The notes under the pieces were generated by a model. That model was not told the DNA's origin. It did not search any database and saw nothing but the letters and a program-made list of their open reading frames with translations. 64,000 nt of DNA from Desulfomonilia bacterium (GTDB taxonomy: Bacteria > Desulfobacterota > Desulfomonilia > UBA1062): contig CAXXDQ010000007.1 of NCBI GenBank assembly GCA_963664325.2, positions 192,001 through 256,000 of the forward strand, written 5' to 3'. The translations under genes were made by a program, and so were the position numbers. Every line of letters begins with the position of its first letter. Within the stretch, counting starts at the first letter, position 1. Positions 1-64,000 of the stretch are shown in pieces.

Positions 1-411
1 CCTGGAAAGAGGTACAAGGATCATCATTATGACTGCAAATATCCAGAGCCACTTCTTTTTCATTGCCGTCGCGAAATAACCCCAGACTACAACCGAACCC
101 TGTGTATGGCCGCTTGGAAATCCTCCGCCTCCTGCCTGCTGTATTGCCCTGACCCTGCTGTCATACTGGTAGGGGCGTTTATCACCGGCAATGACCTTGG
201 CAAAGGAATTAATCCATGCGGAAAAAAGGAAAAGGATAAGCAGCCTTGCACCCGCCGATCTGCTGATGCTCCAGTAGATCAAGGGCAGGAAAATCAGAAA
301 AAACAGTTCTTCTCCGCAGAATGTTATGGCCTTGAAAGGCAGATCAAGCGTGGGGCTGAACTTCTGAAGCCATAAGTTTATGTCGACACCGAAACTGAGA
401 AATTCATTCAT
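1..411 (-). CDS. PAP2-family membrane phosphatase (3' end runs off the window)
   Basis: Not in the ORF track. Manual translation from ATG 411: MNEFLSFGVD...AKVIAGDKRP...FPSGHT...LSR, matching PAP2 motifs KxxxxxxRP, PSGH and the start of SRxxxxxH. GGGGAG RBS upstream. Confidence 0.88.
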   Translation of the reverse strand, partial: MNEFLSFGVDINLWLQKFSPTLDLPFKAITFCGEELFFLIFLPLIYWSISRSAGARLLILFLFSAWINSFAKVIAGDKRPYQYDSRVRAIQQAGGGGFPSGHTQGSVVVWGYFATAMKKKWLWIFAVIMMILVPLSR

Positions 412-434
412 GTTTTACTCCCCATTTTTATCTG

Positions 435-1715
435 TTATGGAAGTTCCTCGATAAACAAATCAAGAAACAATCCTATTTTTGCCTTTTCCGCTGGAATCAT
501 GGGTACCCCTGCCGAAACGGTTATTTCTCCCCTGTAGCTTGAAAATGCCGGACTGAATCCCGGTGTCATGGCAATAGGAGTGAGGATCCAGGCTTTGACC
601 GGCGCCCTGTCGAAAGTGAGTTTTTCTTCATCAATCGAACTGTAGTTTGAAATCTGACTCGGTGTATTACCTGATCTTATTCCATAAGGCACCAATTTTG
701 ACCATATTAATTTTGTCCAGGCATAAGGGATTGAAGAAAATAACATAACCCCTAAAGCCTGATTTAGTCCGAAGAAGTTGCTCTTACGTTTTCTGATTAT
801 TCCGTTTATAACTGCCACCGTCTCTTCAAGATTGCCGTTAAAAGGCGTGTCAATTTTTATTAATTCAAAACCGCTGAGACTGCATATGTTTTCAGCAGAC
901 CCCTTCAGAGACCATATCCTGTGGTCAACCGTAAAGGCTGTCCTTACTGAGCATCCGGGTTTTAGTATCTGGAATCTTAAAAGGGCCTTATTAAAAGCTG
1001 CCAGAAAGACATCGTTAAGGGTCGCGTCATGTTTTTTCCCGTATGATAATATACCCGACACTCGTTCGGCCGGGATATTCTTTCTTATGAATTCAAACGG
1101 TCTTAAAGGGACTTCTTTTAATGGCAGGGTGTGTGTGAACCTGGGCACGATAAGATTCTTCATTTCAATTAGGCAGTTCAAAAATATTTTGGGATATGCC
1201 AGCAGGGGAAGCTGCCTGAAAACCTGGTCAAAGCCGCGTGAGCCGTCAACCTCAGCAGGGACGTAACTCCTGTCAGATTCAAGCCTGCGGTAGATTCCGG
1301 CAACAGCTGCGGTCAGTTCTTTTAGGCCACCCACATCGCAAAAGACATGAGATGCCTTTATCGCAAAACGATCGCCATCAGGCGCTTCATCAAGGAAAGC
1401 ATGAATCAGTGGTCCGGTTTCAGGGTATACCGGTTCATTGATGAAGGCATGATATTCTTCAGCAGAGCCTGTCCTGAGAATTTCCTGAACCTCGGGCAGT
1501 GTTTCAAAATATGGTTTCTTTTTATCCTCGACAAACCTGCAGCCGGCTATCGGATATTTGACAAGGATAAGTTCAAGCGACCTTCTGAGCCGTTGCCTGT
1601 CAAGATTGCAATCAAACTTCATCTCGATCTGTATAAGGTTCTCGAAAATATGTTCACTGTTTAATATGAACATGACTGAATCTGCAGTTTCAGCGTGATA
1701 TCTTTTTGTTCTCAC
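435..1715 (-). CDS. Stand-alone condensation-domain / CoA-dependent acyltransferase family protein
   Basis: SHVFCDVGG resembles the HHxxxDG motif. ATLNDVFLAA and a late SNY segment are typical of condensation/WS-DGAT/AATase folds. Confidence 0.7.
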   Translation of the reverse strand: MRTKRYHAETADSVMFILNSEHIFENLIQIEMKFDCNLDRQRLRRSLELILVKYPIAGCRFVEDKKKPYFETLPEVQEILRTGSAEEYHAFINEPVYPETGPLIHAFLDEAPDGDRFAIKASHVFCDVGGLKELTAAVAGIYRRLESDRSYVPAEVDGSRGFDQVFRQLPLLAYPKIFLNCLIEMKNLIVPRFTHTLPLKEVPLRPFEFIRKNIPAERVSGILSYGKKHDATLNDVFLAAFNKALLRFQILKPGCSVRTAFTVDHRIWSLKGSAENICSLSGFELIKIDTPFNGNLEETVAVINGIIRKRKSNFFGLNQALGVMLFSSIPYAWTKLIWSKLVPYGIRSGNTPSQISNYSSIDEEKLTFDRAPVKAWILTPIAMTPGFSPAFSSYRGEITVSAGVPMIPAEKAKIGLFLDLFIEELP

Positions 1716-1918
1716 TGATACCGTTTAACAGCACCCGGGAAAATAAGTAAAGCCGGATGTTTATATGCCGGAAGCGCACATGCATTATCCGGAAGAATAT
1801 AAAAATCCCGTGCGATTCAGTATGGACAGAAATACCTCTTTATACTAATAATTATTCCCCCGGTGTCTGGTGATCGTCTGACATTTCCGGGCGCAATTAA
1901 ATTTATTCGGAGGATAAC

Positions 1919-3619
1919 ATGGCAAAGAAGAATCCCGAACTCTATCACGAGCAATACCGCAAGCTTCTGTCAAACCAGGCGGACTATGTTGAAAAACATG
2001 CAAAGAGCAAACCTGGTGATATTGCGATCATTGAACATAACACCGGTGAAAAAATAACGTGGAAGCAGTTTAACACATCGGTATCTGCTTTTGCTGCAAA
2101 ACTTCTGTCAATAGGTATAAGGAAGGGGGATATTGTCGCCACTTCCCTGCCATTGTTAAAAGAGCACGTTTATTTGATCTATGCCTGCTACCGCATAGGG
2201 GCGATTGTAGCGCCGCTCGACCTCAGGCTGAAGGCGAAAGAAATCCAGTACTGCATGGACAAGATGAAACCCAAGGCCTATTTTTTCCTGGGCAAGACGC
2301 CCATTGCCGATTTCAGGCCTATGATTGCAGAAGTCATGAAGAACTCGCCCTTTATCAGGCACTGGGTCCAGTTCCAGAAGGAACAGGACATGATAATGGA
2401 GGGGGCTGTAGGCATTACTGAATTTGTGAAAGACATAAAAGCGGTTTATATAAAAAGTCTTATTTTAGGAAGAGTCAAGAAGGCAAGAAAGCTTGTCAGT
2501 AACAGAGATGCATGCCTTATAATTTTCACTACAGGGTCAACCGGGTCACCGAAACCTGCTCTTCTCTGCCATGAAAACATACTGATTCAGAATATAGGCC
2601 TTGCCATATCCTTTGAACTTCAGGAAGGCGACAAAATGCTCATCAACCTCCCGCCGTCCCATGTCGGGTGCATAACGGAGCAGCTTGCAACGACCATATT
2701 CGGCGGGGGGGTAAGTATAATCCTCCATATTTTTGACCCGGTCAAAAGCCTTGAGGCGGTGCAGGAGCACAAGATAAATAACTTGGGCCAGATACCTGCG
2801 CTCTTTAACATGGAGTGGAGACTTCCCGACTACAGCAAGTATGATCTCTCATCACTCAAGTTTGCAATATACGGCGGTCAGGCGGTCACCCGTGAATTCC
2901 TCGAAAAGATGTCAAAGATGGCCTCCCGTATAGGAACCGGACTCGGCCTTACCGAGACAGCGGGCTTCTGCACGTATACCGATGTAAATGCGGGTGTGGA
3001 CGACCTTGTAAAAGGAATAGGATTTGACATGCCTTTATGCCCGATATCGATCCGGGAACCGATGCAGGCGGACGGTGAGGCCGGAAAGGAAAAAGCCAAA
3101 GGCGAAGTCGGTGAGATATGCTTCTCCGGACCCCAGATATTCCTTGGCTATCTCGGAGATGAGGAAAACACACGTAAGACAGTTTCAAAAGATAGAGTCT
3201 GCTATACCGGAGACCTCGGCTATTATGATGCCGACGGCCTGCATTTTGCCGGCCGGTCGAAACTTGTCATAAAACCAAAAGGATACCAGGTCTTCCCGGA
3301 TGACATTGAAAGCCATATTTCAGGCAGGCTTAAGGGAAGGGTAGGCGCAATAGCCGTGATCGGAGTTGAGCATAATATCTTCAGCGAGGGGATCATGGTG
3401 TTTGCCGAAAATATCGACAGTGCGAGCGCAATAACTCCAGATGATGTTTTAAAGGCATGCGATGACATAGCGTCATATTCAAGACCGTCCCATGTGGAAG
3501 TGATCAACCAGGGTGAAATGCCTTTAAACAGGGTGGCAAAAACGGATTATATGGAGCTCAAGAAAAAAGCGAAAGAGATAGTTGAAAAGCTGCGTTCACA
3601 GGGCAAGTGGGACGTCTGA
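1919..3619 (+). CDS. Class I adenylate-forming enzyme (acyl-CoA ligase-like)
   Basis: FTTGSTGSPK P-loop, GLGLTET, YTGDLG and a terminal Lys (RVAKTD). GGAGG RBS. Confidence 0.9.
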   Translation: MAKKNPELYHEQYRKLLSNQADYVEKHAKSKPGDIAIIEHNTGEKITWKQFNTSVSAFAAKLLSIGIRKGDIVATSLPLLKEHVYLIYACYRIGAIVAPLDLRLKAKEIQYCMDKMKPKAYFFLGKTPIADFRPMIAEVMKNSPFIRHWVQFQKEQDMIMEGAVGITEFVKDIKAVYIKSLILGRVKKARKLVSNRDACLIIFTTGSTGSPKPALLCHENILIQNIGLAISFELQEGDKMLINLPPSHVGCITEQLATTIFGGGVSIILHIFDPVKSLEAVQEHKINNLGQIPALFNMEWRLPDYSKYDLSSLKFAIYGGQAVTREFLEKMSKMASRIGTGLGLTETAGFCTYTDVNAGVDDLVKGIGFDMPLCPISIREPMQADGEAGKEKAKGEVGEICFSGPQIFLGYLGDEENTRKTVSKDRVCYTGDLGYYDADGLHFAGRSKLVIKPKGYQVFPDDIESHISGRLKGRVGAIAVIGVEHNIFSEGIMVFAENIDSASAITPDDVLKACDDIASYSRPSHVEVINQGEMPLNRVAKTDYMELKKKAKEIVEKLRSQGKWDV

Positions 3620-3626
3620 GATTTTT

Positions 3627-3664
3627 AAAAAAGGGATAGCCATCCATCCGGCTGTCCCTTTTTT
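3627..3664. terminator. Bidirectional intrinsic terminator
   Basis: AAAAAAGGGATAGCC-loop-GGCTGTCCCTTTTTT between convergent genes. Confidence 0.85.
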
Positions 3665-3708
3665 CGCACTATATATTTTGGAATAAACACATCTAAGGCT
3701 GAACCAGG

Positions 3709-5301
3709 TTATTTGGGGAAGACCCCGTCAAATATTTGCGATTTATTCACTTCACCGATATTACTCAGTATGAAATCAGATGAGCTGTATATCTTTGCTC
3801 CCGACGATGTTGTCTTTTTAATGCCGACAAACAGCGACTTGAACTCTCCCGGCAAATCGGATGATGTGCCTATTCCATGCATATTGAGCGGTTTGCTGAA
3901 TGTGTATGATGCAATTTCAGTCCAGGTCCTGCCGTCAAAAGAACCTGATGCGGAAAATGTCCTGCATCCGTTCGATATGTCAAGGCGGACAAATGGCGCA
4001 TCATGCCAGGGGATGCCTGAAGGGGTTGCTTCAAAGCCCGGAACAAGTCTGGGCAGCCTGTATCCCCCGGTGCGTATAAGAACGGATAGCGGAAGCAGCG
4101 ATGAAGGCCTGATAATTGCGAAATAAGGAGAATATGGAGAAGAGCTTTCTCTCGCCATGATAAATGCATTTGCGCCCGAATGCGTGAAGCTGTCAGGCAC
4201 TGAAATTATGCAGGACCAGCTTGAGTCTTCATCAGGGGCTTCTTCGTAAAGATAGGTGAATGAATCCGAAAAACAGATGCCGAGTCCCCGGGAATCGGAT
4301 ATCATTCCTATTGTATCCGACTTTTCGGCATACCCAGCAGGTATCCTTTCAGGGTTGTCGATGCATTCGAAGGGATATCCCGCTGCATTAAAGGTGTTGC
4401 TCCAGGGATACTTGATGTAATTTATCTCGTTGATGGCTATCAGGTTCGCCTTCTGGTTTTCCGCATCGGCAAACATCTCTGCACTGTCCGCATAGTAGAC
4501 GCGGCTTACATATCCGGCGTTATAGACCCTTGCGGGTTCGGGATCGTTCTCCTTGTACTCCATATTGAAGAAGACGGAGTCCGCATCATCAAACCCGCCG
4601 GTCACGAAACAAATCATATTTTGGGCATCTTTCCTGTTTTCGCCTGCATATGAACCTTCTGTAGGGACGAATATGAATTTACCCCGAAGTTCATCAAGAT
4701 AAGGCCATCCGCACATATTGACGGATTCCTTGAGCGTTGATGCCTCAGGGCACCTGAGCATAAGATCTGCCGGGGTAAGTATCCATTCCTTCGGTATGTA
4801 AGAGGTGATAAGGGCGTCAAAATCCTTTGGCGTGTGCTTTGCGTCAAAGGTTATATCAAAAAAAACGGTTACGACCTCGTGGTCCGGTATTGCCTCATGA
4901 AAGCCTTTAAGCTGGGAGAGCGCCTGGGAGAAGAGTTTGAAGTTTGTATGCATATCGGCTACATGGTGGTAGACAAGCCAGTCGCCGTCAGGCGCCGCCT
5001 GGAGCTTTAACACAGGCTCTCCATAATTGGTGTGAAGATCATATTCTATGGTTCGCACCCTGTGGTAAATGAGCTGGTCAAGTATGCTCTCATCACGCTG
5101 ATAGGCGTTATGGGAGGCCTTCTGCCTGACCTCGTTATATCTTACATCGATTGACGGTTCCTGTTCTCCTGCTGTTTGAGCAATGGTTTGATTCTCCGCG
5201 TAGATTATAGGGTCATTGATGGTCTTGGTGGATTCCGTCGAGGAACAGCCCGATATTAATAAAAACATGGCCGGAAAAAATATTATAACAAACCTTTTCA
5301 T
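3709..5301 (-). CDS. Lipoprotein with PI-PLC-like phosphodiesterase domain and C-terminal beta-sandwich domain
   Basis: Lipobox LISGC. KASHNAY, RTIEYDLH, VYHH and GWPYLDELRGKFIF are typical of Ca-dependent PI-PLC-like proteins. The C-terminal ASGSFDGRTWTEI region is ConA/lectin-like. Confidence 0.7.
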   Translation of the reverse strand: MKRFVIIFFPAMFLLISGCSSTESTKTINDPIIYAENQTIAQTAGEQEPSIDVRYNEVRQKASHNAYQRDESILDQLIYHRVRTIEYDLHTNYGEPVLKLQAAPDGDWLVYHHVADMHTNFKLFSQALSQLKGFHEAIPDHEVVTVFFDITFDAKHTPKDFDALITSYIPKEWILTPADLMLRCPEASTLKESVNMCGWPYLDELRGKFIFVPTEGSYAGENRKDAQNMICFVTGGFDDADSVFFNMEYKENDPEPARVYNAGYVSRVYYADSAEMFADAENQKANLIAINEINYIKYPWSNTFNAAGYPFECIDNPERIPAGYAEKSDTIGMISDSRGLGICFSDSFTYLYEEAPDEDSSWSCIISVPDSFTHSGANAFIMARESSSPYSPYFAIIRPSSLLPLSVLIRTGGYRLPRLVPGFEATPSGIPWHDAPFVRLDISNGCRTFSASGSFDGRTWTEIASYTFSKPLNMHGIGTSSDLPGEFKSLFVGIKKTTSSGAKIYSSSDFILSNIGEVNKSQIFDGVFPK

Positions 5302-5339
5302 ATCGATCTCCGAACTGTCTGGGATTTATTAGATTTACC

Positions 5340-5355
5340 AGCAATCACTGTGCCA
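5340..5355 (-). promoter_or_regulatory. sigma54 (-24/-12) promoter of the PI-PLC-like lipoprotein
   Basis: Minus strand reads TGGCACAGTGATTGCT, matching TGGCACRNNNNTTGCW, about 40 nt upstream of the start. Confidence 0.8.
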
Positions 5356-5479
5356 GCAAAGTCAAATAAACAACCTCATGTAATAATGGAAAGTATTCAC
5401 ATGTTAAGCAGTCGGTCTGCAAATCAGGGAGAAACTGTTTCCATTAATAAAGCATGAAACTTCCACTATTCATGACCTG

Positions 5480-6400
5480 TCACAATCTCCTGAATTTGAA
5501 GTAGGATATCACAATCCCCACAGAGACTATTGCCGTTGCCATGATAAACCAGAAGGCCAAAGGATGGTCGTGGGGGATGGGCATTTTTACGTTCATTGAG
5601 AAAATGCTGACAACAAGTGTAGGAATCATTATGCCGATAGTGATAAGGGTGAGCGTTTTCATCAGGATGTTGAGGTTATTGCTTACTATGGAAACCCTGG
5701 CATCCATGAGGCCTGCGAGAATGTTCGAGTAGATTTCGGCCTGTCTGAAGCACTGGTTGTTTTCAACCAGTATGTCATCCAGGAATTCGGCTTCCTCAGT
5801 CACAAACCCTATTTTTGAGGATGAGTTTTTGATTTTTTCGATAACAACCGTATTGGAATGAATTGCATTGAGATAATAGACAAGGCTTTTTTCCAGTGTG
5901 AACAGGTTGATGAGATATTTGTTCTCCATGGATTCGTTTATTTTGTCTTCGATCTCATCCGTCAGCATGTTTATTATTTTGAGGTGCTCCATGAAGTGAT
6001 ATGCGCTCCTGTTCAATATTTTCAAGAAAAGGCTCCTGAGTGAAGTGACCTTCATGAACTGCTTGCCTTCGAAAAGCGAGACATCTTCTGAAACAACTAT
6101 TACCAGCCTGTCCTCGAACAGGAACGCGCCGGTTGAGGCCACCCTGAACAGCAGCTGGTCATTTCCGGAATAGCTCTTGGGCATTTTAAAGATTACAGCA
6201 AGGTGGTTCGGTTCAAATTCGAGACGGGAGATTTCATCAGGATCGAGTGCGGAATTGAGTGTGTGTTCATCAACCTTGAGTTCATCTATAAGATAACGTT
6301 TTTCCTCGGGGTCAGGATTGATAAATACCTGAATACGGCAATCTCTTGTTGTCTCACCGTTTGTAATTTTACATTCACTGAGCTGGTATCCTTTCATCAT
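5480..6400 (-). CDS. corA: CorA-family magnesium transporter
   Basis: ALDPDEISRLE, NNLNILMKTLT, PTLVVSIFSMNV (SMN variant of the GMN motif), two C-terminal TM helices. Confidence 0.88.
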   Translation of the reverse strand: MMKGYQLSECKITNGETTRDCRIQVFINPDPEEKRYLIDELKVDEHTLNSALDPDEISRLEFEPNHLAVIFKMPKSYSGNDQLLFRVASTGAFLFEDRLVIVVSEDVSLFEGKQFMKVTSLRSLFLKILNRSAYHFMEHLKIINMLTDEIEDKINESMENKYLINLFTLEKSLVYYLNAIHSNTVVIEKIKNSSSKIGFVTEEAEFLDDILVENNQCFRQAEIYSNILAGLMDARVSIVSNNLNILMKTLTLITIGIMIPTLVVSIFSMNVKMPIPHDHPLAFWFIMATAIVSVGIVISYFKFRRL

Positions 6401-6517
6401 GGCAAGCCACCCATATGTTATTTTTTTTGGATTGACTCTTTACCAGGCTTGCTTTCGGGCCGGCACGGTCATCCTTCCCCACCCCGGGACAAGGATTTCC
6501 CATGCCTGGGGTGCAAC

Positions 6518-6556
6518 TCACATGCATCTATTACCGGTACTGTCTTCGTTATCCAT
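6518..6556 (-). promoter_or_regulatory. Putative leader uORF (MDNEDSTGNRCM) upstream of corA
   Basis: 13-codon ORF immediately followed by a long GC hairpin (CACCCC...GGGGTG, about 6480-6513), about 120 nt upstream of corA. Confidence 0.45.
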
Positions 6557-6867
6557 AATGTGGCTTGGCTAGCACAAGATGATAATGGAAGTCAAAGAAA
6601 AGATGGCATAAAAAATAAAAATATTTGATTAAAAGATCATATTGAAAATATAACCGGCAGCAAGAATTCCTGCTGAAATAACCCCGATGAAAACGGCAAT
6701 AAGACCCGGTTTGAGGACTTTATTAAGTTTTGTACTGGGGTAGGCTCCGCCGTGGCATTTATTATATATGAATTCCTCCTAAGACATGCAGTTTCAAATT
6801 GCGGCCGGTTTCTTTGGAAACATTACCGGCCTGTTCACATCCGGGGCAAATCAGGTTTTTATACTGT

Positions 6868-7926
6868 TCAGCCACTCACAGCTCCCGGGAAATATTTTTT
6901 ACCAAGCTTCAAGGCTACCACCACAAGGCCTATCATTACAGGCACTTCGACAAGAGGCCCGATAACGGCCGCAAACGCCGCTCCATGGCTGATTCCGAAG
7001 GTTGCTATGGCCACGGCGATGGCCAGCTCGAAATTGTTGGACGCTGCTGTGAAGCTGAGTGTCGTGGCCTGGCCGTAAGTTGCATGAACCTTTCCGCTCA
7101 TGAAGAATGATATGAAAAACATCAGGACAAAATATATCAGCAGAGGGATTGCAATTCTCAGAACATCAAGCGGCAGGCTGATTATATACTGACCCTTGTA
7201 CGAAAACATCACGACAATTGTAAACAGCAGTGCAATGAGCGTTACCGGGCTGATTTTAGGTATGAACTTTTCATGATACCATTTCCTGTCTTTGATATGA
7301 ATCAGTGTGAACCTGGTAATCACGCCTGCAATGAACGGAATGCCGAGATAGATAAATACGCTTTTTGCAATCTGGGCTATGGTTATGCTGACCGCAACTC
7401 CTTTAAGTCCGAAGAATGTCGGCAGAACCGTTATGAAGATATAGGCATAGACCGAGAAAAACAGCACCTGGAAGATCGAATTGAAGGCTACTAGCCCGGC
7501 GCAGTATTCGCTGTCGCCATGAGCAAGGTCATTCCAGACAATGACCATTGCGATGCAGCGGGCAAGGCCGATCATGATGAGGCCTATCATGTACTCCGGT
7601 TTGTCGTGCAGGAAGATGACGGCCAGGGCGAACATCAGGACCGGTCCAATAATCCAGTTCTGAGCAAGTGAAAGACCGAGCACCCTAAAATTCCTGAATA
7701 CCTGGCCCATCTCCTCATAGCGCACCTTGGCCAGAGGCGGATACATCATGAGGATAAGACCGATGGCCAGCGGCAGGTTGGTTGTGCCAACATTGAAACG
7801 GTTCCAGAAAACGCTTACACCGGGGTATATATAACCCATGCCGACGCCCAGTGCCATGGCGACGAAAATCCATATTGTCAGATAACGGTCAAGAAACGAA
7901 AGCCTCTTTGAAATGTGCTCGCTCAT
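6868..7926 (-). CDS. acr3: ACR3-family arsenite efflux transporter
   Basis: [55 protein letters not shown]. Confidence 0.96.
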
Positions 7927-7941
7927 GAATGATCTCCCCTT

Positions 7942-8622
7942 TTAAATTATCTTGATTGTGTACATCAGGGCATAATAGCCACCGACCAGAACGAAGATCG
8001 AACCTGTCGCATACCTGGCCCATTTTTCAAACTGTGTGATGCCTTTGAAAAAGACGCTTATGGATTTTATCCCGAATAAAATAAGAAACGCAAAAAATAT
8101 TACCGGAGCGCCGGTTCCCAGGCCGTACAGGGTCGGGAACACCAAGGGAGAGCGGGCAGCCAGCACGACCGTAATGAGGCTGCCGAAAAAGAGCGCGGCT
8201 GAAACCGGGCAGAAGGCCAGCGAGAAAATGAAGCCATGAAAAAAAGGTCCTGACACCGCGCCTGTACCTGCCAGTTTTATAAACCTTCCGGTATCGGACC
8301 CGGGCATATTGAAACCTATGAACCCGAGCAGGATTATGCCTGTTATAAACAAAATGAATCCTAAAACGGCATTCATGTATTTTTGCAGAAATTTGGCGAT
8401 ATCCGGCACGGATGACAGCCCTGATCTTAACAGCCCTCCGATCACCGCATAGGTGAAAATCAGGCCCAGGGTATATGCAATTCCTGATATGAAGACCCTT
8501 ATCTGGGATGATACAACCTTATCCGTATATGATATGGATGCAATATTCATAGCAAGAGGACAGTGGCTTACCGAGGTAAGAATACCCAGCCAGAGTGCTG
8601 TCCATAAATCCAGGGTGTTCAC
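7942..8622 (-). CDS. arsG: ArsG-family (DsbD/CcdA-like) permease
   Basis: TSVSHCPLAMNIASISY and FSLAFCPVSAALFFGSL with multiple TMs, within an ars operon. GTG start overlaps the upstream stop. Confidence 0.72.
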   Translation of the reverse strand: MNTLDLWTALWLGILTSVSHCPLAMNIASISYTDKVVSSQIRVFISGIAYTLGLIFTYAVIGGLLRSGLSSVPDIAKFLQKYMNAVLGFILFITGIILLGFIGFNMPGSDTGRFIKLAGTGAVSGPFFHGFIFSLAFCPVSAALFFGSLITVVLAARSPLVFPTLYGLGTGAPVIFFAFLILFGIKSISVFFKGITQFEKWARYATGSIFVLVGGYYALMYTIKII

Positions 8623-8937
8623 TTGCCGCCTTTCATGAAATCGCCGGTTTCCTGTCTGATATAAGCCGGGTAGTCATTTTTGTCGCGCACTTTAATCCAT
8701 ATCCTGTCGGGGTTCTTCCATTTTATTTCCTTTCAGTTCTTTACCTCCGAGATAACAACGGACTTTAGGCCTTCAATGCCTCATCCGTGTACTCTTCCAT
8801 TTTGAGACAGGTCGGACATCTGCCTGTTGTGTGGAAACAGTATACAATGGATCTGCGGTCATATTATTTTGCTGTGCCGCACCGGTGCGGAAAGAGGCTG
8901 CCAGTATTAACAGTTTTGAAAGAAAAGGTGTTTTCAT
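8619..8937 (-). pseudogene. arsF: Degraded ArsF-family thioredoxin-like gene
   Basis: Fragments in different frames: MKTPFLSKLLILAA..., IVYCFHTTGRCPTCLKMEEYTDEALKA*, KSVVISEVKN*KEIKWKNPDRIW...GGK*. Shows frameshifts, an apparent internal deletion and a nonsense codon. Confidence 0.75.
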
Positions 8938-8971
8938 TTATTCACCTTGTTTCCCCTATCAGTTTTCTTAT

Positions 8972-9190
8972 TTAATTCGTTTTCAATGCATTTCCTGAAC
9001 TCATCACTTTACCGTCGACCGTAAAGACGGGAGTAGACATGACACCGAAACCCATGATTTCCTTGATATCGGTTACCTTTAAAATTTCGGCCTCGATGCC
9101 GAGCTCTTTGACAGCCGATAACGTATTTTTCTTAAGCATCTGGCATTTGGGGCAGCCGGTACCCAGAACCTGTATCTTTTTCATATTCAA
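8972..9190 (-). CDS. MTH895/ArsE-family small redox-active disulfide protein (probably C-terminally truncated)
   Basis: KIQVLGTGCPKC...GVMSTPVFTVDGKV. TAA at 8972-8974 is followed in frame by IRKLIGETR* (stop 8942). Confidence 0.85.
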   Translation of the reverse strand: MNMKKIQVLGTGCPKCQMLKKNTLSAVKELGIEAEILKVTDIKEIMGFGVMSTPVFTVDGKVMSSGNALKTN

Positions 9191-9510
9191 TCCATCTTAT
9201 TTTTCATGATTGATTCCTGTTTTCTGTGCCTGTCCATGAGGACATTTTCAGCGCATCCTATCGCATCCAGTATGCAGGGCGTTTGAAGGTGATGCATGAC
9301 TCTCATCCCTTCACGTCTTTCACTTACGATGCCCGCCCTTTTGAGCTGTGCAAGATGCCGTGAAACGCTTGACTGGTCAACATCAACCAGGGTGTTCAGA
9401 TCGCAAACGCACATATCCCTCTGCCTGAGGGCATCTACAAGGATTATTCGAATGGGATGAGCCAGGGCCTTTAATATCTCCGATTTGATTTTTGCCTGAT
9501 CAACTGTCAT
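9187..9510 (-). CDS. arsR: ArsR/SmtB-family repressor
   Basis: KALAHPIRI, MCVCDL As-binding motif, QSSVSRHLAQLKRAGIV HTH. Start set at ATG 9510 because the longer ORF spans the promoter. Confidence 0.9.
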   Translation of the reverse strand: MTVDQAKIKSEILKALAHPIRIILVDALRQRDMCVCDLNTLVDVDQSSVSRHLAQLKRAGIVSERREGMRVMHHLQTPCILDAIGCAENVLMDRHRKQESIMKNKMD

Positions 9511-9520
9511 ATATTGGGAA

Positions 9521-9545
9521 TATGCACATATATGCATAAGGTCAA
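9521..9545 (-). promoter_or_regulatory. ars promoter and operator palindrome
   Basis: TTGACC-17nt-TATTCC on the minus strand. The 16/18 palindrome TATGCACATATATGCATA (9521-9538) covers the spacer and the start of the -10. Confidence 0.6.
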
Positions 9546-9675
9546 GACGCAATCGCTAATCGAATGATTTCGTTGACCCGAATCAATGACATTTAAAGGT
9601 CTGGCGGTGTATTCATTGTAATATTGAAACGGCGATATTATAAAAAATGAAAAGAACTCGGAAGGAGAAATTGTT

Positions 9676-10014
9676 ATGGAAGCAGAAAGCCTGGTAAAAC
9701 ACGCAACAGACAGCAACTTCGATTCATTTGTCAGGAAATCGGAAATCCCATCGCTTGTTGATTTCTGGGCGCCGTGGTGCGGTCCGTGCAGGGCAATAGC
9801 GCCTGTTCTTGAAGATCTCGCCAAGGATTACATGGGGAAAGTAAACATAGTTAAAGTCAATGTCGATGAGAATCCGAAGACAGCCCAGGAATATTCCGTC
9901 AGGAGCATCCCCATGCTGATGCTTATTGAGAAAGGCGAAGTCAGGGAAACAATGCTGGGCTTAAGGCCCAAAGAGCACCTTGCGGCAATGATTGATAGGG
10001 GTATGCCGAAATGA
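9676..10014 (+). CDS. trxA: Thioredoxin
   Basis: VDFWAPWCGPC, KVNVDEN, VRSIP. AAGGAG RBS. Confidence 0.96.
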   Translation: MEAESLVKHATDSNFDSFVRKSEIPSLVDFWAPWCGPCRAIAPVLEDLAKDYMGKVNIVKVNVDENPKTAQEYSVRSIPMLMLIEKGEVRETMLGLRPKEHLAAMIDRGMPK

Positions 10015-10172
10015 CCGAGACCCTTATTTTTATAGGCGTAACAGCTGCATGGTTTATCCTGCAGCTGTTCATCCTGCCCCGGTTCGGCATACAGACCTGA
10101 ATGAGCAGCGCCTGTCAGTTGGACAGGAAAGATGAAGACAGGAAGAGCAAAGGGCCTGCAAAAGAAGGATGA
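10011..10172 (+). CDS. Putative 53-aa single-TM selenoprotein (U at codon 30)
   Basis: ATGA overlap with the trxA stop. MTETLIFIGVTAAWFILQLFILPRFGIQT-UGA-MSSACQLDRKDEDRKSKGPAKEG*. SECIS-like hairpin 10 nt after the UGA. Confidence 0.65.
10111..10127 (+). promoter_or_regulatory. Candidate bacterial SECIS element
   Basis: CCTGTC-AGTTG-GACAGG, a perfect 6-bp stem. The loop starts 17 nt after the UGA at 10098-10100 and has G in its second position. Confidence 0.55.
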
Positions 10173-10206
10173 ACATAATGGATGTCGCATGGGGAATGCG
10201 TAATTA

Positions 10207-10233
10207 CAGGCTGCCCTCAACTGCGGCAGCCTG
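10207..10233. terminator. GC-rich hairpin downstream of the trxA unit (possible terminator)
   Basis: CAGGCTGCC-9nt-GGCAGCCTG perfect 9-bp stem. No immediate U-tract. Confidence 0.45.
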
Positions 10234-10263
10234 ATCAGCCAAGTGGTTTTGATTTTATTTCTA

Positions 10264-10298
10264 TCTCCTGTCTCCTGACTCCTGTTTCCTGACTTCTC
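10264..10298. repeat. Degenerate heptamer tandem repeat (about 5 x TCTCCTG)
   Basis: TCTCCTG TCTCCTG ACTCCTG TTTCCTG ACTTCTC. Confidence 0.6.
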
Positions 10299-10353
10299 AA
10301 TAATTGAACCTTTCTATTGAAAGCTCAGGCATTCTGTGGCTTCATCTCTGTTT

Positions 10354-10818
10354 ATGAATGCTCTCGATAAGATCGATAAAGACATATTAAGGCTTGCTCA
10401 GGGTAATCTGCCTATCTGTGAAGAACCTTTTGCCCTCTGGGCCAATGAGCTTGAAATCCCGCAGGAAGAACTTCTTGTCCGATTGAAAAGGCTTAAGGAA
10501 GCCGGCATCATCCGGGATTTCAAGGCGATCCTCAGGCATCAGAAGGCAGGGATCTCGGCTAATGCTTTGGTGACCTGGGCGGTTGAAGAAGCCAGGGCGG
10601 GAGAGGCTGGAATAGAGCTTGCCGGTTTTGACGTCATAACGCATTGCTATGAACGACCGGATTTCGGCAGGTATAATATCTTCACCATGATTCACGCTAA
10701 AACAAAAAAAGACCTGCTGAAGATGATAAAAGAGATCTCTGAGAAGACCGGCCTGACGGATTATGAAATCTACTGGAGCAAACAAGAATTCAAAAAATCA
10801 TCAATGCAATATTTTTAA
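10354..10818 (+). CDS. Siroheme decarboxylase subunit (AhbA/AhbB/NirDLGH, Lrp/AsnC fold)
   Basis: QGNLPICEEPFA, HQKAGISANALVTW, ITHCYERP, YNIFTMIHA, EFKKSSMQYF (AhbB-like). Confidence 0.85.
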   Translation: MNALDKIDKDILRLAQGNLPICEEPFALWANELEIPQEELLVRLKRLKEAGIIRDFKAILRHQKAGISANALVTWAVEEARAGEAGIELAGFDVITHCYERPDFGRYNIFTMIHAKTKKDLLKMIKEISEKTGLTDYEIYWSKQEFKKSSMQYF

Positions 10819-10965
10819 ATACCGGAAAAAGGGATTCCGGGAAAAATCAGTTTGGCTGCACCGCCATAACCATAAAAATTATTTTTCCCAGACATTGACC
10901 TTATTACTGTCAGTATTAATATTATAATTGTTAATGAGCCACAGGAACGTCAAAACTGCGATGCC

Positions 10966-13900
10966 ATGAGGAACTGTTCTTCGGGAAGGGGGAAAAGGAT
11001 GAGATCCTGGCTGTCGGGTTTGCGTTTTCGCTTCATGCTGCTCGTTGTCATAGCCATGATACCGGTAACTCTGCTCATGTTTATCCATATCCTGAATGAC
11101 AGGGATGAAAATATTTCAAACATCAAAAAAGACGGGATCAAGACAGGAAGCCTTTGCGCCTCAAACTCTGCCAGTGTTGTAGAGGGATGCAGGCAGCTGC
11201 TTACATCACTCGCATATTCGAATCCGTTCATGGTTCAGGATCTTCAGATTGAAACCGAACTGCTTCAAAATATCAAGAAAACAACACCGGATTATCTGAT
11301 GATAGGCATATGCAGCCCGGAGGGCCTTGTCGTTACGAGCTCTGTCCCGACTGGCATGGCTGTATATGCCAATGACCGCCAATGGTTTAAGAGGTTGCAG
11401 GCTTCAAGGGATTTTGCGGTGGGCGATTATCAGGTCGGCAGGATAACGGGAAAGCCGGGAATAACGTTCGGCTTTCCGATCAAAGGAAAGCCTGGCGAAA
11501 AGCGGTCTGCTTCGGTTTATGCCACACTTGATCTTGATGTCATAAGTGCCATGTTCAAAAAGGTAATTCTCCCCGAAGGCTGTTTGGTCAACCTGATTGA
11601 CAGAAACGGCACCATTATCGTCAGCAACCCTGACAACAGGAATATCATCGGCAAACCGAGTAAAGGCATGATGGAATTCAGGAAGGCAGGCAAAAGGCAG
11701 GGGGAATATCTGGAGGTCGTCGGGTCAGACGGCGTGAAAAGGCTTTACACATTCACATATGTACCCGGAAGCGATGACGGATTATATGTCGGAATTGGCC
11801 TGTCTTTGGAACAGATATACGCCAGCACCCGCAAGGAAATGGTCGAAGGGTTTATGTGGCTCGGTTTGTCAATAGCGATTGCTTTTGCATTAGTATGGCT
11901 TATCACTGGAGTTTCTATCATCAGGCATGTCCGGTACCTTGTCAATGCGGCCAGAATGCTTGCAGGCGGAGAAAAAAAAGTAAGGGTTGAGCTTAAAGGC
12001 GGTACAAAGGAACTGAAAGAGCTGTCCGTGTCATTTAACGATATGGCTGACTCGCTTGAAAACTACAGCAGGAATCTCGAAATGCTGGTTGCCGAAAGGA
12101 CCGCAGCACTTGAGAAAGCCAACAGAACACTTTTTGAAAGTGAAGAGCTTTTCAGGATGTCATTCGAAAACGCCAGCATCGGGAAATCCCTGACAAGGCC
12201 CGATGGAAGTCTAGCAAGGGTCAATCAGGCCATGTGCGACATGCTGGGCTATACACGTGAAGAGCTTCAAAACATAAACTTTGCTGACATCACACACCCC
12301 GACGACATCGTTTCGAACAAAGAAGCTATCGACAGCCTTTTTTCTGGAAAAATCCCTGCCATCCGCTTGGAAAAACGGTATATCGGCAAAAATGGACAGA
12401 TTGTCTGGGCCGAACTTTCTTCCGTTCTGCTGTGCGACAAGGAAAACAAACCGCTTTATCTGATCACGCATATTATTGACATAACTGATCGCAAGCGGGC
12501 GGAGAGGGAATTGCAGGATCGTGATGAACGGTACAGGAAGTTATCCTCCCATGTCCCGGGTATGATCTATGAGTTTATGAAGAAAACTGACGGTACCTAC
12601 TGCGTACCGTTCACTACAGAAGCCATCAGGGATATTTTTGGCTGCTCACCGCAAGATGTGCGTGATGATTTTTCTCCCATAGCCAGAGTGATACTGCCCG
12701 AGGACTTGGATAAAGTGATCGGCTCTATTGAATATTCGGCCGAGCGCCTGACCACCTTCCTCTGCGAATACCGGGTGCAGATCCCGGGAAAAACGATCAG
12801 ATGGATGCTGGGCCATTCAACACCTGAAAAATTACCTGATGGCAGCGTTATCTGGTACGGATTCAATACCGACATCACAGAGCGGAAGTTATCGGAAGAG
12901 GCCCTGAAAATCTCGGAAGAAAACTACCGCACTATCTTCGATGCGGCGAACGACGCAATTTTCCTGCATGACCCTGATAGCGGAAGGATCCTGGATGCCA
13001 ACAAAAAAGTCTGCGAGATGTATTCCATCACCCGTGAGGAGGCATTAGGGCTTGATATAGAAGCAATAAGCGAAGGGCAGCCGCCTTACTCGCATGAGGA
13101 AGCCGTAAAAAAAATACGCGCAGCTCTTCTGGAGGGTCCTCAACTGTTTGAATGGAAGGCTAAAGATGCATCCGGAAGAATATTCTGGGTGGAAGTAAAC
13201 CTCAAATTTACGGTTCTGGCTGGAAAGAAAACAGTAATGGCTATTGTGCGCGATATTTCCGAACGGAAAAAGGCCGAGGACGAAAGACGGAATCTTGAAA
13301 TAAGGCTGAACCAGTCTCAGAAATTCGAAAGCCTTGGCATTCTTGCGGGCGGAATAGCGCATGACTTCAACAACATACTTATGGCCATACTTGGAAATTC
13401 CGAGTTGGGGCTTATGAATATTCCCGATGATTCGCCCGCCCGTCCCAGGTTTGAAGAGATTAATGCAGCATCAATCAGGGCCTCGGAGATATGCAAACAG
13501 ATGCTCGCTTATTCGGGCAAGGGCCGCTTTATTATCCAGATAATAGACCTGACTGAAGTGATCGAGGAGATGAGGCACATGATCGAGGTGTCAGTGAGCG
13601 GAAAGGTCCGACTGGATTACAGGCTTCAAAAGGGCCTTCCCCGATAGAAGCTGATCTTCTGCAGATCCATCAGGTCATCATGAACCTGATCATCAATGCC
13701 TCAGAATCGACAGGCGAGAAGGGAGGGACGATCAATATTACGACAGGTCTAATGGAATGCGGCAGGGAATATCTGAATGATGCCCAAGCGGAAACCGACT
13801 TAAAGGAAGGCGACTACGTGTTTCTTGAGATCACGGACACCGGATGCGGAATGGACAAGGCCACATTGTCAAAGATTTTCGACCCGTTTTTCTCTACAAA

Positions 13901-14489
13901 ATTCACGGGCCGGGGACTGGGCCTGGCTGCGGTGCACGGGATAGTACGCGGCCATAAAGGCTTCATGAAGGTTTACAGCGAGCCGGGCCATGGCACCACA
14001 TTCAAGGTGCTGTTCCCGGCAGCCAGGTACTCGGTCGTTGAAGATTCATCCCTGAGAGCGGCAGCCCAGAAAAAGGAAGAGGAAATTTTCAAAGGGAGTG
14101 ACACGATCCTGCTTGTTGATGATGAGGAACCGATAAGGACGCTCGGCAGGACCATGCTCGAAAGAATGGGATTCAGCGTGTTTTCTGCCGCCAACGGGAT
14201 TGAGGCCGTTGAAATTTTCCGCAAGTACAAAAATCAGATAGCCTGTATCATCCTTGACCTTACGATGCCGCATATGGACGGCGATGAGACATTCAGGAAA
14301 ATGCGGTTTATAAGGCCGGATATACCGATAATCATGAGCAGCGGCTATAATGAACAGGATGTTGTCAACCGCTTTTTGGGCAAAGGCATGTCGGGCTTTA
14401 TCCAGAAGCCATACCACCTCAGCACCTTGGCGGAGGCGTTGAAAAAAGTTATCACCGGCAGCAAGTCTGGTGACGAAGAAAAAAGATGA
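10966..14489 (+). pseudogene. Hybrid sensor kinase (Cache-HAMP-3xPAS-HisKA-HATPase-REC) split by a 1-nt frameshift near 13640
   Basis: ORF 10966-13647 ends QKGLPR*. The -1 frame continues IEADLLQIHQVIMNL into ORF 13680-14489. The paralog at 14528 reads KELPSIEADVSQIQQIIMNL uninterrupted. Confidence 0.85.
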
Positions 14490-14527
14490 ATGCCCGATGG
14501 TAAAGAGATACAACTGCAACAGATCGC

Positions 14528-17500
14528 ATGAATCTGAAGGCGAGAGCCAGGGAAAGGAACAAAGGAAAAATGGAAAATAATAAAAACTCAAAGGAAAAAT
14601 CAGATAAGAAATTCAGATATATCCTTACTACAATATTCGTCCTGCTCGTAATCGGTATTAGTATTACCGGCTGGCTTTATATGGTAGGGCTGAGGGATGA
14701 TGAGGCCCACAGGCTGAATCAGGATTTGAAGGCTATTTCCGAGCTCAAGGTGCAGCAGATTTTGAACTGGCGCAAAGAAAGGCTGGGAGATGCAAATTTA
14801 ATATCCAGCTCTAAATCAATAGCCGATGCCGTAAAGTCTTATCTGTCGAATCCATACTCCACTCAGGCCCAGGAGGAAATGCTCGACTGGATGACAGTCA
14901 TGCAGAAAAGCAATAACTATAAGGCTCTCATTCTATATGACCTGAATTTCAAACCCCGCATCTCGGTTCCTTCAAAACCCGATACGGCCGACAAGTCTAT
15001 AAGGAACATCATTACTGACACATTAAATTCAGGAAAGCCAACCATATCGGACCTTCACTTCAATGATTCAGGAAAAATCGTCATCGACCTTGTAGCGCCT
15101 GTTTACAACCCGTATTCAAAATTGTCAGACGGCGGCGGCACCCCGGTTGCAGCCATGCTGTTTGAAATTGACCCTTACACTTTTTTATACCCCCTGATAC
15201 AGTCCTGGCCTACAACGAGCAGGACCGCCGAGAGCCTGCTTGTTGAAATGAAAGGCAATAATGTTTTTTATCTTAATGAACTCAGGCATATAAAAGGGAC
15301 GGCACTCAGGTTTGAAAAACCCCTTGATGAACCCAGACTGCCGGCGGCCATGGCGTTGAGAGAGATCAAAGAAGTTACAGAAGGTATTGATTACCGCGGT
15401 GTTCCAGTAATAGCGGCTTCAAAGTCAATCTCAGGCACCCCCTGGATAATAATAGCGAAAGAGGACAAGTCGGAAATTTATAAACCGCTGTACAGAAGGC
15501 TTGTCATGACAGGCATAATAATTGTCATCGTCCTGATTGCATCAATGCTTGTTATGGGTGTTATCTGGTCACAGTACAAAGCTAATATACTCAAACAGAA
15601 CATCAAGGAACGCGAGCGGACGGAGTCGGTCCTGCGGGAATCGGAAACAAAGTTCCACCTGCTGGCTGATTTTACACAAGACTGGGATTACTGGATTGAT
15701 AACGATAACCGCTTTGTCTATACTTCGCCGTCTTGTGAACGGATAACCGGTTATACCCCGGAAGAGCTCATTCAAAATCCCGCATTGCTGATCGACATGG
15801 TCCATCCTTACGACCAGGAAAAAATGGCCGGTCATGTGAAGGATAATCACAGGTCCGATCGGATAAGCGAAATTGAGATCAGGATCATACATAAAGACGG
15901 TTCAATCAAGTGGATGGAACACCACTGCAAACCGATATATAATGCAGAGTCGGTCAATATCGGCAGGCGGGCCAGCAACCGTGACATAACCGACCGCAAA
16001 CAGACCGAGGAATTGCTTGAACGGGAGCGTGAGCTGTATATCGACCTTGTAAACACCCAGCCTGCCGGGATATACAGGCTCAGGGTTTTTCCGCCCGAGA
16101 AATGGGAAAACGACGCATGGAACAGCTCCAGGACGGCGCCCTATTTAATTGAGATGGTAAACAAAAATTTCTGCGACATTCTGGGCATCGACCAGGAGGT
16201 TTTCAAGGCTAATCCCGGCATAATTTTGGATCTGGTCCATAGCGAAGACAAAGCAGAATTCACAAGAAAAAATGAAGAGGCAAATGTCAGGCTGGCACCG
16301 TTTTTATGGGAGGGCAGACTTAATATCGAAGGCAAGACCATATGGGTTCATTTTGAGTCCATCCTGAGACAGGTTGAAAACGGAGACGTGCTCTGGACAG
16401 GCGTCCTTTATGACATCACCGGGAGAATACATCAGGAGGAAGAGCGCAGAAAGATCGAAGAGGGACTTCAACAGACGCAGAGGCTTGAAAGCCTGGGTGT
16501 ACTTGCAGGCGGCATCGCGCATGATTTCAACAATATTCTGACGGCCATTCTCGGCAATGCAGAGCTTGCGCTGATGGACATGTCCGAATCCGCTCCCTCA
16601 AGGCCCAGGCTCGAGGCCATAAACAAAGCCTCGCTGAGGGCGGCCGGCCTCTGCAGGCAGATGCTTGCATACTCGGGGAAGGGGCGCTTTGTAATCAGGC
16701 CGGTTGACCTTTCGGAGGTCGTGGAAGAAATGAGCCGCATGCTTGAGGTCTCCATATCCAAGAAGACCATTTTGAACTTCAGGCTGGCAAAGGAGCTGCC
16801 TTCGATAGAGGCCGATGTTTCCCAGATTCAGCAGATTATCATGAACCTCATTATAAATGCATCCGAGGCCATAGGAGAGGAAAATAACGGGGTGATCTAC
16901 ATTGCGACAGGTCTTATCGAATGCGACAGGAAATACCTCCAGGAGGCGCAGCTGACAAAAGACCTCGAAGAGGGGTATTATGTATACCTTGAAGTAGCGG
17001 ATACCGGCTGCGGAATGGACAGGGAAACAATTGCAAGGATATTCGACCCGTTTTTCTCGACCAAATTTACGGGCAGGGGGCTTGGCCTGTCAGCGGTGCA
17101 GGGAATCGTCCGCGGCCACAAGGGCGCCATGAAGATTTACAGCGAACCCGGCAAAGGCACCACATTCAAAGTGCTGTTTCCCATGACCGATACCCTGCCC
17201 GAATCAATATCCGGGGAGCAAACGGAAGAAAAATACTGGAAAAGCAGCGGCACTGTCTTGCTGGTTGATGACGAAGAGCCCATAAGGATTCTAGGAAGGA
17301 TTCTGCTTGAACGCATGGGCTTTGATGTCCTGACCGCTTCCAACGGGAAAGAGGCCCTTGAAGTGTTTTCAGCCAACAAGGATAAAATACGGTGTATCAT
17401 CCTCGACCTTACCATGCCGCATATGGATGGAGAGCAGACATTCCGTGAATTGCGCCTTATGGAACCCGGTATACCGGTAATCATGAGCAGCGGTTACAAC

Positions 17501-17608
17501 GAGCAGGATGTTGTACAGCGCTTCCTGGGTAAAGGGATTTCCGGTTTTATCCAGAAGCCTTACCGCATAAACAGCCTGATGGAAACCCTGAGGAAAGTAC
17601 TTCGATGA
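14528..17608 (+). CDS. Hybrid sensor histidine kinase (Cache-like, PAS, HisKA, HATPase, REC)
   Basis: Two TMs, PAS/PAC repeats, GGIAHDFNNIL H-box, FFSTKFTGRGLGL, VLLVDDEE/ILDLTMP receiver. Confidence 0.93.
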   Translation: MNLKARARERNKGKMENNKNSKEKSDKKFRYILTTIFVLLVIGISITGWLYMVGLRDDEAHRLNQDLKAISELKVQQILNWRKERLGDANLISSSKSIADAVKSYLSNPYSTQAQEEMLDWMTVMQKSNNYKALILYDLNFKPRISVPSKPDTADKSIRNIITDTLNSGKPTISDLHFNDSGKIVIDLVAPVYNPYSKLSDGGGTPVAAMLFEIDPYTFLYPLIQSWPTTSRTAESLLVEMKGNNVFYLNELRHIKGTALRFEKPLDEPRLPAAMALREIKEVTEGIDYRGVPVIAASKSISGTPWIIIAKEDKSEIYKPLYRRLVMTGIIIVIVLIASMLVMGVIWSQYKANILKQNIKERERTESVLRESETKFHLLADFTQDWDYWIDNDNRFVYTSPSCERITGYTPEELIQNPALLIDMVHPYDQEKMAGHVKDNHRSDRISEIEIRIIHKDGSIKWMEHHCKPIYNAESVNIGRRASNRDITDRKQTEELLERERELYIDLVNTQPAGIYRLRVFPPEKWENDAWNSSRTAPYLIEMVNKNFCDILGIDQEVFKANPGIILDLVHSEDKAEFTRKNEEANVRLAPFLWEGRLNIEGKTIWVHFESILRQVENGDVLWTGVLYDITGRIHQEEERRKIEEGLQQTQRLESLGVLAGGIAHDFNNILTAILGNAELALMDMSESAPSRPRLEAINKASLRAAGLCRQMLAYSGKGRFVIRPVDLSEVVEEMSRMLEVSISKKTILNFRLAKELPSIEADVSQIQQIIMNLIINASEAIGEENNGVIYIATGLIECDRKYLQEAQLTKDLEEGYYVYLEVADTGCGMDRETIARIFDPFFSTKFTGRGLGLSAVQGIVRGHKGAMKIYSEPGKGTTFKVLFPMTDTLPESISGEQTEEKYWKSSGTVLLVDDEEPIRILGRILLERMGFDVLTASNGKEALEVFSANKDKIRCIILDLTMPHMDGEQTFRELRLMEPGIPVIMSSGYNEQDVVQRFLGKGISGFIQKPYRINSLMETLRKVLR

Positions 17609-17703
17609 AAAACAGGGACAAAGATGAATGTCCGGTATCCGATCTTACCCGGGAACCGGCTACTTATTGCCCGGGCATTCGGAAAGGCGGGTAGGCCAGA
17701 GCA

Positions 17704-20700
17704 ATGATGGGATATGCCATGAAAAGAACAACAAATTATCTGCCCTTTATCGCCATATTTATACTGCCTTTACTGTTTTATCCTGTAGTTGATTCATCGC
17801 TCTGGCAGAGCAGCAGCGATGTACACGCCTTTTTTGAATTTGCATCATCCCTGCTCGCCATAACGGCAGGGATAATGGTCCTGCTTCATTTCTTTACAAC
17901 AGGCCGCCTGTTCTTTCTGATTATTTCAATCGGATTCGTCCTGATAGGTACAGAAGAATTTGTCCATGCAATATTCTCTTTCAGCAGGACCTGGCCTGAA
18001 ACTATCCCCACCTTTAAACTGGCTATTTCCACGACCTGGCTGACCGGACACCTAGTCCTGTTGGCATCGTTCTTCTTCGCCCTTGTTTACGGGAAAAAGG
18101 AAATCGTTCAGGTTAAAAGGATACCGGATGCTGTTGTATATAATATTTTAGGCCTTATTTTTGCGGTCGTCGCAGCATTAATGATTTTCAATTCCCCGTT
18201 TCTTCCACATTTTGTTCAACTGGGTTCGATTACGAAGAAGATTACAGAACTTTCTCTGGCGTTATTATACTTTATCGCTTTTTTATTATACTCGAATGTC
18301 TACTTTAAACAGCAACACCGCAGCCCGCTTCTCTGGAGCATCGTCGCCTTCATTATCTTCCGGGTTCTGGCTCACATCTATGTGTTTGACGCACGGAATT
18401 TCTACGATTCACACTGGGACACAGCCCATCTGATAGTGTTTTTAAGCTATTTTTTCCCGATCTTCGGTGTCTGGGGTGAAACCTATAAATTGCACAGTTC
18501 ATCTCAGGCTCAGCTAAACAAACTCGGAATAGAAATGAACGAGCGAAAACAGGCCGAGGAGGCCCTGCATAAGAGCGAAGAACGGTTTCGTCTTTTATCA
18601 GAAGCCGCGTTTGAGGCAGTTGTCATTCATGAGGAAGGTGTCCTCATCAATGCGAACAGCCAGTATTTTAAAATGTTCGGGTATGAGCCGGAAGAAACGC
18701 TCGGCAAAGATATGATGTCCGTGACAATTGCCCCTGAAGCCCTGGAGTTTGCGAAAAATCAGACAGACATGGACAGCTCCGGACCTTACGAATCTATCGG
18801 GCTAAGGAAGGATGGGACAAGGTTTCCAATGGAGTTGCGCGGACGAAAGATGGAATACAAAGGACGCAGTGTCAGGTTCGGAGTTATCATTGACATTACT
18901 GAGCGTAAGCGTGTGGAGCAGGCTCTGCGGGAGAGCGAAGAGAAGTACCGCGAACTTGTCAGATATGCGCCGGCCGGGATTTACGAACTCGATTACGAGA
19001 CAAACCGGTTAACGAGCGTTAACGATATTCTCTGTGAATACACCGGATACACAAGAGACGAACTGCTTGGAATAGATTTTATCAACTTTCTCACAGAAGA
19101 GAGTCAGAAGCTTTTACATTCGCGCATTGAAAAGATTAAAGCCGGAGAAAAAATAGAACCTACGGTCGAGTTCTGCATCAGGACAAAAAACGGAAACAGT
19201 TTTTGGGGCCTTTTCAACGTCAGTCACATTTATGAATCCGGTAAATTGAAGAGTGCGACAGGTATCATCAATAACATTACAGACCGCAAATTGGCGGAAG
19301 AACAACTGCGCAGGGCGAATGCGTTCCTGGACTCGATAGTGGAGAATATCCCGGATATGATTTTTCTAAAGGACGCAAGATACCTCCGGTATCTGCAGTT
19401 CAACAGGGCGGGAGAGGATCTGCTCGGTTATTCCAGAATAGATATGATTGGAAAGAGCGATTATGATTTCTTTCCGAAAGAACAGGCGGATCACTTTAAT
19501 GAAAAGGACAGGGAGGTTTTAAACGGCAAGAAGGTTCTGGATATTCCGGAAGAGAATGTTCAGACGCTCAATAAGGGGGTGCGGATACTTCACACGAAGA
19601 AGGTTCCGCTGCTGGATGCGAACGGAGAACCCGAGTTCCTGCTCGGGATATCGGAGGACATAACCGAGCGCAAAAAGGCGGAGGAGGCGCTGAGGGAGAG
19701 CGAAAACCAGTTCGGTAAAATGATTTCCTGGGTGCCCGGGATGATTTACAAGTTTACGAAAAGGCCCGATGGAACTTATTACGTTCCATTCAGTACTCAG
19801 GGCATCAGGGATATTTTCGGATGTTCCCCTGAAGATGTAAGCGGGGACTTTTCTCCAATAACCAGGGTAATACTGCCCGAGGATCTGGATAAAGTAATCA
19901 GTACCATTGAATTCTCGGCCGGACATCTGAGCATCTGGGAATGTGAATATCGGGTACAGATTCCCGGCCAGCCGGTCAAATGGCTGCTGGGCCAATCGAC
20001 GCCTGAGAGAATGGATGACGGCAGCATAACCTGGTATGGCTTCAATACGGACATAACCGGGCGCAAACAGGCGGAGGAGGCGCTCCTGGAAAGCGAGTCG
20101 CGATACCGCCTGCTGTCTGAGCATACAACTGATACTGTTTTTATGATGGATATGAACCTCAAGATGACCTACCACAGCCCCTCGGGGGAAAAGCTTCGCG
20201 GTTTTACTGTAAAGGAGATAATGGAAATGCCGCTGGAGCGACAGGTCACACCCGAGTCTCTTAAACTGGTATCTGAGTTGTTCCTTAACGAGATACCAAA
20301 AGTGATTGCGGATCCGGGCTATAATCCAATCCGTTTATTGGACCTCGAGTATTCCTGCAAGGACGGTTCGACTGTGTGGGCTGAAAGCAAGTTCAGCATC
20401 ATAAGGGACGAAAAAAGCGGCAGGCCGGTGTCCATCCTGGGCGAAGGAAGGAATGTTACCGACCGGAAGCGGGCCGAGGAAGAAAAGGTCAAGCTGGTTG
20501 CCCAACTACAGCAGGCCCAGAAGATGGAGTCTGTGGGAAGGCTGGCAGGAGGCGTGGCACACGACTTCAACAACATGCTGGCCGTTATTCTCGGGCATGC
20601 AGAGCTGGCCCTTATGAAGATCGACCCGGCTCAGCCCCATCATGCCGATCTCCAGGAAATCCGGATGGCAGCGGAACGCTCCGCCGAGCTTACGAGGCAG

Positions 20701-21651
20701 CTGCTGGCGTTTGCACGCAAGCAGACCGTTTCCCCCATAGTGCTCGACCTGAACGAAACAGTTGAAGGCATGCTCAATATGCTGCGGAAACTTATCGGAG
20801 AAGACATTGACCTTGCATGGCTGCCTGGGGCAGGGGTATGGCCGGTCAGGGTGGACCCGTCCCAGATCGACCAGATATTGGCCAATCTGTGCGTCAATGC
20901 CCGCGATGCCATTGCTGGTGTCGGCAGGATAACCATTGAAACGGGCACAAATGTCTTTGACAGGGATTACTGCCTGGCTCACCCTGACTTTATGCCCGGT
21001 GAATATGTACGGATGACCGTCATCGACAACGGCTGCGGCATGGACAGGGAAACACTGGCTAATGTCTTCGAGCCATTTTTTACCACCAAGGAAGTAGGGA
21101 AGGGTACCGGTTTGGGTCTGGCCACCGTATACGGAATCGTAAATCAGAACAATGGCTTTATCGATGTATACAGCGAACCTGGACAGGGCACGACATTTTC
21201 GATCTACCTGCCGCGGTATGAGAGCCGGGTCAAGCAGCCACAGTCAGAAGATTCGTCCAAAAAGCCAATGGGCGGTCATGAAACCATCCTGCTCGTGGAA
21301 GACGAGCCGGCCATCCTTAATATGACCAGGATAATGCTTATCCGCCTGGGTTATACTGTTTTGGCCGCATCCGGTCCGGGAGATGCCATCAGCCTGGCCA
21401 AGGGGCATGACAGCGATGTTATCCATCTGGTCATGACCGACGTGGTCATGCCCGAGATGAACGGTTCTGACCTTGTCATGAGGCTGTCGTCTCTTTATCC
21501 TCATATAAAGAGCCTGTTCATGTCGGGATATACGGCCGACATCATAGCCCATCACGGCGTTCTTGATGAAGGGGTGTGCTTCATTCAGAAGCCGTTCTCC
21601 TTACTGGAGCTGGCTTCCAAAGTCAGGCAGGCGCTTGACGGTAAATTATGA
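17704..21651 (+). CDS. Hybrid sensor histidine kinase (MASE3-like membrane domain, five PAS, REC)
   Basis: About 7 N-terminal TMs, repeated DITERK PAC ends, GGVAHDFNNML, GKGTGLGLA, TDVVMP receiver. Confidence 0.93.
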   Translation: MMGYAMKRTTNYLPFIAIFILPLLFYPVVDSSLWQSSSDVHAFFEFASSLLAITAGIMVLLHFFTTGRLFFLIISIGFVLIGTEEFVHAIFSFSRTWPETIPTFKLAISTTWLTGHLVLLASFFFALVYGKKEIVQVKRIPDAVVYNILGLIFAVVAALMIFNSPFLPHFVQLGSITKKITELSLALLYFIAFLLYSNVYFKQQHRSPLLWSIVAFIIFRVLAHIYVFDARNFYDSHWDTAHLIVFLSYFFPIFGVWGETYKLHSSSQAQLNKLGIEMNERKQAEEALHKSEERFRLLSEAAFEAVVIHEEGVLINANSQYFKMFGYEPEETLGKDMMSVTIAPEALEFAKNQTDMDSSGPYESIGLRKDGTRFPMELRGRKMEYKGRSVRFGVIIDITERKRVEQALRESEEKYRELVRYAPAGIYELDYETNRLTSVNDILCEYTGYTRDELLGIDFINFLTEESQKLLHSRIEKIKAGEKIEPTVEFCIRTKNGNSFWGLFNVSHIYESGKLKSATGIINNITDRKLAEEQLRRANAFLDSIVENIPDMIFLKDARYLRYLQFNRAGEDLLGYSRIDMIGKSDYDFFPKEQADHFNEKDREVLNGKKVLDIPEENVQTLNKGVRILHTKKVPLLDANGEPEFLLGISEDITERKKAEEALRESENQFGKMISWVPGMIYKFTKRPDGTYYVPFSTQGIRDIFGCSPEDVSGDFSPITRVILPEDLDKVISTIEFSAGHLSIWECEYRVQIPGQPVKWLLGQSTPERMDDGSITWYGFNTDITGRKQAEEALLESESRYRLLSEHTTDTVFMMDMNLKMTYHSPSGEKLRGFTVKEIMEMPLERQVTPESLKLVSELFLNEIPKVIADPGYNPIRLLDLEYSCKDGSTVWAESKFSIIRDEKSGRPVSILGEGRNVTDRKRAEEEKVKLVAQLQQAQKMESVGRLAGGVAHDFNNMLAVILGHAELALMKIDPAQPHHADLQEIRMAAERSAELTRQLLAFARKQTVSPIVLDLNETVEGMLNMLRKLIGEDIDLAWLPGAGVWPVRVDPSQIDQILANLCVNARDAIAGVGRITIETGTNVFDRDYCLAHPDFMPGEYVRMTVIDNGCGMDRETLANVFEPFFTTKEVGKGTGLGLATVYGIVNQNNGFIDVYSEPGQGTTFSIYLPRYESRVKQPQSEDSSKKPMGGHETILLVEDEPAILNMTRIMLIRLGYTVLAASGPGDAISLAKGHDSDVIHLVMTDVVMPEMNGSDLVMRLSSLYPHIKSLFMSGYTADIIAHHGVLDEGVCFIQKPFSLLELASKVRQALDGKL

Positions 21652-21782
21652 AACAGAAGGGAACAGACAAAATCAAGCGACAACAATAAATTTATTATTG
21701 AAGACAGATTATCTGATATTCACGTTTTCCCTTGAAATTCCATTAATGAAAAGCAAAGATGAATCTGACAGGGAGAATTCAA

Positions 21783-23063
21783 ATGACGAATATAGAACTC
21801 TTTGAAAAGGCCAACAAGGTTATTCCGGGCGGGGTTGACTCGCCTGTTCGCGCATTCAGGAAAGTGGGCGGTACACCGCGGTTCATTTCCTCGGCGAAAG
21901 GTGCATACATAACTGATGCTGAAGGTAAAAAATACATCGATTTCGTCCTTTCATGGGGGCCTATGATCCTGGGTCACTGCCATGAGGAAGTCGTGGAGGC
22001 GGTCCGGAAACAGGCGGCTACCGGCATGAGCTATGGGGCACCCACCGAGCTTGAGGTTATTATGGCCGAGACCGTATGCGGTGCCTTCTCCTCAATACAG
22101 AAAGTGCGCTTCGTAAATTCCGGCACCGAGGCTACAATGAGTGCGATCCGCCTTGCCCGGGCTTTCACGGGCAGGAATATCACCGTTAAATTCGAGGGAT
22201 GTTATCACGGCCATGTGGACAGCCTTCTGGTAAAGGCAGGTTCAGGCGCGTTGACTCTGGGAATAGCCGATACCGCCGGAATACCCGAAGGTATCGCCTC
22301 TACGACTGCTGTGATCGATTATAACGATATCGACGGGTTCAGGGCTTTCATGGCTGCAATGGGCGACCAGGTGGCGGCGGTTATTGTCGAGCCGGTAGCC
22401 GGGAATATGGGCGTAGTGCTGCCTGGGCCGGGATTTCTGGAAACATTGAGAGAGGAAACATTAAAAGCCGGAAGTCTGCTCATTTTTGATGAAGTCATAA
22501 CCGGTTTCAGGTTCAGGTTCGGGGGTTATCAGGATGAGATCGGAATCAAGCCTGACCTGACCTGTCTTGGAAAAATCATAGGAGGCGGCCTCCCTGTTGG
22601 AGCTTTCGGGGGCAGGGCGGACATCATGGATATGCTCGCACCGCTGGGCCCTGTTTACCAGGCGGGCACCCTTTCGGGAAATCCGCTTGCCATGGCGGCC
22701 GGACTGGCAACTCTGAAAATACTTAAAAATACAAATCCATATTCTGTGATTGAAAAATCCATGGGCAGGTTCCTTGACGCCATCGAATACGAGGCTGCAA
22801 GGTCCGGAAAATCTGTTGCCATTAACCGGATCGGATCTATGGCCTCCGTATTTTTTAATGATAATGATGTGAACGGCTTCGAGAATGTCATGGCCAGCGA
22901 TGCAAAAGCGTATACAAAATTCTTCCATGCATTATTGAATGAAGGTGTTTATCTTGCACCTTCACCTTATGAGGCCATGTTCGTAAGCACGGCACACGGT
23001 GAAGACGAAATCTCCAGGGCAATTGATGCAGCCGGCAGGGCGCTGAAATTGGCCCATGCCTAA
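21783..23063 (+). CDS. hemL: Glutamate-1-semialdehyde 2,1-aminomutase
   Basis: IPGGVDSPVRAF, RFVNSGTEATMSA, FEGCYHGH, DEVITGFR, LGKIIGGGLP, GTLSGNP. GGGAG RBS before ATG 21783. Confidence 0.97.
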   Translation: MTNIELFEKANKVIPGGVDSPVRAFRKVGGTPRFISSAKGAYITDAEGKKYIDFVLSWGPMILGHCHEEVVEAVRKQAATGMSYGAPTELEVIMAETVCGAFSSIQKVRFVNSGTEATMSAIRLARAFTGRNITVKFEGCYHGHVDSLLVKAGSGALTLGIADTAGIPEGIASTTAVIDYNDIDGFRAFMAAMGDQVAAVIVEPVAGNMGVVLPGPGFLETLREETLKAGSLLIFDEVITGFRFRFGGYQDEIGIKPDLTCLGKIIGGGLPVGAFGGRADIMDMLAPLGPVYQAGTLSGNPLAMAAGLATLKILKNTNPYSVIEKSMGRFLDAIEYEAARSGKSVAINRIGSMASVFFNDNDVNGFENVMASDAKAYTKFFHALLNEGVYLAPSPYEAMFVSTAHGEDEISRAIDAAGRALKLAHA

Positions 23064-23630
23064 GTTATTCAGGAAATGAATTAAATATTTAATAAATGAC
23101 GTCATAACATATTGATATCAATAATATAAAAACAACATGGCTTTAATTTGGCCTATACGCGAAGATTTTTGGAAGCCCTTTATGATTCATCATCCAGTTT
23201 TAAGGCCGAAGGGGCAATTTATCATTTTTAAGTAAAAATCACAGGAAGAATATGTCCGGCAAGAATCCATATATTGAACAATAACTTTTCAGATAAGATT
23301 AAATAAAATATTTTTTAAAATTATTTCTTCTCCGGTTTATTCGCAACCGGAGACAACCTAAAAAAAGCCCCTCATAATTTTATTATTATCGATTATAAAT
23401 ATTTCAAAAAGGGAAGTGACTCTTTAACCGTAGAGACCGGTATATTTAATATTTAACATAATATATATTATCGGCCAAATAGGTATCTCATATCCATATG
23501 TCTGGTTCTTTATATCAATATCTTATCTGTTCTTGTCGACGTAATCAGTGAAAGCTTATTGACTTTCAGAAGACAGGAAATTTTTGATAGTTCCAATGCT
23601 GCCTGTAATAATTATTTTGAAGCAATCACT

Positions 23631-24860
23631 CTAGGATGCCAAAAGTTTTATGGGCAGATCCGGATTACCTCCGGCAAAATGTTTGAGCATGACAATCGGA
23701 TCGCTCCGGGAAAGATTCTCTATAATGACTCCTTCCTTTGCTGCACGCTCGCTGACGAAATATTCATCATAGGTATGCTGGCCATATCGGATGAGCACCG
23801 GGGTTTCGATGTTCCAGATACCCATGTTACCGTGGCCCTGCACCATAATCATGCCATAGGCCGCATTGTCTCTTATTATCACCTTCCTTCCCGGCATCAC
23901 GGTCAATTCCTTGGCACTGAAGGCATCGGATCTATAGCAGATCCATTTTTCGCAATAGCCGTCTTCCTTCATTTGCCGCAGATCCCCCGCTAGAACAGGA
24001 GGCATGAAGTGTTTCTTCTCAAAGTATGGATCGAGGTTGGCTTTCCAGTCGAGCACTTCTAATAGATATTCATAATCGCCCTTCTTTTCCTCCGGCGTAT
24101 CCTTCCATAAAAGATCTTCGGAGACGATCTGATTGTCAGTAAGAGACTGGTACATTGCAAAGACATCGGATGCCTTTTGCGGTTCATACGTGCACAGGCT
24201 TCCAGGCGCATGAAGTATCCCTGCAGGCACGTCCCAGCCAGTGCCGGTCCAGAGGCGATAGGCCTTCGAGAGTGAAGTTATCCTGTTGTCGCCTTTCGTA
24301 AAATTCATCAGGCATTCCTTGACGGATTCCCTGGTGGTGCCTGGATTGAGTCCGAAAAAGGTATATGGAAAGCGGCCTAAATGATTGTTCATTTGAGGAG
24401 AAAAGTAATAGGCCTCCGGTTTGCCGAGCTGTCCCACACGAGCCGCATGTGTATCATCATGATGGACGTGGTGAGGAAGCGGCCCGAGATTATCGAAGAA
24501 TTTTGAATAGACGGGCCATCCCCTGTTTTTTTTCCATAGCCGTGTGCCGATTATCTCTTCATGTGTCTCCTCGATGGCGTCCCTGAGACGAAAGATGAAC
24601 TCTTTTGACCCGTCTTCAAATATCACGAAGCTCTGGCCCTCGTCCGGGGATGTCAGAGGTCCGTTGTCTGCGGAAATAGTGGAAGACAGCCATCGTTCGT
24701 CGATACCGCCGCGCAGTCCGCCAAGTGCGTAATAGTCGTCAGGGTGAAGTTTTATCCTTCTGCCGGGGATGCAGAACGAGCGGGGAACCCAGTTCGGAGC
24801 CAGTCTCAATATCCCCCTTCCCTGCTCAAGCGCTTTTTCAGCAAGCGGTTTTATTGACAT
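23631..24860 (-). CDS. Cupin-fold, mannose-6-phosphate-isomerase-like protein
   Basis: KFFDNLGPLPHHVH, GKPEAYYF, GILHAPG and EPQKASD resemble PMI type I metal-binding motifs. Confidence 0.65.
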   Translation of the reverse strand: MSIKPLAEKALEQGRGILRLAPNWVPRSFCIPGRRIKLHPDDYYALGGLRGGIDERWLSSTISADNGPLTSPDEGQSFVIFEDGSKEFIFRLRDAIEETHEEIIGTRLWKKNRGWPVYSKFFDNLGPLPHHVHHDDTHAARVGQLGKPEAYYFSPQMNNHLGRFPYTFFGLNPGTTRESVKECLMNFTKGDNRITSLSKAYRLWTGTGWDVPAGILHAPGSLCTYEPQKASDVFAMYQSLTDNQIVSEDLLWKDTPEEKKGDYEYLLEVLDWKANLDPYFEKKHFMPPVLAGDLRQMKEDGYCEKWICYRSDAFSAKELTVMPGRKVIIRDNAAYGMIMVQGHGNMGIWNIETPVLIRYGQHTYDEYFVSERAAKEGVIIENLSRSDPIVMLKHFAGGNPDLPIKLLAS

Positions 24861-24893
24861 TGCTGTCTCCTTTAACTCCGCAAAACGTAATTT

Positions 24894-26231
24894 TCAGGGT
24901 ACAACAGGCTTTGCATCTTTTTTTACATCACCGCTCATCTCGCCCGCCCTTTCTTCCAGCAATCTGTGCAGTATTTCCCTGTCGCCCACGATATATTTAG
25001 CAACGAACAGAAAAAGTATGCCGCAGAGCACCCACCAGGAGACTGCGAAATTCATCACGAAAAGATAGCCGAACGGTATGAGCAGGCCTCCGATGGCCGG
25101 GCCCACACCGTTGCCCAGGTTGCCTGTTATATTCAGCACTGAAAAGACCGTTCCCCTGTGTTCCGGACGGTTGACATTCATAATCATGGCCGGGACGTTC
25201 GCAGTGGCTACAGCAATGAGAAAGCCGGTTACGAAACCCAAAACCATGTAGAGCTTTATATTGGCCACCGGCAGGTTGATAAGTATAGCTGTGGGTATGA
25301 TGCCGAGTAGCACGACGATGCCGCACAGCATAGGCATGTATTTGGGTGACCTCTTGTAGAGCCATTCGCCCACATAGGCAAAGAATATACCCCCCAGAGT
25401 GCTGCCGACTCCGAGTACAAGGAATATGGTCGTGGCCATTTCCTTGCTGACATGCCTGTAAACCTGGAAAAACGTGATGGCCCAGTAGGTGAGGATTCCC
25501 CATGGTATCGTGCCCGGTATTCCCTGAAGAAAGATGTAGACGTTTGTCCTTATTCTGAGGATTATATTAAAATCTTTCAAGTTGATCTTCTGCCTGTATA
25601 CAAGGCCCTTCTGAATGAGGTCTTCCAGCGCTTCTTCAGTCCTTCCCCTGGCAGGTTCCTTTGCGTAAAGGGCGAAGAACAGCGCTATAGGGATGTTTGG
25701 TGCACCTATAAGGATGAAGGATATCCTCCAGCCGTATTTGTTGGTAAGGTAGCCGGCCAGCACGACCCCCAGCACGGTGCCTACAGACCATGCAGTATTC
25801 ATCCATGCCGCTGCAGTCGAACGGTGCTGCTCGCTGAAATAATCAGCAAGCACGGAATACGAAACCGGATATACGCCGCCCAGGCCTATGCCTGAAAGGA
25901 GCCTCAGAGCTGCGAATGCCCCGATTGTCTGTGTGAAAAAGGGAATCCCGGTCATTATGCAGGGGATCTCGCCGATCATGATGACCAGGACCAGCATGGC
26001 CTTGCGCGAGCCCTTGTCCGAAATATAGCCGAACAGGATGCTAACAAAGGCGCCTGTCAGGGTGAATGCAGACCCGATAAGCCCGAGCGTGGTCTCGCTC
26101 GCCCCGTACTCTTTTGAAAGCTCGGGGAGTATGGCCGACATTATCATCTGGTCGGCAAACAGCAGCGTTGTCATCACAAACAGAGTAGAAAGCGTTATGA
26201 TATCCCGCCCGCTCATTTTAACTTTGGACAT
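24894..26231 (-). CDS. MFS transporter
   Basis: About 12 TMs, GYISDKGSRK motif A, RLLSGIGLGG, LADYFSEQHRS. Confidence 0.92.
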   Translation of the reverse strand: MSKVKMSGRDIITLSTLFVMTTLLFADQMIMSAILPELSKEYGASETTLGLIGSAFTLTGAFVSILFGYISDKGSRKAMLVLVIMIGEIPCIMTGIPFFTQTIGAFAALRLLSGIGLGGVYPVSYSVLADYFSEQHRSTAAAWMNTAWSVGTVLGVVLAGYLTNKYGWRISFILIGAPNIPIALFFALYAKEPARGRTEEALEDLIQKGLVYRQKINLKDFNIILRIRTNVYIFLQGIPGTIPWGILTYWAITFFQVYRHVSKEMATTIFLVLGVGSTLGGIFFAYVGEWLYKRSPKYMPMLCGIVVLLGIIPTAILINLPVANIKLYMVLGFVTGFLIAVATANVPAMIMNVNRPEHRGTVFSVLNITGNLGNGVGPAIGGLLIPFGYLFVMNFAVSWWVLCGILFLFVAKYIVGDREILHRLLEERAGEMSGDVKKDAKPVVP

Positions 26232-26258
26232 ACATCCTCCTCAAATATTATCAGGCTG

Positions 26259-27566
26259 CTACCTGTATTTTGCCGCTACATCCATCGCTACTTCAGCCGT
26301 TTCCCAGAGGCGCACATGTTCTCTGCATACAGTACTTATGTCCTTCATAATTATCTCGACCGAACAGCCCTTTGTCTTTTCAAAGACATCGATCAGATAA
26401 TTCCTGAACCTGGCAGGTTCCCATGAGACACCGGCGAACATGGCGGGATTGGGCTTCACAGAAAGCACATAGTCATTGCCTACCTCCCTGACTCCCTTTT
26501 CAAGGTCTGCCCACGGGCCCATGGATATCTTGCGGAGGTTGGGGATCCTTCTCAGCATTTTTATTCTGTCGTGAAGGGACTCGCAGCAGCCATAATACTG
26601 CAGACCCATCCTTTCCATTAGCGGCAGTTCGTAGTTGAGCGCGAATTCCTCGTGCATCTTTGGGGAGACCGAGCCGAAAAGCTGGGCCGTGCAATGGCCC
26701 CATACATTTTTGAGCTTCACATGATTCGGATCAAAATCCTTTCCTGGAAGACTGTTCGTATATCCATATCCTCCGGCTCCCGTGGGCAATGTCTCGTCCC
26801 ATGTAAGGACGCCGAGGTCTTCATAAATGCTCAGTCGTTTAGAGCAGGCCTCGGAATACCTTTTGATCGCCATATGTACAAGCTCGGGCCGTTCTATGAG
26901 GTCTATCAGAAGTTCCTGAGAACCCCATAGCGTTACCAGATCATCCCAGAGGGCGAAAACGGGGTTGTCCAGCCCGCATTTTCTTAGTTCGAGGATGTCT
27001 CCGACGAATATGCTTCGCGCCTCGTGCAGTGCGTCGCTGACCTCCCTGTTGTATGTAATCTGGGGATCTCCGATCTTTTCGACATCCTTTTCATCCTTGA
27101 TCTGCGGAGTGTAATGGTGTGAGCTTACAAACCCGGCTTCTCCTGTTTCCACGTTCACGCCCTGAGGGATCAGCTCTTCCTGCACGTTGAGGCCGAACCC
27201 GAGATCGATGACGGCAAGCCATGAGAGGAGCCTCGGCTCAACAACCATGTCGCAGCGCATATGGTCCCACTGGTATAGAATGCACCGCATCTGATTTTCA
27301 ATGGACTGGGCGAACCTGTCGGTGCATTTAACGTCAAGCTCTCCGTTCACGTTCATCTCTGTCCACGGGACCTCGTCATGCTTGATGAGAATGGTGGTCT
27401 TTTTTTCAAGGTCGTTCACGCCCCGCCAGAGTTCCTTTTTTTCTTTCTGGACAGGCAGTGCAGCGATTTCAGCAATACGCTCCGCAAGCCCTCTAAGAAT
27501 GGAGACGTCATTATCGTCAATGTTAATATAAAAGTCTGGTCCAAGGGGTATTTTCTTTATAATCAT
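26259..27566 (-). CDS. Uroporphyrinogen decarboxylase (UroD/MtaA)-like protein
   Basis: DLIERPELVH, VSPKMHEEFALNY, YYGCCE, LRKISMGPW. Strong AAGGAG RBS before ATG 27566. Confidence 0.65.
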   Translation of the reverse strand: MIIKKIPLGPDFYINIDDNDVSILRGLAERIAEIAALPVQKEKKELWRGVNDLEKKTTILIKHDEVPWTEMNVNGELDVKCTDRFAQSIENQMRCILYQWDHMRCDMVVEPRLLSWLAVIDLGFGLNVQEELIPQGVNVETGEAGFVSSHHYTPQIKDEKDVEKIGDPQITYNREVSDALHEARSIFVGDILELRKCGLDNPVFALWDDLVTLWGSQELLIDLIERPELVHMAIKRYSEACSKRLSIYEDLGVLTWDETLPTGAGGYGYTNSLPGKDFDPNHVKLKNVWGHCTAQLFGSVSPKMHEEFALNYELPLMERMGLQYYGCCESLHDRIKMLRRIPNLRKISMGPWADLEKGVREVGNDYVLSVKPNPAMFAGVSWEPARFRNYLIDVFEKTKGCSVEIIMKDISTVCREHVRLWETAEVAMDVAAKYR

Positions 27567-27582
27567 GTCTATCTCCTTCTCC

Positions 27583-28965
27583 TTATCGGACCCTGAGGAT
27601 GGTATCGACCGGGTCGAGTTCTTCGCCGACCGTGACCCTGAACCCTTTCCAGACCCTTTCAACCGGAAGCTCCCTTCCTGAAGGCTCCGTCGTTATCCTG
27701 CGCACTTTATTCCAGATGCCTTCCCTGAAAGTGACTTTGACCGGCCGGGTGCTTCCTTCCATGTTGATGAGGTGGATCAGTATGTCGTCTTCGTACCGGC
27801 AGGCTATTATTTTCATGCATTTCGGGTTGTCGACCTTTATACCCCGGGGTTCCCTTCCCCTGTACGGAAGGGGGACAGATTCATTAAAGAGCCTTTTTCT
27901 TGGAAGGTACCATGCCCCGAGCCTTTGAAGCTGCTTTACCTGATCCGGATAAACGCTGCCATCCATTTGCGATGTCACTCCAAGGGAGTGTTTCATTCCG
28001 CTCGCCATGACGATAGCGCTCATGCGCAAAAGCGTATCAGGGTCATTTCGAAGTGTCGGGTCCGACCACCATCGACCTGCCGGCGATATGATCTCCGAGG
28101 AATGGGACTGGAACCGGCGGTAGAAAGTAGACCATTTCCATGCACTGCAACAGACCGGCAGATATTTATTGTCGGATTTGAGCAGCTTTATATAAGGCCC
28201 TGTAAGGTCATGTGCCTCGCCTGCAGTGAAGTCGAGCCTTTTGTAGGAGCTGGGGAAGTAGCTCGCAAAGTTGAAGGCCAGAGCCTTGTCCGGGTAATTT
28301 TCCCTGAAAAAGTCAATGCTTATCTCGGTTGAACGATCCGGCCAGTACCAGTCAAGCCATATGCCGTCAGGATCGCACTGTTCCATGATCTCGCGGTATT
28401 GCCCTAGAAGGTGTTCCTCATATAAAGGCTGAGCGCCCAGTGCGATGTATGATTCAGTCTGATGAGGGTGCGGCTGAATATCGTCGAATCTGGGGCTGTG
28501 GTCGAATACCGAAGAGTAATAGTATATGAACGGGATGCCTGCCTTGCGGTTTTCTTCGGCAAACAGACGGGCGTAATCCGGCCCTGTCTTCCAGTCGGTG
28601 AGCCTGGTGTTGAAATAGCATATGCCGTCGTGCCACTTGATTTCCATGGAATGGTAGTCCAGCCCGATCTCTTTGCTCAGTTCCACCCATTCATTAACCC
28701 TTGGGAACGGTCCGTTGAACTTAATGCTGCCGTCCTCGTTGCTCATGCTCCGGTTGAATTCGGTCCAGTCCCTCTGCCATTCCCAGCCCGGCCTGAACTC
28801 GATCTGATACTGGACAGCCAGGCCCGGTTTCTGCCACCATTTGGCGTTTCCTAATAATTTTCTTTCGGCAGGAAACATCATGCGTGCGAAAATCGTCGGA
28901 ACCGTAATGCATATTTCCCGTCCAATGGCCATTGCAGCTCTGATCTTGGGATTCAGATCACCCAT
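27583..28965 (-). CDS. Alpha-L-fucosidase-like glycoside hydrolase (GH29-like)
   Basis: IKWHDGICYFNT, GIPFIYYYS, PDGIWLDW nucleophile motif, QLQRLGAW. Confidence 0.7.
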   Translation of the reverse strand: MGDLNPKIRAAMAIGREICITVPTIFARMMFPAERKLLGNAKWWQKPGLAVQYQIEFRPGWEWQRDWTEFNRSMSNEDGSIKFNGPFPRVNEWVELSKEIGLDYHSMEIKWHDGICYFNTRLTDWKTGPDYARLFAEENRKAGIPFIYYYSSVFDHSPRFDDIQPHPHQTESYIALGAQPLYEEHLLGQYREIMEQCDPDGIWLDWYWPDRSTEISIDFFRENYPDKALAFNFASYFPSSYKRLDFTAGEAHDLTGPYIKLLKSDNKYLPVCCSAWKWSTFYRRFQSHSSEIISPAGRWWSDPTLRNDPDTLLRMSAIVMASGMKHSLGVTSQMDGSVYPDQVKQLQRLGAWYLPRKRLFNESVPLPYRGREPRGIKVDNPKCMKIIACRYEDDILIHLINMEGSTRPVKVTFREGIWNKVRRITTEPSGRELPVERVWKGFRVTVGEELDPVDTILRVR

Positions 28966-29052
28966 TAAACTCCTCCCTTTGTATAAAATATTTCCAGCGG
29001 TTATGGTGTTTTAAAAATAATCACAAAAGTTGAAATTGAGCCCGGCGCATTC

Positions 29053-30210
29053 TCAGCATTTCAGGAGTATCTCGCGAGCTTTAGCGGCATTGATGTCGCC
29101 ATCCTCCCCCAGGGCGACATCACCGCGGCCCATAAAGCGTTCATAAACCTTTCCGGCCGCTTCCTCGCCATTTATACCATAGTCAGACAGTTTCGTCTTC
29201 ATTCCGAGTGAATGAAAAAAGTCTTCGGTCTTTGCAATGGCCGCCCTGGCGGCCCTGGAGTCAGACTTTTCCTTCACGTTAAAGACCCGGCGGGCGAACT
29301 GTGCCAGTTTACTTTCTTTAGAATGCATGTTGATCCGCCACAGTTCCGGCATCACAACAGCCAGAGACTGAGCATGGTCCAACCCGTAAAAGGCTGTAAG
29401 CTCATGTCCGATCATATGCGTGGCCCAATCCTGGACACAACCGCAGCTGCACCATCCGTTCAGGGCGTTGGTAGCGCACCACATTATGTTCGCACGTGCC
29501 TCATAATCTTTCGGATCCGATAGAATCTTCGGAGCCTCTTCAATGAGTGTTGATATTATCGATTCGCAGAGGCGGTCCTGCAGGGGTGTTCCGGAACCGC
29601 TGGTTATGTATTGTTCCGTAACGTGAGCCAGGGCATCAACTACCCCGTTGACGCTTTGTCTGACGGACAGCGAATATGTGGTTTCAGGGTCCAGAATCGA
29701 AAAAACGGGATATACAAGAGGATTGCTGAATGGAAGCTTTTCACATGTCGAAGCCCTAGAAATTACAGCCGTCATGTTCATTTCGGAGCCTGTCGCCGGA
29801 AGGGTCAGTATTGTACCAAGCGGCAATGCTGATCTTACCGGCGCATCGCTGGCAAGTATATCCCACGGGTCTGTACCGGCAAACTCAATGGCAGCAGCAA
29901 TGAATTTTGCTGCATCGAGGACTGAACCGCCGCCGACTGCAAGAATGAATTCCGTCCCGTTCTTCTTCGCAGCCTCAACGGCTTTCATGCAGGTTTCATA
30001 CAAGGGGTTCGGCTCGATGCCTGCAAATTCAATGAAATTGCAGCTGGACAGGCCTGCCATGACCTTGTCATAGACGCCGTTATTTTTTATCGAGCCTGCA
30101 CCATAAAGCATCATGATTTTCTTCCGTTCGGGAAGAAGTTCCGGAAGCTTTGATATTGAACCTTTGCCGAAAGCTATCTTTACAGGATTAAGGTAGCTGA
30201 AATTGTTCAT
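29053..30210 (-). CDS. Iron-containing NAD(P)H alcohol dehydrogenase (YqhD/BdhA family)
   Basis: GIEPNP, AVGGGSVLDAAK, TLPATGSEMN, DALAHVTEQY, WATHMIGHELTA, GLDHAQSLA. Confidence 0.93.
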   Translation of the reverse strand: MNNFSYLNPVKIAFGKGSISKLPELLPERKKIMMLYGAGSIKNNGVYDKVMAGLSSCNFIEFAGIEPNPLYETCMKAVEAAKKNGTEFILAVGGGSVLDAAKFIAAAIEFAGTDPWDILASDAPVRSALPLGTILTLPATGSEMNMTAVISRASTCEKLPFSNPLVYPVFSILDPETTYSLSVRQSVNGVVDALAHVTEQYITSGSGTPLQDRLCESIISTLIEEAPKILSDPKDYEARANIMWCATNALNGWCSCGCVQDWATHMIGHELTAFYGLDHAQSLAVVMPELWRINMHSKESKLAQFARRVFNVKEKSDSRAARAAIAKTEDFFHSLGMKTKLSDYGINGEEAAGKVYERFMGRGDVALGEDGDINAAKAREILLKC

Positions 30211-30662
30211 TTTGGTTACTCCCCTGTTATTTAGCAAAGCACGTCTTCAGCGTGACTCCGTGTTTTGTCTTTTCAGGATTCAACCGGCAATTTCCGCCGG
30301 GTTGTACTAAAATTGCCGTGACAGTATTTGAGGATATCGGTCTCACTGCATGGAGTAATAAATTACCGGCCATACTGTTTATTGACCGCAGCAAACTTCA
30401 TGCCGCTTGCATAGAAATCGGCTGTAAGCAGGCTGTCGTTTAGCCATTATCGATTTTCCTTCAAGCTATATTCACTGATTTGAACATGAACAAGATAATA
30501 TAAATATTACCTGTTTTTTAAGACATTGACAATAATCAGGATGAGGTGATTTAAGGGCAGATCTTTACAATTTCACTGAGCGACCGAAGACTGTTGCCTT
30601 TGTGTCCGCTCTGGTCTTACAGGAGCAGACACGCTGTATTGAGCCTCTATACTCCAATCCTG

Positions 30663-31817
30663 CTATGTCCGGTAATCCGCATTTATTTTAACATAGTCAT
30701 AGGATATATCGGTAGTCCATGCTGTGAACGTTCCTTTACCGATATTCAGGTTGATCTCTATGGTGATTTCCTTTTCCCTGAGCGCGAGATGAAGTTTCTT
30801 TTCATTAAAGTACTTTGACTGGATTCCCTGCTCCACAACATCGAGTCCGTTGATCTTTATGGAAATCTTGTCAGGGTTGACATCGGCACCGCTGTAACCG
30901 AGGGCGCATACGATTCTGCCCCAGTTTGGATCAGCTCCGAACAGTGCTGTTTTTACGAGAAGTGAATTGGCGACGGCCATTGCCGCGGTTTTTGCGTTCC
31001 CCCTTGAAACCGCGCCGTTGATGCAGATTTTGACAAGTTTTGTTGCGCCCTCTCCATCCCTGACGACCATCATAGCCAGTTCAGTTATCACTTCCCTGAT
31101 TACCTCTTTTATCTCATCGACTGAAGATTCAATTCTGCCCGATGAGAGTGCAACAAGTGTGTCATTGGTCGACATGTCGCCGTCTACTGTTATTACATTG
31201 AAACTGTTGTCCGTCGATTCAGTTACAATATTTTTCAGCTGGGCAATATTAATCTTGGCATCGGTCAGTATTACCGAAAGCATTGTAGCCATGTTGGGGG
31301 CAATCATACCCGCTCCTTTGGCAAAACCCAGAACCGTTGCATCCCCGGATTTTTTGGATACTATTTTGGGAAATGTGTCAGTCGTCATTATTGCAGTTTC
31401 AAATGGTTCAGGATCGCTACCAAGGGATCCTGCAAGCAGGCCGATTTTTTCGAGCATTCTGTCGACAGGGAGCCTCAATCCTATTACGCCTGTTGACATA
31501 GGCAATATCTCTTCAGGACCGATATCAAGGCGTTCAGAAAGAGCATTCATCAAAGCCCTTGCATCTTCAATACCTTCGGGTCCGGTACAGGCATTGGCAT
31601 TCCCCGAGTTTGCAAAAATAGCCCTGATTGTCCCTTTCTTGATGTTATCCATGCCGATTTGAACCGGCGCCGCCTTGACTTTGTTCGTTGTGAAAACACC
31701 CACGGCAGTAGCAGGAGAATCGCAAATAATAAGCCCCATATCGAGTTTCTTTGTTTCCCTGCTTTTTACCCCTGCATTAACTGCAGCAAATTTAAATCCA
31801 ACCGGTACGGCTATCAC
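30663..31817 (-). CDS. argJ: Ornithine acetyltransferase ArgJ
   Basis: [58 protein letters not shown]. Confidence 0.97.
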
Positions 31818-34447
31818 TCATTCCTCCCGCAACACTGTTTATATTTTTTCCCTGACCCGCACGGACACGGTTCGTTTCTTCCGATCTTTTTACCCTGCCT
31901 TCTAACGGTTTCAGGTTTGATTTCAGGTCCCCGGGTCATCATCATTCTCTGCCGGCGCTCCCTCTGCGATATGCGTTCAACATCGCTCTCCCTCTGAAGC
32001 TGCATCCTGAAGAGTCTTTCAAGCGTCAGCTCCCTTACCCTGGCGAGCATATCGGCAAAGGCATCATAGCCTTCCCTCTGATACTCCCTCAAGGGGTTTT
32101 TCTGGGCGTATCCTCTCAGTCCTATTCCTTCCTTCAAATGGTCCATTGAAAGCAGATGGTCTTTCCACAGCGTGTCAAGGGTTATGAGCATCACCTGGCG
32201 TTCTACCATCCTCATTATTTCAGGCGTAAATATCTTTTCGCGTTCGTCATAAAGAGCGAGGAGTTCCTTTACAACAGTGTCAAGAAGGTCCTCCCTTACG
32301 GTGGCCCTTGATTGCTCAAAGACCAGATCAAGGCCGAATGTGTTTTTAAGCCTTACTTTCAGTCCATCCATGTCAGAATCGTTGATATGGCCTTTTTTAA
32401 CGATGTATTCCTCGACGATGTCCCTTGCCGTCTGATTTATCATATCCTCGACAGACGTCCTGAGATTCTCTTTGGAAAGTATCTTCCTGCGTTCCGAATA
32501 GACAACCTCCCTCTGCTTGTTCATTACGTCGTCATATTCAAGGAGCTGTTTTCTTATTTCAAAGTTCCGGCCCTCGACCTTTTTCTGGGCGCTCTCGATG
32601 CTTCTGTTTATGAGCGGATGGACGATCGGTTCGTCCTCCTTGACACCTAGCCTGTCCATTATGGAAGATATTCGTTCCGAACCGAATATCCTCAACAGGT
32701 CATCTTCCAGGGAAAGATAAAATTTCGATTCACCGGGGTCTCCCTGGCGGCCGGAGCGGCCCCGAAGCTGATTGTCAATTCGCCTGCTTTCATGCCTTTC
32801 GGTACCGAGAATGAAAAGCCCGCCGGCATTGACGACTTCATCATGCTCTTTTGCGCAGGATTCCCTTAACTTCCCAAGGATATCTTCATAGTCGCTGTCT
32901 TCGGATTGCAGTGCCTTTTGTCTGGCCATGAATACGGGATTTCCGCCAAGCTGGATGTCGGTACCGCGGCCTGCCATATTTGTGGCTATTGTTATGGTCC
33001 CTTTTCTTCCCGCCTGGGCGACAATTTCGGCCTCCCTTTCGTGGTGCTTGGCGTTAAGGACATTGTGAGGCAGATTCTTGCGTTTTAAAAACTTTGAAAC
33101 CTTCTCGGAATTTTCTATTGAAATTGTGCCCACAAGAACAGGCTGCCCCTTTTTGTAGCAATCCTCAATCTGTCTGACAACGGCATTGTATTTTTCCTTC
33201 TCTGTCTTGTAGATAAGATCATTCTGGTCTATTCTTACCATCTGCATATTAGTGGGGATGACATTCACGTCAAGGTTATATATTTTTTTGAATTCCAGGG
33301 CTTCGGTCTCTGCCGTGCCCGTCATTCCGGCAAGCTTTTCGTACATCCTGAAATAATTCTGGAATGTGATCGAGGCGAGCGTCTGGTTTTCGCTTGCGAC
33401 ATTGACGCCTTCCTTTGCCTCAAGTGCCTGGTGCAGCCCTTCCGAATAACGCCTCCCGGGCATAAGGCGGCCGGTAAATTCGTCCACTATGAGCACTTCA
33501 CCATCCTTAACGACGTAATCGACATCCCTGTTGAAGAGAGTGTGGGCCCTGAGCGCCTGGTTAAGGTGGTGCACGGTCTGGAACTCGCCGGGATCGTAAA
33601 GATTTTCCTTGCTCATGAATTTCTGGATATATTCAACGCCCTCGTCTGTTAGCGTAACCGTCCTGGCCTTTTCATCAAGATTGATGAGGCTCTCTTTATT
33701 GTCGCGTTTGAGCAGGGATACTATCGCTGCATTTGCTTCATAATACATTGTGGTAGATTCTTCTGACGGACCCGAGATAATAAGCGGTGTCCTGGCCTCA
33801 TCAATGAGGATCGAGTCGACCTCATCGACGATTGCATAGAAAAAATCACGCTGGACATAGTCATCAAGCGTGAATTTCATGTTGTCCCTGAGAAAATCAA
33901 AACCGAATTCATTGTTTGTACCGTAGGTGATGTCAGAAAAATATGCCTCACGGCGCTGGATGTCGTCTAAACCATGAACAATCACGCCGACCGACATACC
34001 CAGGAACTTGTATATCGCGCCCATCCACTCCGCATCACGCCTTGCAAGATAGTCGTTGACCGTTACAACATGTGTGCCCTTGCCGGCAAGAGCATTCAGG
34101 TATACAGGCATTGTCGCAACAAGCGTTTTACCTTCACCCGTTTTCATTTCGGCGATTCTGCCTTCATGAAGAACAAGGCCGCCCAGTATCTGCACATCGA
34201 ACGGGCGCATCTTGAGGGTTCTTTTAGAGACTTCCCTTACAACAGCAAAGGCATCGGGAAGAATATCATTCAGCCTGGCTCCCATTTCGAGCTTTTCTTT
34301 TAATGCCGGGGTCGTCCCCTTGAGGCCGGCATCATCCATGGCCGAGTATTTCTTTTCAAGGGAGTTCACCTGATCAAGCAGGGGTTTTATGCGTTTTATT
34401 TCCCTATCATTGCTGCTTCCGAATATTTTTATAAGCCAGTTAATCAT
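31814..34447 (-). CDS. secA: Preprotein translocase ATPase SecA
   Basis: [48 protein letters not shown]-terminal [13 protein letters not shown]. Confidence 0.99.
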
Positions 34448-34469
34448 TCTTTATCACCCGTTATAAATA

Positions 34470-35807
34470 TTATTGGGAACTTATGTCCATTTCATCAATC
34501 AGGATCGAAGGGGTCTGGACGCTGCCGAAGCTCCTTACGTCATCACCTACATGAACGACATGTCCAAGCATTGAAAAGAGGTTTCCTGCGATCGCAGCTT
34601 CTCTGACCGGATATGCTTCAACCCCATTTTCAATCAGCATCCCGTTCACACCGACGGAAAATTCACCTGAAATCGGATCTACCGTATGCATCCCCATTAT
34701 ATCTGTCACTTTCAATATCTGCTTGAGGCCATTAAGTACCCCCGCCATACTGCTTCCGGGCTCAAGCTTCAGATGCCTGACGCTCAGTACCGGAGAAGAT
34801 CTGTATGAACCCCTTATTGAATTTCCGGTTGAAGACCTGCCTGCAACTTTCCCCCAGTAGCTGTCGTATACGAATGAAGCAACCCTGCCCTTTTCAATCA
34901 GGACATTTCTCCTTGAGGCAACACCCTCCCCATCAAAGGCGAAGCTGTTGATGGAATTCTTTTCAAGAGGATCATCCAGCAGTGTGATGCAGGGAGAAAA
35001 ATAAACTTCCCCCAGCCTTTCTTTTAAAAGCGACTTGCCCTTTATGATATTTTCCCCGACAAAAGACCCGGATATGGTCTCAAGGATATCGGCGGTCGTT
35101 ACATTATCGAACAGAACTGGCATTTTGCACGTAACGATATGTCTTGCCCCGAGCATGGACACGGCATTTTTGGAGGCGGTCAGGCCTGTTTTTTCAAGCT
35201 CAATGTCCTTCAGGTTGTGGCTTATGGAAAAATCATATCCGGACTGCATTTCTTCGCCGCTGCCTGCCATGACCATAACTGATGCGGAACAATAGGTGGC
35301 TTTCCCCGTAACATCAATCCCGGCGGAGTTAACAATTCTAACATATGCCAGTGTCCTGGCAAATGTGGCTTTTCTGACTTGCCTGACGCGTTTATCAAAT
35401 GTAAGCGCCGAGCTTTCAACTGCTTTTGCTTTTTCAAGGCATTCCTCTGCAGAAAGTTTTTCTATATCATTGTCAAATATATCTGCTTGTCGGTATTCAC
35501 CTTCCGGTACAGGTATTATGTTGTATTCATCGGCAAACTGGTATCTAGCAGATTTCATGGCTGATTCGATAAGAGACTTATCTGCATCTTTTCCATAGGC
35601 AAAACCCATCGAGCCTTCGGCAAGGATTCTTACGGATATCCCTGACTCCGTTGCCCTTTCAAGGTTTTTCATTTCACGTTCTTCTGCTTCGGCCCTGATT
35701 ATATCACCTGAAGACGCAAAGACTTCGTAGCTGTTAATTCCCTTGCTTTTCAGCAGGGACAATGCCCTTCCTATTTTTTCGTCAAGCACGCTAAGCAAAT
35801 TGATCAC
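34470..35807 (-). CDS. pmbA: TldD/PmbA-family peptidase subunit (PmbA/TldE-like)
   Basis: FDGEGVAS, STGNSIR, GMHTVDPISGEFS, TPSILI. No HExxxH motif. Confidence 0.88.
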   Translation of the reverse strand: MINLLSVLDEKIGRALSLLKSKGINSYEVFASSGDIIRAEAEEREMKNLERATESGISVRILAEGSMGFAYGKDADKSLIESAMKSARYQFADEYNIIPVPEGEYRQADIFDNDIEKLSAEECLEKAKAVESSALTFDKRVRQVRKATFARTLAYVRIVNSAGIDVTGKATYCSASVMVMAGSGEEMQSGYDFSISHNLKDIELEKTGLTASKNAVSMLGARHIVTCKMPVLFDNVTTADILETISGSFVGENIIKGKSLLKERLGEVYFSPCITLLDDPLEKNSINSFAFDGEGVASRRNVLIEKGRVASFVYDSYWGKVAGRSSTGNSIRGSYRSSPVLSVRHLKLEPGSSMAGVLNGLKQILKVTDIMGMHTVDPISGEFSVGVNGMLIENGVEAYPVREAAIAGNLFSMLGHVVHVGDDVRSFGSVQTPSILIDEMDISSQ

Positions 35808-35811
35808 CCCG

Positions 35812-36267
35812 TCAGATGGTATATATCATGGCCGTTTCATCGCAGTCGGGAAAATGCGGACAATGTATGCAGTCGGCCCATATTTTGTTCGGGAGCTTCG
35901 ATTTATCGACATTTTTAAACCCGGCTTTTCTGAAAAAACCCTCCTTGTATGTCAATGTGAATACCTTTTTCAGACCAAGTTCTTTCGCCTCATTTAGGCA
36001 TTTTTCGACAAGCTCCAGTCCATATCCCCTTCCCTGCATATCCTTTCTGACGGCCAGTGTCCTTATTTCACCGATATCGTCCCAGGATACCTGTACCGCG
36101 GAACACCCGATGAACAGGCCGCCATCGTCCGTCATTATCCAGAAATCCCTTATCGATGTATAAAGCGCATGAAGGGACTTGGGCAGGATAAGCCCCTCTT
36201 TGACAAATGGTTCTATCAGTTTCTTGATTTCTGTAACATCAGCAACAACGGCTTTTCTAATCATCAT
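35812..36267 (-). CDS. GNAT N-acetyltransferase (short ArgA-like)
   Basis: EIRTLAV, QGRGYG, VFTLTY, LPNKIWADCIHCPHFPDCDE. Close to argJ. Confidence 0.85.
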   Translation of the reverse strand: MMIRKAVVADVTEIKKLIEPFVKEGLILPKSLHALYTSIRDFWIMTDDGGLFIGCSAVQVSWDDIGEIRTLAVRKDMQGRGYGLELVEKCLNEAKELGLKKVFTLTYKEGFFRKAGFKNVDKSKLPNKIWADCIHCPHFPDCDETAMIYTI

Positions 36268-36433
36268 TTACCCGGCATAACATAATAAATAAAAAGTTTT
36301 AAGTTATAAGTTTTTTAGGAAAGCGGCAATCTTCAGACAGTATGAAGCCATAAGCGGATTAAGAAAAAAACAACTCAATTAACTTTCACACGTGGTTTCC
36401 ATACCGAAAGAATATCATATTCCTGTTAAGCTG

Positions 36434-38086
36434 TTATTTTGAATTTTTAACCAGTTTCCTTGCATGTTTTATCAGGGCTTCACCGGGGGTTTCACCGCCC
36501 ATCATTCTTGCCAGTTCAGCCACCCTCTTCTCTCCCTTAACTGTTTTAACCGAAGAAAATGTTTTGCCACCCAATATATTTTTTTCCACCACAAGATGCA
36601 CATCTGCTGCAGAAGCGACCTGATGCAGATGAGTTACAATTATTGCCTGGGATTTCTCGGATATGTTTTTAAGCTTATCTGCAATCATTATGGCAGCCTG
36701 TCCTCCAATACCAGCATCTATCTCATCAAATATCATGGATCCATCGAGACCTTTTCTCTGTCTTGCCTTTATGGCGAGCATAATCCTGCTGAGCTCTCCT
36801 CCTGAGGCAGCACGGGCAAGCGGGATCATATCAAGACCGACATTGGTTGAAACCATGAATTCCCCATCAAGAAGTTGTCCCGGTGAAAGAGCATGTACTT
36901 CATTTCTGGAAAAGATTTCACTGAGTTCTTGATGGGTGATCTGACTGACCTTGAAAATAGTCCCGGGCATGCCCAGATCTTCAAGGTCCCTGTTTATGCT
37001 CTTCGAAAACGCATCTGCAACAGAGAGCCTTTTCAGAAGAAAGGCCTCAATATCAGTCCGGTAGTCCTGAAGCCCGTTTTTGAGTGATTGCATCGCTTCT
37101 TCAACTGCCTGTGATGAATCTTCTATCAATGCCAGCTCTTCTTTTGCCTTGTCTTTTATCATGACAAGGCCTGCCTCATCGGTCCGGTACTTTCTTTTAA
37201 GATCGGACAGCATGTGAAGCCTTGCCTCAAGCTCTTCAATTCTGGCCCGGTCAAATTCATATTCCCGCGACAGGTTTAAAAGCCCCTGTGCCATGTCCTC
37301 AACCTCAACTGAAATGGCCGTAATGCCGGTTAGTACAGAGGAAATACGTTTATCGTGTGACATCATTTTTGAAAGTATGCCCTTAACATCTGACAGGATG
37401 TCTGTAATGGAATGGCTGTCAGAATAAAGCATACCGTTCAGTCTGAGGGAAGATTCCTGAAGCTCTTGAGCCGATAATGCAACTTCAAGATCGGTTTTAA
37501 GTTCTGTTTCAAGGTTTTCATGGATTTCAGCAGCTTCTATTTCCAGGACCGTATGCTCGAGGTTCGCGCGTTCAGAGGTGGCGGTTTCTATAAGCTTATG
37601 CCTTTGAACAAGCTTTTCGTTCAAGACCTTAAGCCGTTCATAATTCTCAAATATATTCTGCCTGGAAAGGGAAAAGATATCCTCAAGAATGCGCATCTGC
37701 TCCCTTGGCGACAGCAGATCCTGGTATTCATGCTGGCCGTAAATATGAATCAACCCGGAAGAGATCTGGCCAAGTTTATCAAGAGTTGACAGTTCACCAT
37801 TTATAAAGCAACGGCTTCTTCCTGAGGCTGGAATCTCTCTGCGCAGAACCGTTTCAATACCGTCGTCATGTATGAGCGCCTCGATTATCGCTTTATCTCG
37901 GCCTGTCCTTACCAGATCAGTGGATGTTCTGGCCCCCATGAGAAATGTCAGTGCATTTATTATAAGTGATTTACCTGCACCTGTTTCTCCTGTGATGCAG
38001 TTGAGACCTTCTCCAAATTCGATTTCAGTTTCATCAAAGACTGCAAGAGATGAAATCTTGAGAAGTTCAATCATCTTTCCTGCCAT
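36434..38086 (-). CDS. recN: DNA repair protein RecN
   Basis: TGETGAGKS, IYGQHE, ASGGELSRIMLA, FDEIDAGIGG, VTHLHQVA. Confidence 0.96.
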   Translation of the reverse strand: MAGKMIELLKISSLAVFDETEIEFGEGLNCITGETGAGKSLIINALTFLMGARTSTDLVRTGRDKAIIEALIHDDGIETVLRREIPASGRSRCFINGELSTLDKLGQISSGLIHIYGQHEYQDLLSPREQMRILEDIFSLSRQNIFENYERLKVLNEKLVQRHKLIETATSERANLEHTVLEIEAAEIHENLETELKTDLEVALSAQELQESSLRLNGMLYSDSHSITDILSDVKGILSKMMSHDKRISSVLTGITAISVEVEDMAQGLLNLSREYEFDRARIEELEARLHMLSDLKRKYRTDEAGLVMIKDKAKEELALIEDSSQAVEEAMQSLKNGLQDYRTDIEAFLLKRLSVADAFSKSINRDLEDLGMPGTIFKVSQITHQELSEIFSRNEVHALSPGQLLDGEFMVSTNVGLDMIPLARAASGGELSRIMLAIKARQRKGLDGSMIFDEIDAGIGGQAAIMIADKLKNISEKSQAIIVTHLHQVASAADVHLVVEKNILGGKTFSSVKTVKGEKRVAELARMMGGETPGEALIKHARKLVKNSK

Positions 38087-38919
38087 TTAAGCTTGGTTCT
38101 CAGCACCTGAAAGAAATCCCTGTCGGGAAGCCTTAAAAAAATTGCCTTTTCTTTTGCACATTTGACGTTCACCCGGTCGCCCATCATAAGCGGCATGCCT
38201 TTCTGGCCGTCAAGCGTCAGGTAAACGCTCCCCGATTCTTTCTTGGGATTTACAATGAGTGTAACCTCCTGATCGACAGGCAGTACAATACTCCTGTTTG
38301 AAAGGACATGGGGACATATAGGGGTCAGTATTATAGAATCGACTTTGGGATGTATTATGGGTCCGTTTGCAGCCAGATTGTAAGCAGTCGAACCTGTAGG
38401 GGTTGATACAATGAGACCGTCAGCCCTGAAACACGTTATGAATGTTGAATCCGCCCACACCTCCAGGTCAAATATCCGGGCAAGAGCACCCTTATTCAGT
38501 ACCACATCATTCACCACGTTTTGCCTTATTATCTCTTCTTTTCCCCTTAACAGGCTGGCCTCAAGCATTATCCTTTCATCCCTGATGCATTCGCCTTTAA
38601 GGGCGGCATCAATTGCCTCGTATGCCCTTTCTTCTGTGACTTCGGTTAGAAAGCCAAGGAATCCCATATGTATACCGAGTATGGGAATTTCCTTGGGAAG
38701 AGACATCCTGATAGCCCTTAAAAGAGTGCCGTCTCCCCCGATTACGACCATTATATCAGCGCCTGTCCAGACATTTTTTGTTTTAGGTTTATCCATGTAG
38801 TCTGCAATATGGTCTTCATAAAGGCAGGGGATTTTTCTGATCATCAACCACTCTGTAACTTTGGCAGCCTGCCAGAGCGCATGGGAATTATCTTCTTTGC
38901 ATATGATACCTATCTTCAT
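38071..38919 (-). CDS. nadK: NAD+ kinase
   Basis: GGDGTLL, NDVV, ADGLIVSTPTGSTAY, TPICPH. Confidence 0.96.
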   Translation of the reverse strand: MKIGIICKEDNSHALWQAAKVTEWLMIRKIPCLYEDHIADYMDKPKTKNVWTGADIMVVIGGDGTLLRAIRMSLPKEIPILGIHMGFLGFLTEVTEERAYEAIDAALKGECIRDERIMLEASLLRGKEEIIRQNVVNDVVLNKGALARIFDLEVWADSTFITCFRADGLIVSTPTGSTAYNLAANGPIIHPKVDSIILTPICPHVLSNRSIVLPVDQEVTLIVNPKKESGSVYLTLDGQKGMPLMMGDRVNVKCAKEKAIFLRLPDRDFFQVLRTKLKWQER

Positions 38920-39293
38920 TTATGGATAATATACATTTCGCTGAAATAAATATCCAGATTGAAAAAGAAAAATCCCGGCATGTTAAATATCAGGATTTGT
39001 ATTCCAACAGATTTGAACCGGTTTCTTTTACGGATTTGCCTATATTAGATTTAAATCAGGCAATGGTTGTAAGGTGAGATATTTTATAAAGTCAGACGGC
39101 GCTTTTTCTTTATGGTGGGTGAAAACAGTTGTGCCTTGATTCGACATTTGGAATCCTTCACATGGTTATTTCAGAGAACTTTCCGCGGCAAGAAAAGCTA
39201 TCACGTTTAGTGAGTTGAAGTTTCCGCTCTACTCGAAATTATAAAAAGACGTTGACATGTCTGATGGGTAAAAACACCTATTCCTTGTTATTG

Positions 39294-40580
39294 TTATCCA
39301 TGCTCCAAGCAGGCAACTGTTTCGATATGATATGTTTGTGGGAACATATCGAACATTTTCAGCGTTTTCAGCAAATAGCCGCTATTCTGTAAAACCTGTA
39401 AATCTCTTGCAAGAGTGGATATATTACATGAAACATAAACAATCTTCTCCGGGTTCAATCTGTCAATGCCATATAGCAAGTTTGCGGCACCTGTCCTTGG
39501 CGGATCCATAATTACCGCATCATATTTTGTTTTCCGGATTGTCAATGAATCCATGCTGCTGCTTATATCAGATGTTATTACGTGCACATTTTCCAGGCCG
39601 TTAATAATAGCGTTTTTTAAAACAAATCCAGTAAGCCTGCTGTCATGATCTATCCCGGTGACTTCTTTGCAAACAGAAGCCAGGGGAACCGTGAAATTTC
39701 CGCAGCCGCAATAGAGATCAAGAACCTTTTCAGATCCTTTCACATAGTCAATTACATGTTTGACCATCAACTGGTTTACATAAAGGTTTGTCTGGATAAA
39801 TCCACCGAGTCTCCCCGTTATGATGAAGTCTCTTTCAAATGTTTCTATCTTGTAAATAAAACATTCGTCACCGATGTTTTCCTGGATGTGTGATGCCGGA
39901 TTTATAATTACCGCACCAGATATATTCAAATCCTTACACATGCTTGAAATTTCAATTGCCATTCTATTGTCTGTCTTTTGCATTGAATGAACAATAATCT
40001 GTGCGCCATTTCCAAGAGCAAACAATTCACATCCTGCAAGTTTGTTCCGAAACGAAAGTTTAAATATGTTTTTTATTAAAATGGGCAATATGTCTCTTAT
40101 TTTTCGTTCTGCAATCGGGCAATCATTGATTTGAACGATATTGTTTGTTTTCTTCATATAGAATCCGGCTGAAGATCCGGTGCATTGAAGGTGTATGTGA
40201 TTCCTGTATTCATACTCTTTAGGTGAACTTTCAGGCGGATAACATTCGGTATGCTCTTCTGATATTATCTTTCTCAGATGGTTTTTCATGATTGTTTCTT
40301 TCCATTTTATCTGTTCGGAATACTGTATGTGTTGCCAGTCGCATCCGCCGCATGACTTGAAATTACCACATATTGGCTCAATCCTGTATGGGGAAGCCTT
40401 TATTATTTCTTCGGGTACAGCTTCAAGGTATGAAGCATGTTTTTTTACTATTTTTGCATTTACGGTTTCACCGGGTATGACATGAGAAACAAAAACAGCC
40501 AGACCTTCATCTGTTCTTGATACCCCCCTGCCCCCATAGGAAAGACTGTTGATGTCAAGTTTCAAAATATCCTTAAGCAT
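39294..40580 (-). CDS. rlmD: RNA m5U methyltransferase (RlmD/TrmA family with TRAM domain)
   Basis: CGNFKSCGGCDWQH Fe-S motif, FIQTN, DLYCGCG, DPPRTG, YVSCN, DMFPQTYHIE. Start trimmed to 40580. Confidence 0.9.
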   Translation of the reverse strand: MLKDILKLDINSLSYGGRGVSRTDEGLAVFVSHVIPGETVNAKIVKKHASYLEAVPEEIIKASPYRIEPICGNFKSCGGCDWQHIQYSEQIKWKETIMKNHLRKIISEEHTECYPPESSPKEYEYRNHIHLQCTGSSAGFYMKKTNNIVQINDCPIAERKIRDILPILIKNIFKLSFRNKLAGCELFALGNGAQIIVHSMQKTDNRMAIEISSMCKDLNISGAVIINPASHIQENIGDECFIYKIETFERDFIITGRLGGFIQTNLYVNQLMVKHVIDYVKGSEKVLDLYCGCGNFTVPLASVCKEVTGIDHDSRLTGFVLKNAIINGLENVHVITSDISSSMDSLTIRKTKYDAVIMDPPRTGAANLLYGIDRLNPEKIVYVSCNISTLARDLQVLQNSGYLLKTLKMFDMFPQTYHIETVACLEHG

Positions 40581-40664
40581 TATTTTTTTGTAACAATTCA
40601 AGACATTACTTGCAACGTAAATACCTTTGCAGATATATCGAGAAAAAATATTATGGAGAACTAA

Positions 40665-41321
40665 ATGGAACTGATAATGCACTTTATAGATATTTTTCTT
40701 CATCTTGATATATACTTGGCTGATGTGATGCGTGATTACCGGACATGGACATATCTGCTGCTTTTTATCGTTATATTTTGCGAAACAGGATTAGTCGTAA
40801 CTCCAATTCTTCCAGGGGATTCCCTTTTATTTGCCGGGGGTGCATTGTCTGCTTTGCCAAACAGTCCGCTTTCTCATATCAATCTTTTCGTTTTACTGGC
40901 TTTTGCAGCCATTTGCGGGGATAATACCAATTACTGGATTGGAAGATGGATAGGCCCCAAGGCTTTTCATTTTAAGAAATCTCGTTTTTTTAATCCGGTT
41001 TATCTTCAGAAGACACATGCATTTTATGAAAAACATGGTGGCAAGACAATAATCCTTGCCAGGTTCATGCCTATTATTCGGACGTTTGCGCCTTTTGTGG
41101 CAGGCGTTGGGACCATGAAATACGCAAAATTTTTGTTTTTCAGTATTACTGGTGGCATTTCGTGGATGTTCACTTTTATTTTTGCCGGATACTATTTTGG
41201 AAATATTCCTGTTGTCAAAAAGAACTTCACACTTGTTGTCATGGCAATAATCATCATATCGGTAATGCCGGCAATGATTGGTGGATATAAGAGCTGGCGT
41301 GCTGGAGGAAATGTAAATTAA
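40665..41321 (+). CDS. dedA: DedA-family membrane protein
   Basis: FCETGLVVTPILPGDSLLF, GDNTNYWIG, ARFMPIIRTFAPFVAG. Confidence 0.95.
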   Translation: MELIMHFIDIFLHLDIYLADVMRDYRTWTYLLLFIVIFCETGLVVTPILPGDSLLFAGGALSALPNSPLSHINLFVLLAFAAICGDNTNYWIGRWIGPKAFHFKKSRFFNPVYLQKTHAFYEKHGGKTIILARFMPIIRTFAPFVAGVGTMKYAKFLFFSITGGISWMFTFIFAGYYFGNIPVVKKNFTLVVMAIIIISVMPAMIGGYKSWRAGGNVN

Positions 41322-41472
41322 GTTCATATTTTTGAAGTAATATCCAACATGAAATTATTAAGGTGATTTCGATATTGTGAAATATAGTTAAATTATCATT
41401 ATTTCAATTATACCATAACTTCCTAATATTACTTTCAATACAACAATTATTTGAATGATAAAAAAAATAACA

Positions 41473-41501
41473 TTGACAATGTGTATTTTGTGGGCTAACA
41501 T
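41473..41501 (+). promoter_or_regulatory. sigma70-type promoter of the sigma factor gene
   Basis: TTGACA-17nt-TAACAT preceded by an A-tract. Confidence 0.65.
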
Positions 41502-41548
41502 TGTAATACAATATAACATTTCATAATTATACTGAGGAAGGAGGGTCT

Positions 41549-42307
41549 ATGGGGGGCAGGTGTTCTTCTTCAGATTTGGAGATTTACACAAGGAGGATCA
41601 AAGATTATCCGATTCTTTCAAGAGAAGAGGAAATTGAACTGGCGAGAAAATATAAGGAAGGCAACGAAGAAGCCGGTAAAAAGATCGTAACTTCAAATCT
41701 GAGATTTGTCATGAAAGTCAGTCAGTCATATTTTCATCTGGGTTACCGTCCGCTAGAAATCATTCAGGAAGGCAATATGGGATTGGTGAAGGCAATTACC
41801 AGGTTTGATCCTGACAAAGGTGTGCGTTTCATATGTTATGCGATATGGTGGATAAAGGCATACATCAAGAACTATATCTATAAAAGTTACCAAGCGCACA
41901 CAGGTGTCCTTTCACATGCAAAAGGTCTTGTTTCTCTTGATTGCAGCCTTTCACGGGATCCCGATGAAGATGATAAGCTCCTGGATCACATGCTCGATGA
42001 AACCCCTGACCAGGAAAATGCATATGTTTGCAAGGAGCGCCAGACGTTTTTAATGAACATAATTTCTTCCGAACCGCAGGTGTTGTCAAACAGGGAAATA
42101 TTCATTCTGAAAGAACGGTTTTTCGCTGATCCCCCTGCAACTCTAAAAGATATCGCCTCAAGGATTGGAGTTACCAGGGAGAGAGTCAGACAGATAGAAG
42201 CCCGATCTCTTCAGAGAATTAGAAACGTTATTGAAACAAAACATGCTATGCTCTTTGATGACATTATCGACAGTACAACATTAAAAATGAAACGCAGAAG
42301 GGTATAA
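41549..42307 (+). CDS. Group-3 sigma70-family factor (RpoH-like, shortened)
   Basis: SNLRFVMKVS, IQEGNMGLVKAITRFDP, YAIWWIKAYI, TLKDIA...GVTRERVRQIE. Confidence 0.88.
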   Translation: MGGRCSSSDLEIYTRRIKDYPILSREEEIELARKYKEGNEEAGKKIVTSNLRFVMKVSQSYFHLGYRPLEIIQEGNMGLVKAITRFDPDKGVRFICYAIWWIKAYIKNYIYKSYQAHTGVLSHAKGLVSLDCSLSRDPDEDDKLLDHMLDETPDQENAYVCKERQTFLMNIISSEPQVLSNREIFILKERFFADPPATLKDIASRIGVTRERVRQIEARSLQRIRNVIETKHAMLFDDIIDSTTLKMKRRRV

Positions 42308-42330
42308 TATAGAAATAGCTGATTCGTTTC

Positions 42331-43674
42331 TCAGTGCCATTCATCAAGATTAACGAATTTTGTCATTTCGGGTATCCATTTCAGTTTAAATTCACTTGTA
42401 GGACCATTTCTGTGTTTTGCTATATTGATCTCAGCAATACCCTTATCCAGGGTCTCAGGATTGTAAACTTCATCCCGGTATATTAGTAATATAATATCTG
42501 CATCCTGTTCAATTGCCCCGGATTCTCTAAGTTCGGACATCATAGGTCTTTTGTCACCCCTTGCTTCGACATTTCTGTTAAGCTGGCTCAGTGCGATTAC
42601 AGGAATCTGAAACTCTTTGGCAATTGCTTTCATCGACCTTGATATCTCGGAGATTTCCTGTTCCCTGGAATCTGTTCTCCCTTTGATTTTCATAAGTTGC
42701 AGGTAATCGACTACCAAAAGCGCCAGGTCTTTTTCTTTTATTGCGAGCCTTCTCAGTTTTGCCCTTATTTCCATCGGAGATATTCCGGCAGTATCATCAA
42801 TATACATCGGGGCATCATAAATTTTTGCTGACGCCTTGGTGAGTTCAAGCCATTCTTCGCTTTTGAGATAGCGTGAATCTCTCAACCTGCCCTGAGGAAC
42901 ACCGGATATTGAAGACAGGATTCTCAAAAGCAGCTGATCTCTTCCCATCTCTAGCGAGAATATTGCAACTGGTCTGTTCTCATATACTGCGATGTGTTCG
43001 GCGATGTTCATTGCAAGGGATGTCTTACCCATTCCAGGCCGACCAGCTATTACTATAAGATCTGAAGAATGAATACCTCCCATTAGTCTTGTGTCAATAT
43101 CAGTAAATCCAGTTTTTGTACCGCCTTCCTCAATGCTGCCCTCTGAAATGAGCTTTATTCTGTCATAAAGGGTATTGACGAGTTCTTTTGCCTTGACTAA
43201 TCCGGATGTTTCATTCTTTATTTCCCTGTTTATATTAAAAATAATTTTTTCGGCCGATTCCACCGCATCTGAAACATCTCCAGCATTAGTCCTGGCAATT
43301 TTAACAATTTCATTTGCCCCGGCGATAAGCGATCTGATGATGGCCTTGTCTTTTATAATGCCTGCATAGTATCCGATGTCTGAAGTGGTCGGAACCCTGT
43401 CTGTAAGCTGGCCGATATAAGCTGCTCCTCCTGCGTTTTCAAGTTTTCCTTTCCTGTCAAGCGATTCCGCAAGAGTGATATAATCTATAGGGATGCCTTT
43501 ATCTCTTAGCAGAAGCATTTCTTCATAAAGCATCTTGTTTCTTTCTGAATAGAAATCTGCGTAAGAAAGGATATCAATAATTTCATCCAGGGCTGAGTTT
43601 TCAAGAAGAACAGCGCCAAGGATGAATTCTTCTGCATCCTTGTTATGAGGAAGAGTCGCAGTAGTATCTTCCAA
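42331..43674 (-). CDS. dnaB: Replicative DNA helicase
   Basis: AGRPGMGKT, FSLEM, VDYLQLM, LSQLNR, LRESGAIEQDAD, AKHRNGPT. Confidence 0.98.
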   Translation of the reverse strand: MEDTTATLPHNKDAEEFILGAVLLENSALDEIIDILSYADFYSERNKMLYEEMLLLRDKGIPIDYITLAESLDRKGKLENAGGAAYIGQLTDRVPTTSDIGYYAGIIKDKAIIRSLIAGANEIVKIARTNAGDVSDAVESAEKIIFNINREIKNETSGLVKAKELVNTLYDRIKLISEGSIEEGGTKTGFTDIDTRLMGGIHSSDLIVIAGRPGMGKTSLAMNIAEHIAVYENRPVAIFSLEMGRDQLLLRILSSISGVPQGRLRDSRYLKSEEWLELTKASAKIYDAPMYIDDTAGISPMEIRAKLRRLAIKEKDLALLVVDYLQLMKIKGRTDSREQEISEISRSMKAIAKEFQIPVIALSQLNRNVEARGDKRPMMSELRESGAIEQDADIILLIYRDEVYNPETLDKGIAEINIAKHRNGPTSEFKLKWIPEMTKFVNLDEWH

Positions 43675-43678
43675 GATA

Positions 43679-44125
43679 TCAACCCTCTGTCTTGACTTCC
43701 ACTTTAATTACTGCTGTTACTCCTGGATATAGTTTTATTGAAACATCGTGCGTTCCTGTGTGCTTTATAGGTTCGGTCAGATGGATTTTCTTCTTTTCAA
43801 TCTCAAAGCCTTTGTCTTTTAATGCACCTGAAATCTGTGCAGTAGTTAAGGAACCAAATAATTTTCCATCATCGCCTGATTTTACATTAAATCCCAGTGT
43901 AACGGCGGAGAGTTCTCCGGCAGCCCTTTGGGCATGATCTCTTGTTTTAGCTTCAGCCTTGATGCCGGCATCGATTTTGTCTTTAAATGTTTTTATAGCC
44001 CCCTTTGTTGCAGGCACTGCTTTGCCGCCCGGTATTAGATAATTCCTTGCATAACCATCCTTGACTTTAACTTCCTGGCCGACCGAACCCAGTTCCTCAA
44101 TTGTTTCTAACAATATTACCTTCAT
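43679..44125 (-). CDS. rplI: 50S ribosomal protein L9
   Basis: MKVILL, VKDGYARNYLIP, GKLFGS. Confidence 0.98.
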   Translation of the reverse strand: MKVILLETIEELGSVGQEVKVKDGYARNYLIPGGKAVPATKGAIKTFKDKIDAGIKAEAKTRDHAQRAAGELSAVTLGFNVKSGDDGKLFGSLTTAQISGALKDKGFEIEKKKIHLTEPIKHTGTHDVSIKLYPGVTAVIKVEVKTEG

Positions 44126-45039
44126 GTATGATCTCCTTTAATTTTTATGCGTTTTCTGAAATAAAACCAGTTGTCAAACAACCCCAAGAGTATTGCCATG
44201 ATCATTATATACATCTGTGTTATTATCAATAGATAAAAAAACATCCTCCATCCGGTCCATATTTTCATAGCGTCAAACATAAAAACCACAACTGAAAGCC
44301 CTTGGAAGAAATAGGCAATAGAAACGACTAAAAGCAAATTCAATCCTATCATGTGTATCTCTTTATTAGGCACAAGAGAACTTACAGAAGCAGCGATAAA
44401 TATTATTATTACCCAGTCGGGACAGCCCCACTGACTGAGATTCGTTTTCAAGGCCAGTTTTGAAGCAATGACAAGATTGAACCACATAACCATAGCAGTT
44501 CCAATGACAGTTAATGAGGGGAACAGCTTTACTATCCCTGCTTCAATAGAAGGTCTGCTGATACTGAAAGAGCTCAGATCACTTGGGTTTAATACTGTCG
44601 AATATTGTTTTAAAAAATTGTCCATAGTTGTTTTTACCCAAAGTGTGACTGTTTGATTGATTGTTGCCCCGCTTTTGTAGCTATATACTGCGATTATCGC
44701 GACAAATATTAACGAAGATACAATTGTCGGAATAAACACCGACATTCCTGGCAGATTCCTTTTGAGCATTTTCCACATCAGTAAACCACATGTAATAATA
44801 ATGAGGTAACTGAATGCCCCTTCAATGAATGCCGGAATCAGGCCTAGAGATACCGGGAAGAAAGCAACCACATATCTTAATATTCCACGAGTTCTGCTGG
44901 CAAATATACAATAAAGTGCAGGTAAAAAAAGCATTATGGTCATTACATATTCAGGTATGCAAACCAGGGCTGTTCCTGCAACAAGCAACACCCCGGCAGA
45001 AAGCCAGGGTGCTATATTTCCGGTCAATGCCGGCGGCAT
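44122..45039 (-). CDS. DUF2232/YybS-family membrane protein
   Basis: Polytopic, YFFQGLS...LGLFDNWFYFR. Typical position between rpsR and rplI. Confidence 0.85.
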   Translation of the reverse strand: MPPALTGNIAPWLSAGVLLVAGTALVCIPEYVMTIMLFLPALYCIFASRTRGILRYVVAFFPVSLGLIPAFIEGAFSYLIIITCGLLMWKMLKRNLPGMSVFIPTIVSSLIFVAIIAVYSYKSGATINQTVTLWVKTTMDNFLKQYSTVLNPSDLSSFSISRPSIEAGIVKLFPSLTVIGTAMVMWFNLVIASKLALKTNLSQWGCPDWVIIIFIAASVSSLVPNKEIHMIGLNLLLVVSIAYFFQGLSVVVFMFDAMKIWTGWRMFFYLLIITQMYIMIMAILLGLFDNWFYFRKRIKIKGDHT

Positions 45040-45042
45040 ATC

Positions 45043-45309
45043 CTAACTGTGAACTGTAAACGGCAGAAGGGCTATCATGCGAGCTCTTTTTATTTCAATA
45101 GCGAGCTCTCTCTGATGACGAGAACATGTCCCGGTGATTCTTCTTGGAAGGATCTTCCCCCTGTCCGTAATGTAATCTTTAAGAACCTGGAAATCCTTAT
45201 AGTCTATTTTCAGTTTTTTATCTTCACAGAACCTGCAGCTCTTTTTCTTGAAAAATGTCCTGGATTTGTTTGGGGATGCTGATTGTTTAGGTTTTCTTGG
45301 CCTTTCCAT
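45043..45309 (-). CDS. rpsR: 30S ribosomal protein S18
   Basis: [31 protein letters not shown]. Confidence 0.98.
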
Positions 45310-45311
45310 AT

Positions 45312-45740
45312 CTATACCTCCTCTATCGTATTGGAGGCTGCGGATTCGGTATTGTCCTCCACCTTATCATTTTCTTCAACTGTTTCACGGATTTCTTCTG
45401 CATCCCCGGTTGGAGCCGGCATAACCACGGCTTTTTCAAGATCTTCCCTCTTAACATGCTCGTCCAACTTGATGATCATGAAACGCAATACGTTTTCATC
45501 GATCCTCAATGTACGCTCAATTTCGGAAAGCATTTGTCCGGGACCTTCCAGATAACTGAGGAAATAATGACCTTTTGACTTTTTTTCAATTTTGTAGGCC
45601 ATGGTTTTTATGCCCATGTCCTCAATCCTGATTACCTCGCCATCGTTCTTTTTGACATTGTTTGTGAACCGCGTAATGACCTTTTCGATTGCATCTTCTC
45701 TAAGTTCTGGGTTGATGATTTTCATGAGTTCGTAAAACAT
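45312..45740 (-). CDS. rpsF: 30S ribosomal protein S6
   Basis: [30 protein letters not shown], acidic tail. Confidence 0.96.
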
Positions 45741-45745
45741 CTAAT

Positions 45746-45788
45746 CCTCCTTATGGATTTTTTAGCCCCGTCGGGAGCAAGGAGCGCG
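45746..45788 (-). promoter_or_regulatory. Putative S6:S18-responsive rpsF leader
   Basis: CTCCTT-GCTCC-cgac-GGGGC...AAGGAGG: an anti-SD/SD stem enclosing an inner hairpin, the architecture of known rpsF leaders. Confidence 0.6.
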
Positions 45789-45888
45789 TTTCTAATATAA
45801 CAAACACTTTTCATATTCAAGAGTGTTTTTCTAATTATTTGATGTCTGATAAAAGATATGTCATAACTGGATCGGGGAAGATGCTGTA

Positions 45889-46791
45889 TTATGTGGTGTG
45901 AATACCACGTTCGATAAATATTCGTTCATATGCCTTGAGCTGTTCGGGCTTCATGAATTTCTTCATTTTTTCCGGGATAAGGCGTGCTCCTCCAAATTTC
46001 TCCAGTTTGTACGGCCACAACGGATTATATGCAAGCAGCCTGACCCTGTCAAAGCCGCATGAGATAAGAAAATCAGCGACTGCATTAAGGTTAGAGTCAG
46101 TATCGGTAATACCTGGTACAAGAGGTACCCTTGGAAGTATTTCCTTGTCTTTCATATTGGAGAGTACCCTGAAGTTTTCAAGGATATTCTCGTTACTTAC
46201 TCCACAATATCTTTTATGTTCATTGTCGTCTAAAAGTTTGATGTCAAAATATATTTCATCAAGTTTAGGATATATTTTTTCAAGAAATGAGACCATATCA
46301 AAAAAGCCGCAGGTTTCAAGCAAGGTGTGTATCTTGTGCCTTTTCAATTCTGTCAGAAGCTCAGAACAGAAATCCATGAACATGGTCGGTTCTCCACCTG
46401 AAAGAGTAACACCGCCGCCGGATGTATCAAAAAAAGGTTTGTCATTTACAACACACGCCACAATATTTTCAATACTCATGCTTTTTCCTACAATACCGAG
46501 TGCGCCTGTAGGGCAGATGCTTGTGCAGGTAAAACACTCCAGACACCTTGAACGATCAACTCTATGTTTGTCATCATAGGTTATTGCATCTTGGCTGCAA
46601 ATCACTGCACAGGCAAGGCATTTAATGCATTCCTTGCTGTCGAATGAATGTTCGAACCATGGTTTCATGCCTTCCGGATTATGGCACCAGACACATGACA
46701 GGGGACAGCCTTTCATGAAAATGACGGTCCTTATTCCTGGACCGTCATCAAGGGAATTGCCCTTTATTTCGAATATCAGCGGTTTCTTCAT
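45889..46791 (-). CDS. Glycyl-radical enzyme activating enzyme (radical SAM with ferredoxin insert)
   Basis: DDGPGIRT, GCPLSCVWCHNPE, two CxxCxxCxxxC motifs, GGVTLSGGEP. Confidence 0.96.
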   Translation of the reverse strand: MKKPLIFEIKGNSLDDGPGIRTVIFMKGCPLSCVWCHNPEGMKPWFEHSFDSKECIKCLACAVICSQDAITYDDKHRVDRSRCLECFTCTSICPTGALGIVGKSMSIENIVACVVNDKPFFDTSGGGVTLSGGEPTMFMDFCSELLTELKRHKIHTLLETCGFFDMVSFLEKIYPKLDEIYFDIKLLDDNEHKRYCGVSNENILENFRVLSNMKDKEILPRVPLVPGITDTDSNLNAVADFLISCGFDRVRLLAYNPLWPYKLEKFGGARLIPEKMKKFMKPEQLKAYERIFIERGIHTT

Positions 46792-49748
46792 ATACCGTAT
46801 TCGGCCCTTTCAATAAGTTCAATCTGCATGTCATGGTTGAGCGTTGTGAAATATGCATTGTATCCGGAGATCCTGACAAGCAAATGCTGGTAGTTTTCAG
46901 GATTAAGCATGGCATCCCTCAGTGTATCGGTCGAAACGACATTGAACTGCATCTGCATTCCGCCAAGGTCGCTGTAGGTCTTGATATAGGAATAAATGTG
47001 CTCGACAGAGTCTTCATGTGAATCTGCTGCTGAAGGAACGACTTTGACATTGAATGCAATGTTATTATTCATGTTGAGAGGGTCAAGCCCGGAAACATCT
47101 CGGATATTATCAAGCAGGTTCTTCGATGCATGGGCTTCGGGGGTAAGTCCCGGCGTAAAGGCCTTTCCTGAAAGCCTGCCTGACGGGAGCGCCCCTGTCA
47201 GGCTGCCGAAGGCTACATGATTCGACATTGACCAAAATCCCGCCGTATAAGGCCCTCCCCTGAAATTCCTATGGGCACCATAGCAGTCATGAGCAAATTT
47301 TGTTATCCTGTTCGCTATTCCGAGGGCTTCTGACGAGCCTGAGCCGAAAAGCGGCACCTTTTTTCTGGCCATTGCATGAAGAGCCGGATCATTTATGAAA
47401 TTATTCCTTACGGCTTCCTTCATTTTTGTAAAACTTACTTTCTTTTCTTCAAACACAAGTTTTTTTATTACCATCATTGAATCAGTAATGTCAGCAAGGC
47501 CTATACATGCCGCACCGGAAGAGTTATGCTTTGCTCCGCCCTTTGTCATATCAATACCGCTCTTTATGCCATTATCGATAAGGGATGAAATAAAAGGCGT
47601 AGGCCTTATTATGCTGTGAGCCTCACCGAGTATGTTGTTGTATTCAATCGAATTATCAATCAGGAACCTGAACTGATCGGTAAAGGCCTTATAGAAACTT
47701 TCAAAGGAGTCGAAGTCCTCACCAGTTTTAGGTCCGACCGATAGATTCATCAGAGGATGCCGGCCGTTATTAAGCGCCATCTCAAGTGCAGCGACCATAT
47801 TCATCATCATGCAGTTCGTGTGGCCTATATGCTTTCCTGAAAGGGTCGGCTCCACGCAACCTGTTGCCGACCAGTCCCTGAGATCTTCCAAGGGGTAGGA
47901 AAATTCCTCGAGTGATTTCATCACTGCCGTATCGCTGTGGATCGAAGGCGTTGCCGTTGTGATAAGATTTACTTCGGAGAGGCGCCTGAGATAGGTATCA
48001 CTGTTTTTTTCCTTGTTATAGCGGGCGTTGACATTAGGATCTCTTATCCCAAGCATCTCGGTAACCTTGAGGAAAATGTACGTCATGTCATTAACGGCAT
48101 CATCGCCTTCGGGGGTGACACCTCCGAGGGTGATGGCCTGATCGGATGAACTGCCTCCAAAAAGATAATTCCCAATGTCAGGTATTAGCGGGAGATGGTC
48201 TGTGCACCTCATATAGAAACAGCCGACAAGCTCCAGGGCTTTTTTTATGTAGGCCTTCTGTTCATCTATTGTTTTAAGTTTGTCAATGTCAGAGGTAAAG
48301 AAAGGCTGCAGCCACTGATCGAGCCTTCCGAAAGAAAAACCTGCATTCGTGTTTTCCATATGAACACCAACCCATCCGATCCACAAACAATTCACAGCCT
48401 CATCAAGCGTTTCACAGGGATTTTCAGGTACTTTGGAACAGATTTCTGAAATTCTTAATAGCTCTTTCTTCCTTGCCGGATCATTTACATTTTCTGCATC
48501 TGCCGCTGCCTGAAGTGAAAGATTTCTGGCATAGGATGCAAGGCCTTCGAGACAGAGTATCATGGCGTTTAATGTTGCAATTTTTGTTTTTTCTGTTGGA
48601 TCGACATGCAAAAGCTCTTTTTCAATCTCACTTATAATCCCTTTTGTTCCAAGCCTGAAAAGCTTCGGGAAGTCACAGATCGTGTGTGAGAGTGCAACAG
48701 TCTTCCACAGGAAATAGACCGCAAAGCGCTCGTCGAGCTGCTGGCAAAGCGGGTTGTTATATTTTGACCTTACCCATTCCCTGACATTTTTCCTGGCCCA
48801 ATAGGGGAAGACATCATGGTGAAGCATATTTATCGTTTCAACAGACACGTCATACGGGTTCAAGGGCCTGTAAGGCGCTGTCAGCAGTTCACCCCAGATA
48901 AGAGTCCCGCTTGTGTCAGGGTAAATTACTACGCCGATCGGTTTGGTGGTTGTTGTACCTGCTATCAGGTCGTTCTCGGCAATAATGGGTTTCCTGTTTT
49001 CCATCAGATACTTGAATGCATAACCTTGTCTGAGTTCGGCTTCCCAGGCCGTTCCGTCAGGTTTGAATTCAAACCCGTTATTCCTGAAAAATTCGGTCAG
49101 CAGCACGGGTCTTTCAGCACAGATTTCAGGCCTGTGCGAGAAATGTCTGTCAAGTGATGTGCTGAGCCTGGGAAAGTCTTCCAGCGAGTAATGGCTGAGA
49201 TAAGGATCTTCAAGGTGCTTTACACCAGGGTCAATCGACAGGGTTTTCAGTCTGGTCCTTTTTTTCTCAATCGCAACAGGTTTGCAAGTCTTTTGCTTTG
49301 CTTCAGCCTTTTTCACTTTTTCAATCTCCTGAGACCTGAGCATTGTGCTGATCTGCTTGTTTTTCATCAGGACCGATATAAGGAAGTTAAAGACCTGCAG
49401 ATAGCACATATTGCCCTGAGTAATCATGCGGTTTTTAAGTAGCAGGTTAAGAACTTCGTTAGGCGGCAGGTTTATCATCTGCCTGAGCGTTTCTTCATCA
49501 GTAAATACAAGGCTGCAGTCGGCATCATACGGAATACCGTCGTGGACTTTGGCTTTACCGTTTTTAAATGAAATAGACTTGTTTACCGAATTGTTTACTG
49601 TTCTGATTCCAACCGTAAAATCAATCCATCCGTCAACTGAACGCAGGTATTTCCTGATTCCCGGCCTGAGGTTGACATTTGCGGCCATAAGCTTGAGGAG
49701 TATTCCGGCCAGTACGTTTGTCGGCGACTTGAAAATTTCTTTCACCAT
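46788..49748 (-). CDS. Glycyl radical enzyme (eliminase-type Cys loop) with N-terminal SCP2-like domain
   Basis: Cys loop ATGCVEP and Gly loop LVRISGYNAYF. The N-terminal ~125 aa (FKNGKAKVHDG...ADCSLVF...LLKNRMITQGN) resembles SCP2. Adjacent activase. Confidence 0.9.
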   Translation of the reverse strand: MVKEIFKSPTNVLAGILLKLMAANVNLRPGIRKYLRSVDGWIDFTVGIRTVNNSVNKSISFKNGKAKVHDGIPYDADCSLVFTDEETLRQMINLPPNEVLNLLLKNRMITQGNMCYLQVFNFLISVLMKNKQISTMLRSQEIEKVKKAEAKQKTCKPVAIEKKRTRLKTLSIDPGVKHLEDPYLSHYSLEDFPRLSTSLDRHFSHRPEICAERPVLLTEFFRNNGFEFKPDGTAWEAELRQGYAFKYLMENRKPIIAENDLIAGTTTTKPIGVVIYPDTSGTLIWGELLTAPYRPLNPYDVSVETINMLHHDVFPYWARKNVREWVRSKYNNPLCQQLDERFAVYFLWKTVALSHTICDFPKLFRLGTKGIISEIEKELLHVDPTEKTKIATLNAMILCLEGLASYARNLSLQAAADAENVNDPARKKELLRISEICSKVPENPCETLDEAVNCLWIGWVGVHMENTNAGFSFGRLDQWLQPFFTSDIDKLKTIDEQKAYIKKALELVGCFYMRCTDHLPLIPDIGNYLFGGSSSDQAITLGGVTPEGDDAVNDMTYIFLKVTEMLGIRDPNVNARYNKEKNSDTYLRRLSEVNLITTATPSIHSDTAVMKSLEEFSYPLEDLRDWSATGCVEPTLSGKHIGHTNCMMMNMVAALEMALNNGRHPLMNLSVGPKTGEDFDSFESFYKAFTDQFRFLIDNSIEYNNILGEAHSIIRPTPFISSLIDNGIKSGIDMTKGGAKHNSSGAACIGLADITDSMMVIKKLVFEEKKVSFTKMKEAVRNNFINDPALHAMARKKVPLFGSGSSEALGIANRITKFAHDCYGAHRNFRGGPYTAGFWSMSNHVAFGSLTGALPSGRLSGKAFTPGLTPEAHASKNLLDNIRDVSGLDPLNMNNNIAFNVKVVPSAADSHEDSVEHIYSYIKTYSDLGGMQMQFNVVSTDTLRDAMLNPENYQHLLVRISGYNAYFTTLNHDMQIELIERAEYGI

Positions 49749-49802
49749 ACCTACCCCCTGCACATGATTGTTATACGGTGATAAATGATGCACAATTATC
49801 CG

Positions 49803-49833
49803 ATATTAATTAATATGTGTCCAGATATTTGGA
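49803..49833. promoter_or_regulatory. Candidate TetR operator palindromes upstream of the GRE
   Basis: Perfect ATATTAATTAATAT (49803-49816) and 12/14 TCCAGATATTTGGA (49820-49833). Confidence 0.3.
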
Positions 49834-49901
49834 TTACGGCATGAAAACAAGGTTAGGTTATAAATTTACGCTTGAAGAAAATTGGAATGAGCACCGTAAT
49901 G

Positions 49902-50528
49902 CTACTGCCTGTATGAAAGTATGATGTCCTCGATAATCCTTTCAGCCATCATTTCAATTTCCGGCTCGACCTTTTTTAGTCCATGGCCGTTGCAAAGGTT
50001 AACAACACCATTGAGCAGCATCCATATCTTAATCACATTATACATTATATCATCTTCTTCCAGATAAGGGACTGCATCCTTCATGGCCGAAAAGGCAACT
50101 TCAATGACCTTCATGGCGATCTGCCTTTCCTCCTGAACAGCTTTCTCCATATCAGTGCCTGCATAGTCGATATATCTGGACAAATTCCGGCTGAACATTA
50201 TTTCATAGTAATCCGGATTCTTTATCCCGAAGTCTATGAATATTCTGATGATAGCTTCAAGCCTTTGAAGAGGGTCATTATTATTCCTGAATATCTTATT
50301 GATTATCATATAAAGTTTTTCAAAGCCCCGGGCCTGAATAAGAAGATATATTTCATCCTTATTATTGTAGTAGTTATAGATATTGGCAGCTGTCATACCA
50401 AGCCGTGATGCAAGCTTTCTCATGCTCAGATTTGAGAACCCGTCATTCACGATTATATTGAGAGCAGCCCTTAATATCCTGTCTTTGACGCTTAATATTT
50501 CTTCTGCTTTTCTTGCTGTTTTAGCCAT
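49902..50528 (-). CDS. TetR/AcrR-family regulator
   Basis: ILRAAL...GFSNLSMRKLASRLGMTAANIYNYYNNKDEI HTH. Confidence 0.94.
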   Translation of the reverse strand: MAKTARKAEEILSVKDRILRAALNIIVNDGFSNLSMRKLASRLGMTAANIYNYYNNKDEIYLLIQARGFEKLYMIINKIFRNNNDPLQRLEAIIRIFIDFGIKNPDYYEIMFSRNLSRYIDYAGTDMEKAVQEERQIAMKVIEVAFSAMKDAVPYLEEDDIMYNVIKIWMLLNGVVNLCNGHGLKKVEPEIEMMAERIIEDIILSYRQ

Positions 50529-50549
50529 GACGCACCTTCACATGAAAAA

Positions 50550-52550
50550 TTATTTTAAAATTGCTCCAATCGCGAGATAACCTCCGTTCGCCTTAAGCCC
50601 TATAAGTCCCATCTCAAAGACCGGCAAGTCATTACAAATTGCGGCTATCAATTTGTTGTTATCTTTATTCAGTTCTGTCAGAAGCTCTTTGGCCCTGGCA
50701 TCATCAATTACCAGCGGTGTTTTCTCAAGCCAGGGTTTCATGAGTTCAAGTATCTGGGGCATCAGATTTTTAACAGCTCTTTCGATATCAATGGCTTTTT
50801 CAAGACCAAGCCTGTCTGCAAGATAGTAAATATTGAATTCATTGAGCTTCAGATTGAGTCTGAGATAAGGATTGCCACCCTGAAAAAATACTTGTGTTTC
50901 TACTTCCGTAACAAGATCAATGGCGACTTCAAGCTGCTGGCTAGCATTCATGTAAAGGCCTGTTTTCAGGTTTGGCACATAGAGTTTTATTATCCCGTCT
51001 CTGAAATCAAGGAAAGGCGGTCCGCCAAACACAATATCCGCTTTCATGTCGGCTGGAAGTCCGAGGTCGGGCAGAAGCTTTCCGACCTCAAGGCTCAGAC
51101 CGAACCCGGCCTCGTTCAATGCCGCGAGCATGCCGTTTATCGAATCGGCTGATACTGCCAAAGCCATATTATCATCAATCTTTACTGTATCAAGAGCTTC
51201 AGACAGGGTTATTAATGGCGGAAGGCTTATCACACCATTATCCTTACCCGAATTTGATTTTTCTCCAAGACCTGCCATTAATCCGATATTATCTGTTGCT
51301 CCCGTGAATTTTTCCAGTTCCGCGCTAATCGATAAATCCCTTATGCCGAGAATCGAATCAATGAGCTCATTTTTCCCTTTTTCAGGCAGTATGCTTTCAT
51401 CAATAGTAATCGGAGGAATGTTGGTTATTATAAGACCAAGACCTTTCTTATTGACTAAAGTGTTTAGCGCATTGCTGACAATACCCGCAAGCCACCCCTT
51501 AACCGGGAGCTTCATGTAGTATGTATCGGGGCTCAACCCGAGGCCGTCGAGGAAATTTGTCAGTATGATCATGCTGGGGATGTCGGCTTCAAGTTCTTTA
51601 AGGTTGAGATCAAGCGATGAGATTTTCACGACTAATCCATTGATATCCTTTATCCCCATCTTGAGAGAAAGGTCTGCTGAAATGGCATATAGTTCAAGAA
51701 CAACCTTTGTATCTGCAAGACCACCTGGAAATTTAATGTCGCCAAGACTAATGAATTTAATATCAGCTGATATCTCGATCCCTTTGAGATTCATATCGGT
51801 AAAGAGTCTTGCCGTATCGGCATCTCCTGGTTCATTGGCATATAACTGGTTTATCGATACATCAAAACCTGTTTTGATGTTTATTCCCGTCAGCTTCAAA
51901 TCAGCGACAGCCTTGAATGGTTCGGTGATTTCCACCGTTATATAATGGTCCGTATCAAAGTCCTTTTTGCCGACAGATTCATTGAGGAGGTCAGCTATGA
52001 CAGATGTGAACTCAGTTGGCAGGGCAAGTGTGGAGTTGCCTAATATCACTCCCACCGCATTACTTGATTTTGTTCCGGATGCGACACTTGGCCCCCTTAA
52101 TAGTGAAGTTCTGTCGCGACCAGCATATCCCTTCGCATCAATGGCCGAAGCTTCAATTGCTACAAACGGGCTCGAATCAGAAGGCAGAGGTAGCTCGACT
52201 GAAAAGCTGTTGTCAGAAGAAATATGAGCATCCGAACCATTAACAAGAAGTGAAACAATCTTCTGATTACCATTACTGACGGTCCCTGTGACGACTATGC
52301 TCTGCTGGTCCAAACCTATTACCTTCCCGCTTGAGGGGTATGTTATTCTCACAACAGGTGGAACATATCCCTCTGGATAGTTGATGCTGCCTCCCGGCTC
52401 TTCTCCAGTTGGTCCGGCAGTGTATTCAGTCTGTGGTCTGTAATCCTCGGTACCGATTCCCCCCGAACCTGAACATCCCGAAAGCATGCCCAGCAATATA
52501 ATAAAAAGCACTGTATATATCTTTTTTAAAGTCTTTTCATTGTTCCCCAT
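50550..52550 (-). CDS. Lipoprotein with Ig-like domain and probable LBP/BPI (TULIP)-like region
   Basis: Lipobox LSGC. PVVRITYP...VTGTVS...VNG Ig-like domain. Long amphipathic beta-rich remainder (LAVSADSINGML, PPFLDF). Confidence 0.55.
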   Translation of the reverse strand: MGNNEKTLKKIYTVLFIILLGMLSGCSGSGGIGTEDYRPQTEYTAGPTGEEPGGSINYPEGYVPPVVRITYPSSGKVIGLDQQSIVVTGTVSNGNQKIVSLLVNGSDAHISSDNSFSVELPLPSDSSPFVAIEASAIDAKGYAGRDRTSLLRGPSVASGTKSSNAVGVILGNSTLALPTEFTSVIADLLNESVGKKDFDTDHYITVEITEPFKAVADLKLTGINIKTGFDVSINQLYANEPGDADTARLFTDMNLKGIEISADIKFISLGDIKFPGGLADTKVVLELYAISADLSLKMGIKDINGLVVKISSLDLNLKELEADIPSMIILTNFLDGLGLSPDTYYMKLPVKGWLAGIVSNALNTLVNKKGLGLIITNIPPITIDESILPEKGKNELIDSILGIRDLSISAELEKFTGATDNIGLMAGLGEKSNSGKDNGVISLPPLITLSEALDTVKIDDNMALAVSADSINGMLAALNEAGFGLSLEVGKLLPDLGLPADMKADIVFGGPPFLDFRDGIIKLYVPNLKTGLYMNASQQLEVAIDLVTEVETQVFFQGGNPYLRLNLKLNEFNIYYLADRLGLEKAIDIERAVKNLMPQILELMKPWLEKTPLVIDDARAKELLTELNKDNNKLIAAICNDLPVFEMGLIGLKANGGYLAIGAILK

Positions 52551-52583
52551 TTTGAAGCCTCCTCGACGTTTCCTTCACGAATT

Positions 52584-53975
52584 CTAAAATTTGAATTCTG
52601 CGGAAATGCCTGCTGCAAAACCATAGCCGGACAGCGTTATCTGTTCTCCTGTCTCTGCTTTCGTGTAATCCCTGTCGATTAGGTAATGATACTGAACCAT
52701 TGTCTGTATGCTTATGGGTTTGCTCCAGTATCTGCCAGGCTTGTCCCATCTGTTTTCAGTCCCGATGCTGAATATGTGCTTGTCGTTGTCGAGAAAATTT
52801 GTCGTCCCTGTCTGATCGGGAACAGGAGATTTCCAGAATGAATACCCTCCCCTTACAATCATGTCGCCAAGCCATTTGTTTGAATATACTACACCCTTCT
52901 CCACCCCGGCTCTTATATTAAGTACGTCTTTAAAGGACGGGGACGGATCACTATGAAGCACATCAATATATCCGGACCACTGCATCCATGTAAGGTCTGC
53001 ACTCAACCTGAGATCGCTGTCAAACCTGTATGCCGCACCAAAGGCCCATTGCGAAGGTGAATAATAGTGAGCAAAATGGTGGTTGTAATCAAAAGAGATT
53101 GTCAGAGGCTGACCGTCAGGGTTCTGAGGATTCTGGACCCGGACATCGACATGATTGGTGCCATAGTCATCCATGTAAAGCTCATCCCGCCATGACAGGC
53201 CGAATGAAAGTTTTTCATTAGGTTTTATCTGCACTCCCACAATCGGCGAAACTGAGGCTTTGGTTTTCTGGTCTTCCGCTATATCCCCTGTAACACTGAC
53301 ATATTGAGAATTTCCGTTCGGGCCTAGAAAATCTTTAACAATTTCGTTTATTGCCTGCTCGCTTACATAAACAGGGCCTTTGCTGTTTGTTTCAAGTTCA
53401 AGAAGGATGTTAGCGCTGATACCTAGTGACAGCCATTTTACCGGTTCATATCCCAGACCTGCCACAGCAACAAGCCTGTGCAGATCATCATAATAAAAGA
53501 TATAGCGCTCCTCTTCGGGAAGTTGTGTCCTCCACCAGTACAGGCTGTCGGTCGGGATCAGAAAAGTCCCGCCTAATACAAGAGGAGTATTCTCCAGATA
53601 CTTTGAAATGCCCCTGATGTCAGCGCTGAAATTAAATCCGATATTCGTAACCGAATCCTGACCTGAGGGTGTATGTTTTCCATTTATCGAACTGTCAACA
53701 GTTCCTTTCAGATCAAATGTTGAAATGCCGAATTCGCTGGTTAGACCTATATCCTTGAAGAAGTTAATTCCGGTAAGACCTGCAGGGTTTGTGTATGCCT
53801 CAGATCCGTCAAGGGATGACGCAACCCCAGTGCCTGCCATTGATTGAGACCTTATACCAAGTCCGCAGATTTCACCCATCGAAGCATAAAGCATTGCTGG
53901 GAATATTGTATTTGAGATCATGAAAATAATTAATATGGAGGTCTTTTTCACCATGCCTAGAACCTCACCTTCCAT
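52584..53975 (-). CDS. FadL/OmpP1-family outer-membrane transporter
   Basis: GIRSQSMAG...AYTNPAGL, WMQWS, SPVPDQTG.TNFLD, C-terminal Phe. Confidence 0.88.
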   Translation of the reverse strand: MEGEVLGMVKKTSILIIFMISNTIFPAMLYASMGEICGLGIRSQSMAGTGVASSLDGSEAYTNPAGLTGINFFKDIGLTSEFGISTFDLKGTVDSSINGKHTPSGQDSVTNIGFNFSADIRGISKYLENTPLVLGGTFLIPTDSLYWWRTQLPEEERYIFYYDDLHRLVAVAGLGYEPVKWLSLGISANILLELETNSKGPVYVSEQAINEIVKDFLGPNGNSQYVSVTGDIAEDQKTKASVSPIVGVQIKPNEKLSFGLSWRDELYMDDYGTNHVDVRVQNPQNPDGQPLTISFDYNHHFAHYYSPSQWAFGAAYRFDSDLRLSADLTWMQWSGYIDVLHSDPSPSFKDVLNIRAGVEKGVVYSNKWLGDMIVRGGYSFWKSPVPDQTGTTNFLDNDKHIFSIGTENRWDKPGRYWSKPISIQTMVQYHYLIDRDYTKAETGEQITLSGYGFAAGISAEFKF

Positions 53976-55342
53976 GTAATGCCAGTGTTCCAGAGGGTTC
54001 CACCATATTTGACTGATATGCCGCTTACATCCTTGGCTACCTCGGAATCAGGCATGTACTGGCATTGTACATGGAAATCCAGGTCCGAATTCTTGAAGCT
54101 GTATCCGGCGCCTCCGCAAATGATATGGGTATCTCCGTCAATATAATTATAAACTCCTGTCTGTTCAGGAACCGGAGTCGGTCTGTACATGTAGCCGGTT
54201 CTCAATTTTATTTTTTCGGTAACAGAATATTCAAGACCAAGTTTCGGATTCAAAGTGTCTTTGAACTCGGACTCCGGCGTTTCAAGATGAGGTCCTTCAT
54301 ATCCGGACCACTCGGAATACGTAAGGTCAAATGAAGCTGTGATTCTTGATCCCTTTAATCCTATCCCGAACGTATATTCTCTGGGAGAAAAAAATGAATT
54401 GTGAGCAAGATCTACCTTTATGACCGGGATTTTATCCGCCAGAGTCTGGTTGACATTGCCATTCTTGTCCACAGGCAGGATATACAAGTACTGATAGCCG
54501 GTGGAATCAGCGCTTATCTTGTCTCTAAAGCTGAAGCCCAGGCTGAGCCAGTCTATGGGCTTATAGGTAAGACCTGCATAAAGAGCGGCATTGAGAACCA
54601 GTTCCCTGTTTACTGCGACCTTTGCATCGGCGCTGTTGCTGACATCAATATTAAGTTCTTCAATAAGTTTACTCAGGTCGCCGATGTTGTCAACAACGTC
54701 ATTGGTATCAACCTTGAGCGTTATATGGGTATCCGTATCCATAAGTCTGAGCAGGAGCTCGGAACCGATGCCGAGTGAGAACTTATCACCTATGTTCTTG
54801 GAGAGGGCTGCATAAACACCAAGGCCTTTGGCCACATCGTTGTAAACAGGAAAAAAGTAATCTCTTGCAGTTTCCGGGATGTCGATATCAAGTATCGCCT
54901 GTGTGGGAACAAAACAGGAAATGCCGAACATAAAACCTTTCATGTGATGTTCAAGTCTGCCGAGATTCATCACGAGCCCTGCGGTAATGGCTTTTACATT
55001 CTCATCATCTTTTACCACACTACCAGCGCTGTCACTTATTTTAAAGTCAGGCATGACATACATTGCGCCGATGCCTAACTGAAGCCATTCATCTTTCTTC
55101 AATGCGAAATTAAGGCCTGATGGATTGTAGTAAGCGGCAGTGTAATCATCGGAAATCGCCGTCATTGCGCCGGCCATTGAAGAGGCCCTTGAGGAAAGTC
55201 CAAGAAAAGATGCCGTATCAGCTACGGCATCTGTCTGGAAAAATAAAACAAGGAAAAGGGGCAAAAATACGTATTTAAAATAACCGAATAAATCTGGCAT
55301 CCTGTGGCACATACTGTTAACCATGAGCGCAGCCACATACAC
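53957..55342 (-). CDS. FadL/OmpP1-family outer-membrane transporter (start uncertain)
   Basis: SRASSMAGA...AAYYNPSGL, YSEWS, TPVPEQTG.YNYID, C-terminal Phe. Confidence 0.9.
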   Translation of the reverse strand: MYVAALMVNSMCHRMPDLFGYFKYVFLPLFLVLFFQTDAVADTASFLGLSSRASSMAGAMTAISDDYTAAYYNPSGLNFALKKDEWLQLGIGAMYVMPDFKISDSAGSVVKDDENVKAITAGLVMNLGRLEHHMKGFMFGISCFVPTQAILDIDIPETARDYFFPVYNDVAKGLGVYAALSKNIGDKFSLGIGSELLLRLMDTDTHITLKVDTNDVVDNIGDLSKLIEELNIDVSNSADAKVAVNRELVLNAALYAGLTYKPIDWLSLGFSFRDKISADSTGYQYLYILPVDKNGNVNQTLADKIPVIKVDLAHNSFFSPREYTFGIGLKGSRITASFDLTYSEWSGYEGPHLETPESEFKDTLNPKLGLEYSVTEKIKLRTGYMYRPTPVPEQTGVYNYIDGDTHIICGGAGYSFKNSDLDFHVQCQYMPDSEVAKDVSGISVKYGGTLWNTGITWKVRF

Positions 55343-55453
55343 CCTTACAAATATTACAAGCCCCTATCACCCATAAAAAAGCCCATCGGCAACACAACTT
55401 CAAGGTTCTATAACCTCCCCCCTGTAATAACATTGAAACCTATCTCAATTATA

Positions 55454-55469
55454 AGCAACCAGCGTGCCA
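55454..55469 (-). promoter_or_regulatory. sigma54 (-24/-12) promoter heading the FadL cluster
   Basis: Minus strand reads TGGCACGCTGGTTGCT, an exact match to TGGCACGNNNNTTGCW. AT-rich DNA upstream. Confidence 0.85.
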
Positions 55470-55654
55470 CACTGATTATTTTTTAATAATTTAAATTATC
55501 TCCATAACTTGTTGATTTAACGCACTTTAGTTTCAAAAAACATTAAAACAATCGTTTAATTGATAAACACAATCTATTCTGATCATATATCCTTATGAAT
55601 ATTTTTTCTCACATACCCTGCAAATAATTTCTCATCATACTTTTCAGATGCTTT

Positions 55655-56341
55655 CTAAATCCATCCAAGTATCCCCATGAAAACTATAAGGCATATGAGG
55701 TCAAATCCCAGGATTGATCCAACAGTTATGGCTTTTGCCTTTACTGTTTTCATATCATGGACCCAATATGCAACCAGATAGAACGGGAAATATCCAATCA
55801 GCCAGATTATGAACGGGAACTTGATCCTCCACCATGAATATTCCCAGGTAAGAGCATTCAGTGCATTCAAGATGATTTCTATGATAACGCTCAGCGTGGT
55901 AAAGAATATGATGAAGAACCACCTGTTCGGCATCCCAAGGATTTTCATATTCTTGTCTTCAGGCAGGATTATGGTTGTGGCGATTCCAAGTATCAAGAAC
56001 ATGAAGCATATTTCTATGTTCAGCCCGATAAGGATCAGATATGCGGTATCGCCGCCCGGGGCTCCCCATACTGGGGCATACTGGGTAAAATAGAATACGA
56101 GGCCGTTCCATATTTCATTGAACCAGTCCATTCCCCAGAGTGCAAGACCTGCAAAGACTACGCTCCAATTCTTTTTGGCCACCTGTGTGTGGTATATGTA
56201 AATGACCATTACAAGAAATGGTATAACATACCATTTGAACGTTGCCGGGTCTCTCAGAATGCCGAGCGACTGAATCGAATACTGCGTCATGTTGTCCATG
56301 TTTTTGACAATTGATAGAGCCTGTTCGGAAAATCCGTTCAT
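55655..56341 (-). CDS. Polytopic membrane protein of unknown function
   Basis: About 6 TMs, MDWFNEIWN, IGLNIEI. GGAGG RBS. Confidence 0.8.
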   Translation of the reverse strand: MNGFSEQALSIVKNMDNMTQYSIQSLGILRDPATFKWYVIPFLVMVIYIYHTQVAKKNWSVVFAGLALWGMDWFNEIWNGLVFYFTQYAPVWGAPGGDTAYLILIGLNIEICFMFLILGIATTIILPEDKNMKILGMPNRWFFIIFFTTLSVIIEIILNALNALTWEYSWWRIKFPFIIWLIGYFPFYLVAYWVHDMKTVKAKAITVGSILGFDLICLIVFMGILGWI

Positions 56342-56595
56342 AATAACCTCCCTTATTTAATTGATTTAAATAATTTAATCTATTTTCCCAAAAATAAAAG
56401 ATATAAAAACATGTTTCTCTAATTTTAAAAGTAAATAATGACTTTTTTTTTCAAATGGAAATTGCAGATTCAATCGAATCCTATGTGGGGAATGATTGGA
56501 ATACGCTCTTGGTCTGATAACCTTGACTGTTATTCGTATCCCATTACTATTAAACCAGATTGTTATTGTATTCAAATATCGATGGAGGCACTTTA

Positions 56596-57909
56596 ATGGA
56601 ATGTGATATACCCGATAAACAGGATGCATACGGAAGTATCGGCTTGACGAGGAATACATTCATCAGAACGTCGGTGCTTGCCGCCCTAGGTATTATTGCA
56701 GGGTGTTCGTATGAAAGATCAAACCCTGGAAATATTTCGGAAAATGACTATTCACCTTCACTTTCAGCACCTGACACCCAAAAAACGTTTATCGACCTTG
56801 CTTCGAACATCAATCCCTACGGGCCTGCACCTGAGGCCGTATCGGCAATGAAAGAGCAACTGTTACGGGACGCCCGTCTGTCTGGCATCAACCGCTACCC
56901 GGATTTTATGAGCCTGAATATAAGGGCTTCCGCTGCAAAGCTTAACAGTGTATCACCACTGAACATAGTGCCGACCTGCGGCATATCAGAGGCGGTCAAT
57001 ATCCTGGCATCTGCATTTCTGAATGAAGGTGACGAGGTAATCACATCAGATCCGCCCTTTTTTCTTATGGAGAAAATGGCCCTTGCATGGGGAGCGCATG
57101 TTACAAAAGTGCCGCTAAAAACTGATCATACAACTGATCTTGATGCAATCATAAAAAAGATAGGGGAAAGAACAAGACTCATTTATCTTATGAATCCGCA
57201 TAATCCGGCAGGTACGATCATTAGAACCGATGAATTGAATAGTTTTGTGATGAAGGTAGCAACGAAAAACCTTTTCAGGCATGGAAAAATTGTTGTAGCA
57301 ATTGATGAAGCCTATGGCGACTATGTTACAGATCCCAATTATCACAGAACTCTGACCGGATACATTTCCTTAAATCCTCTTGTCATCCTTCGCACCGCAT
57401 CTTTTGCTTACGGCATGGCAGGCCTCAGATGCGGTTATGCGATTGCAAGAAGGGATCTGGCCGCCGAAATGGACGGCAGCCTGCTGTACTACGTTAATTC
57501 TGCACTTAACAGCGAAGCTGTCGGAAAAATAATCACGGGGCATAAGGGATGGAAACACCCGGAGGGGAACATCAACCGCCTTGCAGAATCGGGCATGATA
57601 GCATCACTTGAACATGGCCAGGAACACATAGTGGCAGTCAGAACGCAAAACAGAAAAAACATGGAAAATCTCTACAAAGAACTTGATTCATCAGGAATAG
57701 AATATATTCCCACCCAGACAAATTTTATCATGGTTAACCTTGGAGACATAACAGGCAAAGAAGTGAAAGAAAGACTTGGCCTTATGAATATCTCGGTGCG
57801 CTCGGGCGATGAATTCCATAACAGGTATGAAAAGTTCATTCGTGTTTCAATTGGGACGGAAGATCAGGTTTCCGCATTTATATCAGCGCTCAGAGAGGTG
57901 CTGCAATGA
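56596..57909 (+). CDS. Exported HisC-fold (class I/II PLP) protein, catalytic Lys replaced by Phe
   Basis: DLASNINPYGP, RYPD, NPHNPAG, DEAY, RTASFAYGMAGLRCGY. TRNTFI followed by lipobox IIAGC. Confidence 0.85.
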   Translation: MECDIPDKQDAYGSIGLTRNTFIRTSVLAALGIIAGCSYERSNPGNISENDYSPSLSAPDTQKTFIDLASNINPYGPAPEAVSAMKEQLLRDARLSGINRYPDFMSLNIRASAAKLNSVSPLNIVPTCGISEAVNILASAFLNEGDEVITSDPPFFLMEKMALAWGAHVTKVPLKTDHTTDLDAIIKKIGERTRLIYLMNPHNPAGTIIRTDELNSFVMKVATKNLFRHGKIVVAIDEAYGDYVTDPNYHRTLTGYISLNPLVILRTASFAYGMAGLRCGYAIARRDLAAEMDGSLLYYVNSALNSEAVGKIITGHKGWKHPEGNINRLAESGMIASLEHGQEHIVAVRTQNRKNMENLYKELDSSGIEYIPTQTNFIMVNLGDITGKEVKERLGLMNISVRSGDEFHNRYEKFIRVSIGTEDQVSAFISALREVLQ

Positions 57910-59249
57910 AAAGCACCATATTTTCGAAAGGGATTTCACGAAGAGATTTCCTAAGGGTAAGTGCAGGAACCGCATCTGTAATAGCATCAGGATTAGCCGG
58001 CATAAGCATTGGGCATGCCTTTCCGCCCGACTGTATTTCAGATAAATTCACACGTATGTGCTACCATGAAAACCCTTTAGGCCCCCATCCTGCTGTTTAT
58101 GAAGTCCTTGCATCCCTAATTAGTTCAAACAGCTTAAGCCTGTATCCTTATGAGGGTCAGGAGGAACTGAAGAACTCCATACTTAAATATAACAGGGTAT
58201 ACGGCATTCTCGGCAACGATAATATAGGACTTACTGTTGGTTCTACTGAGGCACTCATGATGTGTGCTTATTCGCTGTTAAACCCAGAGACTTCCGTCCT
58301 GACCGAATGGCCCACATACGGCATCTTCTTTACACGGGTGGAGCAGATGGGCTCAAAAATAATAAAGGTTCCCCTTGTCAGGCAGCCTGATGGAAGATAT
58401 CTGCCGGATCTGGAATCGATGAAGAAACAACTACGCGAAGATCCATCGATACGCCTTGTGCATTTTAACCTGATAAACAACCCCATGGGCTCATACATGA
58501 AAAAATCGGATTTCGATGCTTTCGTAGCCTATGCGGACGATAATTTTCCTGACACTGTCATAATTGCCGATGATTCAGACCCCGAATTCAGGGAACGCAT
58601 CCCGGATGATGAGTTTCCGAAGCCCATCGAACACGTCATTAAAGGAAAAAATGTCATTCATATTCAGACCTTTTCACACATTTTCGGCATAACCGGCCTA
58701 AGGCTGGGGTATTATATAGCTCCTGTACCGCTGGCAAAAAGGCTTGAGACGAAGCGCATATACAACGGTGTGAACATATCCGCCATAATGGGAGGCATTG
58801 CATCCATGCAAAATGCAGTTGAGCAGATAGAGCGGTCATATGAAAATAACCATGAAGGCAGGCTCTGGCTTTATTCCAGCTTTGAGAAGATGGGCATCCC
58901 ATATCTAAGATCACACGGGGCATATATAATGCTTGATAACGGCATTCAAAGCTCCATCATTTATATTCTCATGGCTGCACAGGGTGTGATGATACGCCAG
59001 GGCAGCGAATGGGGTCTTGATACATGGATTCGAGTAAACCCGGGCCAGCATCCGGTTGAGAATGAAATCTTTATAAAGGCCTTAAAAAATGCCTGCCAGA
59101 AATCTAAATCGTTTAAATCTCTGAAAGATGTACTGAATACCCCTGAAGGGATCCAGGGGCTTAAAAACGGTTATGAAACAGGTATGCTGCCTGATATGAG
59201 AAACCTGGATGACAATGAAAGGATGGCAGTGTTTAAAAATCTTCTTTAG
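57906..59249 (+). CDS. Tat-exported HisC-fold protein, catalytic Lys replaced by His
   Basis: SRRDFL Tat motif, HENPLGP, NNPMG, DDSD, QTFSHIFGITGLRLGY. ATGA-coupled to the upstream paralog. Confidence 0.85.
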   Translation: MKSTIFSKGISRRDFLRVSAGTASVIASGLAGISIGHAFPPDCISDKFTRMCYHENPLGPHPAVYEVLASLISSNSLSLYPYEGQEELKNSILKYNRVYGILGNDNIGLTVGSTEALMMCAYSLLNPETSVLTEWPTYGIFFTRVEQMGSKIIKVPLVRQPDGRYLPDLESMKKQLREDPSIRLVHFNLINNPMGSYMKKSDFDAFVAYADDNFPDTVIIADDSDPEFRERIPDDEFPKPIEHVIKGKNVIHIQTFSHIFGITGLRLGYYIAPVPLAKRLETKRIYNGVNISAIMGGIASMQNAVEQIERSYENNHEGRLWLYSSFEKMGIPYLRSHGAYIMLDNGIQSSIIYILMAAQGVMIRQGSEWGLDTWIRVNPGQHPVENEIFIKALKNACQKSKSFKSLKDVLNTPEGIQGLKNGYETGMLPDMRNLDDNERMAVFKNLL

Positions 59250-59317
59250 AATTTGCATGGAATAATTTACCTTCTATCAAGTAAATTCTAAAATATTGAG
59301 CAGAAGAAGGGGGTACA

Positions 59318-59896
59318 ATGATCAAACGGATCGACCATGTATCCATTGCTGTCAGGGATTTTGAAAAGGCCAGGAAGTTTTTTGAAGGCATTCTCGGGGC
59401 AATACCAGGCAGCCGCGCAATGGATGATTCGATGAAATACAAATGGCAGATATTTTCTGCAGGCGATCTCAGCAGGCTTGAGATCATATCACCCACAGGG
59501 AAAGGCAGCTTTCTTGAGGGTTTTCTGAAAGACCGCGAGGGAGGTGTTCATCATATAACATTCCAGACGGCGGACCTGAAAAAGGCGAAGACTGCCCTGC
59601 ATACAGCCGGTATTCCATATTTCGGAGAAAACGAGTACGCCGGCGGGGTGTGGAAGGAATTATTCATCCACCCTAAGGATTCATTCGGAGTGCTTGTACA
59701 GATAGCCGAGTTTACGCCTGACGACTGGCTGGCACCCGAGGTGCGCATGCCGAAAGGCGAAAAGTTCGAGGTTGAAGAAACCCTAGACGGCTGCTTTATC
59801 CGTTTTGCTCACCCCGGCGGCGGTAATGTAAGGCTCAAGTTGAATGACGATGAAGCCCGGCTCTTAATCGACAGGCTGAAACGGGCGATATCATAA
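59318..59896 (+). CDS. VOC-family protein (methylmalonyl-CoA epimerase-like) with C-terminal extension
   Basis: RIDHVSIAV, LEIISP, GGVHHITF, FIHPKDSFGVLVQIAE. Confidence 0.85.
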   Translation: MIKRIDHVSIAVRDFEKARKFFEGILGAIPGSRAMDDSMKYKWQIFSAGDLSRLEIISPTGKGSFLEGFLKDREGGVHHITFQTADLKKAKTALHTAGIPYFGENEYAGGVWKELFIHPKDSFGVLVQIAEFTPDDWLAPEVRMPKGEKFEVEETLDGCFIRFAHPGGGNVRLKLNDDEARLLIDRLKRAIS

Positions 59897-59927
59897 ATAT
59901 ATGTATGGTGTTAAAGATACTGTGTCA

Positions 59928-61082
59928 TCACCATTTCTGGAAGCAATGTTCGGCAAAGCCCAGGATATTTTTAACATCGAGAACCGTCCCGTCGTCAAGC
60001 ACGACTGTCCCGCTTAATCTACCTCTGGGCTGTATGGTTTTCATGTAATAGAACCCGAGGTTTATAAACTGTGAATGGTCATAATCGCATTCCATCGTTA
60101 TATCGAACCTGCCGTCGGCGCTCTTGAAATGCCACGGCTGCATGATGTCGTCCTCATTATATTCCCATTTAATCGGGCCCATTTTGTGGACAATGCCGTC
60201 ATATACTATGGCGCTTGCCTGGAAGCGCGATGCGTTCTCCTCGCCCCATCCGAAGTTGAAGCCCAGAACCTTGCCGTTAACCTCGCCTGAAGCCACGGCC
60301 CAGCCCCACTCAAATTCCTCGGGCCATACCCCCCTGCCCCAGTCAAGGACAGCATAGGAATCCTTTTCGTCGAAGACATATTCCTTACCCTTGATGTTGA
60401 CGCTTCCCGAAGCCCTTTTTGCAAAGACCTTGTCCGTATAGAAGAAGCTCAAGTGCTCATCATCGAAAGGTGCTGACGTAGCCAGGGATTCATCGGCCGG
60501 GTCGTCCTGTATCTTTATCTCACCCGTTATTTCAGGCCCGAAAATGGCGGATTTCGGGAAATCAAAGGCAAGCGTCTTGATGCCGTCCTTATATGTAAAT
60601 GCGGAATATACTCCGCCCTTATTAAAGATATTGTCTTCATAGGGATTAAGCGGTGGTGTCAATGCATCGGTGTTGAACAGGATGCGCATGTTGGAAAAAT
60701 TCTCGCCGGTCTTATAGTCAACAAGCGATACTGTTATCAGGACCATCCATGTGATGTCGGCCATGGTGATTTCAAAGCTGTATTCGGAATTATAGACATT
60801 ATAAAAATCCCATTCTTTGAGCCGCTTCTGCTGGTCTTTAGTAAGATTTTCCTTGTTGTATATAATAAGCGGATGGCGCGCCCATCCCCAGGCTGCAAGC
60901 GACCCGTCATTATTGAGAAGAGGTGTTTTTCCTTTTATCTCCCATTCATTATGCAAAACAGGCAAGGTCTCCTTAGTCTGTTCCACTGCCGGAGCATTTG
61001 CCGGGTCATCACCGCTGGACCCGCCGCAACCTGTAACCACAAGAATGGCGAACAAGCCTGCCATACAAAGCAAATTTTTCAT
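59928..61082 (-). CDS. DUF2804-family lipoprotein
   Basis: Lipobox VTGC, GWARHP, RLKEWDFY, AVLDWGRGVWP, GFAEHCFQKW. Confidence 0.78.
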   Translation of the reverse strand: MKNLLCMAGLFAILVVTGCGGSSGDDPANAPAVEQTKETLPVLHNEWEIKGKTPLLNNDGSLAAWGWARHPLIIYNKENLTKDQQKRLKEWDFYNVYNSEYSFEITMADITWMVLITVSLVDYKTGENFSNMRILFNTDALTPPLNPYEDNIFNKGGVYSAFTYKDGIKTLAFDFPKSAIFGPEITGEIKIQDDPADESLATSAPFDDEHLSFFYTDKVFAKRASGSVNIKGKEYVFDEKDSYAVLDWGRGVWPEEFEWGWAVASGEVNGKVLGFNFGWGEENASRFQASAIVYDGIVHKMGPIKWEYNEDDIMQPWHFKSADGRFDITMECDYDHSQFINLGFYYMKTIQPRGRLSGTVVLDDGTVLDVKNILGFAEHCFQKW

Positions 61083-61156
61083 ATCCAACCTCCTCAATTT
61101 AATGACTGACCAATTTCTATTTGGAACATTAATAAATATAAAATCAGTTTATCATA

Positions 61157-62212
61157 TTATTTATCAGTAAAAAACCCTGGAAATGGTTGCGGCAGCAGGT
61201 GGTAATCAACCGAAGCCGCCTGGATGCTGAGATCAACAGAGTTGTAGGTGTGCCAGTAAAGTATGGATCTGCCGTCGTATTGTTTCGATACAAGCATATC
61301 GAGTACCGCTGCAAAGGTCTTCCCGGTATAGGTCGGTTCAAGATTGATGTTCTCTCGCTCTTTCATGATGCTGATGGCACTCATGCCTTCGGGTGTCGGA
61401 TAACCGTAGCCTTTGCCAATGTATGATTCGATTACCTCATATCGGCTTTGATCAATGGATAAATTCTTGTCTATCAGCTTGAGGGTCCTCTTGATGAGCG
61501 TTGTTACTGTTCCTTTCGTGCAGGCCGGGAACGGACCTATATGTGATTCCGTGACCCTAACGCCTATAATCCTGCTTTTGATTCCGGCAAGCTGAACACC
61601 AATCGATAATCCTGCCATTGTCCCGTTAGAACCGAGCGGACATATGATTACGTCAGGCTCAGGCAAAAGACCCTGCCCGATTTGCTTTTTCAGTTCAAAC
61701 GCCGCATTTACAAAACCGAGCGTGCCAATGGGTGATGAACCGCCGGCAAAGAGCGGGTATGACTTACCGGGCCGTAATCGCCGAAGAATGAAAAGCTCGA
61801 CGCCTGCCCTGATAATGCTTTTTGCATAAATCATATTTGCACCGAACTTATAAAACAGCAGCATGTTCCGCTTCACATATTCATTTACCGGTTGTTTAAA
61901 AAGAAGGAGCGTGCATTTAAGCCCGAGCTTTTTTACAAATACAGCTGTGGCCAATCCGTGGTTGGTGCCGATGCCCCCCATTGTAATTATATGGTCGCAG
62001 CCTTTTTTTATAGCATCGGCAAGAACGAACTCAAGTTTTCTCACCTTGTTGCCGCCGTATTCAGTCGAGCTTTTATCATCGCGTTTTATCCACAACCGCC
62101 CATCTCCTGTATTTTTTAACATATGCACGGGCGTCGGAAAGTTGCCGAGTTCTATCCATGGGAGTTTTGTTTCAAGTTCCGGGTAGGATTGGAAAATTTC
62201 CGGCTTATTCAT
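61157..62212 (-). CDS. D-cysteine desulfhydrase/ACC deaminase/cysteate sulfo-lyase family PLP enzyme
   Basis: PTPVH, WIKRDD, GGNKVRKLEF, GTNHGLATA, LEPTYTGK. Confidence 0.88.
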   Translation of the reverse strand: MNKPEIFQSYPELETKLPWIELGNFPTPVHMLKNTGDGRLWIKRDDKSSTEYGGNKVRKLEFVLADAIKKGCDHIITMGGIGTNHGLATAVFVKKLGLKCTLLLFKQPVNEYVKRNMLLFYKFGANMIYAKSIIRAGVELFILRRLRPGKSYPLFAGGSSPIGTLGFVNAAFELKKQIGQGLLPEPDVIICPLGSNGTMAGLSIGVQLAGIKSRIIGVRVTESHIGPFPACTKGTVTTLIKRTLKLIDKNLSIDQSRYEVIESYIGKGYGYPTPEGMSAISIMKERENINLEPTYTGKTFAAVLDMLVSKQYDGRSILYWHTYNSVDLSIQAASVDYHLLPQPFPGFFTDK

Positions 62213-63557
62213 AAAGGTCATTTCTCCCTTTGATATCCTCGACATCGATACCTCTTTTCAAGAGACTCATCTTTCGCAATTCATAATATGCCAAACCGGT
62301 TACTGCAAAGAGCAGGAAAAACACTATCTTTTTCCAGTCCTTGAGGTCTGCAATTATTACAAGACTGAAGAATCCCACCATAATAAACCCGATAACAGGG
62401 CAAAGCCATATCCAGAATCCCTTCAGTTTGAAATACGCCTTTTCATAGGCCTCCGGATAAAGTCTTGGCAGTTTCATGGATGCTATCATTACAGGTACGA
62501 AAATTATCATTCCGCCGAGTGCCGAATAGGATGCAAGCGTTTCAATCGGGAGTTTCAGTGCCACGCCCAGCACTGAAAATATCCATATGATTGTCAGAAG
62601 CACATGTGCGGTGCCGAACCTTTTGTTGATGCCACCCATCCATGCCGGCGCAATGCCGTCTTTTATGATCATTAAAAGGCTTTTTGTCCCGATTATGAAC
62701 AGCGCATTGAGTGTTGTCAGGATTGCCAGGATGGCCCCGCATGAGATGAAAAATATAAAACCAGCATGACCGCATACGGATTTGCTTACCACACCCAGAG
62801 GATCTTTTACACTTGCAAGCTGGTTTAACGGAAGTGCGCCGGTTGTCGCTACCGCGACAAGAAGGTAAAGAACCGTCACTATAGGAAATGCAATAAACAA
62901 CGCCCTGGGAATAACCTTGCCCGGTTCCTTAATCTCGCCACCCAGCTCTATTATCCCGTTTGAACCCATATAGGTGAAAGTAAGCAGCGCAGTCCCGAGA
63001 AGGAGCTTCAGTATGCCTTTGTCAAACATGCCTGCAAAGTTTTCCGGATGGAAGTTCTCAAGACCCCTGACACCGAAAAAAACCATTGCCGCAATCAGGA
63101 GGATGACCATTACCCCCTGAATCCATGCGGCAAGTTCAATCCCGAGCAGGTTTATAATAAAGAAAAATGTAAGCAGCCCGATGGCTGCTAGTTCGATATT
63201 GAGCCCCGGCATGAACAATGAGGCATACTTCGCACAACTTATTGCATACAACGGGATCTGCCCGAAAAAAGAGGCGAGAATGTATACCCATATACCTGTA
63301 AATGCAAGTCTGGGCGATACCATGCGGCTCGGGTATTTGTAGTTTGCACCTGTACAGGGCATTGCCGAACCCAGCATGGCAATGGGGAGAACGCTTATGA
63401 TAACAGGTATGACTGCCAGTGCATAGGCAATCGGAAGCGCCGCCCCTGCAATTCCCAGAACGATTTCTGTGAATACGAACACACCTCCTCCGATTGTAAA
63501 ACCGACGGCAATGAATGTCACTGTCGGAAGACCAAGGACTCTTTTAAGTTCAGGCAT
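62205..63557 (-). CDS. APC-family amino acid permease
   Basis: LKRVLGL, GFTIGGGVF, ELGGEIKEPGKVIPRA, about 12 TMs. Confidence 0.92.
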   Translation of the reverse strand: MPELKRVLGLPTVTFIAVGFTIGGGVFVFTEIVLGIAGAALPIAYALAVIPVIISVLPIAMLGSAMPCTGANYKYPSRMVSPRLAFTGIWVYILASFFGQIPLYAISCAKYASLFMPGLNIELAAIGLLTFFFIINLLGIELAAWIQGVMVILLIAAMVFFGVRGLENFHPENFAGMFDKGILKLLLGTALLTFTYMGSNGIIELGGEIKEPGKVIPRALFIAFPIVTVLYLLVAVATTGALPLNQLASVKDPLGVVSKSVCGHAGFIFFISCGAILAILTTLNALFIIGTKSLLMIIKDGIAPAWMGGINKRFGTAHVLLTIIWIFSVLGVALKLPIETLASYSALGGMIIFVPVMIASMKLPRLYPEAYEKAYFKLKGFWIWLCPVIGFIMVGFFSLVIIADLKDWKKIVFFLLFAVTGLAYYELRKMSLLKRGIDVEDIKGRNDLYE

Positions 63558-63665
63558 TTGAACCTCCGTTTGCAGGAATATGCACTAATATTTCATAGCC
63601 GGTCAATTATATCTTTTTGCATGCCGTTATTGTAATATAATTACAAGACATGCTTGGAGGAGGTT

Positions 63666-64000
63666 ATGAATAAATTTATTGTCAGGCCCGAGGATACTGA
63701 ACTGATTGTAATTGATATCCAGGAAAGGCTTTTTGCTGCAATGGAAGAACAGTATAAACCTGCCCTTGTAAAAAACAATACCATCCTTATCAAGACTGCC
63801 AATACCTTCGGAATGCCGGTAGTGGTTTCAGAGCAGTATCCGAAAGGCTTAGGGCCAACGGTTACTGAATTGGCGGAACTGCTGGGCGGTGTACCCAAGA
63901 TCGAAAAACTTTATTTCAGCTGCTTCAGGGATGAAAATCTCAGAAAGGCCATTGAAGCTGCCGGGAAAAAGAACGTTATCGTAACCGGTATTGAAACGCA
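63666..64000 (+). CDS. Isochorismatase-family hydrolase (YcaC-like), truncated by the window end
   Basis: Not in the ORF track. MNKFIVRPEDTELIVIDIQERL...SEQYPKGLG...KLYFSC...VTGIET. GGAGG RBS. Confidence 0.9.
   Translation, partial: MNKFIVRPEDTELIVIDIQERLFAAMEEQYKPALVKNNTILIKTANTFGMPVVVSEQYPKGLGPTVTELAELLGGVPKIEKLYFSCFRDENLRKAIEAAGKKNVIVTGIET

Follow-up and report, generated by a model that had tools for sequence, protein, structure and literature searches.

A Sigma54-Headed Gene Row in a Desulfomonilia Bacterium as a Candidate Link Between Outer-Membrane Lipid Uptake and an SCP2-Fused Glycyl Radical Enzyme

Introduction

Glycyl radical enzymes (GREs) that act as 1,2-eliminases are defined by a CXE motif (PMC13450708, section 5.6), and, according to that 2026 review, the characterized CXE eliminases all act on small polar, soluble substrates (PMC13450708). 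The locus described here, from a Desulfomonilia bacterium, raises the question of whether an enzyme of this type could act on a water-insoluble, lipid-like compound. In the window (the whole 64,000-nt stretch of DNA that was analyzed), a GRE gene stands in one row with genes for outer-membrane channels and a lipoprotein, and an earlier note had read this row as a relay that delivers a long-chain substrate from the outer membrane to a radical lyase. No publication on an SCP2-fused GRE family was found in the literature, the 2026 GRE review included.

Gene Row, Promoters and Uptake Genes

The row consists, as the earlier note had it, of six same-direction genes behind a sigma54 site: two FadL channels, a 666-aa lipoprotein, a TetR-family regulator, the GRE (986 or 1001 aa) and its activase, all on the minus strand. 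Going by the coordinates, consecutive genes are separated by a 19-nt overlap, 33 nt, 21 nt, 108–153 nt and a 4-nt overlap, so that the larger gap claimed before the GRE (about 150 nt) is found where it was placed. The row is headed by a sigma54-type -24/-12 promoter element, TGGCACGCTGGTTGCT (55454..55469, minus strand), 111 nt upstream of the start of the first channel gene. Its match to the consensus is exact, as claimed; the window contains two occurrences of the pattern TGGCAC-N5-TTGCW where 0.05 would be expected, none of 100 shuffles gave two, and the loci of two relatives (L005 and L012) retain the site in the corresponding position. No gene for an enhancer-binding protein was found in the window, and the 16 strong PF00158 matches of the genome all lie elsewhere; rpoN is present, but the assembly shows it frameshifted, with the RpoN box in another frame. 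The gene that precedes the sigma54 site encodes an AF_1327-family polytopic membrane protein (228 aa; 55655..56341, minus strand; Atlas score 0.96 to PF27271 clusters), which keeps this position in L005, L012 and L085 (87% identity to the window's protein in the latter) and is found within 10 kb of an SCP2-GRE, the fetched flank at most, in four Spirochaete loci; it is a possible candidate for an inner-membrane partner.

Both channels belong to the FadL family, as had been claimed. Channel 1, a FadL/OmpP1/TodX-family protein of 461 aa from a GTG start (53957..55342, minus strand), matches PF03349 at 2e-22 (79.7 bits), and channel 2 (463 aa; 52584..53975, minus strand) at 6e-13 (48.5 bits), each above the gathering cut-off of 29.7 bits. 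They are paralogues with about 28% identity; the counterparts of channel 2 in three genomes (G001–G003) are 86–88% identical to it. Neither channel reaches any NCBIfam equivalog (FadL, AupA), and both match PorV/BamG-type models weakly. The FadL, TodX and TbuX channels of hydrocarbon and fatty-acid degradation operons are likewise PF03349 proteins encoded ahead of catabolic genes for hydrophobic substrates; unlike those operons, the window has tandem, diverged paralogues together with a 666-aa lipoprotein behind a sigma54 site, and the pair is joined to an eliminase-type GRE rather than to an oxygenase or an X-succinate synthase.

The lipoprotein (50550..52550, minus strand) carries a lipobox (LSGC), a Gly/Pro-rich tether and an Ig-like domain at residues 65–150, beyond which about 500 residues have no assigned fold. 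Among 5.8 billion proteins, no more than 13 relatives share at least 58% identity with it; Pfam finds the Ig-like domain in all of 12 members of this family, and in the same 12 it gives no match to PF01273 or PF02886 at E ≤ 1. The AF2 model of the lipoprotein, with a pLDDT of 39.6, does not establish the fold of the long remainder; Foldseek with this model retrieved CETP and BPI at no better than E 0.01, with a probability of 0.2–0.3 and an rmsd of about 31 Å, and the Atlas feature score of the lipoprotein is 0.92 to a cluster with PF02886 in 57% of its members. A BPI/TULIP-like fold is possible for this part of the protein, and is treated as a lead only.

The regulator (208 aa; 49902..50528, minus strand) has both the N-terminal HTH (PF00440, 7.5e-11) and the C-terminal domain (PF13305, 1.6e-8) of the TetR family. 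A TAACA-N-TGTTA palindrome, absent before the window's tetR, precedes tetR in 24 of 37 other loci; it is a likely candidate for the TetR operator and as such would be a practical handle with which to fish for the inducing ligand. The tetR-GRE gap contains a sigma70-like promoter (TGGACA-17-GATAAT; 49795..49823, minus strand; 10 of 12 consensus positions), both hexamers of which are invariant in the window, L005 and L012 while the flanking sequence varies. Judged by sequence, this promoter would permit separate transcription of the GRE, an outcome that the earlier note had named as one that would speak against the relay; no terminator is predicted in the gap to accompany it.

The retention of this promoter agrees with the view that two independent modules merely lie side by side, the channel-lipoprotein trio being a general unit of the outer membrane for hydrophobic nutrients or for surface-lipoprotein handling, and TetR, GRE and activase serving, under their own promoter, a substrate that needs no such import; the weak PorV/BamG-type matches of the porins fit as well. 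The gene spacing argues otherwise: tetR, the regulator of the GRE module, follows the lipoprotein gene after 21 nt, which leaves no promoter-sized gap and ties at least the regulator to the uptake genes, and the gap that follows tetR lacks a predicted terminator.

The SCP2-Fused Glycyl Radical Enzyme

The GRE gene (46788..49793, minus strand) encodes a protein with matches to PF02901 (2.4e-162) and PF01228 (7.8e-23); translation probably starts at the ATG at 49748, which gives 986 aa, as in database protein P0003, and the longer frame encodes 1001 aa. The predicted layout comprises an SCP2 domain (residues ~16–145), a basic linker (~150–195) and the catalytic barrel (200–1001). Membership in the GRE superfamily is indicated by a PFL-like barrel, a C-terminal glycine-radical motif (VRISG977YNAY) and a Cys loop (GC646VE648P); among full-length family members, C646 is conserved in 67 of 67 and G977 in 66 of 67, and the CXE motif of the 1,2-eliminases (C646-V-E648) is fixed in 67 of 67. 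The adjoining gene, which overlaps that of the GRE by 4 nt, encodes a cognate GRE-activating radical SAM enzyme (300 aa; 45889..46791, minus strand) that scores 284.9 bits to TIGR02494, above the cut-off of 174.35, and has a CPLSCVWC (CX3CX2C) motif and two ferredoxin-type four-Cys clusters.

The claimed SCP2 fusion is invisible to Pfam, which matches no SCP2 family to the GRE at E ≤ 0.01, and was confirmed by structure prediction. The AF2 model of the N-terminal domain has a pLDDT of 86–94 over model residues 11–90 (mean 76.8 overall), and its Foldseek comparison with the PDB gave 37 matches at E ≤ 1e-3 (best 5e-6); each of the matches listed is either an SCP2 protein or the SCP2 domain of an alkylsulfatase or of a YjcS-type relative. 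As modelled, the N-terminal ~130 residues of the GRE adopt an SCP2 fold. The SCP2 domains of SdsA1 and Pisa1, which bind alkyl chains, are among the top matches, and structures with bound 1-decane-sulfonic acid or 1-dodecanol match this domain at E 5e-5 to 1e-4. The alkylsulfatases SdsA1 and Pisa1 likewise pair a catalytic domain with an SCP2 domain, which in these enzymes recruits the alkyl chain; they are hydrolases of metallo-beta-lactamase fold with the SCP2 domain at the C-terminus, in contrast to the radical enzyme of the window with its N-terminal SCP2 domain.

Among the closest known systems are two 1,2-eliminases that cleave C-O bonds, the B12-independent glycerol dehydratase of C. 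butyricum (1R8W/1R9D; 369 bits, E 5e-109) and 1,2-propanediol dehydratase (5I2A; 352 bits), which share with the window's GRE the ten-stranded barrel, the Gly and Cys loops, the CVE sequence, the His and an activase of their own that carries two additional Fe-S clusters. According to the review (PMC13450708, section 5.6), the C1 hydroxyl is deprotonated by Glu435 of glycerol dehydratase and the leaving hydroxyl is protonated by His164; C646, E648 and H370 of the GRE occupy the catalytic positions of this enzyme, H370 being the counterpart of the leaving-group-protonating His. The two dehydratases differ from the window's enzyme in lacking the extra ~130-residue SCP2 domain with its linker and in six pocket positions, and the window's GRE is without microcompartment genes and adjoins lipid-type genes instead. 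A glycerol/propanediol dehydratase identity was rejected on account of a TIGR01774 score below the subfamily cut-off (478.8 vs. 678.2 bits) and a pocket changed at six of the nine positions first compared (14 of 18 in a wider list). The equivalogs for HypD, CutC, HpsG/HpfG, PflD and the indoleacetate and HPA decarboxylases gave 200–398 bits against cut-offs of 1000–1150, and the GRE is accordingly not placed with any characterized small-substrate enzyme, in agreement with the earlier note. An X-succinate synthase (BSS/MAS) was also rejected, with only 197–218 bits to TutD/MasD over the C-terminal 600 residues; no ORF of at least 80 aa that could encode a small beta or gamma subunit lies between the TetR, GRE and activase genes.

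These comparisons bear on the proposal that the GRE converts an ordinary small polar substrate, the SCP2 domain serving only for membrane tethering, oligomerization or regulation. The proposal would keep the enzyme in line with the substrates reported for CXE eliminases in the review cited above, and membrane attachment could be all that the basic linker following the SCP2 domain provides. The pocket points in another direction: where glycerol dehydratase has polar residues, the GRE has smaller or hydrophobic ones (N156F, H281A, S282G, Y640W; further Y339D and D447N), and the pocket residues are fixed in 63–67 of 67 full-length members from several phyla. As the GRE also reaches no equivalog cut-off, and neither microcompartment nor small-molecule transporter genes recur near the family's GRE loci, a small polar substrate appears very improbable.

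The best match among solved structures is PFL2 of Archaeoglobus fulgidus (2F3O; 383 bits, E 3e-113), which shares the CVE loop and the His. PFL2, a 776-aa protein without SCP2 fusion, shares an Asp and a Tyr with glycerol dehydratase at the positions of N660 and W854 in the SCP2-GRE family, and carries Val, Gln, Ala and Asn in place of F361, A484, G485 and D551; since these pocket residues differ, the two specificities are not the same. According to the review, PFL2 is a GRE without assigned function (PMC13450708).

Distribution and Gene Neighborhoods

TetR, GRE and activase form the portable core of a large family, with 407 GTDB species loci in several phyla and 61–83% identity to the window's enzyme across these phyla. 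In 36 of 66 family loci the gene immediately before the GRE encodes a TetR homologue, and in 53 of 66 an activase gene adjoins the GRE; SCP2-GREs also occur in monoderms (Actinomycetota, Chloroflexi and Bacillota), for the most part without a transporter alongside. Within the window's taxonomic family, 33 of 36 genomes have a GRE match, many of these matches beginning at residue 33 or earlier. The neighbors of the GRE in other lineages are aldehyde-handling and beta-oxidation enzymes: an extended SDR and an SDR immediately after the GRE (clusters present in 12 and 16 loci), an Fe-ADH immediately before it in Spirochaetes (a cluster present in 3 loci), and, in 5–12 loci, aldehyde:ferredoxin oxidoreductase (AOR) with ferredoxin, acyl-CoA synthetase, a 622-aa acyl-CoA dehydrogenase, thioesterase, glycerol kinase and MlaE. 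GDSL lipase, alpha/beta hydrolase and PETase-like esterase genes are single-locus neighbors, and one Myxococcota locus has 2-hydroxyacyl-CoA-dehydratase-type genes after the GRE.

Strong conservation with a fixed pocket, the frequent company of TetR and activase alone, the prevalence of GRE matches in the window's taxonomic family and the Myxococcota locus could also mean that the SCP2-GRE acts in the remodeling or synthesis of membrane lipids belonging to the cell itself, loss of a head-group hydroxyl being one conceivable step, with no role in feeding and with the porins serving some other purpose. TetR control and the AOR, acyl-CoA synthetase and acyl-CoA dehydrogenase neighbors look catabolic, however, lipid-synthesis genes are not recurrent beside the GRE, and several genomes carry two or three diverged SCP2-GRE copies, as would be expected for an expansion of substrate range; we give such an anabolic role very little credence.

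The FadL pair and lipoprotein occur beside the GRE core only in the window's genus (four genomes) and on two partial metagenome contigs. The order AF_1327 protein, FadL, FadL, lipoprotein, TetR, GRE, activase, with small gaps, is the same in G001–G003, L005 and L012, and parts of it are found on the contigs L084 and L085, so that the joined order holds down to 57–58% lipoprotein identity, which argues against independent modules. Among the 41 SCP2-GRE family loci that have 6.5 kb or more of upstream DNA, the trio is present in two; both belong to the window's genus, and the link between trio and GRE therefore represents one evolutionary event, not a repeated one. Co-occurrence with lipid transporters across the GRE homologues, whose absence the earlier note had named among the outcomes that would refute its reading, is thus largely lacking. 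The trio also exists apart from the GRE: G009, a 97% complete genome of the same taxonomic family without an SCP2-GRE at E ≤ 1e-100, has FadL, FadL and lipoprotein (36% identical), after which come genes for a small beta-barrel protein and for an unknown protein of 867 aa; in G004 the trio precedes an ammonium transporter and an asparagine synthase; and a second tandem FadL pair stands behind an 1105-aa unknown protein elsewhere in the same genome as a trio. These trios, together with the many SCP2-GRE loci that have no porin neighbor, speak for two separate modules, a reading that we consider unlikely on balance.

Proposed Function

The lipid relay of the earlier note retains the SCP2 fold, the FadL porins and the synteny within the genus and on two more divergent contigs, and loses family-wide co-occurrence, with the trio standing alone in G009. 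Also weighing against a relay are the missing palindrome before the window's tetR, the frameshifted rpoN, the lack of an enhancer-binding protein gene in the window and the spread of the GRE family into monoderm phyla. The reading that we favor, with the chances about evenly divided, is that the sigma54-headed row joins a lineage-specific uptake unit to the widespread TetR/SCP2-GRE/activase core, and that the polar head of an imported hydrophobic compound is cut by radical C-O 1,2-elimination; on the best reading, a hydrophobic alcohol lipid is imported and its elimination yields an aldehyde. At the cell surface, the lipoprotein and FadL pair would trap a water-insoluble lipid of the alcohol type and convey it across the outer membrane; in the cytoplasm, the SCP2 domain would grip the alkyl part and direct the head group into the barrel. 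After the activase has placed a radical on G977, C646 would abstract hydrogen from the carbinol carbon, E648 would accept the hydroxyl proton, and H370 would protonate the neighboring leaving group (OH or O-alkyl/acyl), releasing the aldehyde. In other lineages the aldehyde may pass to enzymes encoded next to the GRE (AOR, Fe-ADH or SDR) and from there to beta-oxidation, and TetR may sense the lipid or a product of its cleavage.

The present evidence singles out none of the alkylglycerol ethers, monoacylglycerols, sphingoid bases or sulfonolipids. As a guess, the substrate class has a free hydroxyl beside a C-O bond, which would include 1-O-alkyl- or acyl-glycerols, diether core lipids, long-chain 1,2-diols and alkyl ethoxylates; glyceryl ethers in particular are doubtful substrates. 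More doubtful still is the furthest-reaching version, a first outer-membrane-to-cytoplasm route for the O2-free radical cleavage of membrane-type lipids, in which a BPI-like lipoprotein and the FadLs would harvest glycerol ethers and the GRE would split the ether C-O bond next to the hydroxyl to give a fatty alcohol and an aldehyde. In this version the ether lipids would be alkylglycerols of bacteria or diether cores of archaea, taken from necromass or prey. If it were true, a fixed-pocket enzyme of hundreds of sediment and subsurface species would explain the turnover of ether lipids without O2.

The window supplies the one context that ties the SCP2-GRE family to dedicated outer-membrane uptake genes, and the presence of such genes beside the GRE argues for an external, water-insoluble substrate. 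A GRE of this kind could fill a gap in the anaerobic degradation of ether lipids, long-chain diols and non-ionic surfactants; a lipid-accepting GRE, if it proves real, would extend radical C-O cleavage from small soluble to membrane-type substrates.

Gene Row and Encoded Proteins

The row of six genes proposed in the earlier note is confirmed: the segment 45889-55469 contains six ORFs, all co-oriented on the minus strand. In gene order, they encode two FadL/OmpP1/TodX channels (FadL-1, 53957-55342, 79.7 bits; FadL-2, 52584-53975, 48.5 bits; cut-off 29.7 bits for both), a 666-aa lipoprotein without family assignment beyond a weak Ig-like domain (Pfam/NCBIfam), a TetR regulator (49902-50528; PF00440 and PF13305), a glycyl radical enzyme (GRE) of 1001 aa (PF02901, 2.4e-162; PF01228, 7.8e-23), and a GRE activase (TIGR02494, 284.9 bits against a cut-off of 174.35) that carries the motif CPLSCVWC and two four-cysteine clusters. 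The successive junctions are a 19-nt overlap, gaps of 33 nt, 21 nt and 108-153 nt, and a 4-nt overlap. The probable start of the GRE is an ATG 15 codons into its ORF, which yields 986 aa as in the identical database protein. The genes rpsF-rpsR-DUF2232-rplI-dnaB follow downstream of the activase; a perfect 12/12 sigma70 consensus (TTGACA-17-TATAAT; 46024-46052, minus strand) within the 3' end of the activase gene is oriented toward rpsF and is probably the promoter of this ribosomal-protein operon.

The signal peptide of the lipoprotein closes with the lipobox LSGC and leads into a Gly/Pro-rich tether. The search recovered only 13 relatives of this protein, each at least 58% identical; the Ig-like domain was the sole Pfam family at E ≤ 1 (12/12 members). 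An AF2 model with 12 close relatives as input was poor (pLDDT 39.6) and showed two blocks of long strands and then helices; the Foldseek search with this model was set aside as unusable since Ig-domain matches dominated, and CETP and BPI appeared only at E 0.01 and a probability of 0.2-0.3. A language-model search with residues 150-666 scored 0.92 to a bacterial cluster with LBP_BPI_CETP_C in 57% of its members; the BPI fold suggested for this protein in the earlier note is a reasonable lead, not a result.

The SCP2 Domain and the Predicted Pocket of the GRE

A Pfam search of the GRE returned no SCP2 match, and the SCP2 assignment was decided by fold. The model of the first approximately 130 residues, computed from 41 family sequences, reached pLDDT values of 86-94 over residues 11-90 and 72-89 over residues 91-130 (76.8 overall); its 37 PDB matches at E ≤ 1e-3 are, among those listed, exclusively SCP2 proteins, including UbiJ-SCP2, human SCP-2L, AF1534, and the SCP2 domains of alkylsulfatases.

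The best matches of the GRE among solved structures were A. fulgidus PFL2 (383 bits), glycerol dehydratase (369 bits), and propanediol dehydratase (352 bits), followed by HpyG, HypD, and CutC; none of the NCBIfam equivalog cut-offs was approached, and the PFL2/glycerol-dehydratase subfamily cut-off was missed as well. A. fulgidus PFL2 was rejected as an isofunctional relative because its pocket differs, and the limonene GRE, according to the available text of its report (PMC12583861), is an unrelated X-succinate synthase. The available text of a 2026 superfamily review describes the CXE motif as common to GRE eliminases and, in glycerol dehydratase, attributes the role of base toward the C1-OH to Glu435 and that of acid toward the departing C2-OH to His164 (PMC13450708). 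In a HMMER alignment with glycerol dehydratase, the window's GRE retains the Cys, the Glu, and the His164 equivalent as C646, E648, and H370, whereas N156, H281, S282, Y339, D447, and Y640 are replaced by F, A, G, D, N, and W; we infer that the space of glycerol's third hydroxyl has been opened and made greasy in the family of GREs with an N-terminal SCP2 domain (SCP2-GREs). Positions F361, H370, G485, S548, S550, Q552, C646, V647, E648, H658, T659, W854, and M856 are shared by all 67 full-length family members (67/67), and F853 (66 members), D551 and N660 (65 each), and A484 (63) are nearly fixed. With its pocket positions fixed in this way, the family very likely has a single substrate specificity, of the type "hydroxyl next to a protonated O-leaving group."

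Family Breadth and Gene Neighborhoods

A word-based protein search with the GRE gave 1036 matches at E ≤ 1e-20. Identity is 64-100% among the 120 listed, whose length is 973-1025 aa in nearly every case; one has 837 aa. In GTDB, at one genome per species, 407 stretches encode a relative; according to their titles, the 80 loci that were kept come from Deltaproteobacteria-type lineages (Smithella, Syntrophaceae, Desulfomonilia, Myxococcota, and others), Actinomycetota, Chloroflexi, Spirochaetes, and one member of the Bacillota. Literature searches on the SCP2-GRE family, including in connection with ether lipid, archaeol, FadL, or Smithella, found nothing; in the available text of the 2026 review, the terms "sterol," "N-terminal domain," and "uncharacterized" have zero occurrences, and "lipid" occurs in reference titles only (PMC13450708). 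Several relatives (the congeneric genomes G001, G002, and G003, and others of the family) encode the SCP2-GRE in two or three diverged copies; one example is a set with 83%, 45%, and 42% identity to the window's GRE, each beginning near residue 16-33. The window's genome encodes a single SCP2-GRE as well as two GREs of about 800 aa that lack SCP2.

For the neighborhood analysis, ORFs were called in the 80 kept loci and clustered, and one representative per cluster was searched against Pfam; as related genomes are not independent, the resulting counts indicate recurring themes and not statistics. A co-oriented TetR homolog lies directly upstream in 36 of the 66 loci with at least 800 nt of upstream sequence, and an activase directly downstream in 53 of the 66 loci with at least 1 kb of downstream sequence. 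Right after the activase, extended (cluster in 12 loci) and classical (16 loci) SDR proteins recur; related deltaproteobacterial loci (5-12 for each gene family) add aldehyde:ferredoxin oxidoreductase with ferredoxin, acyl-CoA synthetase, a 622-aa acyl-CoA dehydrogenase, thioesterase, glycerol kinase, and MlaE, and in Spirochaetes an Fe-ADH is located directly upstream (cluster in 3 loci). The shared theme of these neighbors is aldehyde handling and fatty-acid-type oxidation.

Linkage of the FadL Pair to the GRE

The FadL pair and the lipoprotein accompany the SCP2-GRE in two of the 41 loci with at least 6.5 kb of upstream sequence, L005 and L012, both of them 83%-identical relatives; an HMM of the six FadL copies, which diverged FadLs could escape, found no further FadL at E < 1 in the 80 family loci. 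Among 60 relatives, a full-length lipoprotein match stands beside the GRE in G001-G003, the window's three congeners. A metagenome scan with the lipoprotein yielded two short contigs, one (L084) with a FadL end, the lipoprotein (58% identical), TetR (64%), and an SCP2-GRE (65% over 220 aa), the other (L085) with an AF_1327-type membrane protein (87%), two FadLs, and the lipoprotein (57%); the joined gene order thus outlasts considerable divergence.

The same trio also occurs in other settings. In G009, a 97% complete genome from another genus of the family, FadL-FadL-lipoprotein genes (53%, 27%, and 36% identical) lie ahead of genes for a small beta-barrel protein and for an 867-aa protein of no assigned family, and no SCP2-GRE was found in this genome at E ≤ 1e-100; in the related genome G004, the trio precedes an ammonium transporter and an asparagine synthase. 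The window's genome itself has a second tandem FadL pair (contig C3:717585-720252; L083 7487-13695), 28-31% identical to FadL-2 and directly behind a 1105-aa protein without Pfam family; this pair is also present in G001-G003. The combination of a large secreted protein and two FadLs is therefore a reusable unit in the window's lineage, and this unit was coupled to the GRE module once, in the same lineage.

Ahead of the row lies a polytopic AF_1327-family membrane protein of 228 aa (55655-56341, minus strand; Atlas 0.96). It likewise precedes the FadL genes in L005, L012, and L085, and its 87% identity in L085 compares with 57% for the lipoprotein. This protein was found in 7 of 81 loci overall, including four Spirochaete loci (L041, L045, L046, and L050) where it is encoded no more than 10 kb from the SCP2-GRE, the limit of the retrieved flank.

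Regulation

The sequence TGGCACGCTGGTTGCT at 55454-55469, 111 nt ahead of FadL-1, is one of two exact sigma54 consensus matches (TGGCAC-N5-TTGCW) in the 64 kb, against 0.05 expected; two were reached in 0 of 100 shuffles. With one mismatch allowed, the four matches are not above chance (2.5 expected). The two nearest genomes have the site before FadL-1 at the matching position, within a spacer that is otherwise variable. An inverted repeat, ATATTC-N17-GAATA(T/G), at about 55575-55603 (minus strand), about 110-150 nt upstream of this site, sits in a block conserved across the window, L005, and L012, and could be an enhancer or repressor site. The genome has 16 strong matches to enhancer-binding proteins, none of them within the window. 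The window's other exact consensus, TGGCACAGTGATTGCT (5340-5355, minus strand), lies 38 nt ahead of a gene (3709-5301) for a 530-aa protein with a PI-PLC-C1 phospholipase-C-like domain (E 2.5e-12), just past which an AMP-binding (acyl-CoA-synthetase-like) gene (1919-3619) is located on the opposite strand; it may be a second lipid-related sigma54 target. The rpoN gene, flanked by lptB-like and hpf-like genes, reads frameshifted in this assembly (contig C4:719189-720563; L086): a 426-aa frame ends early, and the last 54 codons, including the RpoN box (ARRTVAKYRE), are found in another, overlapping 54-aa frame. Either an indel in the assembly or a genuine lesion would account for the break, which matters for all sigma54 sites of this genome.

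An 11-bp palindrome, TAACA-N-TGTTA, sometimes doubled with 14-nt spacing, occurs near the tetR start in 24 of 37 TetR-bearing SCP2-GRE loci (L007, L023, L040, L049, L053, L075, and 18 others) and is absent elsewhere in those loci; it lies 5-48 nt ahead of the listed tetR ORF start in 23 loci, and in L074 inside an upstream-extended ORF. This palindrome is likely the TetR operator. It was not found in the window, L005, or L012, and the window has just two unrelated matches with one mismatch; in these three, tetR follows 21 nt behind the lipoprotein gene. The window's TetR shares only 53% identity with its counterparts in L005 and L012, and 64% with that of L084; the GRE (83%), FadL-2 (86-88%, G001-G003), and the lipoprotein (76-79%, G001-G003) are far closer. 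The tetR-GRE gap contains a sigma70-like promoter sequence, TGGACA-17-GATAAT, whose two hexamers do not vary between the window, L005, and L012 within divergent flanks, and no terminator is predicted in the gap; given both features, transcription of the GRE may begin at its own promoter as well as at the sigma54 promoter.

Candidate Substrate and Proposed Pathway

None of the substrate candidates is favored by direct evidence. A link to sphingoid bases or sulfonolipids via the divergent aminotransferases was rejected, since these score as HisC-like and not as alpha-oxoamine synthases. The retained histidine and the aldehyde-handling neighbors favor cleavage of a C-O bond, with an aldehyde as product, over C-N or C-S cleavage. 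The proposal that all six genes form one dedicated pathway is based on the synteny in one narrow lineage, and G009 and the internal promoter weaken it. The SCP2 fold, the pocket, and the neighbors elsewhere support the broader proposal that the substrate is hydrophobic and the GRE an unusual eliminase.

What the first reader, a model, noticed from the sequence alone, without database searches (positions are those of the whole stretch)
56596..59249. Tandem exported HisC-fold proteins both lacking the Schiff-base lysine (K to F, K to H)
Seen: the canonical RTFSKxxGLAGLRxGY reads RTASFAYGMAGLRCGY (TTT at 57403) and QTFSHIFGITGLRLGY (CAC at 58677). These are 3- and 2-nt changes from a Lys codon, in intact coupled ORFs, so a single-base error is unlikely. 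One protein has a perfect Tat motif (SRRDFL). The other has a degenerate Tat motif (TRNTFI) plus a lipobox. Known: this Lys is essential for transamination, and Lys-to-His occurs in the PMP-dependent dehydratases ColD and E1. Inference: a periplasmic heterodimer doing non-canonical B6 chemistry, or B6/amine-binding pseudo-enzymes, possibly co-exported.
Basis: partly seen in the sequence, partly recalled or inferred. Interest (0 to 1): 0.75.

Follow-up and report, generated by a model that had tools for sequence, protein, structure and literature searches.

The report
Exported lysine-free vitamin B6 enzyme pair
Two neighbouring genes make exported relatives of a common vitamin-B6 enzyme that have both lost the lysine such enzymes normally need, and their relatives suggest the two pair up to form one rebuilt, histidine-based active site whose reaction is not yet known.

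Summary
Gene A (56596-57909) has Phe and gene B (57906-59249) has His where HisC has its Schiff-base Lys. Neither gene is decaying (dN/dS about 0.09).

The two proteins are not equivalent. B founds a small family with His in 48 of 48 sequences. Its own cofactor pocket is invariant and rebuilt (Asn37 to His, Tyr187 to Asp, Lys214 to His). A's own site wanders (Phe 16, Lys 15, Thr 5, His 3, Gly 1 of 40), while the segment that reaches into the partner's site (GxNRYPDF, Tyr55*) is invariant in A and variable in B.

A sits beside B in 9 of 12 genome loci and is fused to it in Actinomycetota. A predicted A/B complex scores 0.92 against 0.00 for the best control, though this may reflect likeness to solved homodimers.

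Best reading: a Tat-exported, lipid-anchored heterodimer with one composite, lysine-free B6 site doing ColD-like His chemistry. The substrate is unknown and cofactor binding is not shown. It is not a member of the HisC, PtaA or ColD families.

The parts
56596..57909 (+). Gene A (P0001, 437 aa): HisC-fold lipoprotein with Phe270 at the Schiff-base position; proposed anchoring subunit that supplies residues to B's site
56584..56588 (+). Shine-Dalgarno-like GGAGG before A's ATG
56647..56706 (+). A signal peptide: degenerate twin-arginine motif TRNTFI (18-23), hydrophobic stretch, lipobox IAGC (Cys37)
   Evidence: lipobox-type Cys in 28 of 29 full-length non-actinobacterial A rows (27 by pattern, 1 by eye); true RR in more distant relatives
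56884..56907 (+). A segment G97-x-N-R-Y-P-D-F104 holding the Tyr55* equivalent (Y101) that reaches into the partner's site
   Evidence: G, N, R, Y, D, F each 17 of 17, P 15 of 17; A 93-103 touch B 263-264
57403..57405 (+). TTT (Phe270) at A's Schiff-base Lys position
57538..57579 (+). A-specific insertion loop (315-328) with invariant Trp319 and Arg328, just before the second partner-facing element (HisC Pro242-Tyr243)
   Evidence: W 17/17, R 17/17; A 317-319 and 321-330 in the interface, R328 with B 264-265
57906..59249 (+). Gene B (P0002, 447 aa): Tat-signal HisC-fold protein with a rebuilt, invariant cofactor pocket and His258; proposed catalytic subunit
57936..57953 (+). B twin-arginine motif SRRDFL
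   Evidence: TAT_signal below cut-off; RR in 43 of 44 B rows with a whole N-terminus
58017..58031 (+). Predicted signal-peptidase site and conserved mature N-terminus A|FPPD (38-42)
   Evidence: x-x-A|hydrophobic-x-x-D in 45 of 45 rows that carry the RM motif, 11-13 residues before it
58065..58067 (+). His54 (HisC Asn37 position), B-specific
   Evidence: H 22 of 22; controls N 98 of 99
58569..58580 (+). D222-D-S-D225: pyridine-binding Asp kept; HisC Tyr187 replaced by Asp225
   Evidence: D 48 of 48; controls Y 120 of 120; ColD has D-N-C-E and E1 D-C-C-D here
58677..58679 (+). CAC (His258) at B's Schiff-base Lys position

Best explanation
A and B fold together in the cytoplasm into a fold-type-I heterodimer and leave through Tat. 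A's lipid anchor then holds the pair on the outer face of the cytoplasmic membrane. Only one of the two possible sites works here. B supplies the pocket: Asp222 (pyridine N), Asn192 and Asp225 (O3'), Tyr138 (stacking), Gly112/Ser113/Thr255/Ser257/Arg266 (phosphate), and Arg364/Arg376 (anionic end of the substrate). A completes it from across the dimer with Tyr101 and its Trp319 loop. PLP/PMP is held without a covalent link, and His258 acts as acid/base at C4', as in ColD. The likeliest chemistry is a self-contained PMP/PLP cycle (half-transamination plus elimination or deamination) on an extracytoplasmic amino- or keto-acid-like anion, not histidine biosynthesis. A's own site is dispensable and is closed by Phe270 in this lineage. 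Shown: the residues, their conservation, gene adjacency and fusion, purifying selection, the fold. Modelled: the A/B interface. Inferred: export, cofactor binding, catalysis, reaction class. Rough odds: one-site heterodimer 0.75, B6-dependent catalysis 0.6, ColD-like reaction class 0.4.
For: (1) Complementary conservation, (representatives under 70% identity: A 17, B 22). Sixteen own-pocket positions are invariant in B 16 of 16 (background 13%) and in A 3 of 16 (background 8%). Partner-facing positions are invariant in A 8 of 12 and in B 0 of 11. The three such positions named in PMC4703992 (Tyr54, Pro245, Phe246) have commonest-residue counts of 17, 14, 10 of 17 in A and 12, 7, 6 of 22 in B. 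(2) A lies beside B in 9 of 12 genome loci. In-frame A-B fusions occur in L007, L012/P0351, P0208 and P0354. No third gene is shared across lineages. (3) The predicted complex scores 0.92 against a best control of 0.00, a mark reached by 116 of 157 solved complexes and 2 of 215 mismatched pairs. Runs agree in at least 80% of contacts and partner pLDDT is 91. A Tyr101 touches B Thr263/Gly264, and A 327-329 touch B 264-266. (4) dN/dS is 0.08-0.10 for A and B against 0.04-0.08 for five neighbours. (5) ColD and E1, the known His-for-Lys enzymes, also have an acid three residues after the pyridine Asp (D-N-C-E, D-C-C-D). Lys-type ArnB has His there and 120 of 120 HisC-like controls have Tyr. (6) No conserved Lys lies near the site in either family. 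A's Lys320 is K in 6 and R in 7 of 17. (7) Tat export of PLP-loaded enzymes is known (PtaA, PvdN; PMC6206403).
Against: No cofactor binding, activity or substrate is shown, and one search reported no PLP contacts. The complex pass may come from likeness to solved HisC homodimers, and A2 and B2 homodimers were not among the controls. Nine of the 12 partner-facing positions were picked after I saw the alignment. Much of A's pocket decay comes from 5 actinobacterial representatives. Outside them A keeps Arg222 in 12 of 12 and Lys in 8 of 12 representatives, so many lineages may have two live sites. B lacks an adjacent A in L008 and L011 (L005 ends 309 bp upstream), and those two B copies keep RYPDF, so B can probably homodimerise. 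B keeps the partner-facing Tyr in 34 of 48 rows. An exported enzyme holding PLP non-covalently risks losing it. The ArnB control is one sequence. dS is near saturation for the window pairs, and A in the L004/L009 pair has dN/dS 0.26 against 0.087 for its B.
Confidence: 0.5

Rival explanations
1. B's pocket has become a metal site. His54, Asp225 and His258 (with Glu55 or Glu227) bind a divalent ion, either chelating a PLP aldimine or replacing B6 altogether, with the old phosphate cup binding a phosphorylated substrate for hydrolysis or elimination.
For: Three positions around the Schiff-base spot changed together to His, Asp, His and are 22 of 22 invariant; Glu55 and Glu227 are also invariant. 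Their closeness in space is recalled from fold-type-I structures, not measured. Metal-assisted PLP chemistry exists in D-threonine aldolase (PMC6411801 passage).
Against: The pyridine-binding Asp, Asn157 equivalent, stacking aromatic and whole phosphate cup are all kept, which fits a B6 ring. ColD has His plus an acid at the same two places and has no iron-sulfur cluster. No model coordinates were available to measure geometry.
Confidence: 0.2
2. A non-catalytic extracytoplasmic binding or sensing pair for B6 vitamers (PMP, PNP) or pyridoxyl adducts.
For: No Lys in either chain here. The phosphate cup and pyridine Asp are intact, and A is membrane-tethered like a solute-binding lipoprotein.
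Against: No transporter or signalling gene is shared across lineages. B keeps both substrate-anchoring arginines (21 of 21 each) and a polar His rather than any bulky residue at 258, which binding alone would not need.
Confidence: 0.11
3. Two separate homodimers (A2 and B2) act in sequence on one extracytoplasmic substrate, and A2 has become a Lys-less accessory in this lineage.
For: A keeps Lys in 15 of 40 rows. B occurs without adjacent A in L008 and L011 and keeps RYPDF there. The complex model did not test homodimers.
Against: Reciprocal conservation of own-pocket and partner-facing residues. A-B fusions in which A has lost Lys, Arg222 and Asn157 yet keeps Tyr55* and Trp319. A copies with no RR motif (L010, P0349, P0353, P0356) that would need a partner for Tat export.
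Confidence: 0.1
4. The free alpha-amine of B's mature N-terminus (Phe39), exposed only when signal peptidase cuts at A|FPPD, forms the resting aldimine in place of Lys, so export switches the enzyme on.
For: x-x-A|hydrophobic-x-x-D at a fixed 11-13 residues before the RM motif in 45 of 45 rows, Phe in 38. The signal and cleavage site are kept inside all four fusions.
Against: Residues 40-42 lie in the A/B interface of the model, which could explain the conservation. Lys-bearing 3LY1 has AF at the aligned place. Keeping the signal in fusions is also explained by export. The control set mixes families and is not a fair control.
Confidence: 0.08
5. Decaying paralogues or a sequencing artefact.
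For: Loss of a catalytic residue; A's site is variable.
Against: Intact frames, conservation across phyla and dN/dS about 0.09.
Confidence: 0.01

Closest known systems
Histidinol-phosphate aminotransferase HisC and aminotransferase subfamily I-beta (TIGR01141; 3GET, 4R2N, 1FG3)
   Same: Fold (TM 0.86-0.89 by target length for the top hits); pyridine Asp, Asn157, phosphate cup and Arg335 kept; databases name both proteins HisC.
   Different: No Lys214 in either chain; B has Asp for Tyr187 and His for Asn37; export signals; below the family cut-off (218 and 139 bits against 276.55); proposed heterodimer.
ColD, E1 and SpnQ nucleotide-sugar 3-dehydratases (DegT/DnrJ/EryC1/StrS family)
   Same: His in place of the Schiff-base Lys (PMC8987622); an acid three residues after the pyridine Asp.
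   Different: Another branch of fold type I (profile match only 52%, misaligned at the motif; no DegT Pfam hit). Those act on NDP-sugars as dimers of one gene product; no sugar-nucleotide genes lie near A/B. The resemblance is convergent.
Eukaryotic serine palmitoyltransferase SPT1/SPT2 (LCB1/LCB2)
   Same: Fold-type-I heterodimer with presumably one active site and a Lys-less partner (PMC6148460).
   Different: SPT2 keeps the Lys; here the putative catalytic chain has His and the partner's Lys is optional. Different family and location.
PtaA and PvdN, Tat-exported periplasmic PLP enzymes of Pseudomonas
   Same: Tat export of a folded PLP-fold enzyme; PtaA model NF051461 matches both proteins (PMC6206403).
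   Different: Far below cut-off (123 and 82 bits against 500). PvdN needs its Lys for export and PtaA is called a normal transaminase. Single genes, no lipoprotein partner described in the passages read.
Engineered aspartate aminotransferase K258H
   Same: Shows a class I scaffold can keep catalytic activity with His at this site (title seen in the reference list of PMC8405696; details recalled).
   Different: A laboratory mutant without the accompanying pocket changes.

Membership tests
HisC (TIGR01141) | Score above the curated cut-off | tested here: not met
   A 218.2 and B 138.9 bits against 276.55
HisC (TIGR01141) | Schiff-base Lys214 | tested here: not met
   Phe270 and His258
HisC (TIGR01141) | Class I/II PLP fold with Asp184, Asn157, Arg222, Arg335 | tested here: met
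   (structure predicted for B only)
HisC (TIGR01141) | Tyr187 at PLP O3' | tested here: not met
   Kept in A (Tyr240), replaced by Asp225 in B, 48 of 48
HisC (TIGR01141) | Cytoplasmic, his-pathway context | tested here: not met
   Export signals; no his genes among the neighbours scanned
ColD/E1/SpnQ 3-dehydratases | His at the Lys position | tested here: met
   B 48 of 48; not met for A here (Phe)
ColD/E1/SpnQ 3-dehydratases | DegT/DnrJ/EryC1/StrS family sequence | tested here: not met
   No PF01041 hit; hhalign 52%
ColD/E1/SpnQ 3-dehydratases | NDP-sugar pathway context | tested here: not met
   None among 12 window proteins and 29 locus proteins scanned
ColD/E1/SpnQ 3-dehydratases | PMP-dependent elimination activity | not testable with these tools
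   needs an assay
PtaA (NF051461) | Score above cut-off | tested here: not met
   123.2 and 82.1 bits against 500
PtaA (NF051461) | Twin-arginine signal | tested here: met
   B SRRDFL; A degenerate; by pattern only, export not shown
SPT1/SPT2-type one-site heterodimer | Two paralogous fold-type-I chains forming one dimer | tested here: inconclusive
   Model 0.92 against 0.00 but likeness to homodimers not excluded; fusions and adjacency
SPT1/SPT2-type one-site heterodimer | Catalytic chain keeps the Lys | tested here: not met
   B has His

The most novel reading that the evidence does not exclude
An exported B6 enzyme with no lysine at all, in which the resting Schiff base is made by the alpha-amine of B's mature N-terminus after signal-peptide cleavage, or is replaced by a His54/Asp225/His258 metal site chelating the pyridoxal aldimine. 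The enzyme would be armed only after Tat export, or would be a natural metal-pyridoxal catalyst on an aminotransferase scaffold.
Probability: 0.2. Interest if true: 0.93.

Novelty: new variant of a known kind. Interest (0 to 1): 0.72.

Why it matters
The Schiff-base lysine is among the most conserved residues in B6 enzymology. The natural His-for-Lys enzymes I found described are the sugar 3-dehydratases, on another branch of the fold. This looks like an independent, old invention of a lysine-free site on the HisC scaffold, under purifying selection in deltaproteobacterial lineages and Actinomycetota, and hidden under the label 'histidinol-phosphate aminotransferase'. It comes with a natural series (A with Lys, Phe, His, Thr or Gly; separate, lone-B and fused forms). 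That series makes two questions directly testable: what lysine-free pyridoxal catalysis can do, and how a homodimer turns into a one-site heterodimer. It also points to undescribed B6 chemistry outside the cytoplasm.

Tried and rejected
Compensating lysine: no Lys column near the site in A or B. B's two partly conserved Lys (89, 154) sit in a helix and a strand away from the motif. A's loop Lys320 is not conserved and is not named in the modelled interface. PLP contacts were not reported, so this is an alignment result, not a 3-D one.

Shared pathway genes: an all-against-all comparison of 12 loci plus the window found only the A/B family common to all. An FAD-linked oxidase is shared by L007 and L012 only. 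Context therefore gives no substrate.

Uninformative runs: a single-sequence fold of the fusion P0208 gave pLDDT 42.5. The ESM Atlas returned only generic Aminotran_1_2 clusters. The promoter/terminator scan was at chance level (8 found against 8.7 expected; 3 against 3.5). A first IQ-TREE run did not finish; FastTree and a smaller IQ-TREE run left A-B sisterhood unresolved.

Not checked: cluster membership and source names for ten relatives could not be looked up, so six A/B pairings rest on equal contig lengths. Metagenome and viral contig collections stayed unchecked. No search for longer proteins was run, so the fusion count is a lower bound.

Literature: searches for such a family gave nothing describing it (0 papers; 44: 16; 54: 7; 61: 8; 84: 1). 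The library lacks most subscription journals. No supplements were read.
Full report
OBSERVATION. Two intact ORFs lie at 56596-57909 (A, 437 aa) and 57906-59249 (B, 447 aa), overlapping by ATGA. Both match Aminotran_1_2. HisC is their best NCBIfam model, but both fall below its cut-off (218 and 139 bits against 276.55). They are 28% identical to each other (107 of 378). The Schiff-base Lys214 of E. coli HisC aligns to Phe270 in A (TTT at 57403) and His258 in B (CAC at 58677). B begins with SRRDFL; A has TRNTFI and the lipobox IAGC.

FAMILY B. One search gave 87 hits. The top 39, including the query (37% identity or more), all have His. A profile search of 1.84 billion representatives put 12 B proteins on top, with a drop from 304 to 257 bits below them. 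Of the other 136 new proteins that belong to neither family, 134 have Lys, one His and one Ala (three Lys read by eye). In the pooled alignment B has His in 48 of 48 rows, against Lys in 119 of 120 controls drawn at random from 304 HisC-like hits. Some B rows are near-duplicates; the frameshifted L012/P0351 copy and locus copies already present as proteins were left out. Among 22 representatives under 70% identity, all 16 own-pocket positions are invariant. The pocket is rebuilt, not eroded: Asn37 to His54, Tyr187 to Asp225, Lys214 to His258, with new invariant Trp135, Arg144, Gln254, Thr263 and Trp369. The pyridine Asp, Asn157, phosphate cup, Arg322 and Arg335 are kept. The AlphaFold2 model (pLDDT 84.6) matches HisC structures. 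RR is present in 43 of 44 whole N-termini, followed by a conserved A|FPPD-type site in 45 of 45 rows.

FAMILY A. The 16 closest sequences (66-100%) all have Phe, but the next relatives have Lys. Over 40 rows the position holds Phe 16, Lys 15, Thr 5, His 3, Gly 1. A and B are each one clade (100/100). The Phe group is sister to Lys-bearing P0018 (99/93), and the His and Thr/Gly groups are separate branches. With Lys in nearly all outgroups, this means at least three losses. Whether A and B are sister paralogues is unresolved. A is invariant elsewhere: G97-x-N-R-Y-x-D-F104, Trp319 in an A-only insertion, and Arg328 (17 of 17 each). In the solved I-beta enzymes the Tyr54 and Pro245-Phe246 elements come from the other subunit (PMC4703992, Fig. 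6 legend), and these A segments align to them. B's matching segments vary (Tyr 12 of 22). Nine of my 12 partner-facing positions were chosen after seeing the alignment, and A's pocket decay is strongest in five actinobacterial representatives.

THE PAIR. One scan of 185,579 species genomes found 12 loci with B (44 pattern matches, 12 confirmed). A is upstream in 9: L001 (cut by the contig end), L002 (Phe), L003, L006, L010 (Lys), L004, L009 (His; an IS200-like gene between), and L007 (Gly) and L012 (Thr), the last two in frame with B. No A was seen in L005 (contig ends 309 bp upstream), L008 or L011, and the last two keep RYPDF in B. P0208 and P0354 are further A-B fusions. The fusion linkers keep B's RR signal and AFPPD and carry a further short hydrophobic stretch before it, possibly a membrane anchor replacing A's lipid (inference). 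Internal Tat signals are a known class (PMC13673990). No third gene follows the pair across lineages. dN/dS from window, L001 and L002 is 0.08-0.10 for both genes against 0.04-0.08 for five neighbours, with dS near saturation. A in the L004/L009 pair is higher (0.26 against 0.087 for B).

MODEL OF THE COMPLEX. A(60-437) with B(39-447) and two PLP scored 0.92 against a best control of 0.00. That mark was reached by 116 of 157 solved complexes and 2 of 215 mismatched pairs; runs agree in at least 80% of contacts and partner pLDDT is 91. A 93-103 and 317-330 pack on B 261-266, the loop that follows His258 and carries the phosphate-binding Arg266. This is the canonical fold-type-I dimer, so the pass may be from likeness. 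Homodimers were not tested and no PLP contacts were reported.

MECHANISM. The pattern is what a one-site heterodimer predicts: B conserves what faces its own pocket, A conserves what faces the partner's pocket, and the second site (A's pocket plus B's reaching segments) decays, most fully in the fusions. No conserved Lys is available from either chain. The described His-for-Lys enzymes ColD, E1 and SpnQ use the His as acid/base on PMP, and ColD regenerates PMP from glutamate (PMC8987622; PMC10440746 passages). ColD reads D-N-C-E and E1 D-C-C-D after the pyridine Asp, like B's D-D-S-D, whereas Lys-type ArnB reads D-A-A-H (one control). B is not of that family, so two matching changes suggest convergence on similar chemistry. 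I therefore propose a Tat-exported, lipid-anchored heterodimer holding PLP/PMP non-covalently and running a His258-based half-transamination plus elimination or deamination on an anionic substrate (0.5). Rivals are a His54/Asp225/His258 metal site (0.2), a binding or sensing pair (0.11), two homodimers (0.1), an N-terminal amine replacing Lys (0.08) and decay (0.01). The substrate is not identified.

KNOWN KINDS. It works most like ColD at the active site, like SPT1/SPT2 in architecture (PMC6148460 passages), and like PtaA/PvdN in location (PMC6206403 passages). It fails a defining test for each family and for HisC. Searches found no paper describing the family; the library lacks most subscription journals. 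Papers seen: passages of PMC13673990, PMC6206403, PMC9309667, PMC6148460, PMC6411801, PMC10440746 and PMC8405696 (reference title only); passages plus one section of PMC4703992 and PMC8987622. No supplements were read. Roles given to HisC positions 37, 83-84, 211 and 213 and the spatial closeness of His54, Asp225 and His258 are recalled, not from a call.

VERDICT. A real, conserved and apparently undescribed variant. Interest 0.72. The host is probably a Desulfomonilia-type deltaproteobacterium (label on P0013, 66% identical to A), although the syntenic loci L001 and L002 are labelled Bacteriovoracaceae.

Noticed in passing
window 55655-56341 (-): 228-aa membrane-like protein divergent from gene A, no Pfam match, 95% identical to its L002 counterpart with dN/dS 0.04; not seen beside A/B in other lineages.
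   Followed up: partly
window 45889-55342 (-): Glycyl-radical enzyme (1001 aa, about 220-aa N-terminal extension before the PFL domain) with an activase-like gene, TetR regulator, a 666-aa lipoprotein-like protein without a clear family and two tandem FadL-like porins; syntenic in L002.
   Followed up: no
window 59318-63557: Glyoxalase/methylmalonyl-CoA-epimerase-like gene after B, then on the other strand a DUF2804 protein, a D-cysteine-desulfhydrase-like PLP enzyme and an APC permease; shared only with L001 and L002.
   Followed up: partly
window 10966-14489 (+): A PAS-type hybrid histidine kinase seems split into ORFs 10966-13647 and 13680-14489, judged by eye against the intact neighbour at 14528-17608.
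   Followed up: no
L004 5013-5645 and L009 9286-9933: IS200-like (Y1_Tnp) gene inserted between A and B; A has His at its own site in this lineage and a higher dN/dS (0.26).
   Followed up: partly
L007 2595-4373 and L012 6777-8207: An FAD-linked oxidase lies next to both actinobacterial A-B fusion loci; a possible substrate clue for that lineage.
   Followed up: partly
P0305 and P0246: Unrelated HisC-like proteins without signal peptides that have His or Ala at the Lys position while keeping DEAY/DEAF; sporadic Lys loss outside the A/B families.
   Followed up: no
P0211, P0215, P0217, P0257: Lys-bearing HisC-like proteins with a Tat-like signal and an extra C-terminal domain of about 90 aa resembling secretion-sorting or FlgD-type domains (label recalled, not tested).
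   Followed up: no
L003, L004, L006, L009, L010 gene A C-termini: A copies with Lys or His often end in an aromatic tail (such as YYGY, WWGY, YHGI) that the Phe-type copies lack.
   Followed up: no
L001 and L002: NCBI labels these Bacteriovoracaceae, but they are syntenic with the window and their A protein is close to one labelled Desulfomonilia.
   Followed up: no
L012 about 10580: Frameshift inside the B half of the fusion; may be an assembly error.
   Followed up: no
P0218: 603-aa HisC-like protein with an exact internal repeat, probably an assembly artefact.
   Followed up: no
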